From: Macrostomum lignano
Taxonomy: Eukaryota
Direction: 5' to 3'
NCBI GenBank assembly: GCA_002269645.1
Contig: NIVC01000657.1
Location: forward strand, 143,289-207,288
Length of the DNA stretch: 64,000 bases
Shown here: positions 1-64,000 of the stretch, piece by piece
Layout of the letters: every line of letters begins with the position of its first letter
How positions within the stretch are numbered: position 1 is the stretch's first letter
Translations under genes and position numbers: made by a program
The notes under the pieces: model-generated
Databases searched by the model: none
Seen by the model: the letters and a program-made list of their open reading frames with translations, nothing else
Told to the model about the DNA's origin: nothing

Positions 1-359
1 GCGTAATGAGCCAAGCCTTTTTACATTTACAGGTGAGCTAAACAGTCGTTTCATGAATATGATTTCTGTTGTTGAAATTGCATCGCTTGATAAATAGTAG
101 CCTACTATAAGTAATATGTTTGATTATAAAACTATTTGGCTACAAATGGATGAAGTTTGAAATTACGTTAGTTTGAAGGGTAACTTAGTGTGGGGGTTTA
201 AAGCGTGATTTTGAAGATTTGAGCTTCCATGGGTCTCAGGTCTAATCTAGAGGACATTAAAGGGGTGACTTCAACGTGGATTTTTAGTGTGATTTTGAAA
301 ATTCAAAAGCGTTATTTTGAATATTAAAGCTGCTATTTTAAAGACTTAAAGTGTGACTT

Positions 360-1430
360 TAAGCAATTGAAGTGTGATTTTTTAAGGATTTGTAGTGTGA
401 TTTTGGGGAATTAAAGTGTGATTTTGAGGAATTAAAGTGTGATTTTGAGGATTTGTAGTGTGATTTTGGGGAATTAAAGTGTGATTTTGAGGATTTGTAG
501 TGTGATTTTGAGGAATTAAAGTGTGATTTTGGGGAATTAAAGTGTGATTTTGAGGATTTGTAGTGTGATTTTGAGGAATTAAAGTGTGATTTTGAGGATT
601 TGTAGTGTGATTTTGAGGAATTAAAGTGTGATTTTGGGGAATTAAAGTGTGATTTTGAGGAATTAAAGTGTGATTTTGAGGATTTGTAGTGTGATTTTGA
701 GGAATTAAAGTGTGATTTTGAGGATTTGTAGTGTGATTTTGAGGAATTAAAGTGTGATTTTGAGGATTTGTAGTGTGATTTTGGGGAATTAAAGTGTGAT
801 TTTGAGGATTTGTAGTGTGATTTTGGGGAATTAAAGTGTGATTTTGAGGATTTGTAGTGTGATTTTGAGGAATTAAAGTGTGATTTTGAGGATTTTTGGT
901 GTGATTTTGAGGAATTAAAGTGTGATTTTGAGGATTTGTAGTGTGATTTTGGGGAATTAAAGTGTGATTTTGAGGATTTGTAGTGTGATTTTGAGGAATT
1001 AAAGTGTGATTTTGAGGATTTTTGGTGTGATTTTGAGGAATTAAAGTGTGATTTTGAGGATTTGTAGTGTGATTTTGGGGAATTAAAGTGTGATTTTGAG
1101 GATTTGTAGTGTGATTTTGAGGAATTAAAGTGTGATTTTGAGGATTTTTGGTGTGATTTTGAGGAATTAAAGTGTGATTTTGAGGATTTGTAGTGTGATT
1201 TTGGGGAATTAAAGTGTGATTTTGAGGATTTGTAGTGTGATTTTGAGGAATTAAAGTGTGATTTTGAGGATTTGTAGTGTGATTTTGAGGAATTAAAGTG
1301 TGATTTTGAGGATTTGTAGTGTGATTTTGAGGAATTAAAGTGTGATTTTGAGGATTTGTAGTGTGATTTTGAGGAATTAAAGTGTGATTTTGAGGAATTA
1401 AAGTGTGATTTTGAGGATTTTTGGTGTGAT
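360..1430. repeat. 21-bp minisatellite array (GTGTGATTTTGAGGAATTAAA / ...GGATTTGTA variants)
   Basis: Directly visible tandem units; accounts for the spurious SSKSHFN/SSKSHYK ORF 359-1468. Confidence 0.97.
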
Positions 1431-2430
1431 TTTGCGAAGAAACGGAATGAAAATGAGAGGCTAAACAACCCTAATTAAAAAATGAAAAACCAGGCATAAA
1501 AACCGATCAAATAAAGAATCAGAATCAGACAGAAGAATACACAACAAAATACCAAATAAAGTTGACGCCCCACATTGAGCGTTGAAAAATTTATTGAATA
1601 GACGCCAATACACCGCAGTTAACCCATTTTACATTTACGCCGTAAATTCCAAGTAAGAGTGTTATTTTATATAACATTTGAATATTTTATATAGTTATTT
1701 TATATACAAAAATAACCGACATATAGAGTAGTATATAGTGCTCATATATGGTACAATTAAATAACCAGAATTCAAACATCTAAAGGCTTGCACCAACAGC
1801 GGCAATGAACTAAAATCTGTAGTTGTGATGGGCAAATTTCACTCGCTTGTCATGATTACATTCAGTTCCTAATAATATATACGCTCGTACTACTAAAGCA
1901 TTCACTAGTAGCATAATATGAATTTGCTAAACTGATCTTGTCAAGATAAAAAAGAATCTGTTAATTGTAACGAGACATTTTTTGTATTATGAAAAAATTA
2001 ATTATTACAGATTATGCCGTTAACAGGTTTTCTGCAACATAAGTTAGAGGGAAAGAAGTTAGCAAAACACATAAATTAATCTTGGCAAACACCATTCAGA
2101 CAGATGGAAGACAAGGTTAAGTGTGGCCAAACTTTTATTTAACATTGCTTAACATCATATAACTTGTGACACCAACCAAAAAGAACTATTGTGAATTATC
2201 GAAATTTAAACTAATAAGCTTTACTTACTACTGACCAATAAAACAACGGTTGTTACACAAAAAGCGACAAGGACAGAGAGGCAAACACAGTGAGGTGTTA
2301 TTAAGGCACAATTATTTTTATTGGACTTGATAAATACCGAGGAAAATAAAATAATATAATTTGGAACCTATAGACTTCTAAAGCAAAAATTCTACTTGGT
2401 CAGTTAACTTTAAATATAATGGAAAAAATT

Positions 2431-2497
2431 CGGCCCCGTGCACGATTCGAACCCGGTACCTTTCACGCAACAGACGGCAACGCTAAGCAACGGCCTA
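2431..2497 (-). mobile_element. tRNA-derived SINE head / tRNA-like pseudogene
   Basis: Minus strand has B box GGTTCGAATC (2444-2453), a degenerate A box TAGGCCGTTGCTTAGC and a downstream T6 run; no proper cloverleaf. Confidence 0.55.
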
Positions 2498-2949
2498 ATT
2501 TTGCTTACAAGTCTAAAAATAGAATCTATATAATGAGTCACAGCCGGCTTCTATAAGCGTACGTTAGCTAACACAGCGGCAAGAACAGTCGAATCAATAA
2601 ATAGATTTCCAAGAAACATATATAATGTTGGGGCAGCTCAAGATATATCTGGAGAGCCCGGCGGCAGGGAAAAATAAATTGTACAACAAAAACAAGCATT
2701 CAATTTAAATACTCGTAAAGCACAAGATACTTAAAATACATTACAGAAGAGACAGAAGTCTGGTTTAGAATATACCCGAAGCCAAAAGTTTTGAGCTGTT
2801 AAATAATAAATGAACAAGTAAATTATACAGCAAAAACCATTTACTACTACTGAGAGGCGTAGAGAGAGAATCTTGCATTTGATAGACTAAAATTATTAAT
2901 AAGACAGTAGTAATCAAATATAACTTATATCACTTCGGAACATTAGCGC

Positions 2950-4035
2950 TGCAAAATCTCACTGATTTAGTAGAGATTGGCGCCACAAAATCTCACTGAT
3001 TTAGTAGAGATTGGCGCCACAAAATCTCACTGATTTAGTAGAGATTGGCGCCACAAAATCTCACTGATTTAGTAGAGATTGGCGCCACAAAATCTCACTG
3101 ATTTAGTAGAGATTGGCGCCACAAAATCTCACTGATTTAGTAGAGATTGGCGCCACAAAATCTCACTGATTTAGTAGAGATTGGCGCCACAAAATCTCAC
3201 TGATCTAATAGAGATTGGCGCCACAAAATCTCACTGATCTAATAGAGATTGGCGCCACAAAATCTCACTGATCTAATAGAAATTGACACTATAAAATCTC
3301 ACTGATCTAATAGAGATTGGCGCCACAAAATCTCACTGATCTAATAGAAATTGACACTATAAAATCTCACTGATCTAATAGATTGACACTATAAAATCTC
3401 ACTGATCTAATAGAGATTGGCGCCACAAAATCTCACTGATCTAATAGAGATTGGCGCCACAAAATCTCACTGATCTAATAGAGATTGGCGCCACAAAATC
3501 TCACTGATCTAATAGAAATTGACACTATAAAATCTCACTGATCTAATAGATTGACACTATAAAATCTCACTGATCTAATAGAGATTGGCGCCACAAAATC
3601 TCACTGATCTAATAGAAATTGACACTATAAAATCTCACTGATCTAATAGATTGACACTATAAAATCTCACTGATCTAATAGAGATTGGCGCCACAAAATC
3701 TCACTGATCTAATAGAGATTGGCGCCACAAAATCTCACTGATCTAATAGAGATTGGCGCCACAAAATCTCACTGATCTAATAGAGATTGGCACTATAAAA
3801 TCTCACTGATCTAATAGAGATTGGCGCCACAAAATCTCACTGATCTAATAGAAATTGACACTATAAAATCTCACTGATCTAATAGAGATTGGCGCCACAA
3901 AATCTCACTGATCTAATAGAGATTGGCGCCACAAAATCTCACTGATCTAATAGAAATTGACACTATAAAATCTCACTGATCTAATAGAGATTGGCGCTAC
4001 AAAATCTCACTGATCTAATAGAGATTGGCGCCACA
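2950..4035. repeat. 34-bp minisatellite array (AAAATCTCACTGATCTAATAGAGATTGGCGCCAC and variants)
   Basis: Tandem units at 34-bp spacing (2953, 2987...), ending just 3' of the transporter stop codon. Confidence 0.97.
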
Positions 4036-4107
4036 AAAAATCTAACTCAATATAGTTTAGTCGCAAGCATCTAAAAAAAGTGCACATCTTACAATCTAGT
4101 CAGTTCG

Positions 4108-7100
4108 CTAGCCGAAAAAGTGTGGCTCAAAAATCTTAGCCAAAGTGACAAACAGTGACGTGATAGATGCCAAGCAGCCGAAGCCGCAGATAGTGGCATC
4201 TTTAATCAGCACTAAGCGCTGCTGGGTGCTGGCCGGCCGATGCCAAACAAGCCGCAGATGAGCGGCGCAGGGCAGCACAAAAGCCAAGAAGATTGACCCG
4301 ACAGCGCCAATAAACGAGCTGACGTAAGCGTACAGTTTGCGCAATAGTATAGCCATGGCTAACTGGCACATTACAATGCCAAATCTGAGACAGTTTCTCA
4401 TCCAAGTTGGGGCGCCATCGGGAGTTGAAGTGGACAGCAGAGCGTGAGCATCATTGGCGGCATTGTTATTGGGTGAGTCGGAATCCAGCTGAACAGAAGC
4501 AGACGCGATCAGGGCTTCTTGCTCTTCGGGAGAGACAGAGTCTGTAGAGTTGGGTTATTTGTGCGTTTGTTTGGCTTATTTTCCATACAAAAAATTGTCT
4601 TCACTGTGCTACTTATCACAGGGTTTAAAAGTAGTGCAGTTAGGATTTTTTAAAATTACCGTTAATTTCCGTGTATTCTACTTGTTTATTAATATCATAA
4701 CAAGTAGTGCAGTGAAGTCAGGAGTTTTTCAAATTTGTGAATGGCTCATTTTATGCTAAGGAAAATTGAAAAGAAACTCGACAAAGCTACTAATATCTGT
4801 CCCGATATGAGTAGTGCTTGTTAGATTTTGTCGGAATTTTCCCAGAAACAAGTGTTAACACACAAGTGTGACAGGAAAAAATTGCTTTAGATTTTGGTGT
4901 TTGACAATTTGTTTCTATTAATAAGCATGGTAGACAGAATGGAATTTACCTCTATAACCTGCCCCAGTGGGTAAAAATTCCATTGCTTACTGGAGATTAT
5001 TAAGAATTCGTTTGAATTGGCTCTATACACCTCTGCATAGCTGCACACACAGACACGTACATTTGCACGACTCGAAAAATTTATTAAATAGATTGGAAAA
5101 TATTTCAAGGCTACTACACGCCCACATATTGCCTAGGCCTGGGCCAGGTTGGAAAAATTAATTCTGTGCTACCTAATATTGCTGCTTCTATAGTGCAGAT
5201 ACAATCTGATGACACAGATATGTACTTAATAACGATGAACACTGCACAACATGTTAAATACATCCTTAAGTGACAACGCTAATAACTTTTTGTAAACAGT
5301 TGTTATATTGTAAACTCAACTTAATAAAAAAATCTAGAAAAGATTAATCGAATTCAAATTATATAAACTCCGCGCTTGACTTATTTAAAAAAGCTTCAAT
5401 TTTGTTTAGCTAATTTTTAGCAATCTGCTTATTTGTATTGATCGCTTGCAACAATCAATACCAATATTGAGCAGGAAATTTACGATTCAAAGCGAAGGGT
5501 GTTAGCTTTTATTACGTGCCTTTGCCCAACTACTGACCTGTTCTAGACGTGTCTGTCTAGGTCTACCTGTCTGTCCAGATCATCTACCTGTCTGTCTAGA
5601 TCATCTACCTGTCTGTCCAGATCATCTACCTGTCTGTCTAGATCATCTACCTGTCTGTCCAGATTATCTACCTGTATGTCTAGATCATCTAGCTGTCTGT
5701 CCAGATCATCTACCTGTCTGTCCAGATCATCTAGCTGTCTGTCTAGATCATCTACCTGTCTGTCCAGATCATCTAGCTGTCTGTCCAGATCATCTAGCTG
5801 TCTGTCTAGGTCTGTGTCCTAGTGCCTGTCTCAATAATCCTGTCTGTGTGTCCTAGTGCCTGTCTCAATAATCCTGTCTGTGTGTCCTAGTGCCTGTCTC
5901 AATAATCCCGTCTGTGTGTCCTAGTGCCTGTCTCAATAATCCCGTCTGTGTGTCCTAGTGCCTGTCTCAATAATCCCGTCTGTGTGTCCTAGTGCCTGTC
6001 TCAATAATCCTGTCCGTGTGTCCTAGTGCCTGTCTCAATAATCCTGTCTGTGTGTCCTAGTGCCTGTCTCAATAATCCCGTCTGTGTGTCCTAGTGCCTG
6101 TCTCAATAATCCTGTCCGTGTGTCCTAGTGCCTGTCTCAATAATCCCGTCTGTGTGTCCTAGTGCCTGTCTCAATAATCCTGTCCGTGTGTCCTAGTGCC
6201 TGTCTCAATAATCCTGTCCGTGTGTCCTAGTGCCTGTCTCAATAATCCTGTCTGTGTGTCCTAGTGCCTGTCTCAATAATCCTGTCTGTGTGTCCTAGTG
6301 CCTGTCTCAATAATCCCGTCTGTGTCCTAGTGTCACTCTGATTTTAAAGTGCACATGAAACAGGCTATGCCAGTCAGAAGCTGTTAAAACATCGCAGACA
6401 TCAAGAAGATCAGCTGCAGATTTTAGTTTAGAGGTTAAAAAAGCATTTAATTAGCTAAACTTTACACACAATCACACAAAGAAAAAATAATTGAGAATTG
6501 AAGCAAAACTCTGTTCTCTTAGAAGGCCGATAGATCCGCTGATAATAACGATGTACTCCAGTTGTGTAGGTAAATAGTATTAGAGAGTTTCAATTAAAAA
6601 AGGATTAAAAACAGCCTACATTATTAATTATGCATTTGTTATAAAAAGGAAGCATTGACAACCCTTAAAAATTTCTAAAAAGCAACGCTTGGTTCTGCAT
6701 TCGCATCACCTATTATTAGAAAACTGCGTACTGGAAGGAAGTTAATTTTTAAAATTATTAGCTACACAAGACTGCATTAATAGAAAAAAGATAAAAAATA
6801 GAAGGTATATGCACACATATACCGGGCTCATCATAATTAACTGAGGAACCATTGACGCTTGCCGATGTTCGATCTGGTGGGTGTGATATAATTATGCAGC
6901 GGCAGAGAATTAATATTCATAAATATATTCTGACGATAAAAAGGCTATATGAAAAACTACCAAATTAACAGAAATACACCAAAATTTGGACTATTGGTAA
7001 AATCCATGACTAATAAAAATAATAGGCATTAACAAGAAGCCTTCGGCGACATTGTCCCGCAACCAGCGTTGAAGCAATTCAGCACATTCCTTCCTTGCTA

Positions 7101-10100
7101 ATTTTTCTCCCATTTTTTGGTCATTTACTTCTACCATTGGTAGAAATAAACTGTTAGGTTGAATTACATCATCGCCCATTAAGACAGTCTTCTCAACACA
7201 AGTCTCCACCTGTAGCAACTCACGGCTTGAGCATCCTCTCCACCTGTAGCAACTCACTTCTCCCACGGCTTGAGCATCCTCTCCACCTGTAGCAACTCAC
7301 TTCTTCCACTGCTTGAGCATCCCTCTGATTGAATTAACATGACATCAAAAGTCCACCGTATTTATAATTTGAAAAAGCATCAACCATTTACCAAAAACAG
7401 TCAATAGTTGAACACAGAAATAAACTCACATCTAGCCAAGAAGAGTTTCTCAGTCATCTGAATAACCGGATAAATCTGCAGTGGGAAAGTGAAGATCACT
7501 CCCAGGATGAGTGTAGCATCCAGTATGACAACGAACAGAGATTGGGTAGGCAGATTTTGCACCACAATCTGTCTGGTGTCCTGGCCATAACGCAGGTAAC
7601 CAATAGTGCCAACACCGCCAAGTATAGCTGTCACAACCACTAGGGAGCCGCGTAGGAACGAGCGAAAATTATGTCGGTTGTCTTCCATGCTGGATTCAAT
7701 TGGGATTACCTGTTGGGATGTTGAAATTTGACATCTTTTAAGTTGGAATCATGGTGCAATTTGACAGGCCAATTGAGCGCCACAACTGAGACTTCAGTGT
7801 GATTTTAGCACCACAACTGAGACTTTAGTGCCAATTAAGCGCCACAACTGATATTTTAGCGCCAATAAGTGCCACAAAAAATGAGATTTTAGCGCCAATT
7901 AAGCGCCAGAACTGATATTTTAGCGCCAATAAGTGCCACAAAAAATGAGATTTTAGCGCCAATTTAGCGCCACAACTGAGACTTCAGTGTGATTTTAGCA
8001 CCACAACTGAGACTTTAGCACCAATTAAGCGCCAGAACTGATATTTTAGCGCCAATAAGTGCCACAAAAATGAGACTTCAGCGCCAATTTAGCGCCACAA
8101 CTGAGACTTCAGTGTGATTTTAGCACCACAACTGAGACTTTAGCACCAATTAAGCGCCAGAACTGATATTTTAGCGCCAATAAGTGCCACAAAAAAAGAG
8201 ATTTTAGCGCCAATTTAGCGCCACAACTGAGACTTTAACGCCAATTTAGCGCCACAACTGAGACTTCAGTGCCAATTTAGCGCCACAACTGAGACTTTAA
8301 CGCCAATTTAGCGCCACAACTGAGACTTCAGTGCCAATTTAGCGCCATAACTGAGACTTCAGCGCCAATTAGCACCACAACAACGGAGAATTTAGCGCAA
8401 ATTCAGCGCCACAACTGAGACATTAGCGCTAATTTAGTGTCACAACGGATTTATGTTGTGATTCTTTAATATTTTCTGTTAAACCAAATGGTTTTCTATA
8501 GGTCACAGTACTCGTATTATGCAGTAAATATTTAATCACACAGCCACTGACTCCGTTAATAAACCTTAAGTAAAGGTCTCCAAGAACTAATTCTCCAGGG
8601 CCGTTCTGGCTCGTGAAACAGATAAAATAAAATTCGACCCCTGCTGAGAAAAGTAGGTTTCAAACTCTCTTACTTACACAAACTTTATAGATAAGATTTA
8701 AAGCAGATCTGACCTCTTTCGAATCTTTCCTCAACAAGCATTTGGTTCACAGACATGGCAAGCATTCACAGTTATAGTAGAACGCTGCACGCTAACACTA
8801 TATATTCTACAACATTACTTTCTGGACTTTCGACTTTACAAACCTCTGTATGTCAAAATGAGAAAAATACTTGAATTTCAACCTACAAGAATGGAAAATA
8901 TTTTTTGCCAGGGAGCAGTGTCCTTCCATCACAATCACAATGCACTTCCTTTTTGCCGATGCATGCATGCTAAAAGTGCACATTGTTGATACTGGGGTTT
9001 CGATTTAAAGTACTAAAGCACTAAAGCACTAAAGTATTTAAGTACTAAAGTACTAGTTCACTATAGTACAACTGAAGTACTTAAGTACTAAAGTACTAAT
9101 TCACTATAGTACAACTGAAGTACTTAAGTACTAAAGTACTAATTCACTAAAGTACTAATGCACTAAAGTACTAATGCACTAAAGTACTAATGCACTAAAG
9201 TACTAATGCACTAAAGTACTAATGCACTAAAGTACTAATGCACTAAAGTACTAATGCACTAAAGTACTAATGCACTAAATGCACTAAAGTATTAATGCAC
9301 TAAAGTACTAATGCACTAAAGTACTAATGGACTTAAGTACTAATGCACTAAAGTACTAATGCACTAAAGTACAAGCTATAAAAGAGGATAGAGCTGTTGC
9401 TTACCGTTCCAATCCCTTCGTAGGACACGGCCACCATCCCAATATACACTGGCAGAGTGGCACCTGTAGCCTGTTGAACAGTGTCGCTAACAGAGAACTG
9501 ATGCAGCATAACGGCTAGGACAGCTACAACTCCGGCACAGATGCTGATATTAGCTACAACACTAACGCTGCCCATACTGCGAATATTGCGAATCAAAGCG
9601 AAGCCAAGAAACAGAGGCAACGGCGCGCAAACTAGAAGCCATAGAGGCGGCACAGACCAAGTTGGAGTCTCCGTAAATCCGTCCAAATCGCTGTTTTGCT
9701 GCTCCGCCTGAGTGTGATAATCGTAAGCCTGCGGGATTTGTTGGGAGATTGGGAATATCATTTTTGGGGGGTTAGAGTGCAACAGTAACTTATGCCTTAT
9801 GCCTGAAGGGTTTTCGTACGAATCACAGGCATGAGGGCCAAGCCTAAGGCACAGAGAGAGTACATGCCTGACGATAAGAAAGTCAAGGAGGGCCGCTGTA
9901 CACATTCGGTATGTCAGGAGTCAGCAGAATGGGCAGAATTGCTTCATCGCCGCTTGTGGGACGGGACATACATGCCCAACACCCGACCGACCCAGCTGAT
10001 TCGGCCGGGTGGCGAGAGGTCTGGCCAAGGTAAGTCGCAAAAATGCTGACCCGAAAAAGACTAGTACTAATTAGATGACGAGGCATTTAGCCTTAGTAAT

Positions 10101-12249
10101 ACAGTTAAAGTTACTCCAGCCGGTTACCCAAAATTACGTTAATTTTGCTTCAGTTTCTTTTATAGGTAAATCGCATTTTTGGTCAAAAAGAAAGTCGCAC
10201 GGCTGGGTGAACTTTCGAAGTTGGGCATGTATGTTATGTGACGAGGTCAGACGTAGCCCTCGCCTTTGCCCTTCTAGGAATAAATGTGATTCTGATTAAA
10301 ATACCCAGCTGCATTATACAACAAGGACGCCAAAAGACTCTCACCTGAAACGCGACCGTATCGGTGTCATTTCTACCCAAAGACAGCACCTGATGCAGAG
10401 TATTGCCAATAAATATAAAATAATTAATGCAGAAGCCGAATTGAGTAATAAACAGAGACGCATTGACTAGCCACAGGCCGGGCCGACCGTACGTGAACTT
10501 GGCAATGTCCCCTAGCGTGACAATCCGATGCAGAGCGTCCGTCTGTCTGCGCTGATGACTAGCATCGTCTGCTGCTCCGTCTGAACCATTATTACTCGAA
10601 TTATGATTATTGTTGTTATTACTATTACTATTATTGGTGTTAGTAGCAGACGGAGAGGCCCCTGGTCCCAATGCATCAGGACAAAAGCCGTCGTTATAGT
10701 AATACGGACTAGAATTATTATTATTACTGTTACTATTTTGGCCAATAGTGCCATTGCCATCCAGAGAAGACTCGGATCCGGAATCTTCATCATTAACTAA
10801 CGATTCAACCATCAGCTGTTTGCAGGTAACTATCAGGTAGCAGCAGTGATCAGTTAGTACGGCTATGATCATTAGTAGAGCGAAGCCGAGCTGGCAGAGT
10901 TAATAAAGAAGTTGACAGGTTTGTTTGTGTTGCTACTGACTGACAGAACTTTTATAAAGTTTATTGTGTCCTATGAGCCATTGTTACCCCTTGCTACCTA
11001 CCCTGGTTCCTCTATGATGGGCCATTGTTACCCTCACCTGGTTCCTCTATGATGGGCCATTGTTACCCTCACCTGGTTCCTCTATGATGGGCCATTGTTA
11101 CCCTCACCTGGTTCCTCTATGATGGGCCATTGTTACCCTCACCTGGTTCCTCTATGATGGGCCATTGTTACCCTCACCTGGTTCCTCTATGATGGGCCAT
11201 TGTTACCCTCACCTGGTTCCTCTATGATGGGCCATTGTAACCCTCACCTGGTTCCTCTATGAAGGGCCATTGTTACCTCACCTGGTTCCTCTATGAAAGG
11301 CCATTGTTACCCTCACCTGGTTCCTCTATGATGGGCCATTGTTACCCTCACCTGGTTCCTCTATGATGGGCCATTGTTACCCTCACCTGGTTCCTCTATG
11401 ATGGGCCATTGTTACCCTCACCTGGTTCCTCTATGATGGGCCATTGTTACCCTCACCTGGTTCCTCTATGATGGGCCATTGTAACCCTCACCTGGTTCCT
11501 CTATGAAGGGCCATTGTTACCTCACCTGGTTCCTCTATGAAAGGCCATTGTTACCTCACCTGGTTCCACTATGAAGGGCCATTGTTACCATCACCAGATT
11601 CCTCTATGATGGGCCATTGTTACCCTCACCTGGTTCCTCTATGATGGGCCATTGTAACCCTCACCTGGTTCCTCTATGAAGGGCCATTGTAACCCTCACC
11701 TGGTTCCTCTATGAAGGGCCATTGTTACCTCACCTGGTTCCTCTATGAAAGGCCATTGTTACCTCACCTGGTTCCACTATGAAGGGCCATTGTTACCATC
11801 ACCAGATTCCTCTATGATGGGCCATTGTTACCCTCACCTGGTTCCTCTATGATGGGCCATTGTAACCCTCACCTGGTTCCTCTATGAAGGGCCATTGTAA
11901 CCCTCACCTGGTTCCTCTATGAAGGGCCATTGTTACCTCACCTGGTTCCTCTATGAAAGGCCATTGTTACCTCACCTGGTTCCTCTACGATGGGCAATTG
12001 TTACCCCACCTAGTTCCTCTATGAAGGGCCATTGTTACCACCTGGGTCCTTTTATTCTATGAGCCATGGTTACTACATTTCAGTCCTTTTATTAACCATT
12101 AATACTAATAACAATAACAAAAAAGTCTTAATAATACTTACAGCAAGACCAGACTGACTAAAGGCAAATGGCATCGACAAATAGTTGGAGCCAATAAATG
12201 CCTTGAATAAGTTGGCAAAGTCTGATACATGCTGCAGCGCTGAAACCAT
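4108..12249 (-). CDS. Amino acid/auxin permease (Aa_trans; SLC36/AVT3-like) transporter, about 580 aa
   Basis: Exons (minus) 12142-12249, 10345-10890, 9405-9728, 7430-7709, 6823-6873, 4108-4541, all GT-AG and phase-consistent. TM1 motif DFANLFKAFIGSNYLSMPFAFSQSG, FITQFGFCINYFIF, SYEGIGTVIPIESSM, FTFPLQIYP, GAVGSIFLAFVLP. An acceptor lies 7 nt before the ATG, so an upstream exon or trans-splicing is possible. Confidence 0.88.
5550..6330. repeat. Two adjacent intronic minisatellites: 21-bp (5550-5810) and 34-bp (5810-6330)
   Basis: Units GTCCAGATCATCTACCTGTCT and GTGTCCTAGTGCCTGTCTCAATAATCCTGTCTGT. Confidence 0.95.
7770..8450. repeat. Composite ~24-25-bp minisatellite (GCGCCACAACTGAGACTT... 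higher-order units)
   Basis: Visible tandem units in the transporter intron 7710-9404. Confidence 0.9.
9005..9370. repeat. 16-bp minisatellite (AAAGTACTAATGCACT)
   Basis: Visible tandem units abutting the donor at 9404. Confidence 0.93.
9815..10275 (+). mobile_element. SINE family 1 copy (body only), interrupted by a MITE at 9967-10233
   Basis: Shares GTACATGCCTGACGATAAGAAAGTCA...GCCGCTGTACAC and CAGGAGTCAGCAGAATGGGCAGAATTGC with the copies at 24.3, 43.8, 44.9/47.0, 48.7 and 63.5 kb. Confidence 0.75.
9967..10233. mobile_element. MITE, CATACATG family (hAT-like)
   Basis: TIRs CATACATGCCCAAC (9967-9980) and AGTTGGGCATGTATG (10219-10233); subterminal GGTAAGTCGCAAAAA motif shared with 14914-17107 and 17125-17492. 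No TSD seen for this copy. Confidence 0.75.
10975..12040. repeat. ~35-bp minisatellite (CCATTGTTACCCTCACCTGGTTCCTCTATGATGGG)
   Basis: Visible tandem units filling the first transporter intron. Confidence 0.96.
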
Positions 12250-12425
12250 TGTATCACTGTTTTAGGCATGAAATTCCAACTGGCAGTTTTGTAGTCAAGC
12301 ATGCAAGAGAATGAAATATATACAAATTATAAAAACTAAGACAAAATAACATTTATCAATTAAGTTAGATAGTTTTTACAATTATTTATTGTTTATTGTT
12401 TCAATCTATTATACTCGTAGTAAAA

Positions 12426-13211
12426 GGGCCATTCCATATAATTATGGTTGTAACATGACAGACTATTCTTACTTATAAAATGAAATCTAATAATAGAATA
12501 TACTAAACCAATATTTTGAATGAAAGATTATTTTGTCAAGAATACGTTTATAAAGTTTCATATAGATATCATCATTAGTATAGATGCTATTAAACCTTGA
12601 ATGGCACTTATGGTCGTAACAACAGGATTTTTGACACAGAAACTAAAAGGTAAAAGTCTTATAATATTTTTCATTTTTGATATTTTGCAATAATTTTTTT
12701 AAAATTTGACTAAGAACATCTTTAGAAGTCATACTCTTTTATTAGAATATATAAACTCAAAAAGGCAACAAAGATACAAAAGAAAAGGCAGCCTTATGGT
12801 TGTAACATTATGGTCGTAACATATTTTTTTCTGTCAATTCAGTAACTTTGAAGTAGTAATATATTAAAAATATAATAGATTATATGGTTGCTAATGTTTT
12901 TTTCTGATGATGCAAGTACTATAATTTTATATATAGTTTGTTTTAACTTTCTAAAGCTTTCTATTTGTTTTTAAAAGGTACATAAACTTAATGATGTCTT
13001 TTGCTTAGAAAATGTCCAATTTTTTACAAAAATAACTTTTTGCCAATTGATAACATACTAATACAACATTTTATCATTTATTTATTCTTAGATTGTATAC
13101 ATTACATACAAAAAAGATTTTGTAAAAAAAATTGGCTGATAAGGCAATGACAAACAAAAATATTGACTTTTTTCTATTTTCCAAATATGTCTATCTTATA
13201 TGGAATGGGCC
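12426..13211. mobile_element. Non-autonomous DNA transposon (MITE), superfamily unassigned
   Basis: 16-bp TIRs GGGCCATTCCATATAA (12426-12441) and TTATATGGAATGGGCC (13196-13211), 15/16 match; AAAA on both flanks; internal repeats of TTATGGTYGTAACA. Confidence 0.7.
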
Positions 13212-14913
13212 AAAAGCATCTTTTAATCTAGACAAATGAGTTAAAAATTTTTAACAAAATTTAAATTTATATCTTGGAATTATGCTAAAAAATGTATACT
13301 GCATGTTTTAAGGATATTTTCTGTATAAACAATATTACAAATAAAACTAAACTACAATAAACAAAATAATTATAAATTGAATATTTTTAAATAGCTCCTA
13401 TCACTAAAATGAACACTTGTAGAATCTTTTATTTTTTAGTAAAGCCAAAACAAAGTGTGGTATATTTATCATAAAAACAACTTGTCACTATAACAATATA
13501 TATACTAGGCCCTATATTTGTGTGGCATGTCTTCTAGAGACCCCGTGACTTGGCCTTGTCAGCCTTGTAGACTATAGAATGTATTCAAGAATATTCTGTG
13601 ATTATAGCAAAGACCATCTTCTTTACTATATAGGGTGCTAGGCCCTAATCAATTCAATGAAAAATAAATTTGATTTGAAAGATTTATAATAGACAAAGGG
13701 CCTATCAACTTAAGCTTATAGAGTGGAGCCTAAATAATATGTATACAAATGATTATGTCATTCTTGTGATAATTACAATAACACTAAAAAGCAGCTTTTG
13801 GCAAAAAAGCAACAAATATTGGACTCAAGACAACAAGAAAGGGGATAATTAGCAATTATTATATCAACTTAAGCTTATAAAGTAAAGTCCCTAATTATCC
13901 TTTTGTTTGTTCTCCTCTATCCCAAGTCCAATTTTTGTTGCTTTTTTGTCAAAGCCTGCTTCTTAGTGTCATTGTGAGCTGAATGATGTATCACTCCACT
14001 TTATGAGCCTAAGTTGATGGGTCCTTTATTGACAATCTAGTCAATTTTGTAACAATGAAAGAAGAAAAATGAAGGAAGAAAGGAAAGAAAGCTTGAAATT
14101 TATGCTTAAAAATTAACCCCTAGTATAGTGTAAGGGGGTTTTGGTGTTTTAGTTTTGGTTTACAATCATTTAGATGTAAGCAATACATGTAAATGATAAT
14201 GAACCAAAGCTAGCCATATATTAAAATAGTGATTGATTTCAGATAGAGCTTGTAAAACACTAAAACCCCGTTACACACATAGGCCCTACACTAGCTTCAG
14301 TTCAGGATCATTTATATATATATATATAAACTGAAGTGGATATATAGGATTGTCTTCTTGGATTCATTTTTGGAAATTGAATTCATGCACTAATGCCTTT
14401 ACACACACGCTAGCTTTGGTTCATGATCATTTACATGTAGGCCCTATTGCTTCTGTTTAAATGATTGGAAACCAAAGTGGATATATAGGATCCTTGTCAT
14501 CGCCATGCCATGAAAGAAACCATGCCATTTGTTGGCTATTCTGTTCAGTTTTTTCTAATGTAACAAATAAGCTCAGTTTAACCATTTTTGTTTATTTCAA
14601 GCAAGCTATGATCATTTATATGAAAAATTACATGGGCATTGTGACCCAAAATGTGGGTGGAAAAATGATGGTAAACTGAAGGAATGCCATCCTAGCCTAG
14701 TGTTCTAAAAATTAAGGCTAGGCAGTAGGCCTAGGCCTAATTAGTACTTTCTTTTAGTTTATACATTTATTTAATACTTTTTTATTTTATAGGTCTATAT
14801 AATTGGAATCCTGACAAGCTATTATGACTATATTACCAAAGTAGGCTAGGGGCCTATATCTATATAAATATAACCCATTAAATATTAGGGCCTAGAAACT
14901 AGACTTTGCTACT

Positions 14914-17107
14914 CATACATGCGCAACTTCTGAAATTACGCTGGCCGTGCGACTTAGTTTTCGATAAAAAATGCGACTTACCTATGAAAGAGCCAAGCAA
15001 AAACTTTAGGTAAACGGCAGGAGTAACTATGACCATAATTTAAAGCTAATTGCCTCGCCAGCTAATTAGTGCTGCGTGCAGATTTCGCGTTTTTATAACA
15101 GCTAATCAGTATGTCATCTAGTGGCGGCATGAAGCAATTAGTAAATTGTCAGTACAGTGTAGTGAGCATACTACAAAAGTCATGATTCATGAATGTCCAG
15201 AAGTAAGTGAAGTGAATACAGTGTGACCTATAGCTCAAGAACGATTTGCTAGACGATTTGGCATGGAAGATGAGAGCCCTGATTCAGATGGCTCATCAGA
15301 TGCAGAATACGAATCCAGTAGAGATACAAGCTGTGAAAACCCACAGATTTTTAAACCACTGAATTCTAATTCCCGGAACTATTTTTGCATAGATTCTAAA
15401 TTTGAAGTCATGCTCAAACAAAAACTTGTTAACAGTTAGGAAAAAGGCAAAGATGGGAGCAATGCATGTTAAACTAAGATTTGAGGCCTTTGCAAATTCT
15501 CTCCATTCCTCAATCTTCTCATCCTCTTTTTCTTCTCTCTCTCATCCCTTATCCCTTCTCTCTTTCCTCTCCTCTCCTATCTCTTCTGTCTCCTCTCTAC
15601 ATTCTTATCTCTCCTCTCGTCTCTCTCCATTCCACTCTACTCTCTCATCTTATCTTCCCTCTCGTCTCTCTCCACTCTACTCTCTCATCTTATCTCTCCT
15701 CTCTTTTCTACTCTCTCATCTCTCCTCTCTTCACTCTCCTCTCATCTCCTCTTTATCCTCTCTTCTCTCATCTACTCTCTCCTCTTTCCTCTTTCCTCTC
15801 TTCTGATCTCATCCATCATCTTTTCTTTCCTCTTTCCTCTCATCTCCTCTTCTCTCTCATCTCTTTTTCCTCCCTCAGCTTTTCTCTCCTTTTCTATCTT
15901 TTCTCCCATCGCATCGCTCGCCTCTCCTCTGTTTGCTTATCTCTAATCTTCTATTCCCTCTACTTTGAAGTAAGAAAATATGCACATATTTTTGCTGAAG
16001 ATAAGAGGAGAGAAGAGGGCATTGAGGAGAAAGGGTAGAGAGAAAGGGGAGAGAGAGAGAGGAGAGTAAAAATGAGAGAGAGAGAGAGGGAAAAGGGGGA
16101 GAGAGAGAAGAGGGGAGGCAAGGTAGAGAAGAAGAGAGAGATGAGAGTTGAAGAGACACCAACCTTGCTGGTTAGGAAGTTTCAAAGAACCCGAGGGTGA
16201 GGGCCAGATAGAGGGGCTTCGCGAGCCGGAGTTTGCCAACCCCTGCTCCAGAGTTTAAGAAATCAATGGGAAACTGTTGACGCGGGCTTCTGATTTCAAA
16301 GATCTTGTCTGTGGTTGAAGGCTTCTATTCTGTTTTTGCTCTCCTGCCACACTTGCACCTACTACCCCCTGATTGCCTCTGATTGTGACTTACTTCCCTC
16401 TTATTGCGACTTAGTTGCTTCTTTTTGCGACTTACCTAATCCTTTTTGCGACTTACCTAACCCTTTTGCGACTTACCTAATCCTTTTGCGACTTACCTAA
16501 CCCTTTTGCGACTTACCTAATCCTTTTGCGACTTAGCTGATCCTTTTGCGACTTACCTGATTCTTTTTGCGACTTACCTAATCCTTTTTGCGACTTACCT
16601 AATCCTTTTGCGACTTAGCTGATCCTTTTGCGACTTACCTGATTCTTTTTGCGACTTACCTGATCCTTTTTGCGACTTACCTGATCCTTTTTGCGACTTA
16701 CCTAACCCTTTTGCGACTTACCTAATCCTTTTGCGACTTACCTAACCCTTTTGCGACTTACCTGATCCTTTTTGCGACTTAGTTTGCTTCTTTTGCGACT
16801 TACCTGATTCCTGTTGCGACTTACCTGATCCTTTTTGCGACTTAGTTTGCTTCTTTTGCGACTTACCTGATCCTTTTTGCGATCAACTTACCTGATTATT
16901 TTTACAACTTAGTTTGCTTCTTTTGCGAATTGTTTTTCTTTTGCTTCACCATTTTCCCTGAACTGCTCTTTCTTTCGCTTTCCTCTTGCCTTTCTTGGTT
17001 CTTGTGTTTTTCTGTTTTTGGTTGACTCAATTTTGCGACTTACCCCTGGTCAGCCACGATTTACGGTGGCCGGATCGGCCAGGTCGGCCAGCAGTTGCGC
17101 ATGTATG
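14914..17107. mobile_element. 2.2-kb non-autonomous hAT-like element carrying cargo
   Basis: Perfect 15-bp TIRs CATACATGCGCAACT / AGTTGCGCATGTATG and exact 8-bp TSD TTGCTACT (14906-14913, 17108-17115). Contains CT- and GA-rich tracts, a hAT-MITE end at 16230-16245 and a ~20-bp array at 16420-17045. Confidence 0.85.
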
Positions 17108-17124
17108 TTGCTACTTATATAATA

Positions 17125-17492
17125 TAAATATGTACAATTGCTGGCTGACATGGCCAATCTAGCCACTAGGCCTATAAATTATGATAGGCCTAGACCAGGG
17201 GTAAGTCGCAAAAATGCCCATCCAAAAGAATACAGACATACCTAGTACTAATTAGATAGGGCATTTAGCCTTGATAAGATAGGGCTTAGCTTAGTCATAG
17301 TTAAGCGGCTAAGCGGCAGGCTTAGGCCTACTCTTTGACTTCTTGTTTAGGACTAGTTAGGAGTTTTGCTTTAGGTTAGAATTTTTGCTTTAGGGACCTA
17401 AGGTTTCTTTCATAGGTAAGTCACATTTTTGGTCAATCAAAACATAAGTTGCATGGCCATTGTAAATCAGGGAGGGGGGTTGCACATAGATG
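17125..17492. mobile_element. Decayed MITE of the CATACATG family
   Basis: Degenerate TIRs (TAAATATGTACAATT / GGTTGCACATAGATG); internal sequence collinear with 9967-10233. Confidence 0.65.
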
Positions 17493-19055
17493 GTATAATA
17501 ACACTTCTCTATGGCCTAACATTTCTCTAATTAACTTCAAATTTCAAACTTGTGCAGCCAAATACATTGCTAGAAAACACTTTAAATTAAATACCACTAG
17601 GCCTAATATCTTCTAACCTTGTAAAAAACCTTTACAGCTAAAAATAAAAATTGAACTAGACCTAGTGTGCTAAAATCAGAAAATTCAAAAGGTGTTAAGA
17701 ATAAGACTTGATGTACTGTCTTTAATACTGTAAGCACACTTTAAATGTTCGATAGTTAAATTGAAATAAATAGGACCAAGGCCAAGCCCAAGGGCAAAGA
17801 TTCAAGGCTACAGCGTACACGGTCATCATGGTCGCTAATAAGCGCGTTCAAACGTGTCAAACAATTGTTTTAAATGAATTACATTGCCATTACACAAAGT
17901 CACAAAGACATCTATAGCCAAGGACTGATTCTATGAGTTGCATTCTTGAAATCAAAGTGGTAAACCGTGAAAATTAAAAAATCACAAGTTCATAAGCTAA
18001 GCCAAGTTCATATAATAAAAATAAGTACATTTTTTGAATGCGTGCTGCTCAATTTTTTTGTTTAGTATTTTTTATTAAAAGTAAAACATGTTTCCATTTT
18101 TTATTTATTTGTTTGCTAGTACCTTGATTTTTGTTAAATACTTAAATAGGTTTTGTTAAAGTGTGCTTAAATTATAAATATTTAAATTGTGTTTTCCACT
18201 CCAACTGGTGGAACGGACTTCATGTGCAAAGTTCACCGTGAGCTGTTTGGTCAGTAGTAATTTAGGAAATAAATCACGAATGTTGTGAACTAGGAGGAAC
18301 ATGATCTAGTCAACTAATTAGTTGTCCAACTACTTGTTTATCTGAAGGAAGGCATGGAGCCGAATATGTATTGCCTGTTTAGTTGATATACATGTATGTA
18401 CATGCAAGTATATTACTTTGTAACTCTGCAACTTTTTTGTCTTTATATAGACTATTCTGGCAGCTGTACATTTTGATACAAGTAAATGATATGGATACAT
18501 ACGAATGTCAGTGAATTGTTGATTAAAGTTTTAGTTTTTTGATTGATGAAATATTTACCCAGTGGATATTTTTGAGTGCTCAGCTGTTCTGATAAACCTG
18601 ACATGTAAGAACTTCAAAGCACAGACCAAAAGAAAACATACATGTACGAGTAGCTACATATAGTAACTTTACGCTCAAACCGAATGATGTAGAAATAGTG
18701 CTTTTAGAACCTGGATAATACAGTACGAGTACATGTAAATTAAGATTTTTAATCTTATTTAAGATAGGCCCTTGAACGAGCGTACACTGTAAGTCGTATT
18801 GAAGTATGCATTACATTTTTTGATTTCGCAACCTGCCAATCAAGTGACACAATACTGGCAAGTAAGGAAGTTAACGTTAGTAAAAATGCTGATAATGTAA
18901 ATGCCTAACTAGTGTATTTAGCTTCATCATTGAAACTTATAAATAACGTTATACATAGCTACCACACAGACGCATTACATGAACCTGATGTTTAACAACA
19001 TTAAAATAAATAAAAAGCAACAAACAAACCGCTAAGTTAAAATTAATAGCAACCA

Positions 19056-22000
19056 TCACTGCCCAGAGGTAAGAGTTACCAGTAGATCTTCAGCATCATC
19101 TGGCAGAGGCGGCAACAGAGGCTGCTGTTGCTGCTGCTGGGTTGGTATTAAATTCGAAGCCAATTCTTCATCATCAACATCTTCGTCGTCTTCCTCATCC
19201 AAATCGTCATCGTCGCCCTCTTCATCTAGTTCGGCATCGTCAATGGCGGTTTCGTTGGCTGTGGCTGCAGCGGCAGAATCAGCAGCGGTGATGCCAGTCG
19301 AAGACGCGGAGGCGGCGCTGTCAGCGGAGGCGGCCAGGACCGCACGCGGCAGCAAGCGCCTCACGTGCTCTCTGAAAAGCGTCGCGTTTAATATCTTGCA
19401 TCAATCCGCTATAGCTATACTCAGTGCAAAATAGATGAGATTATGCTCAGATTATGCGGATCAGCTTGTGTGAATGTCAACTTAAGCTAAGGACCCGAGT
19501 GACTGCACAATCGATAACTTTCTGGACCCAGTTGACTAGAAACGACGAGACCCGGTCCCTTTCCTTAGTAAGGCCTTAGTATCTAGTCGTTGCCTTGAAG
19601 GAGCTTCCATTCCATGAGTCCCAAGTTAAACATTGAATCCCTTCTTGAGTACTTTCCTTGGGTTCCTAAAGTATTTTGAACTTCATTCCAACGCTTAAAT
19701 TGACATCCGCTTTTACAGACTCGAAATTTTGCAAGTGACCTGTAAGACGTCTTTGATGACGTGCAATTCTGAGCGTCAGCAAGGGTATCAACTCGAGACT
19801 GGATTTGGCTTACTTTTCGGGATAATTGAATTGTTTCTAGTAATCTTCCTTTTCTGGATTCTTACATGGAACTCTGCAGGGTGGATTTTGACCCTAACAT
19901 CAAACCGAATGTCTGGATTCTGACCCGGATACCAAACTTAATGTCTGGATTCTGACCCGGACACCAAGCTTAATGTCTAAATTCTGACCCTGACATTAAA
20001 CCAAATGTCTGGATTCTGACCCTGACACCAAACTTAATGTCTGGATTCTGACCCTGACATCAAACCGAATGTCTGGATTCTGACCCGGATACCAAACTTA
20101 ATGTCTGGATTCTGACCCGGAAATCAAACCGAATGTCTGGATTCTGACCCGGACACCAAGCTTAATGTCTGGATTCTGACCCGGACACCAAGCTTAATGT
20201 CTGGATTCTGACCCGGACACCAAACTTAATGTCTGGATTCTGACCCGGACATCAAACCGAATGTCTGGATTCTGACCCTGACATCAAACCGAATGTCTGG
20301 ATTCTGACCCTGACATCAAACCGAATGTCTGGATTCTGACCCTGACATCAAACCGAATGTCTGGATTCTGACCCTGACATCAAACCGAATGTCTGGATTC
20401 TGACCCTGACATCAAACCGAATGTCTGGATTCTGACCCTGACATCAAACCGAATGTCTGGATTCTGACCTTGACATTTTATCTGCAAGGTACACGTAAAG
20501 ACGCATAAAGACAATCCAACGAAGAATAATATATAAATAAATATGCTACACAACGTTATTCAAAGACTGATAAGTTTACATCGTATTAACATCGTATTAC
20601 CTGGTCAGCTGTCGAAATTCTGCCATATTTGACTCCGAGTACCAACCGAAGGTGTCGTGACAAACCGGTTGAATTGGTGCAGCTGCGACGCGTTCGGCAA
20701 TGGACGGCACGTGAATGTGGCAGAGCTGCAGGCACAGCTGGCCAACCCGGGGCAGCCGGTCCGGCTCCAGTGAGAACTCCGAACCGGCCGACACCGAGCG
20801 GCCGTGACGACGAATTTGACGTACGCGGACGTCCAGGCACTGGTAGATCGCAGCACCTTCAGACGGGTGATGAGTTGAGACTTCAAGTTGAATTGAAACT
20901 GGTCAAAAGTTGACAGTAGAAATCTGTTCAGATCCTTCACTTACAGCAGGGATCGGCAAACTTTTTCCCTTCAGGGCCGCATAGAGAACCCAGCGCATGA
21001 CTGCAGGCCAGAGGGGGGAGAGGAGAAGGAACAGAAGAAGAGAACTAGGAGAAATGAGAGGTGAGGTAATATAGGAAGAGAGTTGAGAGGAGAGGAGAGA
21101 GGAGAGGGGAGGAGAAAGAGAAGAGAAGGAGAAGAGAGAGGAGTAAAAAGGAGAGGAAAGGAGAAGAGAAAGGTGAGAGAAGAAACAAACTTTGAGCGGG
21201 AGGGATTGTGAAGTTTTAAAGAACCCGAGGGCCGGATGTGGCCCGCGGGCCCGAGTTTGCCGACCCATGACTTACAGGGGGGGGGCATCACAAACCCGAA
21301 AAATCACAACTCCGAAATTGATAGCAACACACATCATAAACCCGAAAAATCATAACTCCGAAATTGATAGCAACACACATCATAAACCCGAAAAATCATA
21401 ACTCCGAAATTGATAGCAACACACATCATAAACCCGAAAAATCATAACTCCGAAATTGATAGCAACACACATCATAAACCCGAAAAATCACAACTCCGAA
21501 ATTGATAGCAACACACATCATAAACCCGAAAAATCACAACTCCGAAATTGATAGCAACACACATCATAAACCCGAAAAATCACAACTCCGAAATTGATAG
21601 CAACACACATCATAAACCCGAAAAATCATAACTCCGAAATTGATAGCAACACACATCATAAACCCGAAAAATCACAACTCCGAAATTGATAGCAACACAC
21701 ATCATAAACCCGAAAAATCACAACTCCGAAATTGATAGCAACACACATCATAAACCCGAAAAATCACAACTCCGAAATTGATAGCAACGCACATGACCAA
21801 ACTAGTGTTGAACATTGCTAGAACTTTCGGAGTTATGATATTTCGGGTTAGTGATATTTTGGGTTTATGATGGAAAGTGCTTTCGGAGGTGTGATTTTTC
21901 GGGTTTATGATGGCGACCACTTACAGGGTCCTTACTAGCTTTCCTAAATGCTTCAGGGGGTCCTCAATTAATCCTTTCAGATCGTTTCCCATCTTACTGT

Positions 22001-24254
22001 TAGAAGCTACTTCTCAAATCTTTTCAATGGTCCCCGCTACCATCAGGTCCTATAATGGACGCTGTTTAGTCACCAGATCCCACCCCAAGAAAACAATGAG
22101 AAGCCCACCTGACTCAACAATGGGATTATACCCAAAGCGCAGCCACAGATGATGCCAAGGCCCTCTGTACATGTGATAGGCCTTAGCCTTGATCAGCAGT
22201 TTAGCCTGGCTCCTATTAGCAATATCGCGTAGGCAATGAGACACGTAGGCAATCGATATAATGGGAGTTTCAGCTAAAAGCTGGTCTAAACGTTCCAGCA
22301 CGCGCTGCGATCGAAGGTCTCTCAGCCTGGTCACTTGGGCTTCAATCTCAGGCGTGGGGCCGGTGGGTGCGCCAGACTTGCGCAGATCCGCCAGAGTGGT
22401 CGACACTGTCAGACCGCAGCGACTCTTTCTAGTGAACATGCGCGGTCCAGCGACGTCAGGATCGGCAACGGAGGCGGCGGCGGCGGCCGCTTGAGGTCCA
22501 GAATCCTCGGGATCGAAGCGCATCGGCTCCCAGAGTCGATAGTCGCTTTGCGCGTCCGGCCGCGATAACGGCATAGTGACGAGGTGCAGCGGTACATCAT
22601 CGCGACAGAACCAGTCTTCTACCTGGCGGTTTTTGGGGATGAGGGATTAAATTATTTTTGAGCTGATCGGCTCCACTGCGGAAATCCAAATGTGCCATTT
22701 TGAAACACGATTGTGCCATTTTTTAATCCAAATGTGCCATTTTTCCATCAGGGTGTGCCCTTTTTAAATCCACATGTACCATTTTGAAACACGATGTGCC
22801 ATTTTTAAATCTAAATGTGCCATTTTGAAACACGATGTACCATTTTTAAATCTAAATGTGCCATTTTGAAACACGATGTGCCATTTTTAAATCTAAATGT
22901 GCCATTTTGAAACACGATGTACCATTTTTAAATCTAAATGTGCCATTTTGAAACACGATGTGCCATTTTTAAATCTAAATGTGCCATTTTGAAACACGAT
23001 TGCGCCATTTTTAAATATAAATGTGCCATTTTGAAACACGATTGCGCCATTTTTAAATCCAAATTTGCCATTTATTCATTAGGGTGTGCCACTTTTAAAT
23101 CCAAATGTGCCATTTTGAAGCACGTTTGTGCCACTTTTAAATCCAAATGTGCCATTTTGAAATCCAAATGTGCCATTTTGAAGCACGTTTGTGCCACTTT
23201 TAAATCCAAATGTGTCATTTTTAAAACGAAAGTGAAAACAACAATAAATCTTGTCACATGAGCACACAGCGCACCTGATCAAACGGTCTCGAAGGTACCA
23301 AATCGTCGTACAGGTCGCGATACTGTTCGAGATTTGGCCCGGACCGAATAAATGTCAGATATTGCAAATCTGCCAGACCATTGAATTCGTAGGTGCAGCC
23401 GCTTTGACCAAGGCATTCGATTTGAAAGCGTTCATCGCCTGTGACTTTGTGCCGCTGTCTGCAGTGAACGGTTTATGCACTCTTTATCAAGGAGGGCTTA
23501 CAAACCAATGCCCGCAAAGCCTCTCTATATCCGGCCCTCGGGTTCTTTAAAACTTCACAATCTCTCCCGCTCAAAGCTTGTGTCTCTTCTTAGCTTTCTT
23601 CTCTCACCTTTCTCTTCTTCTCTTCTCTCTTCTCCTCTCCTCCACTCCTCTTCTCTCCTCTCCCTCTTCTCTTCTCTTTTCTTCGCTCCTCTTCACTCGT
23701 CTTCTCTTTACTCCTCTCACTTCTCCTATTTCATCTCCCCTTTCCTCTCCTTTCGTCAACTCTCTTCCTTTATTCCCTCACCTCTCATTTTTCCTAGTTC
23801 TCTTCTCTGTCCCCTCCCCTATTTTTAGCACAATTTAATAAATCTGTTGCTAAAATATTAAAAAAGCAGAAAAATGCAAAATTTTTTGAAAAAAACGAGA
23901 TAAAGCATGGCATGCGCACTATTTAAAAAAGCACTCGAGCTACCCATTGAAAAAAAATTTATAACCGCACCTGACTACTCGCAGTACAAAAGCAGCTCGG
24001 CTAGTTACGGGATCTGCGACAGCCACTCTAGGCAGAGCATCCTCTGGATTGAATTGCATCTGCAGTCTCAGCTGGTGCTGCTGCTGCTGCTGAAGCCGCT
24101 GTTGCTGTTGCTGCTGCAATTGAGCAGCAAAAGACTCTGCGAGTTTGTCCAGCCCGCCAAGCATCCGGATCGCTCGATCTTCATTGCGAACTATGCCGGG
24201 AAATTCCACGGCTAATAGTTGCCGATTGGATAGGGGCACCTCCTGCTGCTGCGA
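19056..24254 (-). CDS. GTF3C5: General transcription factor IIIC subunit 5 (Tau95/TFIIIC63), about 518 aa
   Basis: Exons (minus) 23971-24254, 23275-23458, 22109-22622, 20601-20856, 19056-19371, phase-consistent. Motifs LLAVEFPGIV, YEFNGLADLQYL, YRGPWHHLWLRFGYNP, IYQCLDVR, FGWY and an acidic C-tail match the family. No in-frame ATG at the 5' end (24260 is TTG inside a ttgcag acceptor). Confidence 0.92.
19915..20475. repeat. 32-bp minisatellite (CTGGATTCTGACCCTGACATCAAACCGAATGT)
   Basis: Visible tandem units in the last GTF3C5 intron. Confidence 0.95.
20947..21269. mobile_element. hAT MITE with GA-rich interior
   Basis: TIRs CAGGGATCGGCAAACT / AGTTTGCCGACCCATG and exact 8-bp TSD ACTTACAG (20939-20946, 21270-21277). 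Related partial copies at about 16000-16245 and 23495-23830 (reverse). Confidence 0.85.
21280..21918. mobile_element. Foldback/MULE-like MITE with a 46-bp tandem array in one arm
   Basis: Direct 9-10-bp flanks ACTTACAGGG (21270-21279, 21919-21928). Left arm is about 11 copies of AAACCCGAAAAATCACAACTCCGAAATTGATAGCAACACACATCAT; right arm has inverted copies (TTTTCGGGTTTATGATGG). Confidence 0.75.
22685..23225. repeat. Composite 21/42-bp minisatellite (AAATCYAAATGTGCCATTTTGAAACACG...)
   Basis: Visible tandem units filling GTF3C5 intron 2. Confidence 0.9.
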
Positions 24255-24321
24255 CTGCAATTACGCAATATATAAATAAAACTGCTTTGCAAAGTTTACT
24301 TTCGATACATATCGGATCAAT

Positions 24322-24556
24322 CCAAAATTCACGCTCACATAGGGTGTACAGCGGCACTTTGACTTTCCAGTCGTCAGGCATGTACACTTTCAGTGCATTG
24401 GGGTTGTTTCTCGTGGATGTGCATCGCGCTATAACCCTCTTCGGCCAATTTTCGTGTACTAAAAACCCCAAATGAATGCGGCCGCGCACGGAATCGAACC
24501 AGGGGCCACGGGGCGAGAGTAAAAAATTGCGTCTACTGCTGAGCTGAGCTGAGCTA
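24322..24556 (-). mobile_element. SINE family 1 copy with tRNA-derived head (A and B boxes)
   Basis: Minus strand: A-box-like TAGCTCAG..CAGTAG, B box GGTTCGATTCC (24490-24500), then GTGTACATGCCTGACGACTGGAAAGTCAAAGTGCCGCTGTACAC (24344-24387). Confidence 0.8.
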
Positions 24557-25374
24557 CAAACAAAACAAAAAAACGAATACGAAAAATAGCAAAATAAATT
24601 AGAAGTTTTACCCTCTATGCAGGTAAGCCTACCCTTACAACTAGTAGAAGATTCTTAAGAAACACCTATTATAGCCCATCGCAAAAACAAAAAATAACAA
24701 AACTTCATTATAACATAATTGTGCTCGACCAAAAAAGAGAGAAAATTAGTTTGAACAAAACTCGAGTAAGAAATATTTGAATAATAAGTTTATTTTTATA
24801 ATAAATTCGTCCAAGTGCTTAGGGAGTCAAGAACACACGAGTATAAAAGAGTTTTGAGTAACATTATTACAATTTATTTTTTTAAAGTTATTAAAGTTAG
24901 ACAAATCACAGATCAAAAATGGTACACAGCGTAAACTTTAAGTAAAATTGTGGACGGAAAGGAAATCTAAATTTTAAGGTAATTATGTAATGTAATTAGA
25001 AGCTCCGCTTCGCTGTTTTCATTACTCATAATCTTTAGTTGGTATCTGTATAGTTTAAATAACAAATTATTAGACAAAGCTATTAAATAATAACAGAACT
25101 CTTTAGATGCTAGTAAAGATTTACTAGTCAATTATTAACAATTCAGAGTTGTTTGAAAACATTACTGCAATCGTTTCCTTTAGACTTAATTCACTATCTT
25201 TTCAATTTCTAAAGAAGTATAACAAGTTCCTACTTTCAGCTTAGTAGCAGGGAAGCATACGTAAGCTAGTTTATAAAAATAAGGCTGTTAAAACGACTGC
25301 GGAGCTTGCAGACTTGATGTAAACAATTTGTTAAGGTGCATTAGCCCAGCCTGGTACACTGGGGAAGGCAATAA

Positions 25375-25785
25375 AAATTGGGTGGCGGGGCGGGGGTAGA
25401 GATTTTGTCTTGAACGGCGCAGTAGGTGGTTCAGTTGGGGGAGGGTTGTAAGAAAAAAACTGGGGGTGGCAGGGCGGGGGTAGAGATTTTGTCTTGAACG
25501 GCGCAGTAGGGGGTTCAGTTGGGGGAGGGTGGTAAGAAAAAAAACTGGGGGTGGCAGGGCGGGGGTAGAGATTTTGTCTTGAACGGCGCAGTAGGGGTTC
25601 AGTTGGGGGAGGGTGGTAAGAAAAAAAACTGGGGGTGGCAGGGCGGGGGTAGAGATTTTGTCTTGAACGGCGCAGTAGGGGGTTCAGTTGGGGGAGGGTG
25701 GTAAGAAAAAAAACTGGGGGTGGCGGGGCGGGGGTAGAGATTTTGTCTTGAACGGCGCAGTAGGGGGTTCAGTTGGGGGAGGGGG
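25375..25785. repeat. ~83-bp G-rich tandem repeat, about 5 copies
   Basis: Visible repeats of GGGGTAGAGATTTTGTCTTGAACGGCGCAGTAGG... Confidence 0.92.
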
Positions 25786-26134
25786 AGGTAACAGGTCCAG
25801 GCTAATAAACGAGTCCTGTTATAAAATACAATAAAATGTTCATGCTTATTTAACTTTTTACTTCACTGAATTTAAGAGGAACAGCCCGATCGCGCGCCTT
25901 TCCCGCTACGTCCTTCCCGATGCTGCCCTGCAGCTAAAGAACTGAAAGTAGCTTGCTTGCACGCAAATGCGCTGATTGCGCCTAATCTAGTTATTATACA
26001 TGCACTATTATTGTCTGGGATCCCCTTCAATGCATGTACAATATACGCATATGATAGTTAAGTTGCAAAAGAAACCAGAGTAGCAAAAAAAGACAACAGT
26101 GGTTATATGTGTAGATAAAAGACACACGAGTCTG

Positions 26135-28527
26135 TTAATCCTGGTTGATCTTCTTAAACTCGGCCACCTGAGCCAGCACGTGAGCTAGTATAGCCTTGGC
26201 GTCTCGTTTATCTGCTGGCAGTTTGTTAGTAACGCCCAGAATCTCTCCGCACTGCCTAACATAGTATTCCAAGTCTTCGTCTGTGCACTTGTTAGTAATC
26301 TGAGCTAGGCGAACTTTCTCCGTGCTAAACTGTTCGTCTAGATCGAACAGTTCCAGTGCCGGGGCTGGCAACTCGCGAAAGCTGGGCGGAAACACGGCCG
26401 GTTGTAGAGGCGGTAGCGGTGTCTCAAATTGCGGCTGAATCAGCGACAATTGCTCGTGCTTGACGCGCAGCTTGTCGTAGGCAGCGATAGCCTTGGGCAC
26501 CAGGCTGGTGTCCATCACGTATAGAGACGAGTCGTACAGGCTCAACACATCTTTTGGTACATCGTCGCTCTCTTGTAGGCAGGCCTTGAGCTCTTCGGAC
26601 AGGGCTTCAATGTCCGGCGCGTGCTGATAGTCGGCCACTTCCGGCTCTTCAGCATCGATGGCGTTCAGTTGCAAACTGTCCGAGGACAGGTACTGAAGTA
26701 GCACTTCCAGCAGCTGGGACAGGGGCGGGTTGGATGGAAGTTTAGTGTTCGAGTTTAGGTATTGGAGTTTAGTGTCCGAGTTTAGGTATTGGAGTTTAGT
26801 GTCCGAGTTTAGGTATTGGAGTTTAGTGTCCGAGTTTAGGTATTGGAGTTTAGTGTCCGAGTTTAGGTATTGGAGTTTAGTGTCCGAGTTTAGGTATTGG
26901 AGTTTAGTGTCCGAGTTTGGGTATTGGAGTTTAGTGTCCGAGTTTAGATATTGGAGTTTAGTGTCCGAGTTTGGGTATTGGAGTTTAGTGTCCGAGTTTG
27001 GGTATTGGATTTTTGTGTCCGAGTTTAGGTATTGGATTTTAGGGTCCGAGTTTGGTATTGGACTTTAGTTTCCGAGTTTAGGGGTTTGATTTTAGGTATC
27101 TGATGTTAGCTAATAAAGTTAGAGTATGTCCGAATTTTTGTGTACGAGTACCAGTTTAGTGTCCGAGTCTAGGTGCTGGATTTTTGTGTCCGAATTTGAA
27201 CTGAGTTTTCAAGGTGTCCAACACCAAGGGTGTTTAAGTTTGGATGTCCAATGGATGTCAAATTTTAATATAGGAATTTATGCGTTAAAGATGTGTGTCT
27301 TAGACGGAGTCTACAAGATGTAGTGTGTCCAAGGTTTAGATCGAGTATCCGAGATTGATACTAGTGCCCGAGATTAATATTAGTTTCCAAGATCAATTAT
27401 TAGTGTCCGAGATTAATATTAGTGTCTGAGATCAATATTAGTTTCTGAGATTATTATTAGTGTCTGAGATTAATATTAGTTTCTGAGATTATTATTAGTG
27501 TCCGATTTTAATAATAGTGTCCGAGATCAATATTAGTGTCCGAGATTGATATTAGTGTCCAAGATAAATATTTCTGTCCGAAAACAATATTAGTGACCGA
27601 GATCAATATTAGTGTCCGAGATCAATATTAGTGTCCGAGATCAATATTAGTGTCCGAGATCAATACTAGAGTCCGATCACAAACTGTTAATTCACTTACC
27701 TTGAAATTGTCCTCCTTGTCGATATACTCGTCCGAGAAGGCGGCGGCAGCGCCGAACACGGCCACTTTGCCGCCCCCGCCGCTGCCAGCAGCGCGGCTAC
27801 TAGACGCGGGAGCAGCAGAAGCAGCAGCGGCAGCAGCATTGGCAAAGGCGCAGACAGGCCTATTAAGCGGAAACGCTACGCTCCCAGTGCTGAGAACAGC
27901 CACGGCCGGCTTAGCGACATTAAGCGTGGCGCCGTACGGATAGACAAAGTGCAGCGAAGATTTGTGCACCGACGATGAGTCACCGTTGCCGCCGATACCG
28001 GCAATCATCGGCGGGAGAGCTTTGCCAGCGGCCTCGCTAATCGCCCTATTCAGCACACCGTTGGGCACGTAGCATTCCTTGGGGTGAAAGTACTTATAGT
28101 AGGCTGTGCGAACAACGCAATCGCTATTTACTGAGATGCCCAACTCTTCTAGAAAGAAATTCACGTTAGTATCGAATCGCGACTCGCCGCCTTCGCCCAT
28201 GAGCACCAGGATGCTGCCGCCCTTGGCCAAGTAGGCCTTCATCGCGTCGAACTCGGACACAGAGAACTTCTCATTAGGCAAAGCGACTAGAAATATTCTA
28301 GCCTCGGACAGTCGCGACTCGGTCACTTCGTCTTTTAGGCTGACAATTTTCCAGCTGGATTTCAATTTCCTAGTCAAAGTTTTGAAACCATAGTTGGGAC
28401 CGAAAGCATCGTGTTTGGAGGCGTTAATTAGCAGGACATTGCTGCCGGCGATTCCAGCTGAAGCGTCTGGATGGTCGCGGCCTCCGTTCATCACCGCCGA
28501 TGGCTCCGTGGGCGCCGGGGCTGGCAT
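26135..28527 (-). CDS. IFT52: Intraflagellar transport protein 52, 468 aa
   Basis: Exons (minus) 27700-28527 and 26135-26713. Motifs YYKYFHPKE, FVYPYGATLNV, GSVAFPLNRP, LIQPQFETPLPPLQPAVFPPSFRELPAPALELFDLDEQFS and C-terminal EFKKINQD are characteristic. Confidence 0.96.
26735..27670. repeat. Two minisatellites in the IFT52 intron: 27-bp (26735-27080) and 19-bp (27360-27670)
   Basis: Units GTGTCCGAGTTTAGGTATTGGAGTTTA and GTGTCCGAGATCAATATTA. Confidence 0.93.
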
Positions 28528-28589
28528 GGCTGCGGCCAAATTGCAGTAACAGTGAATTGAGATTGACTTGTCTTGGACACCTTGGGTTT

Positions 28590-29370
28590 ATAGGGGAGTG
28601 AAACTGCCTTCAGACTGGTCATTCGGGGAGTGAAACTGCCTTCAGACTGGTCATTCGGGGAGTGAAACTGCCTTCAGACTGGTCATTCGGGGAGTGAAAC
28701 TGCCTTCAGACTGGTCATTCGGGGAGTGAAACTGCCTTCAGACTGGTCATTCGGGGAGTGAAACTACCTTCAGACTGGTCATTCGGGGAGTGAAACTGCC
28801 TTCAGATTGGTCATTCGGGGAGTGAAACTGCCTTCAGACTGGTCATTCGGGGAGTAAAACTGCCTTCAGACTGGTCATTCGGGGAGTGAAACTGCCTTCA
28901 GACTGGTCATTCGGGGAGTGAAACTACCTTCAGACTGGTCATTCGGGAGTGAAACTGCCTTCAGACTGGTCATTCGGGAGTGAAACTACCTTCAGACTGG
29001 TCATTCGGGGAGTGAAACTACCTTCAGACTGGTCATTCGGGGAGTGAAACTGCCTTCAGACTGGTCATTCGGGGAGTGAAACTACCATCAGACTGGTCAT
29101 TCGGGGAGTGAAACTGCCTTCAGACTGGTCATTCGGGGAGTGAAAATACCCTCTTCAGGTGTCTTTCAGAGTGGCCCTAGCTTCAGGTGTCCTTCAGAGA
29201 GTGGAGCCCTACCTTCAGAGAGTGGAGCCCTACCTTCAGAGAGTGAAGCCCTACCTTCAGAGAGTGGAGCCCTACATTCAGAGAGTGGAGCCCTACCTTC
29301 AGAGAGTGGAGCCCTACATTCAGAGAGTGGAGCCCTACATTCAGAGAGTGGAGCCCTACATTCAGATGTA
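28590..29370. repeat. 32-bp array (28590-29145) followed by 21-bp array (29195-29370)
   Basis: Units GGGGAGTGAAACTGCCTTCAGACTGGTCATTC and CAGAGAGTGGAGCCCTACMTT. Confidence 0.95.
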
Positions 29371-29749
29371 CTTTAGAGAGTGGGGCCTTACCTTCAGGTA
29401 TCCTTCAGAGAATGACCCTAAACCCAGGCTTCCTATAACGCATAAAATCAACAAAATACAAGCAAATCCAAACATAAAATAAAAGCTCAGTGCATGCTGA
29501 GAAAGTTTATACTTTTTTATGATCGGTTTAGATGAAAATTAAAATGCGAACAGTCAATATTTATAATTGACGGCATAATCTAGCACTCAAAATGATCATA
29601 TCATAAATGATCCGTTTAGCAAAATGAGTCAAAGCAAATTTATTATCTTGATGGAGCACTGAAAAATGATAATACCCCAGAAAATGAACGAGAAGCATTT
29701 TTCGATGAAATCGAAATTCTCCGATAGATATTTGGTAGCGATCTAAAAT

Positions 29750-30272
29750 ATCAAAGGGGGTCAGTTGACCTCCTTATGTCCTCACTCCACCCGCATTCTC
29801 TACATGATATTAGATTTAGGCCATCAAAGGGGGTCAGTTGACCTCCTTATGTCCTCACTCCACCCGCATTCTCTACATGATATTAGATTTAGGCCATCAA
29901 AGGGGGTCAGTTGACCTCCTTATGTCCTCACTCCACCCGCATTCTCTACATGATATTAGATTTAGGCCATCAAAGGGGGTCAGTTGACCTCCTTATGTCC
30001 TCACTCCACCCGCATTCTCTACATGATATTAGATTTAGGCCATCAAAGGGGGTCAGTTGACCTCCTTATGTCCTCACTCCACCCGCATTCTCTACATGAT
30101 ATTAGATTTAGGCCATCAAAGGGGGTCAGTTGACCTCCTTATGTCCTCACTCCACCCGCATTCTCTACAGATTTAGGCCATCAAAGGGGTCAGTTGACCT
30201 CCTTATGTCCTCACTCCACCCGCATTCTCTACATGATATTAGATTTAGGCCATCAAAGGGGGTCAGTTGACC
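29750..30272. repeat. 73-bp tandem repeat, about 7 copies
   Basis: Unit starts AAAGGGGGTCAGTTGACCTCC at 29753, 29826 and onward. Confidence 0.95.
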
Positions 30273-30369
30273 ACCCAAGAATCCCCCATACAAAAAATCT
30301 TCACTAAAATGCGCAAAGAAGCGCAAAAGAACAGCAAAAATGAATATCTATATTGTTAACCGCTAAGCT

Positions 30370-31462
30370 TTATCGAGGCGGCCGTTTGTCGAACAGGTTA
30401 ATGAATGACAGGTATTTAGTTCGGTGCTCCGCCTTAGCCGGCACAATGTGACCAGCCGGGTGACCGAAGAACGACAATTGGCCAAACGTTGGCAGCAGGG
30501 CTTCCGTCATCTCCCTGGGTATCACCTGATTAAATATAAGGGGCAACACAAAACAAAATTGTAACAATTATACTATCTGTTGAACTGATTGAGCATTTTA
30601 TAGCATTTTAGCACTATCAACCTCTTCTACTGGTAAGCTTGTACAGTGTATGTTCCTTGTCTCTTCCCTCCCGCTTCCCATTCTCTTCCCTCCCGCTTCC
30701 CTGTCTCTTCCCTTCGGCTTCCCTGCCTCTTCCCTCCCGCTTCCCTGTCTCTTCCCTCCCGCTTCCCTGTCTCTTTCCTCCCGCTTCCCAGTCTCTTCCC
30801 TCCCGCTTCCCTGTCTTTTCCCTCCCGCTTCCCTGTCTCTTCCTCGTGCTTCCCAGTTTTATTCTATTAATAGAATATTCTATTTTTCTGGCGGTTCGCA
30901 ACCAACTCACCTTGTCAACCTCCCCGCTAACGACCATACAGGGCGTATCGACTCTTTTATCGTAATACTTATTGTGCCCGCTGCAGGGACTTTTGAATGG
31001 CGCGAACAGGATAGCAAATTTCGGCAGAAGCGCCGGCTCCTCGTTCTCTAAGTGTCGCAGTACAATATAGGCCATAGCGGCGCCCTGGCTGAAGCCCATC
31101 AGGCCGTCGTAGGCGTGCTTCCTCAACTGGGCCACAACCAGCTTCAAAGACTCTTCCAATCCGTGCTCCCAGTCACTTTGCTCTGAGGCATTGAATCCGC
31201 CAGTAGGTTTGGAGAACCACCAGGCCCGCTCGGTGCCAGCGGAGCCGCCAGTCAGGCACAACAGGCCGCTATTGTTGCTGACGCCGCTCAAATCGACATC
31301 GGCAGCCGACGGCGAATCAACCAAATGCGGCGCGTCGATAAAATCGTAGCGAATAGTTCGAAAAGTATTCGTAGTCTTCTTAACTAGTTTGCGGAATGCG
31401 CCAGTCTTTTGGCGAAACGAACTGCCAGTCTGACGATAGCCGTGCAGGCACAGTATTCTCAT
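30370..31462 (-). CDS. OVCA2: OVCA2/FSH1-family serine hydrolase (235 aa from the ATG; open frame extends 47 codons upstream to 31603)
   Basis: Exons (minus) 30911-31462 and 30370-30525. MRILCLHGYRQ, FIDAPH, RAWWFS, nucleophile GFSQG, GEVD and HPAGHIVP give an intact Ser-Asp-His triad. Confidence 0.9.
30645..30855. repeat. ~22-bp pyrimidine-rich minisatellite (CTTCCCTCCCGCTTCCCTGTCT)
   Basis: Visible units in the OVCA2 intron. Confidence 0.9.
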
Positions 31463-31709
31463 GCTGTCGTCCTCCTCTTCTTCCTCTTTCTCTAATTCCG
31501 CTTGTTTGGTGTCTTTTGCTGCAACTTCTGCAACAAGCGTGTCGCCACCTGCTGCTGCTGGCACCGCTGCTACAGAATCCAATGCGGAGTTGATTGGGTC
31601 GGACTGGAAAAGGCAATGTTGGCGTGGCAATTGCGGTAACATGAGCAGGGCGGATAAGCAGTGGATAATCACTGGCTTAGCTGAAGGGAAGTTGCGAAGA
31701 GACGAGAGA

Positions 31710-32170
31710 AAATGAACAGGTGAGAGAGGGAGAGGGACAGATGAGAGAGGGAGAGACAGGTGAAAGGGAGAGGGACAGGTGAGAGGGAGGAGGGAAAGGT
31801 GAGATAGGGAGGAGAGACAGGTGAGAGGGAGAGGGACAGGTGAGAGGGAGGAGGGACAGGTGAGATAGGGAGGAGAGACAGGTGAGAGGGAGAGGGACAG
31901 GTGAGAGGGAGGAGGGACAGGTGAGATAGGGAGGAGAGACAGTTGAGAGGGAGAGGGACAGGTGAGATAGGGAGGAGAGACAGGTGAGAGGGAGAGGGAC
32001 AGGTGAGATAGGGAGGAGAGACAGTTGAGAGGGAGAGGGACAGGTGAGAGGGAGAGGGACAGGTGAGATAGGGAGGAGGGACAGGTGAGATAGGGAGGAG
32101 GGACAGGTGAGATAGGGAGGAGAGACAGGTGAGAGGGAGAGGGACAAGTGAGATAGGGAGGAAGACAGAA
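31710..32170. repeat. Purine-rich minisatellite (GGGAGAGGGACAGGTGAGA / TAGGGAGGAGAGACAGGTGAGA)
   Basis: Visible units. Confidence 0.9.
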
Positions 32171-32569
32171 CGAATAGGAAATATGATAGTGACATATAAG
32201 TAGGATAAGAAGAAAGCAGAAATCCTGATAAAAAATCAATTTTTTTGAAAGCCAAGTCAGCGAATGAAACACAGATAATGATCTGAAAAATGAGTTTTTG
32301 CGAATGTTGAAAAAATAACAAAAATTGGCTTATTCAGTTTAGCTAGTGCAAAAAAACCAGAACGTCATTACCTAATCTTTATAAACACATTGTTGGAAAA
32401 TAATGACCTAAGCTTAATTTTAAGCAGTCGTCTAAAGCCCTTAGCTTACAAAAATGGACCAAAAATGGGTGGAAAACTGTGTAACAGTTCTTAATTAAAC
32501 CTGTTTTGCCTAACCTACTGCTTGATTTTAAATTAACCGATAGCACACTCTGCTCACTGAATGCATAAA

Positions 32570-33305
<736 letters not shown>

Positions 33306-34667
33306 TATATGTGTAGATGTAAGCAATAAATAAAAATAGCTCCGGGAAAATCCATTTATCCAAACATTATCCTGGAACCACTACGAGAAACTAATTGACA
33401 AGTCAATCGCAACTTTACTATAGATCAATTATAGTGTTTAATAATCTAGGCATTAGGATAATGGCTTTCATATTGACACGAGCAGTCAATCACTCTGGGA
33501 AGGAGAAACGCGGCAAATGCGCAAGATAAATGCGAGGAGCGGAATTGGGAAGAATATCCTTTAGATTGACGAAGGAAGAAGTCATTGGGAGTATGGATAT
33601 TTATGTCAACACCAGAAATGTAATAAGTTCTAAAAGCGTTCAAGTCGCTCACTACCCACCACATACTATAGCTATAGTTTAAAGCGATCTTAAGTCCTAA
33701 TAATCAACTAACGATATGTAGCGAAAAAATCTTTAAAGACTTGGAATCAAATTTAAAATTGACATAGCAAAAACTGTCCTAACGAAAAGTAAATTATTAA
33801 TTTTCATAATTTTCAGTACAGTTATACTACGTTGCGTTAATCCTTACCAACCTAAAGTCAAATTTGTTCTAGATTTGTTCAAACTACATATGCATAGATG
33901 CACGAAACGAGAAATTTCTATGCAAAGTTGGCAAAGCAATCTGAAGAAAATTTTTAGAACATATCAGACTGCACCTGCCGGAAACTACCAATAGTTTTTA
34001 AAAAAAGATTAAAATGAGGTATCATATAGACTATGAGCTTTCGCTCTAAGCATTTGAGAAACCTCCCAATGAACTAGTCTGTATTTAAGCAGTTCCCCCT
34101 TCCCATGAGCCTTGGTATCTCAGCACTTCCCCATCCCACAGCTGCGATGCAAATGACTTGACCGCAATTTATAAACACAAGCCTATATTTAGACTGAGTG
34201 CAATATAATTTGATCATTCAACTGGGCCATGCTTGTTAATTGAGCCCAGGCGCTTATCTACACATTAAAATTTAACACGTGGCTTGGTAAAAAATGAATG
34301 ATAGAAAAAATCGTTTCACGAGTTTATGCGAGTGCACAACAGTGTCCCAACGTGCCTAAAGTGATTCAAACACTCCTTAATTTATTCACCTCTCATTAGC
34401 TACTCCGATGTACATATGCAATTGCACGTTCAAGTGATGCCTTAATTAATAGTAGAGCCAGCTACAAAGTGAAGTTGATTGACAAAAAGGCACGGTGCAA
34501 AGACTCATGTGCCTCTCTATATTGCTCAAATACTACCAACCAATGAGAATACTTCTGAGCGAGTTGCCAATAGAAACGCCTCGATTCCACCAACATATAC
34601 TTACTATGAGACAGTTATTATCGCATAAAACCAAACCAGGAAGCATCGCTCTGCACTTAGCTGCATA

Positions 34668-36940
34668 GTGAAATTAAGGTTTTTTTTAATACACGCCTTG
34701 TACAAACTGGATTCAATTACGATAGACAACGTTACTTATCAGTTTCCAGATAGACCTACCGAATTACTAGAACAATGCACTTCGCAGCATGGTAATAATG
34801 AATCTGCTGAACAACGCAACCTGCTATGCACCACGGCTACTCTGCTTGGCGCCTTGTACGCTTATCCGTTTCCAGCGGTGTTAGCTATCGGCGTCATTGG
34901 CAACATACTGACTATAGTTGTACTCGGCTTCAAAAGCATCCAAGTGAGTAGGCACAGCGTCTACCTATGCGGTGTAGCATTTGCTGACACGCTTCACCTG
35001 CTATTCGTCGGATTAGGATGGCTATTCTTAGCCAAAGGCTTGCCGTGGGCAACGGGGGGCAGCAGCTACGTTTATTTGATGAACTTCGGAGTTTGGCCGT
35101 GTCGTATGTACAGATTCTTGGCCGGTCTGGCCAGCATACACGCCTATAATTCGTTTTTACTCGTGGCAGCCGATCGATGCCTAGCTGTGTACTTTCCATT
35201 CAAATTTATTAACGTTAGCAGCAATACGGCAATTAGACTGAGTCTGGCTACTCTGCTTGTCAGTCTGCTTAGCGCTCTACCGTTTGTTGTTATGATGGGA
35301 TATGTCACCGTGCCGGAGCAGAAACTCGTCTTCTGCTGGCTCACCGTCAATAGCGGCGCTTTTCAACTATACGACGCTCTCTATGTCAAAGGTTAGTTAA
35401 TTGAAAACCCTTTTCCTGTTTCTTACCTATACTCAGCAACATTGAAAATTCGCCACTCCATGCGCCAGTGAGCAATTTCTCTTGGACTATTCTGAAATAA
35501 AATATCTGAGAAAACTGATCGGGGTAGCTTTAATCTGTCCAACCCTCGCACACCGCTGCCCCCAATTCATTCCTCAACTCAAGTCTGCCGCGAAGTATAG
35601 TAGCTGAGTTGAGTCACTCGCAAAGAGTGAGAGATTTCATCTGCACTCACAAGTGGCGACCACAGATGGAATCTTCTGTGATGGCGACTTTTCGATGTTG
35701 CTGGGTGTATTAAAAGTGGCTCTGATGGTAGCCCAGCAACTGACACTCTGGGAGGCTGGCCCAGCTATTGACACTCTGGGAGGCTAGCCCAGCAACTGAG
35801 GATCTGGGAGTCTGGCCCAGCAACTGACACTCTGGAAGGCTGGTCCAGCAACTGACACTCCGGGCTGGCCCAGCAACTGGGGATCTGAGAGGCTGGCCCA
35901 GCAACTGAGGATCTGGGAGGCTGGCCCAGCAACTGAGGATCTGGGAGGCTGGCCCAGCAACTGACACTCTGGAAGGCTGGCCCAGCAACTGAGGATCTGA
36001 GAGGCTGGCCCAGCAACTGACACTCTGGAAGGCTGGCCCAGCAACTGAGGATCTGGGAGGCTAGCCCAGCAACTGAGGATCTGGGAGGCTGGCCCAGCAA
36101 CTGACACTCTGGAAGGCTGGTCCAGCAACTGACACTCCGGGAGGCTGGCCCAGCAACTGGGGATCTGAGAGGCTGGCCCAGCAACTGAGGATCTGGGAGG
36201 CTGGCCCAGCAACTGAGGATCTGGGAGGCTGGCCCAGCAACTGACACTCTGGAAGGCTGGTCCAGCTACTGACACTCCGGGAGGCTGGCCCAGCAACTGA
36301 GGATCTGGAGATGTTGGAAGATAAGCCTGAGGATTAACAGGAGAAGCATCTCTAGGATTAGGGGAAGCAATTAAAAAATAAGAGATTTGGGCAGAAGAGA
36401 ACAAAAGTAGAGTTAATCAGGAAATGAGTTTTGTAAATAATCAGCGATATTTAGTGCTGAAGAAAAAGCAAAGTTAATTAATAAGTTTTTCCGCAACAAA
36501 TTGTTTCCAATCAAAAACATATTCCAGGCATCGCCCAGATGCTGCTGATATTCCTCATCAACCTGGCTCTGCTAATCAAAATGGCGCAGGTAACCCGCCA
36601 GCACAATCGCCTAGTAAATGGCGGAGCTAATCAGAGCAACATAATGCCGAAACAACTGGAGACGGAAGAAATGAAAGCCACAATAATGATAGTACTGCTA
36701 TCTGTGTTAGTTTTAATCTGTGCAGTACCAGCTGCCAGCCTGGGCCTAATCAACTACATCACTGTGTACATCAGCCACAATGCAAGCAATGGCCAGCTGC
36801 AGTTAATGTGGAACTGGCTAGATATCAGCTTATTCCTTGTGTTTCTAGAGCAAAGCACCAAGTGGATTGTCTATCTGGCGCAGAGCAGGACATTCCGACG
36901 AAAGATGATGATTTACCTGCGGTACAGGAGGCGCAGTTAA
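34668..36940 (+). CDS. Rhodopsin-like (class A) 7TM GPCR, orphan peptide-receptor-like; 5' end unresolved
   Basis: Exons about 34.7 kb-35391 and 36528-36940 (phase 1). TM1 GVIGNILTIVVL, TM2 YLCGVAFADTLHL, ECL1 WPCR, TM3 VAADRCLAVYFP, ECL2 FCW, TM6 LICAVP, helix 8 SRTFRRKM. Confidence 0.85.
35720..36308. repeat. 28-bp minisatellite (GGCTGGCCCAGCAACTGAGGATCTGGGA / ...GACACTCTGGAA)
   Basis: Visible units in the GPCR intron. Confidence 0.95.
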
Positions 36941-39900
36941 GGCCTAAGCTGGATCCTCAGCAGTCTGCCTGCATCACATAACGGCTGCTTCTGTTTTAAT
37001 TGTTATAAAAATATTCAACTTTTATCTCAAACTTTGTAGAGTAAGCTTAAATATCCCTGGCAAAGTACGAGTCATTTTAGCATTGAAAAAACTATACTCG
37101 TTCAAATGTGCAAAAAAGCCTACTATGAGTAATAAAATCGAAAAGAATAAAAGTAGAAATGCAATAATAAAATAGCACCTATCAACTAAGCTGCAAAAAT
37201 GAAACTCGCTTTCTTTTGAATGTATTACTTTTCATTATAAAAACAAAAAAAACAATTCTAGTTTTTATATTTCTAGGTTAATTTAAGCTGTTATCAAATA
37301 AGCAATCAATTAAAAAAGTCACCAAAATCAATTAAAAGTTTGCTATCAAGCATTTACATGTTTATAACTAATACATTATCATAATATTTCAAAGCCAATT
37401 AGTCTAGACGAATTGGGATATATTCTGGGAAATTATTCATAAAAAATAATTTATAGATAAAAATTTAATAGTGAGTAAATACATAAAAATTTATGCACAA
37501 CTTTCTATCTAATTATTGCTGAGATATCAAGGATTACTAGGGAAAATTGCTAAGATACCAAGGTGGAGAGGTCAAAAACTATACATTGTTTAATTAGAAA
37601 ATTACTCCATTCTTTGAATGATTTTAATTAAATAATATGATTTATTTAACTGAAAAAGGAATGCTTTTAAAGAAATATGCTTACATTTTAAAGGATTCTC
37701 AAATAATCTTTATCCATTGCTTTTGTGTATCCCATAGGGCTAGTCTCTCTATGGCTAGTCTTTACCCTAAAACCAATGGTCATCAAGTGGCAGCCTTAAT
37801 CCAAATCTAGCCATAACTCTTCACTCTCCCCTTACCAATACCAACCTAAACTAAGGTCCTTATGATACAAATTGCATCTCCCTTAGTTATGGTAAGAACT
37901 GTGGGGATGATAAGAATTAGACTGATTTGGGGCTAAAATCTAAGAAAAGTTTATTATTGGCTTTGAGGTAGACATTTAAACATCTTTTATTAAATGTAAA
38001 AGTACACTACAAGCAAAATTTGATACCAGGAACATGACTACACAGAATTATAAAAACATTTTTAAGCAGTAGAAATATACTTTTATTCAATTTGAATCTG
38101 ATGATTTCTCCCAATAGGGGATATTAAATATGTTTAAGCATATAAGCATACTAATTGATTTAATCATCCACATTGAACACTATTCATTTCTATATCCCAC
38201 ATGTCTAAATTTAATGTCATATGAAAAACCAAGGTACTAGCTAGTATCAATAAAAAATTGAAACTTAGATACTTATATAATAGGCCTCATTTTTAGTAGA
38301 CTAACTTTCTTAGAAATTAAAAAAATTCAAAACTCTATTATTTGTTATACTATACTACTTGCTTACTTAGATTACTAATTAGATAGAGGCATTTTTGTAA
38401 CTTTAAATTGTCATAGTTATTCTCACCATTAACCTTACCTTTACTTTTTGCTTACATTCGGAAACATTTAGATATTTGGATTATTTGATTCAGCATTTTT
38501 AGTACATTTAGATTTGGTTTTGGAAACTCACAAAAATCCACATTTGGTACATCACTAGCCAAAACTTAGCAGATTAAGTTAACTCAAAATGATAGGGCCT
38601 AAATACTTTAAATGAAATCTCAAGATATATGTCAAATAAATGTCCAACATACTATGCATTCTTACAATTTGGTCTTGATATGAATCCATAATCCATTGTT
38701 CTTCTGATGACATTGATGTTTTATGTGTGCAAAGATTAGTCTAAGGTTTAATTTTAGGGTTGACAAAATATAAATAATACTTAATAGTATGCTATTTAAT
38801 ATTAATACTTACTCAGCTAGTTGTATAAAAGATGCAACCTATTGGTGGAATTGGTAAAGAAAGATAATTTATTATAACAATGATAGAGTGCCTAATAATC
38901 AAAATAAAAAATCTATCATAACAAATGCATTTAGCCTAAGGCTAGGCCTAAGCTAAGCCAAGGGGTAGGTTTTGAGGGAGAGGCTAGGTATAGCCAATGG
39001 CAATGCAATATCTCTTGTTAGGAGGGGGGGCAGTAGTTAGGTAGTCATCCCCTTCTTATAAAATGAATGTACAACACAAAATTTCCTATAGAAATGCATT
39101 TTTAATCATTGGTGCAAGTTGTATAACAGGGGAAGACTATTTGCCCTCCCTTCCTAGGGTCTTTTTGAGGGCCATGGGGATGGTGGGGTAGTCACCCCCT
39201 TGAGGCAGTGACCTGTGGTCACCCAGGGCCAGGGGCAGCTGCCCTTCTTTTTGCCTTCCTTTTTTATGCTACCACTAGGGGTCACCATGGTAAGCCACCT
39301 TTTTCCAAAATAGCTTGATAGAACATATTGTTCCCCCAAAAACAAACCTAAGTTTGTGCCTTTAAGAGCCTTGATTTTTTGCCTTCTATATATTTTTATA
39401 CTTTTAAGCTTGATTTTTTGTTCCTTATATGCATTTCTTAACATTTCTTAGCTTAAAAATTAGTGCCCCTCATACTCATATTGGTTCCTAAAACTTTGAT
39501 CCCCCAAAATGAAAGTCTAGATCTGTTATGGGCTAAGGCTAAGCTTAACTAAGGATTAAAGAACTATTAACTAGAATATTTAAAAGTTAAAAAAGTATTA
39601 GGTGGCTTTTAGGCCCTAATTGAAATAAAATTAAAAAGCTCAATATTTGTCATTGGTGCATATATAGATAGGATTTTTAGATAGATCAAGGATAAATAAC
39701 TTCATTTCCCCTGCCTTAGGGGATGGTTACTAAGTATACCTAACAGCACTAATAGCCCAAAATGGTCAAATGAAAAATGAAATTGCAGACTTAAGGTCAA
39801 GGACTTATTAAAAATGTACTTTTGAAAAATATTATATATTTCTAGGCCTTTGTCATATCGTCTATTCTTCTCTTGGTACACAAAACTCAGAGATTTTTGC

Positions 39901-40529
39901 CGAAAATGATAGGCCCTAGGGACATACAGAGTGACACTGAAACTAACTATTAGCTAATATTAATAAGGTCTTGAGTCTTATTTATATAATTACAATTCAA
40001 AAAAGTATTTTGATATACTAAAAAGTACACTTTGTATAGCCAGGATTTCTTACTTCGAATTTACTTATTTTTAGAAAAAAGTACATTACAGCACCTGCGC
40101 AGAGACTCTTTAGACAACCCTATGATCTCTCCCTATACCTTAGAAAAGAAAACTTTAAGATTACACTCTCTTTCCTAGAAAAAAATGCTGGAATGTACGG
40201 TTTGTGTTGATTGACAACAAGCAGTAAAACAACAAAAAAGTTTTTTTTAACAGTTTAAACGCTCATTTTACAAAAAAATGTTTATTAAAGAGTTAATTGA
40301 AAAATATTAAACTCTTCGCTGAGCCAAAATTATCTAACGCAAACACCTTACACCGGATAGAGGCTAAATTTTATCCATTAATTTATGTCCTACTAGCTAT
40401 AGCTATGAGGAGTGTTTATAATATTTTCGGAAATATGCACTTCTAGTCATCAAAAAAGCTGGTTTTTCACGCGCATATTCTTTAACTGTTTTAAATCTTC
40501 TTAGCATGATTTCCAGCTGTCACATTAGC

Positions 40530-41215
40530 TGTCACATTCTTCTTCTTCAGCGCTCCGAAACGCACGAGGGCCAGCGCCCCATGCTCCGTAGGAGCGAAAG
40601 AGCCAAGCCCGGCTCGGCGATGAGGTGCTCCACTTCAGTGCCGACAGGCGTATGCGGTGCGCGTCCCCCCCTCGGGCAGTTGAAAATCGCGTGTAGGCTC
40701 GAATCCGGTGCCCCGCAATCCTGGCAGAGCGGAAGTCCGTCAGGCCGAAACGATGTCGGACCTCGGCGCCCAGCATGGAAGAACAGGCTCGGAGTTGGCA
40801 GGCCGCTGTGTGCTTGGCCCGACTTCTGGGACTTTGTTCGCTCCCAGGCTCTGCGGCCCGCCATCTGACGCGCCCTGCTCTAACTGTGACTGTCATATGC
40901 GGGGTCGCGTACTTTGTTGTTTGTTGTTGTTGTTGGTGTGAAAAGTCGGCTAGGCCGGTGGCATGACGCTGTCATCAAGGCGAATAGCGGCCTTGGCGGT
41001 ACTGAGCGAAATGGCAGCCGAGGTTTGCGGCAGGCGGGCTGCGGCATTTGCGGTTCCGTCCGCGGCTTCATTAGCGGGTATGCCACAGTGGGCAGGGACC
41101 CAGGCGAGGTCGATGTCGTTGTAGTCGCAGGTGCCCAGGTTGATGAGGTTGTTGATGAAGCCAGCAAGATAGGCCGCTGTTCCTTGCTGTATACATCCAA
41201 AGGGATTTATCCTTA
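40530..41215 (-). mobile_element. 5'-truncated, frameshifted non-LTR retrotransposon (RNase H C-terminus, CCHC knuckle, (GAA)n tail)
   Basis: LAWVPAHCGIPANEAAD is a LINE RNase H motif; CQDCGAPDSSLHAIFNCP is a C-terminal zinc knuckle; (GAA)4 tail at 40537-40548; reading frames are broken around a (CAA)n tract at 40914-40935. Confidence 0.85.
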
Positions 41216-42204
41216 AATAAACTAGCTCGTACATGTACTCGTAGCTTAATTTTGACAGCAATATCATCATCTCATCCCTGCGAGAGCCTTTTCATCTCAG
41301 CAACTCCCTAATCAGCCTTGACATCTCAGCCATACCCCATGAGCCTTAATAGCCGGACAGCTCAGCGATTCTACCTGTGAGACACAGCATTTCAAAAATT
41401 TCTTCCAGCTTTTCAGTCAGAGCAAAATGTTTTACCTTGAAGTACACCCGATCAAAAATACTTTCTTTCTTAGAGTTTTTTATTTTTAATCCTATAAAAA
41501 ATGAAGCAATTTCTTGGTAAAATTACGTGTACCAGCGCGTTATCAATGCGCATAGAATATTCTGCAAAACCAAACGAAAATCGGTTCCCGCAGTGTCATG
41601 TTAAACCAAAGTTCTCAAGCATAGATACAGATGATACAACAATATATTGTATATTTAAAGCAGTGAACTTTGACAGCTTGGTTTTTGAAGACTGCTTCTC
41701 GGAAAAGTTTGCTAAAATATACAGCAGTATACGTTCATGTAGGGTATTGAATACTGGCTGAAAAATCATTGGCTATATGCAGGGGTGGGGGAGGTGGGGG
41801 TGGCCGTGGCCTCCCTTGGGTACCTCTGTAGTAGCTGCGGCGGCCCGGTATTGGCGCCCTTCTGATGTTGGTGCCCTTGGTGTTAAGCCCCTGGTGTTAA
41901 GCCCCTGGTGTTAAGCCCCTGGTATTAGCTAAAGCCCCTGGCACTAAAGCCCGGGTCGGGGGCCCCTGCACGATGACGCCCTCCGAGGAATGGCACCTCA
42001 AGTTGACCCCCTCGCGCTGGCGCCTTCAGAAGACGTGCTCTATCTAATAAAAAGTCCTGGCGACACCTGTGAATACATAAACTTTATTTTAATGTCTACA
42101 TTTTAAGTGACAAAACAAAGTGATGCACTACTACAAGTAATACCTATTTAGCGTTTGCTTAAAGGCGAATCGCAATTAAAGTTGCAGTTACTAATGGCAC
42201 ATTA

Positions 42205-45200
42205 TTAGCTGTTGAAAGTGTCTTTCAGACTGGCAGTTTGCATTGGAATGCAGTCTTGCAGATTTTGTTTGAAGTCGTCAAGACTGCGCACTTCAATGCC
42301 CTGCAAAGGATATATATGTACACGAGTACAATTAGGGCAATGGTTGAAATATTGATAAGCACTTACTGCTAGTTTATCCTGTTAAAGCTTTACGCTATTT
42401 TTACTTAGATGACGAGACACTCAGATTTTTTAATTTGCCTGAGAGCCTAAAGGTACTGTATACCTGTAATTATTCATAACTACACGCTGAAGGCAACATT
42501 TCCAGTTTAAAAAAAAACAGAAAAGCGCATTTACACTCGTACAATGCTGCTGGCTCACCTGATAGGTAGCATAATAATCGTCCTGAGCATTAAAGGTGAA
42601 CTGCTGCCTATTGATTTTGTGAACACTCAGCACACGCCTGTCTTGCGAACCCTGTTTCAGCCATTTCTAAAATATATAGTTTACAGTGATTACATGTAAT
42701 ACAGATATGTACTACAATGTAAGTGGGAAGTTTTTGATTGGAAAAATCAAATAATCAAATCATTCGATTGGTACGAGCACTAGCTGATGAATAGCTTTGA
42801 CATAGATATTGTACGTCGTACATTGGGGCAGTAGTGGAAGGGCTGGGTAAATGTACATTGGGGCAGAAAGGAAAGGAGTCGAAGGACTGAGCAACAATAT
42901 GTGCATTGGGGTAAGGAGTGGAAAGTCTTGGAATTAAGCACATGTACATCGGGGCAGGAGTGGAAGGACTGGGCACATCTACATTTGGGTAGAAGTGGAA
43001 GGACTGGGACATGTACAATAGCCACACAGTACGAGCTATAACGACGTTGGTATGTATATTGCTGGGAAAATTTGTGCCAATGCGTCAAAGTCTTGAAACT
43101 TTAAACGTTCACTTCGGATTATCGAACGCTTACTAGTGGGTAAACAACTAGACAGCTCACCTTCCAATAATTGTAAAGATCCTTTTTGCTAATTCTATCC
43201 AGAATAGCTTTGACATTGGTGTCCAAACTATTGGTATCCCAGCTGAAATCGTAGTCGCCGCAGGTGATGTGTCGCCAGTACAGCTCATGCTGCCTGTTTA
43301 AATTTGGCGCAGTAAACAGACGTGTCGCAAGCTGCTGCACTCGACTCTTCATACCCGCCAGCTGCTCCTTGGTTATGGAATCCACTGTTTTACCGACGCA
43401 TGCGATTACCAACTCGATTGTTGTTTCAATCTGCGTGCAGATGTTTAGCAACAGGTCAATATTCATGCAGTAAAACAGCTTGCTACATGTCATTCTGAAT
43501 GTAAATCCGCAAGAAAATACAGTAGCAAAATATTCTGTCAGCCAAGGTCTCAAGAAACTGGGGCACAGCGTCAAAGGGCGTGTCTCTGAATCGTCCACCG
43601 GCAGTTAAAGAAACGCCGACTGAGAATGCCGTGTCCTTGCTGTGAATGCATATATCTACTGCATCTAATACCTAGAATAATTGCATGCAGAAGGCAGGTT
43701 GTGAGCGCGCAGGCACAACGCTTTCGACGACATGGTTCCACGGCCAATGCTCCGAGGCAATTCCGAGCGCGCCAATACTGTACGCAGGCACCCATGCACT
43801 CATTATACACACGCTCACACAGAGTGCACAGCTTGACCTTCTAATCGTCAGGCATGTACACTCTCTGCGCCTTGGGAGTTGGTCCTCATGGCTGTGGATA
43901 GCACGACGGCTCTTCTAATGAGAAGTTCAAACCAAGAGACTTACCGCAACGGGATGCGACTCGGAGACTAGCTCAATGACGATGCAATTGGCGTTGCAGC
44001 CAATCATCGTGTCCCACCTTAAATCGCGTTTTGTACAATCGGGCAGTTTTGTACAGAGTGTCAGAGCTTCTTTCAGTAGCCACAAGCAGCACTTATGCCA
44101 GAACCGACGGAAGAAGAAGTCGTCATATTTTGACGCTTGCTTTTTTAACCCTCCCGATATCGCAGTCGGCATCTGAAGCAGCAGGCCGCAAACCGACTTG
44201 GTCAATGCAGCGTCACCTTTCTTCAACCTCGTAGTCCGGCTGGTAAGTTCGATGCTTCTGTTAGTAGCAAAGTTCAACCGGATGAAATGGTGACTGCCCC
44301 TTGGTAGGAGTCGCTCAGAACAGCGCATAAAAAATGGATCCAATCGAAACGTGTCCGCTGGACGCCGCGAAAGTGGTGGAAGAACAGCTGTAATTGAGTC
44401 AACCAGTGAGATGACTTGCTCAGCAGTGAGATTGCCCAGCGCCAGAATCTCAGCATACAGTTCTGGCCGGCTGGGCCAGTTCTCGCGTTCCAGCGGAGTG
44501 GCATGAGCGGGATTGGAAAAGTGATGCGCTATGAAACTTGACGGATTGATTTCCACTTCTCGGTCTGGCTTTTGTGTTATGAGAGGAAAACATTGTGTAA
44601 TTATGGTTGAGCTACAAGTCAGTGCGACAGTTTACAATCAATGGTACCTCACTCACCCAGCGTTTGCGTATCCAAGGACTGATAGTCTCGCTGGATGTGT
44701 AAAAATCCAGCCAGATCCAAGCGATTTGCAATCTGGGATAAGTCTGAACAGGGCTGTAATGAAAACTTCTGCGCTCTAAGATTTCCAATGCGCTCCTGTG
44801 CAAAGGTGAACGAAATGTTCAAAATTAATTTGAATGCAATGAATGTAATTTTAAATTCAAAAAATAACTTTGATGGGCTACATCTTATATCCTGAGCCGC
44901 TGGACCCTAAGCACATACTGTACACAGGCACGCAGTCATAACAACCGCTCACACAAGGTTTACAGCGGCCCTGACTTTCTAATCGTCAGGTACGTACAGG
45001 GGCGTCGCCACCGGGGGGACAGGGGGGGGGAGGACATGCTAATGCTTTGTCCCCCCCCCACCCCATCTTCGTTGACCTGTAATGGAAATTAAAAATCGCT
45101 TCAGAGCGACAAAACATAGCGCCTGCGGACAAAAATGGTGCCTGCGGCGCTAAAATGAGTGCCTGTGAACCAAATTGAGTACCTGCCGGCGCTAAAATGG

Positions 45201-48200
45201 GTGCCTGCGGTGCTAAAATGAGTGCCTACTGCGCTAAAATGAGTGCCTGCTGCGCTAAAATGAGTGCCTGCGGTGCTAAAATGAGTGCCTACTGCGCTAA
45301 AATGAGTGCCTACTGCGCTAAAATGAGTGCCTGCGGTGCTAAAATGAGTGCCTACTGCGCTAAAATGAGTGCCTGCTGCGCTAAAATGAGTGCCTGCGGC
45401 GCTAAAATGAGTGCCTGCGGCGCTAAAATGAGTGCCTACTGCGCTAAAATGAGTGCCTGCGGTGCTAAAATGAGTGCCTACTGCGCTAAAATGAGTGCCT
45501 ACTGCGCTAAAATGAGTGCCTGCGGCGCTAAAATGAGTGCCTGCGGTGCTAAAATGAGTGCCTACTGCGCTAAAATGAGTGCCTGCTGCGCTAAAATGAG
45601 TGCCTGCGGCGCTAAAATGAGTGCCTGCGGCGCTAAAATGAGTGCCTACTGCGCTAAAATGAGTGCCTGCGGTGCTAAAATGAGTGCCTACTGCGCTAAA
45701 ATGAGTGCCTACTGCGCTAAAATGAGTGCCTGCGGCGCTAAAATGAGTGCCTGCGGCGCTAAAATGAGTGCCTGCGGCGCTAAAATGAGTGCCTGCGGCG
45801 CTAAAATGAGTGCCTGCGGTGCTAAAATGAGTGCCTGCGGTGCTAAAATGAGTGCCTGCGGTGCTAAAATGAGTGCCTGCGGCGCTAAAATGAGTGCCTG
45901 CGGCGCTAAAATGAGTGCCTGCGGTGCTAAAATGAGTGCCTGCGGTGCTAAAATGAGTGCCTGCGGTGCTAAAATGAGTGCCTGCGGTGCTAAAATGAGT
46001 GCCTACTGCGCTAAAATGAGTGCCTGCGGTGCTAAAATGAGTGCCTACTGCGCTAAAATGAGTGCCTGCGGCGCTAAAATGAGTGCCTGCGGTGCTAAAA
46101 TGAGTGCCTGCGGTGCTAAAATGAGTGCCTACTGCGCTAAAATGAGTGCCTGCGGCGCTAAAATGGGTGCCTGCGGTGCTAAAATGAGTGCCTGCGGTGC
46201 TAAAATGAGTGCCTGCGGTGCTAAAATGAGTGCCTGCGGTGCTAAAATGAGTGCCTACTGCGCTAAAATGAGTGCCTGCGGCGCTAAAATGAGTGCCTAC
46301 TGCGCTAAAATGAGTGCCTGCGGCGCTAAAATGAGTGCCTGCGGTGCTAAAATGAGTGCCTGCGGTGCTAAAATGAGTGCCTGCGGTGCTAAAATGAGTG
46401 CCTGCGGCGCTAAAATGGGTGCCTGCGGTGCTAAAATGAGTGCCTACTGCGCTAAAATGAGTGCCTGCGGCGCTAAAATGAGTGCCTGCGGTGCTAAAAT
46501 GAGTGCCTGCGGCGCTAAAATGAGTGCCTGCGGTGCTAAAATGGGTGCCTGCGGTGCTAAAATGAGTGCCTGTGGCGCTAAAATGGTGCCTGCGGCGCTA
46601 AAATGGTGCCTGCGGCGGTAAAATGGTGCCTGCGGCGGTAAAATGAGTGCCTGCGGCGGTAAAATGGTGCCTGCGGCGGTAAAATGGTGCCTGCGGCGGT
46701 AAAATGGGTGCCTGCGATGCTGAAATGAGTGCCTGCGGCGCTAAAATGAGTGCCTGCGGCGGTAAAATGAGTGCATGCGGCGCTAAAATGAGTGCCTGTG
46801 AACCAATTGAGTGCCTGCGGCGCTAAAATGGGTGCCTGCGGTGCTAAAATGGTCTCTGACGACACCGATTCTGAAAATAATGTACATATAGTAATTTAGT
46901 CATGTACATGTACATGTACAATTCTTGGCTTTGTCCCCCACCATAAAATCCATGGCAACGCCCCTGGGCATGTACACTCTCTTTGCCTTGGGGGTTGGCC
47001 CTCATGGCACCACAACCTCCCGGTCAATCTTCCGACCTTCCGCGGAATCGAACCAGGGGTCGTGTTGCGCGAGATTCAGACGCATTATAACTGAACTTTT
47101 CTGCCCACAGTGTTTTAAGGCAGTCTGCCAAGGGAAGACACACCTGGTTGAAGTAGTTTAAGGGAACTCGCAGCTCTGCAATGCGACCCAATGCGGCCAA
47201 CAAAAGGGCCGGTAGAGGCTCGCTGTGACCGCTGCAGCAAACCTGGATGCCGCTGCAGCTTCGAGAGACGCTCAGCTCAAGGTCGGCTTCAACCGCTTGC
47301 ATTTTCAGATCGGCCAGCTCTTCAGAAAATAGATTGGCCAGAATGCTGATCTGCAGAGACGAGGCCAGGGCGAGCCTCACAACGTCAACTGGAGGCAGCA
47401 GGTCGACGGATATGTAGGCAAGTTCGGTTTGGAACCGGTCATCTTGTCGGAACCAGAGATTAGTGCTGGATGAGCTGCCGTCTAGTGTACTTTGGCGTTT
47501 GATTTTACGAGGCCCGTTCGGCTGTGGGTTTTAATTATCGGTTTATACCGCAGATACTACAACATGATGAATACGGTGAACTCATTGCTCATAGCTCATT
47601 GGCCCATAGAGTAGAAAGCAGTTGAGTAGAAAGCTTCATTGGATAAGACTCGTTTATTGATCCAGCTCGCTTAAAATTTTTCTTGAACACGTCTCTTCAC
47701 AAATAGTCTTTTTACCTCCGCTTTAGACCTCTTCAGCCTAACGCTTTCATGCAATGCATATTCTCAATGACGCTGTTTAGTGCACATTACGTCTGCACCA
47801 ATTAGCAAGCTGTAGACGTCTACAAGTCACTCCAACTACGGTTCTTTACATAAAATAGCTATCACATTCTTGCTTGCTACTTCCTGACTGAAATTTAAGG
47901 AACTAAGCTGGCATGTCTAGTAGTCCGTGATCATAGCAAATGCGGTTAATGTCAGTATGACCAAAAATATGACCGCAGTCAAAAATTTATTTATTTACTG
48001 ACCTGATTAGTTGAGTCTCGGGGCTTTAAACTAAAATCTTTGCACACAAATGGCCTCGGTCTTGGCAAGGTGAACACAGTGTCAAGCTGACAGCTTGCAG
48101 TTGGCCATTCGGCTCTGCACAGAGCCAATAAGTTCTCAGACAGCTTCTCCAAGTTGTAAGGAGCTATGCCGTCGGGCTGGCAGCACAGCCTTCCGTCGGG

Positions 48201-50847
48201 AGCTGAAGTTGATGTGTTGAAGTTGCGATTGTTGCTTCTTAACTACAAAACACATGATTTACTATTCTTCGACTACAAAACCCTTTGGTCCCGCAAGAAA
48301 CAATAAAGAGATTTTAGCGCTTTTTTGTTGTTGAAATTCTTGCAAATTTAAGGCCGCATGATCAAGCGAAACTTGTGATGGCCAAGTTCTAATAAATCCA
48401 TGCACACTCTCTGTGTGCCTTGGGGTTAAATTGGTAGGACAGCCCCTAGAAAGATTCCTGGAACAAGCCCAAATTATGTAGACTAACACAATCGAAGCAT
48501 GGGTCGTGTGGTGCAAGAGTCAGACACGCTTCCGCTGAGCTGGCCTGCCTTAACAAAGTAAAGACAGCAATTCTCAACAGTTTTTAGACTCTCTGTTCGA
48601 AATTCATACGTTCGAAATGCCTCTGACTCTTGCGCAACACCACCGGCTTGTGCATAAAATTAGCGAGAAGGGGGTTGCTATGCGTACACGATTTACGCCT
48701 TCGAGAGCCAGAGGCACAGAGACTGTACATGCCTGACGATTAGTAAGTCAGGGCCGCTGTACACCCTGTGTGAGCGTGTGTATGAGTGTGTGTCTGTGTA
48801 CAGTATTGACGCTCTCGTATGTACGTGCTCAGGAGTCAGCGGAATGGCCAGAATTGCAGCGCTGGTTGTGGAACGATGTCGCCGAAGGCGTTGCGCCGTC
48901 CCTACCTACATCGCTCCTGCGAAGGTTTATACTTTTTATAACCCAAGTCTCACAGCTGAATAAGCATACGTGCTCCGTATGCCAGTCCAAGTCGGAAACG
49001 AACACTCTGCACTGGTCCACAGTCAGACAAGCCAGAAACCCGTTCATTTCCTCGGCAGAATAGCTCGAAAGCAAGTGCCTGGCTGAGAGCACATCCGCGA
49101 TCTCGTACCGGTGCAATCGAGTCGCGATGTTGAACTCGTCATTCACCAATGGCAGGCGTTTGAGCTTCAGAAAAGACGACCAATCGTCAACTTCAGGTAG
49201 GAAATGCGCCCGTCTATCTAACCTGACCTCATTGTGCAGCTGTTCGAAATGCTGCGCCTGACTGCGGATCATTGCCAGGTAGCGGAAGACTGCACTAATT
49301 ATCTGCGAGTCAATGAAGGTAAGTTGCGAAGAAAAAATTAGGAAATAAGTTTTTATAGGAGATCGCTCAATGAAGTGTACGAAGATACTGAAGCGATATT
49401 AAAGACACAGAAAAAGGTCCTTAGCTTATGTCGAAGCTTATGTGAAGCTCAAAGTTTTAATATTGATCTCAATTAGATTTCCGCACTTGATAAATTTAAC
49501 CAAACGTACCAAGTCTTCTGTTTCCACAGTATACTTCGTTGTTTCATCGCAGTGAAGAGCAATGCAGAACGTATCAAAATCAATGCAGCCTGTGTCCGTC
49601 AGGGACGCGCTATCTAGCTGAACTCCGAGATTAGTACGCAAATACTCCTTCAGACTGCCCAGTCCATCCCTGCCAAACAGATACTTCACTAATAGATCGG
49701 GCGATTGTTTGTGCAGATCCGTCTGATCTGGCAGCGGGAACACAATGAATATGCCGCCCAAGTTCATGCGCTTGCCGCGAATCTGTGCATAAGTAGCAGG
49801 GGTGAGTGGATGCAGTGGATGCAGTAATCCGCACTGCTAGACACAATTTCTATGTTTGTATTCTTCGCCTCAAATCCACTGTTTTTCACTGTAAACTACC
49901 AGAGGAAGAACACCCTGAAAATTAGCCAGAGTAAAAGGCCAGTGACGAACGAGGCCAGAGCAATTACCAATCCCAATTACCTTGGTTCCCCCTAACGCAG
50001 TGTATGATCCCTCCAACGGATGTTGATCCTTCGAGCGTACTCGAGAGTCAGTCGGGGTTGAAAAATCAAATTTTGTGGCGGCAGTCAGGCTCTGAAATAA
50101 AGAGTTCGGAGTTCTCATTTAGGGATTAGACGCCTGTAGTTTGTCGCAGTTTAAATTGGAGTCGGCTATTTTTTTTTAATACCTCGCTGTAGCATGCTAT
50201 TTGTTCATTGAATGTCATCCCGTACATACCACAAGCTCGTCAGTTGAGCGACCATCTTCCAAAGCCATTCGCCTCCGGCAGTTTGAGTTGAAATGCCGCT
50301 TGTGGAATTCAGCTAGCCTATCGCACAGTTCCTCGATCTGAAACAACTCGACTGTGCGCCGGCTCGGTTGAACCATCCGATTGTAGGGGTGACTCGAATT
50401 TCCCGAACAACGCTGCAGCCAATTCAAAGAGGATAGTTGTTGCTTGTACTTTTCCTTTTTGATTAAATGCTTGATTCTGTTCGCAGAAAATTCCGGTGTT
50501 GTAATGCTTTTGATCAACTGTTTGAGCACCTTTGATACGTTGTCTGAGGATGTTATTTTGTAGCTGAACTCAGTTCGGTCATCGGCAACTCTCACACTGC
50601 CAGTCAAGCCGATTGTAGAATCCGTTTGCATGGCAACCATGCCTGCCAGCAGTTCAGCCAGTCCCAGACAGTCTGGCGGATCGTGCAAGCGACCAACACC
50701 GATGGTGAGGCAGAGCAGCGATTTTCGATCGAGCGTGTCCTCAGTTTGGCTGACTAGACAGGCCGAGTAATTAGACGCTGTTTCTATGGCAACGCACTTC
50801 GACTGCAATGGTGCCGGAACATCTTTTAATATTTTGCCGATTTCCAT
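42205..50847 (-). CDS. Insulin-degrading-enzyme-like (M16A) pseudo-protease, copy A, about 1053 aa, frame intact
   Basis: Exons (minus) 50230-50847, 49981-50091, 49510-49782, 48954-49302, 48003-48202, 47144-47521, 44657-44795, 43945-44564, 43161-43430, 42559-42666, 42205-42300 total 3162 nt with no stop. IDE-like blocks GRLHDPPDCLGL, SGNSSHPY, FPLPD..PDLLVKYLFG.DGLGSL, LWFRQDDRFQ, ILALGNLT, LDDFKQNL. HxxEH position reads ELLAG. Confidence 0.85.
43660..43935 (-). mobile_element. SINE family 1 copy (5'-truncated)
   Basis: GTGTACATGCCTGACGATTAGAAGGTCAAGCTGTGCAC and GTGGAACCATGTCGTCGAAAGCGTTGTGCC match the 48.7 kb copy. Confidence 0.75.
44900..47095 (-). mobile_element. SINE family 1 copy split in two (47095-46967 head, 44996-44900 body) by a MITE
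   Basis: Head with GGTTCGATTCC at about 47043-47053; the body resumes at 44996 with ...CCTGACGATTAGAAAGTCAGGGCCGCTGTAAAC. Confidence 0.78.
44997..46966. mobile_element. hAT-like MITE carrying a 1.7-kb 21-bp array (GCCTGCGGYGCTAAAATGAGT)
   Basis: TIRs CAGGGGCGTCGCCA (44997-45010) and TGGCAACGCCCCTG (46953-46966), 13/14 match; 8-bp flanks GGTACGTA / GGCATGTA (6/8); array at about 45135-46850. Confidence 0.8.
48330..48925. mobile_element. Two divergently oriented SINE family 1 copies (minus about 48330-48545, decayed; plus about 48610-48925)
   Basis: tRNA-like heads form the inverted repeat GTGGTGCAAGAGTCAGA / TCTGACTCTTGCGCAACACCAC; hairpin motif at 48724-48763. Confidence 0.68.
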
Positions 50848-50949
50848 CGCCACTTTCAGTTGAACGAGCTAGGTGTCTAGAATTTTAAGAGTAGAGATGA
50901 AGATGCGTAAGATTAGATTGCTTATTAGTTTCTGATAGCGCACAGAATC

Positions 50950-51090
50950 GAGACCAGGTACTCTAGTCACAGGTAATCTAGTCGCAGGTACTCTGGTCGC
51001 AGGTACTCTGGTCGCAGGTACTCTGATCGCAGGTACTCTGATCACAGGTACTCTGGTCGCAGGTACTCTGATCACAGGTACTCTGGCCAC
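50950..51090. repeat. 15-bp minisatellite (AGGTACTCTGRTCRC)
   Basis: Visible units between the divergent starts of IDE-like A and B. Confidence 0.92.
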
Positions 51091-51678
51091 AAGCATTCTG
51101 GTTAAGTTATTGTGGTATTACGGTAAAAGACTCAAATAAACTTCTGCTAACTGCTTCTGCTAAAATGTAGCAAATGTATCTATTAGAGAAAAAACATATG
51201 GCAAATGCCACAGCTCAACTTACGTTTCTGATCCAGCTCAAAGAAAGCAGATTGGCCGCAATATTTTTTATGCCAGAGCAGTTCAGTCACATTCACGGGA
51301 AAAATGATTTTAAGTACAATTTTATATACTCTTGGGGTCTTGAAAAATTATCGAAATTCCATTTTGGCTCAATCATTAATGGTTAAATAATAATCTTGCC
51401 CGTTTCTTTACTTTGTTCTTCATACATTTATTTGTCGGACTTTTTAGACATAGACTGGTGCGTTTGTTCAACTACTTAAATTGGAAAATCTTCTTTCATA
51501 ACAAAAATCGCCCCTCAAATATCTTTTGGCGGTAATCAATTTTCTGCAAAATTTAGTCTATGACACAGATTTGAGATCAAATTTAAATCATCATGAAATA
51601 CTTTTTAATCTTCGGTAGTTCGGTCAAGCAACTGGTGGTTTAAAGGACAAAAGAAAGAAGATCCAAATTGCATGAAGA

Positions 51679-54600
51679 ATGGCTCAATCAGGGAATGCGG
51701 TAAGTTTATATAGACCTTAAGAACGTAATTTTTACGATGTCCACAATTGCATTTTAGAGGATGTCAGTTTCTCAGAAGAAAATTAATAGTAGTTGTTTCA
51801 TAAAAAAATATTTTATACCACTACTAGACTGATGCAGCAGCCAGTGTGTCTCAGAGAGTCGACAACCTGCCTGGGCCGAAGAAGTGCACCTACAGAGCCA
51901 TCGAGCTGACAACCGGTGCCACCGCCTGTCTAATTCAAGAAGCTGAAGACGCCGACCCTTACGGACGTCCGTCGCAGTCAAATTTGATTGTCAGCCTTGG
52001 CGTCGGTCGTCAGCAAGATCCGCCAGACTGTCGTGGCCTGGCCGAGCTCTGCGCCGAACTGACGGTGCTCGAGCTTAACCAAAACTTTCTTTGTCAAAGC
52101 ATTCTCGACGATTTGACTTCTTACATAATTCATTTGGAATCGTTTCATCTCGAAAGCTTCTTAGAGGCTTTGTGCGCTGGAATTCGAAACCCCCGATTTG
52201 AAGAGGCCAACATAAAAAGTCTGCTTCACTGCCTTCAGTCTGGCCGATACAAACAAAGCTGGCCAGCTCTGGAGTTTCTGCAGCGCTGCTCGGGGAACAG
52301 CTCCTCAGCTCACCCATTCTATCGGCTTGCTCAACTGACGTCAGCCGAGCGAACTGTTGAATCATTGGAGATCAGTGAGCTTAGAAAACGACTGATTGAA
52401 TTTCACGAACGATACTACTCCGGCAATCTGCTGCGTATTGTGGCTGTTGATTCAAGATCGCTGGACACATTGGAGGCAAGTGTTCCTGTTCAAATATACG
52501 TTTAAAAAGAAGTCAAGCAGATTCTTCTAGCTGAAAGTATCCCAGCTACAAATGAAGCATGTAACAATCAATTTTAGAGCATTATTGTGACCACATTTGG
52601 CGGCATACCCAATCGTTCGGCTCCTAAAGTGGACATCAGCTCTCGAGAATTGGAGGACGTGAAAGTAAAATCGGGCGGAATCAAGGTAAGCATTCGAGTG
52701 GATTGAAACAAACAATAGCCTGTTTCAAACAATAAGAGAAACATAAAATGACTCTTTGCGCTGTTCAATCCCAGATTCGAGGCAAGAGCATGAACGTGGA
52801 CGGAATTCATCTCGTGTTTCCTCTGCCAGACCAATCCAGCTTGAGTAGCATTGCACCGGATCTTTATGTGAAGCATTTGCTGCGCAGCAAGCATGTCGGC
52901 AGCCTTGAAGCAAGTCTAAACTTGCACGGATTTAGCTTGAACTCTGCCCGGCTGATGGATTTCGGACAAGTTGGATTCGATTTCTTCTGCATTTCTGTGC
53001 AGTGCAATGCTGAAAATAATCAGATAGAAGACGAAAACATGGTCAGTTTTAATTTTTGTTATCTCTAACGATTGCTGGTTCAGTGTGTGACAGTAGTTGA
53101 GTGGCATGACCCTACTTCGAAGTAGATGCCAAGGCCCATGGGAGGTATTGCTGAAACTCTGTGTCTCATGGAGAGTTGTTCAGATGCCTTGAGCCAAAGC
53201 TCATAGGAACTCTCATATTTTAGGGTGGATACCTGGCTTTTAGAGCATCATTTAGAGCGACTGTACAAGGGAAAAACCTAAATGTAGTTTAAATAAAAAA
53301 AATGTACTCCTTTCTTTGTTGCCTTCCAAACGAGGGGCGCAGATTGCTAGTCTAAACATGAAAATACATTGACTTTATTCCTCGAATTCTCTACAGGCCA
53401 TCAAAATAGTGTTTCGCTACTTGGCCATGATTCGCAGTGTTGGCCCACTAAATTGGCTACACAATGAGCTTCGCTTGACTTTGCAACGCGAATTCGCACC
53501 GAAAGGAAAGCTGGAGGAGTTTGAGCCCATGGATCCTATGATTAATCTGCTACTGCATCTGGCATCTGACGATTATTCGTTAGCAACTCGGCTTCAAAGA
53601 TTTTCACAGCGCGACGCTTTAACAGCTCGACACCTGATCACTGAGTACTCGGCTCAGGCCATTGCAGACTTTCTAACCTTTTTGACGCCCGACAGGTGTA
53701 TTGTGTACGTCTCTGATATTGGTTGGAATAGCAAGCCCGCTTGCAACTACCAGAGTAAGCTTCTATTGGTCTATGACGGACGGATGTATTTCACGCTGTG
53801 GGGTTGTAGCGCCGTAGTGGGTTGGAGCCTTAGTGGTTAGAGCGTTAGACTCACGACTGATAGGTTGCACTCAGAACAATTTGTGTCCTTGAACAAGACA
53901 CTCTGCATTAACTCTACACTGTTTCAGTTCAACCAGCTGTAAAATGAGTGCCAGCATTAGCTGGTGTAATTGAGGGTGTGTGTGTTGCGACCCCCCCCCC
54001 CAGTCCTTGGACTGAACTAAGTAAGCAGTCTTCGGGATGCGCCGCGCAATAGCTGCGGCTGAGCTGTCGGTTGCACATCTGGCCATTAGGATAGGTGTAA
54101 TCATTATTATTATTATTCACGCTTGGACACAGAGTAACATACTTGACGATCGATAAATTCAATGCTGCTGTACATTCCATTTAATTGTGTTCCTCCGTAC
54201 GTATTTGTGTTCGTGTTTGTGCCTCAATGGTCTGCGGAATGGGTATGACTGCTTGTCTGACTTCCAGCCGTGTCGAAGCTCCCCAGCTACTAATTAACAT
54301 TAAGTCTCACATCTAATTACCGAAAGACTTAACGTCAATGCTTAAACAGTAGTATTTAAAGACGTCTTAATCTTGACCTTGCAGCTCCCAGTGGCAAGCT
54401 CTGCTGCGTGCCGGAAGGTCAGCAGGCTGAGTACTCCACCGAAAAGCTGTCACCAGCTCTTTTGAACCTCTGTTCAGCTCCGTGGCCGAAACAAGACTGC
54501 GATTTGGATAGAGAGTTCAAGATGCCGCATTCAAAGCCATTTATGCCTTCGGATATTAGTTTAAGACCGAGAGTTAGCAAAGCTCAGGTAAGAACTTTGA

Positions 54601-57356
54601 TTTGATATGTAGTCAAATTACAAGGTTGAACGAAAACTTTAATGTACTTTTGATTAAAGCTGTTTATCAGTCAATCTTCGATTAATAAAAGCTAAAATCG
54701 GTGCTTTTGCTACTTCTTTTATAATCTTCTAATAAAACTTCATACTAACATCTTAATCAGGATTGCAATAATTTGCTGTCGATAGTAAACAAAAGCTATG
54801 AAAAGTTACTTTTTTCAGTAATTATTACCAAGTTTGTTTAACCATGTAATACTCGTACAACTGGACCTCATCTGAGGACAAAAAAAGATAAAATCGCATT
54901 TTCACGAAGTTGTGTCAGCTCTTAATTGATCCCAACAGGCGTGCGTCACAATTTCTTTATTTGAACACCTGCTGCTTATCCGCATTTTCCCTCAGCTTCC
55001 GGGGCCTAGGCAGCTTCGCATACCACCAATGCCGAACTCGGTTTCGTCAAACTCCCGACTCTGGTTCAGACAGGACGACAGGTTTCAGTCCGATTTGGCC
55101 TACATTTCAATCGACCTAATTCCTCCAATTGAATGCAGTCCAAAGAATCAAATTATCTTGGAAATTTTGGTTCAACTATTTTCTAAAGCGTTGCACAAGC
55201 TCAAGAAGCAAGCTGCCGAAGTCTGTATGGAGTTGAGCATCTCCCGTAGCAGCAACGGTATCCAGCTGTGCTTTTCCGGATACAACGAACCGCTGCTCAA
55301 GTTAATAACGACTGCTCTGCATCAGATTGCCGATCTGAAGATCACCAAAGAAAGCGTTCACAAGGTCTGCTGTGGCGTTATTCATATCCTTTAAAGACTT
55401 GTCAAATTTTACTTTAATTACATACTTTGCCTATCAATACTAATTTCAGGTCGGCTCAAAGGTTTTGCACCTTGCAGATGAATCGGCGAGCAAAGATGAA
55501 GAAGTCGACCAGCTCGCGTGCCAGTTGAACTTGGCTGGCTACTCGCATATGCAGCAGAAACTGGATGGGAGCAGTCTCAATGGTGAGCAGTTATACTGTT
55601 GTTTCGTCAAAAGGCATATCTGCTTGCACTATCCAATTTTGCGACACTCTAGGCGTACCAATCAAGGATTTAATGTCCGTTGCCAGTTACTTTTGCGAAG
55701 CCGCCAAAACAGTACAAAAACAGCCGAGCAAAAGCCCAAGACCGGTGCGAAATCTGCACCGGGTCTGTTTGCTGACATCCTGGTGTTTGGCAACGCTACC
55801 GCGGACGATGCAGTCAAAGCTGCTCAATCGATCCTGACTGCCCTGCCGTCGCTCTCGTCAACAGCAAAGATGACATCGAATCCTAAAGACCAGCAGCGTC
55901 GCCCTGAGCACCTTCTTAGCAAAGGCAGTTACAGTACAGTGCAACTTGGAGGCGCTGAAAAATGCGTGGCTGTCAGTCAGAGCGACTGCTACAGCAGCAC
56001 CTCCTGCGTCTGCGCCATTCTCATTCAAATTCCATTAGCAAAAGCAAAGCCTCCAATATCGATGAGTGCCGCAACGAAAGCGCTAGGGAAGAGTTTTTCA
56101 CGCGAGCAAGTCACGATTGTCTGCTACAGATGATGCTAGCAGCTGCTGTTGCTACGCCTTCTGACAGGATTGAAAGTAAAATATCGCTTGGTTACGGCGC
56201 GAACTGTGTCATATTTCAGAAGATCATCGAGCAGTCACCTGCTAAGGTAAGTTTCAAGCATTTTTTGCCAAGTTTGCCATTTTCCCCAGTAGTTAGGTTT
56301 TCCTGTCATGGTGATAATTCCTTGTGAACTCAGAATTATAGCCTATTATAAGTAAACTTAAGTCTTGTCTTAAGTCTTAGGGTCGTAGCCTAGTGGTTAT
56401 AGCGTCACACTCAGCACTGAAAGATGCGGACCCACGCGAAATAAACCTTATGTCCTTGAGCAAGACACTTAACTCTGCATCGTTGCTTCAGTTAAACCAG
56501 CTGCAAAATGGGCAACAGCATTAGCTGGGGTTATTGATGGTGTGTGTAGCGACTCCCAGTCCTTACGCAGCGAAACGAGCCGTATGAAGGGATTGAGGGC
56601 AGGAATTACTATTATAAAATCGTGCTGATTTGAAGCCCCAGAATGAAAAATCTTTTTTAGATGGAAAAAGAGATCGAGCCCTTTATTGCTAAGATCGGCA
56701 ATCACCTGACTGCCATGTCTTCGGAGTCTTTAGAGACCTACAAGCAGAAAGCTCTTCAATCAATGCAAGCATTGACAGTCCTAAAAGCATGGAGCAGCAT
56801 CACTCAATGTACTGGACTCGCATCATGTCCAGAAATTTCGAATTCAGTTGGGATGACCCGCGAGCGATGGACTGTCTGCGCGCTATTGTGGACAGTATAA
56901 AAAAGGAGGACCTGTTGAACTACTGGAAGGTAAACGTCTGGCTTTACATATAAATTCAATTCAATTTTGTGACAGCCAACTGTCGGTAAATCCCTGATCA
57001 ATAAATAAATGAGTGATTTAGTTGCTACTGCACTCCAAGACGTGCAAACCCTTTTATCAGTAAGACGTCAATAATCATCCCCAACCTAACGCCCCTAAAT
57101 CTATAGAAATGGTTTTGTTCGGAATCTAAAGACCGCTCCATGCTCTGTCTCCAAAACTATTGCCGAATGGACATCGACAAGTCCGGAACGTCTGTAAGTA
57201 TTTTTTACCGTGCCTTTTTATTTATCGTTTTAGCCGTCTATCCGTCAAAAAATGTTGCAGGGCAAAGTCATCGCGGATCTGGAGAAGTTCAAGAACTCTC
57301 TTGAGCCGGCTGCCCTACCGATACCAAGCTGTCTCAAGACTGTGCACGACGCCTAA
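51679..57356 (+). CDS. IDE-like (M16A) pseudo-protease, copy B; three single-base frameshifts (young pseudogene or assembly errors)
   Basis: Exons 51679-51699, 51828-52475, 52578-52685, 52775-53041, 53397-53754, 54385-54587, 54996-55364, 55450-55582, 55653-56246, 56661-56929, 57107-57193, 57261-57356; intron positions and phases match copy A. HxxEH position reads ELCAE. One base is missing near 55720, 56090 and 56780. Confidence 0.78.
53820..54060 (+). mobile_element. SINE family 2 (tRNA head plus CORE-like domain)
   Basis: A-box-like GAGCCTTAGTGGTTAG; TGTGTCCTTGAACAAGACACT...CAGCTGTAAAATGAG resembles the CORE-SINE domain; second copy at 56378-56600. Confidence 0.7.
56378..56600 (+). mobile_element. 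SINE family 2 (tRNA head plus CORE-like domain)
   Basis: TAGCCTAGTGGTTA A box; TATGTCCTTGAGCAAGACACTTAACTCT...CAGCTGCAAAATGGG; collinear with 53820-54060. Confidence 0.7.
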
Positions 57357-58039
57357 TCTCATTGAGCTAAGACTTCCTTGTCAAGATTGTGATCGCTGTA
57401 TACATTTTGTGTTTGCAAAAATATAACGAGGTAATATACAGCTTTAAGTTCTGCACCTCTGACCTGACCGACCACAAAATAGTGTTTGTTTATTGAAATC
57501 TGTCGAGCCTGTGTCAAACCAAGTTCTGTAGCCAGTATAATTGGTTTGAAATTCTCTACTTGATTGTCTTTTAACCAGAAAGAATTGAGCTTTAAAAAGC
57601 TGACTTGGAATGCAGTCAGTTGGAAGAGTGCAGCTTGGAATTGATTGGCCTTAGGGTCAACCATACTGCGGATCACAGCTGGCGATAGCATTGTCCATTG
57701 TACGCATTGTACGCTCAACGCTTCGAAAGCATTGCGTAGGGCTACTAAAAATATATTAATGATTTGATATATGACAAACACATTGTCTCATGAATGTATT
57801 TTTAGAACCCTAAAATAATGATTCCTAAGCGTGGAATAATGAGCGTACAGCATGACACAATGAGACAATGTTCTTATTTATATAGTTTTTAGGTAATTCT
57901 ATATGGAAAGAGTGCACAAATTCGTATCCTTTATGTCTGTTGTCTATGGTAAAAACTGTTTCAAATCGCCAAGCCAATGAATTCATCAGGCACGCATTTT
58001 AGCCCACAAACTACACTGTCTTAGGCCGTTCCTCTCAGT

Positions 58040-59946
58040 TTGTTTATTCGATAGAGGCGATAACAAAGGAAGCATTTCGCATTGGGTGAGTATCAAGGCA
58101 ATGACCGATGCGACAATTGGAAGAGATACAAAATTACGGGCCGAAAAGAACGACTGCAATTTGGTGATGATCATTCATGGAAGGTGACATTGGAGCATGT
58201 GGACAGCTTTGGACCAAAATCCTCTCTTGACTTTAAAGGGGATACGACGTATTTTACGGGATCAGTTTGATGAAGTGAACGTGAGCGAAACAACTGTGAG
58301 TCTTACTTTGGATGTACCTAGGTCGTGATGCAAATTTTGTGGCACAGTTCAAGTATTCAGCATTGGCCCCTTTTCAACAGGCGTTACTATGAGTGATCTG
58401 CAGTCCATCGTAGATGTTTTTCTCAACTCGTCTAAAGTCGAGTCCCAGCCGCAGACGGAAGAGGCATCACCTTGGATTTTATTCGCTGATATTCTGGTGC
58501 TCATGATGATGCTATCACGTCTGCTCAATCCGTTCTGTCAGTGATTCCAGCTTTGTCAGCTGAGACAGCAACAGAATTAGAGTCCGATTTTTCTAGATTC
58601 CGTCGCCCAGAGCGCCACCTTTGCAAGGGAAGCCACAGCACCATCCAGCGGTGCCAGGACCAAGAATCACACAGAGCTCATCGCCAACGACATGCTGCCT
58701 CTACTTGCGGCTTCGTCATTCAGATTCCTGTGGCGATGGACGAGCCTCCGTGGCGATGACGAATGCTATGAAGAAACTGGGAGAAGAGTTCTGCAACCGA
58801 GCCTGTCACAGCTATCTGCTACAGTATATATTGGAAGTTTCTAATGGAGTGGAAATATGCAAAGTCTTCCGAGCCGTATCGCGAGGTTACAGTGGCAATT
58901 GTTTCCTGGTTGAAATGAGCCACGACAATTCACCTGCAAAGGTTGGACAAACGAAAACCTTACTGAGTGATATTTGATGCGCGATACTAATTTATACGTG
59001 TCATTTGGAAGTAACCAGTCTCTTTGCGCAATGATATTCATTTTTGAGATTAAAATTGTCGAATAATATTTTTACATTATTTCCCTGCTACTTTCTCTCA
59101 GATGGAGAAGCAAATCGAGTCTTTTATTGCTGAGATCGAAAATCACTTGACTGCAATGTCTTCGGAGTCTTTAGAGACCTACAAGCAGAAAGCTCTTCAA
59201 GCAATGCAAGCATTGACAGTCCCTAAAAGCATTGAGCAGCAGTACTCAATGTACATGTACTGGACTCGTATCATGTCCAGCAACTTCGAATTCACCTGGG
59301 ATGACCCGCGAGCGATGGACTGTCTGCGCGCCATTGTGGACAGCATCGGAAAGGAGGACCTGTTGAACTACTGGAAGGTATATTTTTGGTTGATTAGGTC
59401 GCTGAGTCGATTACCGATCGACTTCTATCAATCTTATTAGTGTCATGGATCTTGAGCTGAGTCATGCACGAACACCTGTTGTTAGTTATATTCTACTTAA
59501 ACAGGGCGCACTTTGTGTTAGCTGGTTTTGTGCTTGGTACATTTGTATCTCCTTAAAAGGTCACGTCAAGGATGATCACCGGGGTTGCTTAATTGTTTAT
59601 TTCCATAGCCTTTCAATTTCTTTATCTTCTCCCCGCAGAAATGGTTCTGTTTCGGATCGCCAGATCGAACTGTTTTCGAGCTACAGAACTATTCAAAACT
59701 AGCGATTGATGAATCTGGAACATCCGTAAGTGTTGAAAAATCTTTACAAACCTAGTTATACCTTCACGCATGTAATTTGTTATTTTAAATTTGAATATAC
59801 CATAGTTTCAAAATTTGTTTCCTAGACTTTGCTTTTAAATAACTCATAATCGTGATTTCTAAAATCATTTGTAGGGCACAATCATTTCCGACTTGGAGAC
59901 GTTAAAAAGTAGTCTGGAAGCATATCCAATACGATCACTTAATTGA
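58040..59946 (+). pseudogene. IDE-like copy C: C-terminal half only, disrupted
   Basis: Exons 58381-58941, 59102-59377, 59639-59725, 59875-59946 are homologous to the last four exons of B, plus decayed upstream bits at 58040-58300. About 13 nt (FGNA codons) deleted near 58500 and a one-base frameshift near 58750; no N-terminal exons found. Confidence 0.72.
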
Positions 59947-60689
59947 CTGTAGTTTGAAACTAGACATAACGCTCATGTATGCTTGCTGTACTACTGAATC
60001 AAATAAAATACGATTACGAAACATAAACTCGAGCCTTTTTTCATTAAGTAATTCGATCAGTTTTTAACTTATACGAGCTTATAAGAATAGTGACAATTAT
60101 TTCATTTTACGAGTACGAAGCGACGTCATTTGTTTTTTGTTTTCAATAAAAAAACTAATACAATATAATGTATGGCCATCAGTTGTGATAAATCTGAAAA
60201 ATGCGTTATCTACAGATCTACATGTACGAGTACTATCCGACAGATAGTCAACTGCCGGAGAGATGAGAGATGGAGATCACGCAGTTAAGAACATTCAATG
60301 TCTCAGGGATACCATACGGAGAACTTGTGCATTGTACGAAGCGTTTACGTACTTGGGGATGACAACCGAAACGATGAAGTGCATTGGAGCAGTTTTCAAT
60401 AGAAATTAGCTACTGCAACGCATCTAGTCTATTAAACTAAGACACTCGCGACTCGCCAGCGTTAATTTGGCGCTATTTATTACTTCTAATCTCAATACAA
60501 GAATGGCCAGAGACTAAAAGTCCTTTAAACTTTTATCATGGACATCAAAGTGGAATTTCAATTTATTTGGCATAAATTTACGCTTTACGAGCATAAGATT
60601 GTCTTAATCTACAATACGCCTATTTAAATTATATTTCGACGTAAAGCTAAAGGTCGACTGCAAGTTTTTCTCAGTCAGACTGTTCTAAA

Positions 60690-63361
60690 ATGTCGTCGAG
60701 GATTAAGCAACGCTTTGATAACATCGAGTCACCGCGCAGTTTTTGGTCCAACTTCTTGGAATGCCGCGGTATCGAGCTGCACAACGGCGTTCAGGCGCTG
60801 CTGATTCGGCACAACGTCGACGATTGCCAGACAGATTCGGAGCGCAACTGGACGATGGAGTCATTTCTCTGCGTCAGCATGGGTGCCGGCCAAAGGCACG
60901 ACCCGCCTGACTGTCTCGGCCTGTCTCAGCTCTGTAACGAAATTATTGCTGCTCAACAAAGCTTGGAATTAGATAATCAACAACCGCAAACCAGTCATGA
61001 TTACTGGGAACTTACGGAAGCATCGGAAAGAGCCTCGCCTTTGGAGGACATCATGTCTCAGTAATAACTTCTTTGATCAAACTGAGTCTTGTAAAATTCA
61101 AACTTGTAGTTTAACACTCCTCAATGTAGCAATAGAAATCCATGAGAAACCTTTGAGGACACGATTTTGCAAGTGATGCACATAGTGAAAATAAGAAACA
61201 TTTTATCCTGCATATTTACCCATTTCTGTTAACACGAAGTGAAGACATTTTTAGACAAAAAGCACCTCACAAAAATGAAATAGGGTACGAGCGTATGCAT
61301 GCAGTAAAAGTTTTGCGTCAATACGAGCGTACATTGTTCTTATACTAGCTCTAAACTTCACGATGCTTAACCCTTCAGGACAAAAACAGACGTGAGCATG
61401 TTTTGTATAATAAATAAGTCCTTTCAACAACTGCATCATGTTACGAAGTTGCTTGCCAATAGCCTCGAGCGACCGGACTTTTCGGAGGCAAACATTAATC
61501 GACTGATGCGGCTATCGCTCGACAGGGAAAGCCGCAAACTCTCCTTCGCCCGGTCACCCCTGCACCTGCTGGAGAGCCGCACCTCCAACCCGCAGCATCC
61601 GTGCAATCGGCATGCAGTCTGCGATCCATCAGCCACCGTTGCCGCTTTCAGCGCGGCCGAGTTGCGCACCCGCCTAATTGAGTTTCATTCGCAGCACTAC
61701 CGCGTTAGCGACTTTCGCATAGCTGTGGCGGATCCCCGTCCTCTAGACGAACTGCAGGTAAGTCCAACTGTTTCGTAGAGCTTGTTAACATCTCAGCATC
61801 TAAAATCTCTAGTTAACTCGTTAACATCAAAAAGCCATCAAACTATCTTTAATAATGCAATCGAAGTCAGAATACAGAACACACTGTATCTGTTAGAACA
61901 AGAAAAGGACAAAAATGTTTTAAAATTTTCGATGATTTCAGAGCCTCATCGAGGTTGCTTTTTCGAGCATGCAAGAAAACTTGCCCGTTTCTTCACCAAT
62001 CGTGAATGAGAATGTCGGTCATCCCTACGACGGCACGGAAACGGCAGTCAAGGTATTTTCATCCTTTTTGTAATAGTTATCTATTCTAAGCCATGGAAGC
62101 AATTTATTTGAATAGCACAATATTCATCCTCTATTTGTAATTTTTCGCGGCCCAGTGGCTGCAATATAAAACGAACAAAGTAACCCGTATACCGCTCGCA
62201 GATTCGCGCCCTAAATGCATCTTTTAATGGCATCTACATTGCCTTTCCGCTGCCGGATCAGTCGACAAAATTCGCCTCGTCGCCGGACCTGTACCTGCAG
62301 TTCCTGCTAGCTTGCGACAAACCGTACGGTCTCAATGCTTTTCTGAAGACTAATAGCGCGGCCGTTACTGCCTCGGATTCTGATCCCGCCACTGGCTACG
62401 ACACATTTTACATTTTTGTGCACTGCAACAGAAAATTGAATCCGCGTTGTGAGGACATGGTAATGTTACGAGTAAATTTCTTTAATAGGAGCTCATCGGT
62501 ATTGAGCAAAATTAACACCTCTCGATAACAAGTGCTGGAAGCTCACTTTTAGATTAAGAAATAAGATTGCCGACAAAACTGAGCTTCTTAAAGCTATTTC
62601 CAACCTTTTTTCGAGAAACCATCAAGCATCAAGTAGCGAACGGAGGCTAGTATAGTAGTATAGTAGGCATGTCTCGAACGGATCCCAGCCAGAATACTGA
62701 TTTCAGGAAATCTGGACGCAATTCCAAGTTCCGACTTATCCCGAATCCCGATACTGAAATCCCCAGCGTTCGTGACAAGTCAGGGCAAAAGTTTCCGGTC
62801 ACGAGTTTTGAAAATATTACTTTGCATGCAGCTCACAAGTTTCTAAAATTGTCCTGGATGGTACATGTAGGAAGGAAATTTAACTTTTTCTTAAATAAAA
62901 GGCTTAAAGCTGTTATGGATAATAAATTTCTTCGTACCCTGTGGCTCATTTGTGGTCTATAGGGTGCAGCAGTTTACTCCTTAATTATGGATGCTCTGAT
63001 TGTGACATCTTGATTCCCGTTGTGCACCTTTAGATCATCACTGCCGTCTTTCGCTACCTGGCCATGCTCCGATCAGTTGGGACGCAAAAGTGGCTTTTTG
63101 ATGAGGTGCAAGATTGGCTTAACGAGTGCGAACTACATGTAAACGCGAATCAACAATGGAGGCGCTCTGACATCGACGAGCTGTGCTTCAGGCTGCGACG
63201 GTATCCGCTGCAACACGTGCTGACGGCTCGTCGCCAGCTAACGAAATACTCGGCGGAGGAGATTAAAGACTTATTGGAACTTCTGACTCCCGAACGGTGC
63301 AAAGTGTTCGTGCCCGAGCGGTTTGTTACCAAATTTGACGGACGGGCTAAGGGAACTCAGT
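60690..63361 (+). CDS. IDE-like (M16A) pseudo-protease, copy D, 5' part (continues past the window end)
   Basis: Exons 60690-61060, 61379-61757, 61942-62052, 62202-62459, 63034-63361, in frame. CRGIELHNGVQALLI matches IDE YRGLELANGIKVLLI; HDPPDCLGL; SNPQHP; FPLPDQ; VFRYLAMLRS; RYPLQHVLTA. HxxEH position reads QLCNE. Confidence 0.83.
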
Positions 63362-63409
63362 GTAAGAGAAATTTTAATTGTACAATTTTGCATGCACCCG
63401 CATTTTTTT

Positions 63410-63765
63410 AGCGGCAGGGGGGTTGTGTGCACCCTGGCGCACTTTAAGCGACATAAGCACACAACCGGCGAGAGGCATTACTGCCCATTCCGTCGACTCC
63501 CCTGAGCAGGCATACAAGCGCGCGGATACGTACGCAGGCACACACTCACACAGGAGTGTACAGCGGCCCTAACTTTATTTTATCGTTAGGCATGTACACT
63601 TCACTGCGCCTTGGGGGGTTGGCTCTCAAGGCCGTTAATTGCACAAGCGAGCCAAGCCAAAATTCCAATTCAGCCCCAAATTAATGTGACTGCACTTGGA
63701 ATCTAGCCTGGGTCGCTGGCACACCAGAGCCTGCGCTAGACCGCTGGGCTACGGCCCCCCTCATG
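63410..63765 (-). mobile_element. SINE family 1 copy with tRNA head
   Basis: A box TAGCCCAGCGG, degenerate B box GGCTAGATTCC, hairpin variant CCTAAC...GTTAGG at 63556-63599. Confidence 0.75.
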
Positions 63766-63794
63766 CACCCGCGTTGGTCAAGTTCATGTAAATT

Positions 63795-63985
63795 CACAAT
63801 ATTGTCGTCATTAATGAACGACTGCACAATAGGACAGTAGACGTCATTAATGAACGACTGCACAATAGGACAGTAGACGTCATTAATGAACGACTGCACA
63901 ATAGGACAGTAGACGTCATTAATGAACGACTGCACAATAGGACAGTAGACGTCATTATGAACGACTGCACAATAGGACAGTAGAA
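63795..63985. repeat. 36-bp minisatellite (GTCATTAATGAACGACTGCACAATAGGACAGTAGAC)
   Basis: About 5 visible units. Confidence 0.93.
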
Positions 63986-64000
63986 GATCATGAAACACTA

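Follow-up and report, generated by a model that had tools for sequence, protein, structure and literature searches.

Background

In the classical picture, an inactive M16 protein is a two-domain partner of an active subunit, as with alpha-MPP and the core proteins. Alpha-MPP and the cytochrome bc1 core proteins (M16B) have the M16 fold without the zinc motif and serve in substrate recognition or scaffolding (PMC11266112, PMC12731061). They are ancient, universal subunits of ~50 kDa, characterized by a glycine-rich loop, and each is partnered with an active or structural subunit. The insulinase-like (INS) proteins of the apicomplexan parasite Cryptosporidium are an M16A-like expansion within one lineage, and some members lack HxxEH (PMC8092296). 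Many INS proteins are active, their domain numbers vary, and the members studied, one of them a dense-granule protein, are tied to invasion or infectivity (PMC8092296 and related papers). Full-length animal paralogs of insulin-degrading enzyme (IDE) with a broken HxxEH also occur: XP_051155398.1 of the wasp Leptopilina boulardi (GLSCLCQHM) and the Logan protein P0094 (GLASLCARM) are single genes that branch separately within the ordinary IDE group and represent independent losses.

Here we describe a family of IDE-derived genes in the flatworm Macrostomum lignano. Like alpha-MPP and the core proteins, its products are M16-fold proteins without a zinc motif, but they are M16A single chains of ~115-185 kDa (1022-1650 aa), lineage-specific and encoded in tandem. 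Unlike the Cryptosporidium INS proteins, all members lack the motif and a signal peptide; they are metazoan and of independent origin. Inactive M16 homologues are already known as a kind, and we consider this family a previously undescribed variant of moderate interest. A literature search found no paper on zinc-less IDE paralogs of M. lignano, in keeping with the initial annotation, which had put the family forward as a candidate undescribed system.

Results

Organization of the cluster

The window, a 64,000-nucleotide stretch of the M. lignano genome, carries part of a tandem, IDE-derived gene cluster of ~60 kb in total. The order of genes is A (minus), B (plus), the relic C (plus) and D (plus), followed by two six-domain genes downstream of the window. 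The features are as follows.

42205..50847, minus strand: gene A, 11 exons, intact, encoding a four-domain IDE-like protein of 1053 aa; exons 1-6 at 50847-50230, 50091-49981, 49782-49510, 49302-48954, 48202-48003 and 47521-47144; exons 7-11 at 44795-44657, 44564-43945, 43430-43161, 42666-42559 and 42300-42205 (stop included)
45121..46851, no strand: 21-bp minisatellite, 83 copies, within intron 6 of A
50641..50655, minus strand: A motif ELLAG, in place of the zinc/catalytic HFCEH of IDE
50848..51678, no strand: 831-bp spacer separating A and B, which lie head to head
51679..57356, plus strand: gene B, 11 exons, 1022 aa once three 1-nt deletions are repaired; exons 1-6 at 51679-51699, 51828-52475, 52578-52685, 52775-53041, 53397-53754 and 54385-54587; exons 7-11 at 54996-55364, 55450-55582, 55653-56246, 56661-56929 and 57261-57356 (stop included)
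52044..52058, plus strand: B motif ELCAE, in place of HFCEH
55734..56779, plus strand: 1-nt deletions, three in all, within exons 8 and 9 of B (55734, 56085-56090 and 56779)
58361..59943, plus strand: C, a paralog relic of domain 4 only (last ~280 residues)
60690..63361, plus strand: gene D, exons 1-5, at 60690-61060, 61379-61757, 61942-62052, 62202-62459 and 63034-63361
60927..60941, plus strand: motif QLCNE of the D N-terminal half (D_N), in place of HFCEH

The coding sequence is IDE-like (M16A). The Pfam models M16, M16_C and M16_M match both exons and full proteins, and human IDE is the closest relative with a solved structure (E = 2.5e-26, PDB sequence search), as expected for the M16A paralogs that the initial annotation had recognized. 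It had counted four of them, which did not stand: C consists of only the last ~280 residues and is frameshifted, and D enters the window with only the first five of its 17 exons. The motifs of A, B and D lie exactly where it had placed them. Its other descriptive points were reproduced as well. Intron positions and phases agree among A, B and D, the copies are much diverged (399 of 950 residues identical between A and B, ~30-36% identity between D and either), the blocks DPPDC.GL, FPLPDQ..PDL, VFRYLAM.RS, LWFRQDDRFQ and YWK are present as quoted, and the N-termini, read from the sequences, have no hydrophobic signal-like segment. That annotation did not include the six-domain build, the continuation of the cluster beyond the window, the lineage-specific clade beside true IDE or the testis/germline expression of one paralog.

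The structure of A was determined by spliced alignment against P0003/P0004 and against B. Every intron is GT-AG and the open reading frame is 3162 nt; a 1053-aa product of the Mlig_3_7 contig NIVC01004151.1 matches A in length. Exons 2 and 7, absent from the UniProt models, were recovered in this analysis. The intron-6 minisatellite reads as a 474-aa open frame and is non-coding. The spacer between A and B, presumably a shared promoter region, holds 15/45-bp repeats at 50955-51102.

Gene B is identical to P0002 at 971 of 975 positions and appears in the Mlig_3_7 annotation as Mlig006322 fragments. Its first mini-exon (MAQSGNA) and a GC donor at 52476 are tentative assignments. As read in the window its frame is broken by the three deletions, each of which sits in or adjoins a short homopolymer run. 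These deletions are private to this assembly, and the other assembly likewise has indels of its own. Since neither the Mlig_3_7 copy nor P0002 has them, assembly error is their most likely source, though this copy of B could be a very recent pseudogene.

Two frameshifts interrupt the exon-8-like part of C (58361-58941), from which the invariant GN motif is gone; the last two exons of C (59102-59377 and 59875-59943) have an open frame and good splice sites. No exons were found upstream of this domain-4 part, and Mlig_3_7 calls no gene there. There are zero substitutions relative to the L002 copy, so the frameshifts, common to independent assemblies, are real.

In the window D encodes domains 1-2, the N-terminal half-unit of a six-domain protein of 1602 aa; this part is identical to P0166 at 470 of 470 residues. 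Exon 6 lies ~50 nt beyond the window end, and the whole gene is present on L001. The six-domain architecture, an extra N-terminal half plus a full four-domain unit, is common to D and the two downstream genes.

Loss of the active site and retention of the fold

In an alignment with ~30 IDEs, HxxEH is missing from 8 of 8 Macrostomum units, both the histidines and the glutamate being gone; besides A, B and D_N, the other five units read RLCQR, ELCLR, ELCHR, ELCQR and QLCQR. Every aligned active IDE that covers the region keeps H-x-x-E-H, the M. lignano enzyme P0009 included (three N-terminally truncated rows lack the region). The segment with the distal glutamate (REV.AVDSEH), which the initial annotation had found unrecognizable, is indeed degenerate in the multiple alignment, with unit-specific indels. 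In a pairwise alignment with human IDE a glutamate of A falls opposite E189, a placement that the multiple alignment leaves unresolved and that is not conserved in the family. The M16 active site is completed by an R/Y pair in domain 4 (PMC12731061). None of A, B, D_C, F_C and G_C conserves this pair (LRTKEQLGY), and an 11-residue deletion follows the site in the same units. For comparison, P0094 keeps LGY with K replacing R, and P0102 lacks both R and Y.

In M16A enzymes one chain comprises four alpha/beta domains, its two halves linked by a short hinge. The fold, by several measures, is retained. All three M16 Pfam models match, as the HMMER-type check proposed earlier called for: PF16187 (M16_M) strongly, with E values of 4.7e-29 (A), 1.7e-35 (B) and 5.3e-28 (D), together with PF05193 and PF00675, the last of which (the catalytic domain) scores 19 bits in A and B, short of its gathering threshold of 22.3. 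An AF2 model of B (pLDDT 80.4, pTM 0.85) was used as a Foldseek query, and its top 50 PDB matches were all IDE, full-length, with E ~1e-43 and probability 1.0; A shares the exon and domain layout of B. The model thus supports the four-domain IDE fold. It did not bear out chamber closure, since superposition on closed IDE crystals gave a TM of only ~0.45 and an rmsd of 13-14 A; the two halves are therefore placed differently in the model, in an open or otherwise hinged arrangement. From sequence and model together, the products are predicted to keep the IDE four-domain fold and to be incapable of M16 zinc catalysis.

Origin of the family

The eight units form a single clade (100 of 100 neighbor-joining bootstraps) whose sister is M. 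lignano IDE (96 of 100). This phylogeny, which the initial annotation had proposed as a check, places a monophyletic family beside the worm's own intact IDE, of which bona fide copies are retained. Introns are common to the family and partly to the true IDE gene, indicating duplication at the DNA level rather than retroposition. Like IDE (PAA70440.1, here P0009), the family's proteins have a four-domain single-chain fold, no signal peptide, the motifs FP.PD, F.Y...LR, LWF.QDD.F and GN, and several intron positions in common. Unlike IDE, they have lost HxxEH together with the distal-Glu helix and the R/Y pair; they are only ~20-25% identical to it, have an extra N-terminal half in three members and, as read from the sequences, do not end in a PTS1-like tripeptide. 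A search of 1.84 billion representative proteins found the family in M. lignano alone, which may reflect missing Macrostomum data; scores fall from ~582 bits for P0008, the weakest full-length paralog, to 187 bits in that search.

Discussion

The reading we favor, and consider probable, is that these genes encode dead IDE-fold binding or scaffold proteins: a tandem IDE-derived family, selected and transcribed, acting non-catalytically in the cytosol of the male germline. The simplest competing view is that the copies are decaying, functionless IDE duplicates. C is truncated and frameshifted in every copy seen, B has three frameshifts in the window and fragmented Mlig_3_7 models, and all the catalytic motifs are gone. 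However, A is an intact 1053-aa frame with canonical splice sites, D is 100% identical to the full model, and the 1-nt indels are each private to one assembly and lie in or beside short runs of the same base. Two-copy comparisons gave 21 synonymous and 12 non-synonymous changes in A (omega = 0.17, p = 6e-7) and 9 and 4 in B (omega = 0.13, p = 4e-4). Exons are 2-4 times less diverged than introns (1.36 vs 3.07% in A, 0.42 vs 1.58% in B); constraint on D_C is weaker (omega = 0.43, from only 22 changes). The recent signal is therefore purifying, and the "diversifying" label of the initial annotation does not fit it. Transcripts exist: Mlig_3_7 models based on RNA-seq and transcriptome assembly cover A (1053 aa), B, D and the downstream genes, and RNA-seq baseMean is 32 for the B copy and 118 for the F copy, a downstream paralog (PMC12896417 Table S4a). 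The paralogs are only 35-42% identical and yet their frames are open, which implies long retention. A and B are not untranscribed with dN/dS near 1, the outcome named beforehand as adverse, and the earlier view of the copies as zinc-site-less IDE derivatives and not junk is upheld; decay of the whole family is quite improbable. A pseudopeptidase is a selected, expressed gene that has lost its catalytic residues, and this is what we found. Because the residues are lost and the genes are nonetheless spliced, transcribed and under selection, we regard the products as real non-enzymatic pseudo-proteases.

Peptidase activity through a different catalytic or metal site would be compatible with the retained fold, the strongly conserved block near the former site (G.GR.xDPPDC.GLA.LC) and the raised cysteine content (~3% in the units vs 1.5-2.1% in IDEs). 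Nevertheless, the units have no conserved His/Glu/Asp set in common that could stand in for the lost site, the positions of H108 and H112 (zinc) and E111 (catalytic) are variable (E/Q/R, A/N/Q/L/H, G/E/R), the distal-Glu helix carries indels and the domain-4 R/Y pair is gone, making this the least likely of the alternatives. The initial annotation suggested peptide-trapping cages, and also decoys or regulators acting on active IDE. The latter would work, for example, by heterodimerizing with the worm's own enzyme or by competing for its substrates. Pseudoenzymes often regulate active relatives (PMC11266112), and the family is the sister clade of an IDE that M. lignano keeps; against this, the units are only ~20-25% identical to IDE, domain 4 ranks with the most heavily altered regions (the deletion past R/Y; B lacks exon 10), and a role in general IDE regulation sits poorly with the testis-restricted expression seen for one paralog. 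We judge such a role unlikely. Somewhat less doubtful are neofunctionalized male-germline proteins, components of sperm or of spermatogenesis, in which the IDE fold would be used for structure or interaction and not for capturing peptides. The paralog Mlig000040, outside the window and the one member that the tissue data cover, is classed as Testis and germline_FACS, with positional counts of 6/724/876/592 (PMC7336406 supplement); the fusion of domains is novel, and lineage-specific, fast-diverged tandem expansion is typical of reproduction genes in the genus (PMC7336406). This alternative overlaps with our favored explanation, and is indistinguishable from the binding-protein reading.

On our favored reading, the family would have arisen when the worm's IDE gene duplicated at the DNA level to found the cluster. 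The founder would have shed its zinc and catalytic residues and then multiplied, and three of the genes would have acquired a further N-terminal half (domains 1-2), fused in frame to a complete four-domain unit. The products are retained by selection and are transcribed, at least one in testis/germline. Their action would most likely be non-catalytic, the binding of peptides or protein partners in and near what was once the catalytic cleft and chamber, or alternatively scaffolding, in the cytosol of male germ cells. A cytosolic location would fit the lack of signal peptides, and A, B and D may have a germline role. A bolder version, to which we give a small chance, is that the six-domain proteins and A and B are an unrecognized male-germline class of IDE-fold proteins, in which the additional half would find a partner half, in its own chain or another, and the paired halves would build a new kind of non-proteolytic cage or scaffold for spermatogenesis or sperm function.

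Conclusions

A whole family of full-length, single-chain dead enzymes derived from IDE in an animal is absent from the reviews of pseudopeptidases and of M16 that we consulted. The present family is selected and tandem-expanded, and it has a six-domain, 1.5-unit architecture. Automatic pipelines call these genes "IDE" or "nardilysin" and attach protease GO terms, a warning for annotation. Holdase and scaffold roles are debated for IDE itself, and M. lignano is a tractable model in which RNAi and transgenesis are available. The family would serve as a natural experiment in the uses of an IDE clamshell without catalysis, for example in holdase or scaffold roles.

Loss of the catalytic site

Eight units of the cluster were aligned with about 30 IDE-like proteins: genes A and B, and the N-terminal half (_N) and full four-domain unit (_C) of each of three six-domain proteins, D and two downstream paralogs. 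Both histidines and the glutamate of the HxxEH motif are gone in all eight, and the motif is present in every aligned active IDE that covers the region (three N-terminally truncated rows are without it). The initial annotation, which had proposed four zinc-less IDE paralogs, had placed the altered motifs at 50641-50655 in A, 52044-52058 in B and 60927-60941 in D, and these coordinates are exact. The helix of the distal glutamate is degenerate in the units and carries indels, and the domain-4 R/Y pair, conserved in almost all M16 enzymes (PMC12731061), is lost in the family, followed by an 11-residue deletion. M. lignano retains a normal IDE (HFCEH, AVHSEH, LRTKQQLGY). The dead-site block DPPDC.GLA.LC is among the most conserved parts of the family, and active IDEs retain much of it too. 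The members of this family are IDE-derived pseudoenzymes.

Two further full-length animal IDE-like proteins have a broken HxxEH as independent cases: P0102 from Leptopilina boulardi (XP_051155398.1; GLSCLCQHM) and P0094 from a Logan contig (GLASLCARM). Dead IDE paralogs may recur and have been overlooked.

Genes A and B

Gene models were built with a purpose-written protein-to-genome spliced aligner, database models and cross-paralog alignment.

Features of genes A and B (coordinates, strand, description)
42205-50847, minus: gene A; 11 exons, all GT-AG; uninterrupted 3162-nt ORF, 1053 aa
45121-46851, in intron 6 of gene A: 21-bp minisatellite, 83 copies, with MSACGAK repeats and a spurious 474-aa ORF
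50955-51102, in the A-B spacer: 15/45-bp tandem repeat
51679-57356, plus: gene B; 11 exons, 1022 aa once indels are repaired

Two exons of gene A (50091-49981 and 44795-44657) are absent from the UniProt models; when both are added, the product has the same length as the 1053-aa protein called on a contig of assembly Mlig_3_7 (GCA_002269645.1). The ORF at 45197-46621 was rejected as a gene, as it sits in the intronic minisatellite. A and B form a head-to-head pair across 831 bp, presumably a shared promoter region. For B we infer an intron of the GC-AG type at 52476, and for its ATG a first exon of 21 nt. The apparent GC donor of this intron, intron 2 (GAG/GCAAGT, after exon 51828-52475), is passed over in database models of B for an upstream GT, with the loss of 12 conserved residues.

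The frame of B in the window is broken by three 1-nt deletions (55734, 56085-56090 and 56779), each within or adjoining a short run of the same base. Neither the Mlig_3_7 copy nor the assembly from which P0002, a B-like database protein, derives has any of the three, and the Mlig_3_7 copy carries private 1-nt deletions of its own, one in exon 7 of B and one in exon 4 of D (on the side of copy L001; window positions 55567 and 62209). These single-base indels in B and D are therefore most probably long-read assembly errors. Single-base indels between assemblies of the locus are equally frequent in exons and introns, a signature of long-read consensus errors, and they split annotated ORFs (the Mlig_3_7 models of B span 205-763 aa).

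Six-domain proteins and a relic

D had been described as a separate four-domain paralog, a reading that the overlapping sequence does not bear out. Its five window exons (60690-63361) are identical at 470 of 470 residues to the start of P0166, a D model of 1602 aa with six domains, and the gene has 17 exons on an overlapping contig. In the protein, a complete four-domain unit is preceded, in the same frame, by an N-terminal half-unit that comprises domains 1 and 2 and ends with the hinge. The layout recurs in P0007 (1653 aa) and P0006 (1650 aa), also M. lignano proteins, whose genes lie downstream of D on its strand. P0006 was annotated from transcripts, as was P0164, a model of D. A published table lists Mlig000040.g2 at 4953 nt (PMC7336406), that is, 1650 codons plus a stop, so a single mRNA appears to cross the fusion between half-unit and full unit. 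The full D model was reached through an exhaustive search of representative proteins and cluster lists; the 90% cluster index yielded none from the D exons. In another copy of the locus, L003, D is unalignable past exon 13 and B contains an N-gap, and that copy was used for residues 1-1270 only. A 36-bp tandem repeat occupies 63806-63984, in D intron 5, where the window matches NIVC01000654.1 and not NIVC01004151.1; the copies thus differ structurally at this repeat.

Gene C, also proposed as a paralog, is a relic. Within 57354-60650 (plus strand), a B-like protein aligns over no more than its last ~280 residues. The part resembling exon 8 (58361-58941) requires two frameshifts and has lost an invariant GN motif; the frameshifts are real, since the window and the Mlig_3_7 copy differ by no substitutions there. 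Alignment of B upstream of 58361 gave noise, with none of domains 1-3 recognizable, and Mlig_3_7 has no gene called at this position. The last two exons (59102-59377 and 59875-59943) are surprisingly well preserved: their splice sites are canonical, the frame is open and ends in an in-frame stop. Compared with B exon 9, the larger of the two has a dS of 0.30 and an omega (dN/dS) of 0.22, a constraint too strong for a dead gene. B may use the two as alternative 3' exons, or the segment may have been converted recently.

Origin and distribution

When 1.84 billion representative proteins were searched exhaustively with a profile, family members came from M. lignano only (E of 1e-169 or better). 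The first match outside the family, at 3e-50, was the IDE of the worm itself, followed by ordinary IDEs at 1e-37 and weaker. In a neighbour-joining tree built on N-half columns, the eight units form one clade in 100 of 100 bootstraps, sister to the M. lignano IDE in 96 of 100. A common origin of the three N-halves was recovered in only 26 of 100. Intron positions and phases are identical in A, B, D_N and D_C, and four or five of the family's introns are common to the true IDE gene, which shows duplication at the DNA level rather than retroposition.

The window is M. lignano genomic DNA. Two Mlig_3_7 contigs that overlap it, with identities of 96-99.6%, are allelic or duplicated copies of one locus. 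The remainder of the window holds ordinary animal genes.

Other genes of the window (coordinates, strand, description)
9348-10872, minus: amino-acid transporter fragment
22050-22574, minus: TFIIIC Tau95-like protein (TFIIIC subunit)
26135-28539, minus: IFT52 (GIFT, central and C-terminal domains)
30617-32272, minus: FSH1/OVCA2-type serine hydrolase
34668-36940, plus: rhodopsin-type GPCR

Long low-complexity or minisatellite arrays at 359-1468, 15402-16038, 32379-33363 and 35765-36404 read as extended ORFs on one strand or both and are repeats rather than genes.

Selection and transcription

Loss of the active site might reflect decay, and untranscribed copies with omega near 1 had been named as the outcome that would count against the pseudo-protease proposal. 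This alternative fails for A and B because omega is low and both genes have transcript-derived models; for B there are expression counts as well. Between the window and the Mlig_3_7 copy, A differs by 21 synonymous and 12 non-synonymous changes (omega 0.17, p 6e-7) and B by 9 and 4 (omega 0.13, p 4e-4). Divergence is 1.36% in exons and 3.07% in introns for A, and 0.42% and 1.58% for B. The aligned exons of A contain no indels, and those of B, beyond four single-base indels read as assembly errors, only in-frame ones (a 9-nt deletion and a 3-nt insertion). For the full unit of D, omega is 0.43, from just 22 changes.

A, B, D and the genes downstream of D are all present in the Mlig_3_7 annotation, which draws on RNA-seq together with a transcriptome assembled de novo. 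A 2026 differential-expression table (PMC12896417, Table S4a) gives a baseMean of 32 for a B copy and 118 for a downstream-gene copy. The paralog Mlig000040 is classed as Testis and germline_FACS, with positional counts of 6/724/876/592 (PMC7336406), and from this one paralog a male-germline setting is suggested for the family. In Table S4a the automatic annotation names the B copy and the downstream-paralog copy IDE or nardilysin, with metallopeptidase and zinc-binding GO terms; on genes without the motif such labels are misleading.

Predicted structure and possible function

An AlphaFold2 model was made for B, from the near-complete protein P0180 and an 89-sequence alignment (mean pLDDT 80.4, pTM 0.85). 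In a Foldseek search of the PDB all top matches were IDE (E about 1e-43, probability 1.0, full-length alignment), and against closed IDE crystals the global TM was about 0.45, with an rmsd of 13-14 A. The domains match those of IDE, but the two halves are placed unlike the closed crystal forms.

We found no paper describing these M. lignano genes, and a review of pseudopeptidases has MPP as its sole M16 entry (PMC11266112). The best-supported mechanism is a putative one, in which the retained IDE fold would serve a non-catalytic binding or scaffold role; the peptide cage, decoy or IDE regulator of the initial annotation are hypothetical possibilities. The interest of the family, moderate overall, lies mainly in its six-domain architecture and its occurrence in a tractable model organism.

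Follow-up and report, generated by a model that had tools for sequence, protein, structure and literature searches.

A paralogue of insulin-degrading enzyme in Macrostomum lignano that has lost its zinc motif and is probably maintained by selection as a non-catalytic protein

INTRODUCTION

Can a gene of the insulin-degrading enzyme (IDE) type that has lost its active site still be maintained by selection, and what might its protein then do? The question is raised by one member of a group of related genes on contig NIVC01000657.1 of Macrostomum lignano, here called copy A. Inactive protease homologues form a recognised, poorly understood class. We analysed the stretch of 64,000 nucleotides that contains copy A and its neighbours (the window) and examined the gene model, the state of the active site, the selection acting on the coding sequence, and the repeats that fill the introns.

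RESULTS

Copy A encodes an uninterrupted protein of predicted IDE type. Copy A lies on the minus strand, where 11 exons running from 50847 to 42205 are joined via ten introns into an open reading frame (ORF) of 3162 nt (1053 codons plus stop, with 0 internal stops), giving a product of 1053 aa (Table 1). Splice sites are GT...AG in 10/10 introns. GenBank already holds the gene as hypothetical protein BOX15_Mlig016947g2, a model derived from RNA-seq, and locus L002 is identical to the window. The structure given in the preliminary description (11 exons in phase, 3162 nt, about 1053 aa, uninterrupted, GT-AG) was borne out, as homology to copy B and to annotated proteins favoured the same junctions. 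The exon 4 junction in particular is backed by homology to copy B (…HVCLFSSPDGRLCC…). An alternative splice model of 3138 nt, in which all junctions are in phase 0 and two of them differ, was rejected because copy B and the annotated proteins give the other exon 4/5 junction and the other exon 7 frame. Exon 7 is absent from two older gene predictions (P0002, P0003). The GenBank protein of this locus (P0006, 1055 aa) equals ours plus two residues, VQ, at junction 10/11; a search of intron 10 of the window revealed no canonical splice-site source (GT.CAR) for them.

The GenBank models of M. lignano were built only from StringTie/TACO/de novo transcripts with TransDecoder (PMC5730564). Since four loci that are at least 97% identical share transcript clusters, the RNA-seq reads could stem from sister copies. 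Copy A was absent from the literature and supplements searched by gene IDs and by Macrostomum plus insulin-degrading enzyme; the expression table of one supplement contains two other family members, including the copy-B-type fragment Mlig006322g2.

Table 1. Positions of copy A, its exons, its neighbours and its intron repeats in the 64,000-nucleotide window
Feature	Position	Strand	Details
Copy A gene	42205..50847	-	ATG 50847-50845, stop 42207-42205; BOX15_Mlig016947g2 / PAA79004.1, contig NIVC01000657.1
Exon 1 of copy A	50230..50847	-	618 nt; N-terminal Peptidase_M16 domain with degenerate zinc motif
Codons for E65-L-L-A-G69	50641..50655	-	Replace the H-x-x-E-H zinc-binding/catalytic motif of M16 peptidases; read directly in the sequence
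Exon 2 of copy A	49981..50091	-	111 nt, phase 0-0
Exon 3 of copy A	49510..49782	-	273 nt, phase 0-0
Exon 4 of copy A	48954..49302	-	349 nt; donor at 48953 leaves phase 1
Exon 5 of copy A	48003..48202	-	200 nt
Exon 6 of copy A	47144..47521	-	378 nt; core of the Peptidase_M16_M match
Exon 7 of copy A	44657..44795	-	139 nt; reading frame confirmed by similarity to copy B
Exon 8 of copy A	43945..44564	-	620 nt
Exon 9 of copy A	43161..43430	-	270 nt
Exon 10 of copy A	42559..42666	-	108 nt
Exon 11 of copy A	42205..42300	-	96 nt with stop codon
SINE-like pieces (two), intron 4	48395..48890		About 48395-48550 oriented like the others; about 48600-48890 inverted
SINE-like repeat, intron 6	44860..47135	-	Two parts, 44860-44996 and 46967-47135, split by the TIR element
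TIR element, intron 6	44997..46966	.	1970 bp, hAT-like, non-autonomous; within the SINE-like copy
21-bp minisatellite in the TIR element	45121..46851	.	82.9 copies
SINE-like piece, intron 8	43775..43892	-	
Copy B	51828..57353	+	Head-to-head with copy A; Mlig006322 type; 36-38% identical to copy A; motif AELCAE
Partial duplicate of a copy-B-like 3' part	58448-59377		
Copy C start	60684..64000	+	Cut by the window end

The Pfam domain Peptidase_M16 (PF00675) matched exon 1 with 24.4 bits against a cut-off of 22.3, and Peptidase_M16_M (PF16187) matched copy A with 75.9 bits. Against IDE chains, the E value was 2.5e-26. Apart from one short match, a profile search added nothing to the M. lignano proteins that the protein homology search had yielded; the alignment for structure prediction was assembled from matches of the homology search. 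The AlphaFold model (pLDDT 75.8, pTM 0.74) aligned with human IDE over ~950 residues in Foldseek (E about 1e-48), with a global TM-score of only 0.44-0.49 (rmsd about 14 Å), which plausibly reflects a different open/closed pose of the two halves in the model. Confidence was low for residues about 654-837 (part of domains 3-4), and this region and the low global TM-score together leave the geometry of the chamber unestablished. The four-domain protein that had been proposed was recovered, in that the model aligns with IDE along its full length. By sequence and model together, copy A is a homologue within subfamily A (IDE-type) of peptidase family M16, with a predicted single four-domain chain. 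Like IDE (insulysin, M16A; human IDE, PDB 2g47, 3cww), it would be a chain of ~1000 aa in which four alpha/beta domains follow one another as they do in IDE, and the two share the blocks G-x-L-x-DPP-x-x-GLA, HP-x-x-(K/R), FP(I/L)PD and LWF(K/R)QDD(K/R)F, at an identity of only 17-25%.

The zinc motif is replaced in copy A and in its paralogues. Where IDE reads GLSHFCEHML, copy A reads GLAELLAGMV, with ELLAG in place of HxxEH. The comparison set consisted of the 58 nearest IDE-like proteins, and in a multiple alignment the H, E and H of the motif and both distal Glu were conserved in 58/58 of these relatives; the corresponding residues of copy A are E, A, G, L and K. The L and K occupy the columns of E182 (on helix alpha-4) and IDE E189, a distal zinc ligand, beside a 2-residue deletion. 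The call at E189 is alignment-dependent, since pairwise HMMER can set E133 of copy A against it, and E182 is lost either way. Also unlike IDE, copy A lacks 12 residues just behind the motif helix and has insertions in the region of domains 3/4. Of the domain 4 R/Y pair, which in active M16 peptidases completes the active site and is defined in PMC12731061, copy A keeps R872 and has C879 for the Y; copy B shows the reverse, in a region that is gappy in the alignment. Because both zinc-binding His, the catalytic Glu and the distal Glu are all replaced, copy A, judged by these residues, should be unable to use the zinc-dependent mechanism of the M16 family. The earlier reading of a dead active site is thus upheld, and it extends to the distal Glu positions.

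Family-level protein matches were found in M. lignano only, and the next match was an M. lignano IDE with intact HFCEH (P0019). The species therefore also retains a canonical IDE (Mlig002690/013555/011578; P0019). Since no relative outside the family is closer than this protein (E=3.7e-40, 28% identity), sequence comparison suggests duplication of M. lignano's own canonical IDE as the most probable origin of the family. Unlike copy A, to which it is 24-28% identical, the canonical IDE of the same species keeps both HFCEH and EREVQAVHSEH. HxxEH is missing from all compared diverged paralogues of copy A, and the versions found across the paralogues are ELLAG, ELCAE, RLCQR, ELCHR and ELCQR. As no compared paralogue has the motif, it was probably lost before the family diversified. 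Copy A can thus be described as a putative M16A pseudopeptidase, a member of a tandemly arrayed family restricted so far to M. lignano matches.

The coding sequence of copy A appears constrained. Copy A was compared with two other intact copies from the same assembly in dN/dS tests. The three pairwise comparisons, which are non-independent, rest on only 31-45 substitutions each and set copies within one species against each other (alleles or recent duplicates; dS about 0.02-0.04), gave omega = 0.20, 0.31 and 0.18 (p=4e-7, 2e-3 and 2e-8). Between copy A and locus L001 there were 25 synonymous and 17 non-synonymous differences (p=4e-7). Exons contained 0 indels in 3162 nt at 1.33% divergence, and introns contained 13 indel events in 3128 aligned nt at 2.78% divergence. 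These results suggest that purifying selection keeps the fold, ORF and splice sites of copy A, with a constraint of moderate strength. Strong purifying selection on a non-catalytic protein had been claimed; the selection stands, and "strong" does not, as an omega of 0.2-0.3 is moderate. Because the catalytic loss is common to paralogues that are only 33-40% identical, the ORFs appear to have been retained long after the death of the site.

Two sister models that could be read as disrupted genes were also considered, and this reading was rejected for both. The odd C terminus of P0007 is an annotation choice, since the exon 11 DNA of its locus (L003) does not differ from the window. As to P0008, which is truncated at the N terminus, the lesions in L004 lie at a contig end rich in errors, where a span of 210 bp has 6 indels.

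Copy B is frame-broken on this contig and intron repeats are unrelated to constraint. On contig NIVC01000657.1, three 1-nt deletions in homopolymers (near 55742, 56088 and 56779) disrupt the frame of copy B; these deletions are either real or assembly errors. Copy C is probably of the Mlig021631/015450 type, judged by gene order on a sister contig. The intactness of copy A had been offered as the best argument that the cluster is functional. This argument was not sustained: the adjacent copy B is frame-broken here, and for that reason function cannot be claimed for the whole cluster.

The introns of copy A contain four SINE-like pieces and an element with terminal inverted repeats (TIRs). The head of the SINE-like repeat in intron 6 carries a box-B-like GGTTCGATTCC, and dispersed SINE-like copies occur elsewhere in the window at 72-90% identity. 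No tRNA was called in the SINE head by ARAGORN or Rfam, so a tRNA origin is unconfirmed; the TIR element gave the only Rfam matches, miRNA-like hairpins below threshold that lie in its G/C-rich subterminal palindrome. The TIRs of this element are 14 nt long and 93% complementary (CAGGGGCGTCGCCA / TGGCAACGCCCCTG), and its 8-bp target duplication (GGTACGTA / GGCATGTA) matches the uninterrupted SINE sequence GGCATGTA. It has no transposase ORF, and its interior is a 21-bp array. We take it to belong to the hAT superfamily, an assignment for which the 8-bp duplication and the CAG terminus are the sole basis. At sister locus L001 the minisatellite spans only about 160 bp, and intron 6 measures 778 bp there versus 2348 bp in copy A.

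The intron content reported earlier, four SINE copies and a 2-kb MITE, holds as SINE-like pieces and a TIR element, the length of which (1970 bp) does not suit the term "miniature". Large tandem arrays in the window account for 33 TRF rows, of which overlapping ones can describe one array, and simple and tandem repeats make up 15% of the M. lignano genome (PMC5730564). The SINE-like copies, the hAT-like element and the minisatellite are neutral intron passengers, typical for a repeat-rich genome. The inference once drawn from an ORF intact "despite" invaded introns falls away, as intron repeats are normal in M. lignano and have no bearing on constraint.

DISCUSSION

The gene model of copy A is right and agrees with the existing annotation, and its repeat-filled introns are unremarkable. 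We consider it probable that copy A is a selection-maintained gene of M. lignano, encoding a 1053-aa, catalytically dead IDE paralogue, and that the repeats are neutral. The protein may work as a non-catalytic, IDE-like clamshell, which would take up or bind peptides or unfolded segments and leave them uncleaved, in the manner of a holdase or decoy. Alternatively, copy A might serve active IDE as a regulatory partner.

Precedents exist on both the natural and the engineered side. Like copy A, alpha-MPP and the core I/II proteins of cytochrome bc1 (M16B) have an M16 fold without a working HxxEH, and they are kept for tasks other than catalysis, namely recognising substrates or contributing to structure. 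They differ from copy A in being half-size (about 500 aa) and paired with a second chain, and they are ancient and occur in mitochondria universally. A glycine-rich loop is used by alpha-MPP, whereas copy A is predicted to be a full four-domain M16A chain that is lineage-specific and tandemly expanded. Two reports (PMC3623905, PMC4521159) describe that IDE inactivated by E111Q and similar changes continues to capture peptides and suppresses the aggregation of amyloid or alpha-synuclein, and the mechanism proposed for copy A is modelled on this. These engineered proteins are laboratory point mutants that keep the zinc ligands and chamber residues, whereas copy A is without the ligands and highly diverged. 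Because copy A has lost the ligands too and has diverged so far from IDE, its binding capacity is something that we infer.

Copy A might alternatively be an incipient pseudogene, a recent duplicate free of constraint whose ORF is intact only for want of time. The sister copies of A are only 1-2% diverged in exons, and frame-breaking 1-nt indels occur in sister locus L004 as well as in the adjacent copy B, as such a history would predict. The significant synonymous excess (omega 0.18-0.31) and the 0 exon indels versus 13 intron indel events nevertheless make it very unlikely, and L004 is an error-rich contig end. Moreover, long ORFs persist in the 33-40%-identical paralogues that share the catalytic loss, which makes the dead state an old one through which ORFs were kept all the same. 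That copy A is still a peptidase, acting via non-canonical metal or catalytic residues, we hold to be extremely unlikely. All five canonical positions, invariant in 58/58 relatives, are replaced, with Ala at the catalytic Glu, Gly at the second His and, in the multiple alignment, a K, next to a deletion, where IDE has E189; further, the replacements differ among paralogues, so that no new consensus site has been fixed. These observations outweigh the Glu at the first-His position (E65), the pairwise HMMER alignment that can put E133 opposite IDE E189, and the retention of R872 of the R/Y pair.

It is also conceivable, again by analogy, that copy A is only an obligate partner of active M. lignano IDE, in a heterodimer that would tune allostery or substrate choice, and not a stand-alone binder. 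M16 enzymes need two halves, inactive M16 subunits pair with active ones (alpha/beta-MPP), IDE is a homodimer with allosteric cross-talk, and the canonical IDE is retained in M. lignano. However, with four domains in one chain copy A would need no partner for chamber closure, and it shares no more than 24-28% identity with the canonical IDE; we therefore regard an obligate partnership as unlikely. The favoured reading remains that of a selected, non-catalytic protein that may act as a clamshell.

The inactive M16 examples found in the literature are half-size mitochondrial subunits, and copy A is a single-chain, IDE-type protein without the catalytic apparatus. In a 2024 review of pseudopeptidases, alpha-MPP is the sole entry for family M16. 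As a tentative extension of the favoured reading, Macrostomum may possess a tandem, fast-diversifying family of dead, full-length IDE-type "cages" that bind peptides, such as insulin-like peptides or neuropeptides, as decoys or buffers, or that modulate active IDE. If the non-catalytic role is real, M16A would thereby gain what is, to our knowledge, its first pseudopeptidase family dedicated to a non-proteolytic function. The question is testable, since M. lignano is a laboratory model that is open to RNAi and transgenesis. Copy A thus amounts to a natural experiment that could reveal what an IDE chamber may do without proteolysis, be it binding, sequestration or chaperoning.

Gene structure and annotation of copy A

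Copy A lies on the minus strand. The preliminary description gave it an uninterrupted 3162-nt open reading frame of 11 exons joined at GT-AG sites, and this structure was reproduced exactly using the junctions of annotated M. lignano proteins. The coding sequence runs from an ATG at 50847 to a stop codon at 42207-42205 and comprises 1053 codons plus the stop, with no internal stops; its 10 introns are all GT...AG and range from 92 to 2348 nt. A blind splice model built from open segments and GT/AG sites also gave 11 exons, with introns all in phase 0 and a total of 3138 nt, and differed at the exon 4/5 junction and in the frame of exon 7. It was rejected because the peptides encoded by the original junctions are homologous to the neighboring gene, copy B (…HVCLFSSPDGRLCC… in copy A versus …PACNYQTPSGKLCC… in copy B, and …SQIANRLDLAGFLHIQ… versus …DQLACQLNLAGYSHMQ…).

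The best protein-search matches to copy A are annotated as M. lignano "hypothetical proteins" and contain a Peptidase_M16_M domain. The copy A interval is the same at every base as positions 10001-18643 of L002, the window's own locus on contig NIVC01000657.1 (assembly GCA_002269645.1, Mlig_3_7), and is annotated in GenBank as BOX15_Mlig016947g2 (PAA79004.1, here P0006; 1055 aa). P0006 agrees with the 1053-aa model except for an added VQ at junction 10/11. The corresponding GTGCAG, in P0006 and in P0008 from sister locus L004, matches the first three plus the last three bases of intron 10 (42301-42558); the two residues do not arise from any pairing of canonical splice sites in the window. P0001, from sister locus L001, lacks VQ although its 10/11 junction is identical. 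The Mlig_3_7 annotation was built solely on transcripts, namely, StringTie/TACO RNA-seq assemblies and mapped de novo transcripts, with coding sequences called by TransDecoder (PMC5730564). The RNA-seq check of junctions proposed in the preliminary description has therefore in effect already been made by others. Expression of copy A from the window locus is not thereby proven, because four loci at least 97% identical have common transcript clusters.

Of the 10 introns, eight are in phase 0; symmetric exons include exons 2, 3, 6, 9, and 10. Older gene predictions (P0002 and P0003) skip exon 2, exons 2 and 3, or exon 7 with the frame kept, and these isoforms are predicted; skipping of exon 7 in the older prediction uses an acceptor at 44568, 4 nt upstream.

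Coordinates of copy A exons, intron repeats, and other features in the window
Feature	Coordinates	Strand	Remark
Copy A exon 1	50847-50230	-	
Copy A exon 2	50091-49981	-	
Copy A exon 3	49782-49510	-	
Copy A exon 4	49302-48954	-	
Copy A exon 5	48202-48003	-	
Copy A exon 6	47521-47144	-	
Copy A exon 7	44795-44657	-	
Copy A exon 8	44564-43945	-	
Copy A exon 9	43430-43161	-	
Copy A exon 10	42666-42559	-	
Copy A exon 11	42300-42205	-	
SINE-like pieces, intron 4			two copies
SINE-like piece, intron 6	44860-44996 + 46967-47135		two parts
TIR element, intron 6	44997-46966		
SINE-like piece, intron 8	43775-43892		
Copy B	51828-57353	+	head-to-head with copy A, starts about 1 kb away
Partial duplicate	58448-59377	+	copy-B-like 3′ (C-terminal) part, between copies B and C
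Copy C	starts near 60684		leaves the window at its end
Likely gene (long ORF)	9348-10872	-	upstream of cluster
Likely gene (long ORF)	26135-28539	-	upstream of cluster
Likely gene (long ORF)	30617-31600	-	upstream of cluster
Likely gene (long ORF)	34668-35396	+	upstream of cluster

Copy A has an IDE-like fold without catalytic residues

Copy A encodes a protein with an IDE-like fold that lacks the catalytic residues and is constrained in sequence. Pfam recognized an N-terminal M16 domain and a middle domain. From an alignment of 62 sequences, AlphaFold2 gave a model (mean pLDDT, 75.8; pTM, 0.74) that contains four alpha/beta units, and Foldseek matched it to human IDE structures over about 950 residues (E about 1e-48). 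The global TM-score was just 0.44 to 0.49, with an rmsd of about 14 Å; we infer that the low score arises because the two halves are posed differently relative to each other and because some loops are modeled at low confidence (residues about 654 to 837).

The dead active site proposed earlier was borne out by HMMER against solved structures and by aligning copy A to its 58 nearest IDE-like proteins, which came from an exhaustive HMMER scan covering 1.84 billion representatives. Residues 21 to 641 and 888 to 1008 align to IDE (E=2.5e-26), placing GLAELLAGMV of copy A opposite GLSHF(C)EHML. All 58 IDE-like proteins (58/58) conserve the His, Glu, and His residues of HxxEH as well as the two distal Glu residues (IDE E182 and E189). 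In copy A these five positions read E, A, G, L, and K, and 12 residues are deleted directly behind the motif helix. An R/Y pair in domain 4 completes the M16 active site (PMC12731061), and its counterpart in copy A is R872/C879, in a domain where the alignment is gappy.

Distribution of the family

Other members of the family (the copy B, Mlig021631/015450, Mlig028065, and Mlig000040 types) are just 33 to 40% identical to copy A. HxxEH is absent from all of them (AELCAE, ARLCQR, AELCHR, AELCQR, and AQLCQR), and long ORFs are kept, so that the site probably died before the family diversified and frames were kept afterwards. In the exhaustive scan, every family-level protein (E of 1e-125 or lower) came from M. 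lignano, the sole Macrostomum species in the searched collections, and two weaker matches with E<1e-30 were likewise from M. lignano. The match at E=3.7e-40 is the canonical M. lignano IDE, with HFCEH and EREVQAVHSEH intact; generic IDEs came next, at about 25% identity. Consecutive accessions on a sister contig (PAA48427-48430) mark at least four neighboring family genes. In the simplest history, an IDE gene would have been duplicated in the Macrostomum lineage and lost catalysis before expanding in tandem.

A study of ploidy changes lists two family members as differentially expressed (PMC12896417, supplementary file 6): Mlig028065g1 and Mlig006322g2, the latter a copy-B-type fragment placed on "chrL." The cluster is therefore transcribed at least in part and located on the large duplicated chromosome.

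Sister loci and selection on copy A

Besides the window locus, the assembly contains the gene at three sister loci (L001, L003, and L004). In the DV1 line the large chromosomes are duplicated, and redundancy in this assembly is already known (PMC5730564); the sister copies are therefore alleles or recent duplicates. The copies at L001 (P0001) and L003 (P0007; NIVC01000654.1) are intact. Exons 6 to 11 of L003 equal those of the window, in an aligned block about 98.6% identical overall, and the copy B region is 99.4% identical, while exons 1 to 5 are 1 to 5% diverged (exon 3 at 95% identity). This mosaic points either to exchange between the duplicated chromosome copies, by recombination or gene conversion, or to a chimera in the assembly. 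L004 (P0008; NIVC01002162.1, 6283-7958) carries 1-nt deletions in its first two exons and has lost the exon 3 donor. The stretch is an error-rich contig end with 6 indels within 210 bp upstream, and the lesions look like poor consensus quality rather than decay.

Substitutions between copies of copy A (Nei-Gojobori dN/dS; binomial p for synonymous excess)
Pair	Syn / non-syn	dS	dN	omega	p
Window vs L001	25 / 17	0.035	0.007	0.20	4e-7
Window vs L003	15 / 16	0.021	0.0066	0.31	2e-3
L001 vs L003	28 / 17	0.040	0.0070	0.18	2e-8

Comparison of the window with L001 gave 1.33% divergence and no indels in 3162 nt of exons, versus 2.78% and 13 indel events in 3128 aligned nt of introns (array-bearing intron 6 left out). 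Introns of copy A are fluid; its exons are not. Intron 2 differs in length between loci by a 331-bp indel and intron 9 by about 150 bp. Omega, the exon/intron indel difference, and the old loss of the motif support the purifying selection claimed earlier, but not its description as strong: an omega of 0.2 to 0.3 indicates moderate constraint.

Repeats and the surrounding cluster

The SINE-type repeats in copy A introns are real dispersed repeats, with further copies near 9830, 24330, and 63545. Their head carries a box-B-like GGTTCGATTCC; neither ARAGORN nor Rfam recognizes a tRNA. The "2-kb MITE" of intron 6 is a 1970-bp element with 14-nt TIRs. Its insertion within the intron 6 SINE makes the 8-bp target duplication visible: the intact intron 8 SINE reads …TCAGGCATGTACACTC…, and in the interrupted one the element is flanked by GGTACGTA and GGCATGTA. 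A 21-bp unit, repeated 82.9 times, fills the interior of the element; the array at L001 spans just about 160 bp. TRF gave 33 rows for large tandem arrays in the window (one array may appear in several overlapping rows), and 15% of the M. lignano genome consists of tandem and simple repeats (PMC5730564). Repeat-filled introns are therefore ordinary here, and their invasion is not a stress test that the gene survived.

A subterminal G-run/C-run palindrome of the TIR element (45007-45076) gave sub-threshold Rfam matches to two miRNA precursor families (24 bits versus gathering scores of 58 to 83), almost certainly chance hairpin matches. Long minisatellite arrays with 19- to 85-bp units occur at many sites in 350-36308 (e.g., 350-1434, 2952-4038, 11002-12039, and 28593-29145); these and an (ATAG)n run at 32565-33307 account for the GC-skew spikes in the composition profile. 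The long ORFs of the four likely genes upstream of the cluster (26135-28539, 30617-31600, 34668-35396, and 9348-10872) may encode an IFT52-type intraflagellar transport protein, an FSH1/OVCA2-type serine hydrolase, a seven-transmembrane receptor, and an amino-acid-transporter-like protein.

The integrity of copy A had been offered as the best argument that the cluster is functional. It does not establish this, since copy B is frame-shifted on this contig by three 1-nt deletions in short homopolymers (55742, 56088, and 56779, in CCC, GGG, and CC), so that its annotated product (P0013) is only 763 aa. Each deletion is absent from at least one sister locus, and they represent either real pseudogenization or long-read consensus errors. 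The partial duplicate is about 79% identical to copy B in the best block; family proteins on sister contigs often open with such a C-terminal fragment fused to a full copy (P0004, P0018, and P0163).

Classification and possible roles

Copy A is a homologue of M16A peptidases but falls short of what defines an active one, and by its sequence it fits the class of pseudopeptidases. We found no paper on the gene or its family, and a 2024 review of metallo-pseudopeptidases has alpha-MPP as its only family M16 entry. Copy A is thus an undescribed pseudopeptidase that is already in databases as a hypothetical protein. It may act as a nonproteolytic IDE-type chamber (a stand-alone binder or decoy) or as a partner or modulator of canonical IDE. 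A noncatalytic role is plausible because two reports on engineered inactive IDE describe peptides still being captured and aggregation being blocked (PMC3623905, PMC4521159) and because alpha-MPP and the bc1 core proteins are inactive M16 proteins with essential noncatalytic roles. While its sequence architecture is not unusual, copy A provides a tidy example in a tractable model organism.
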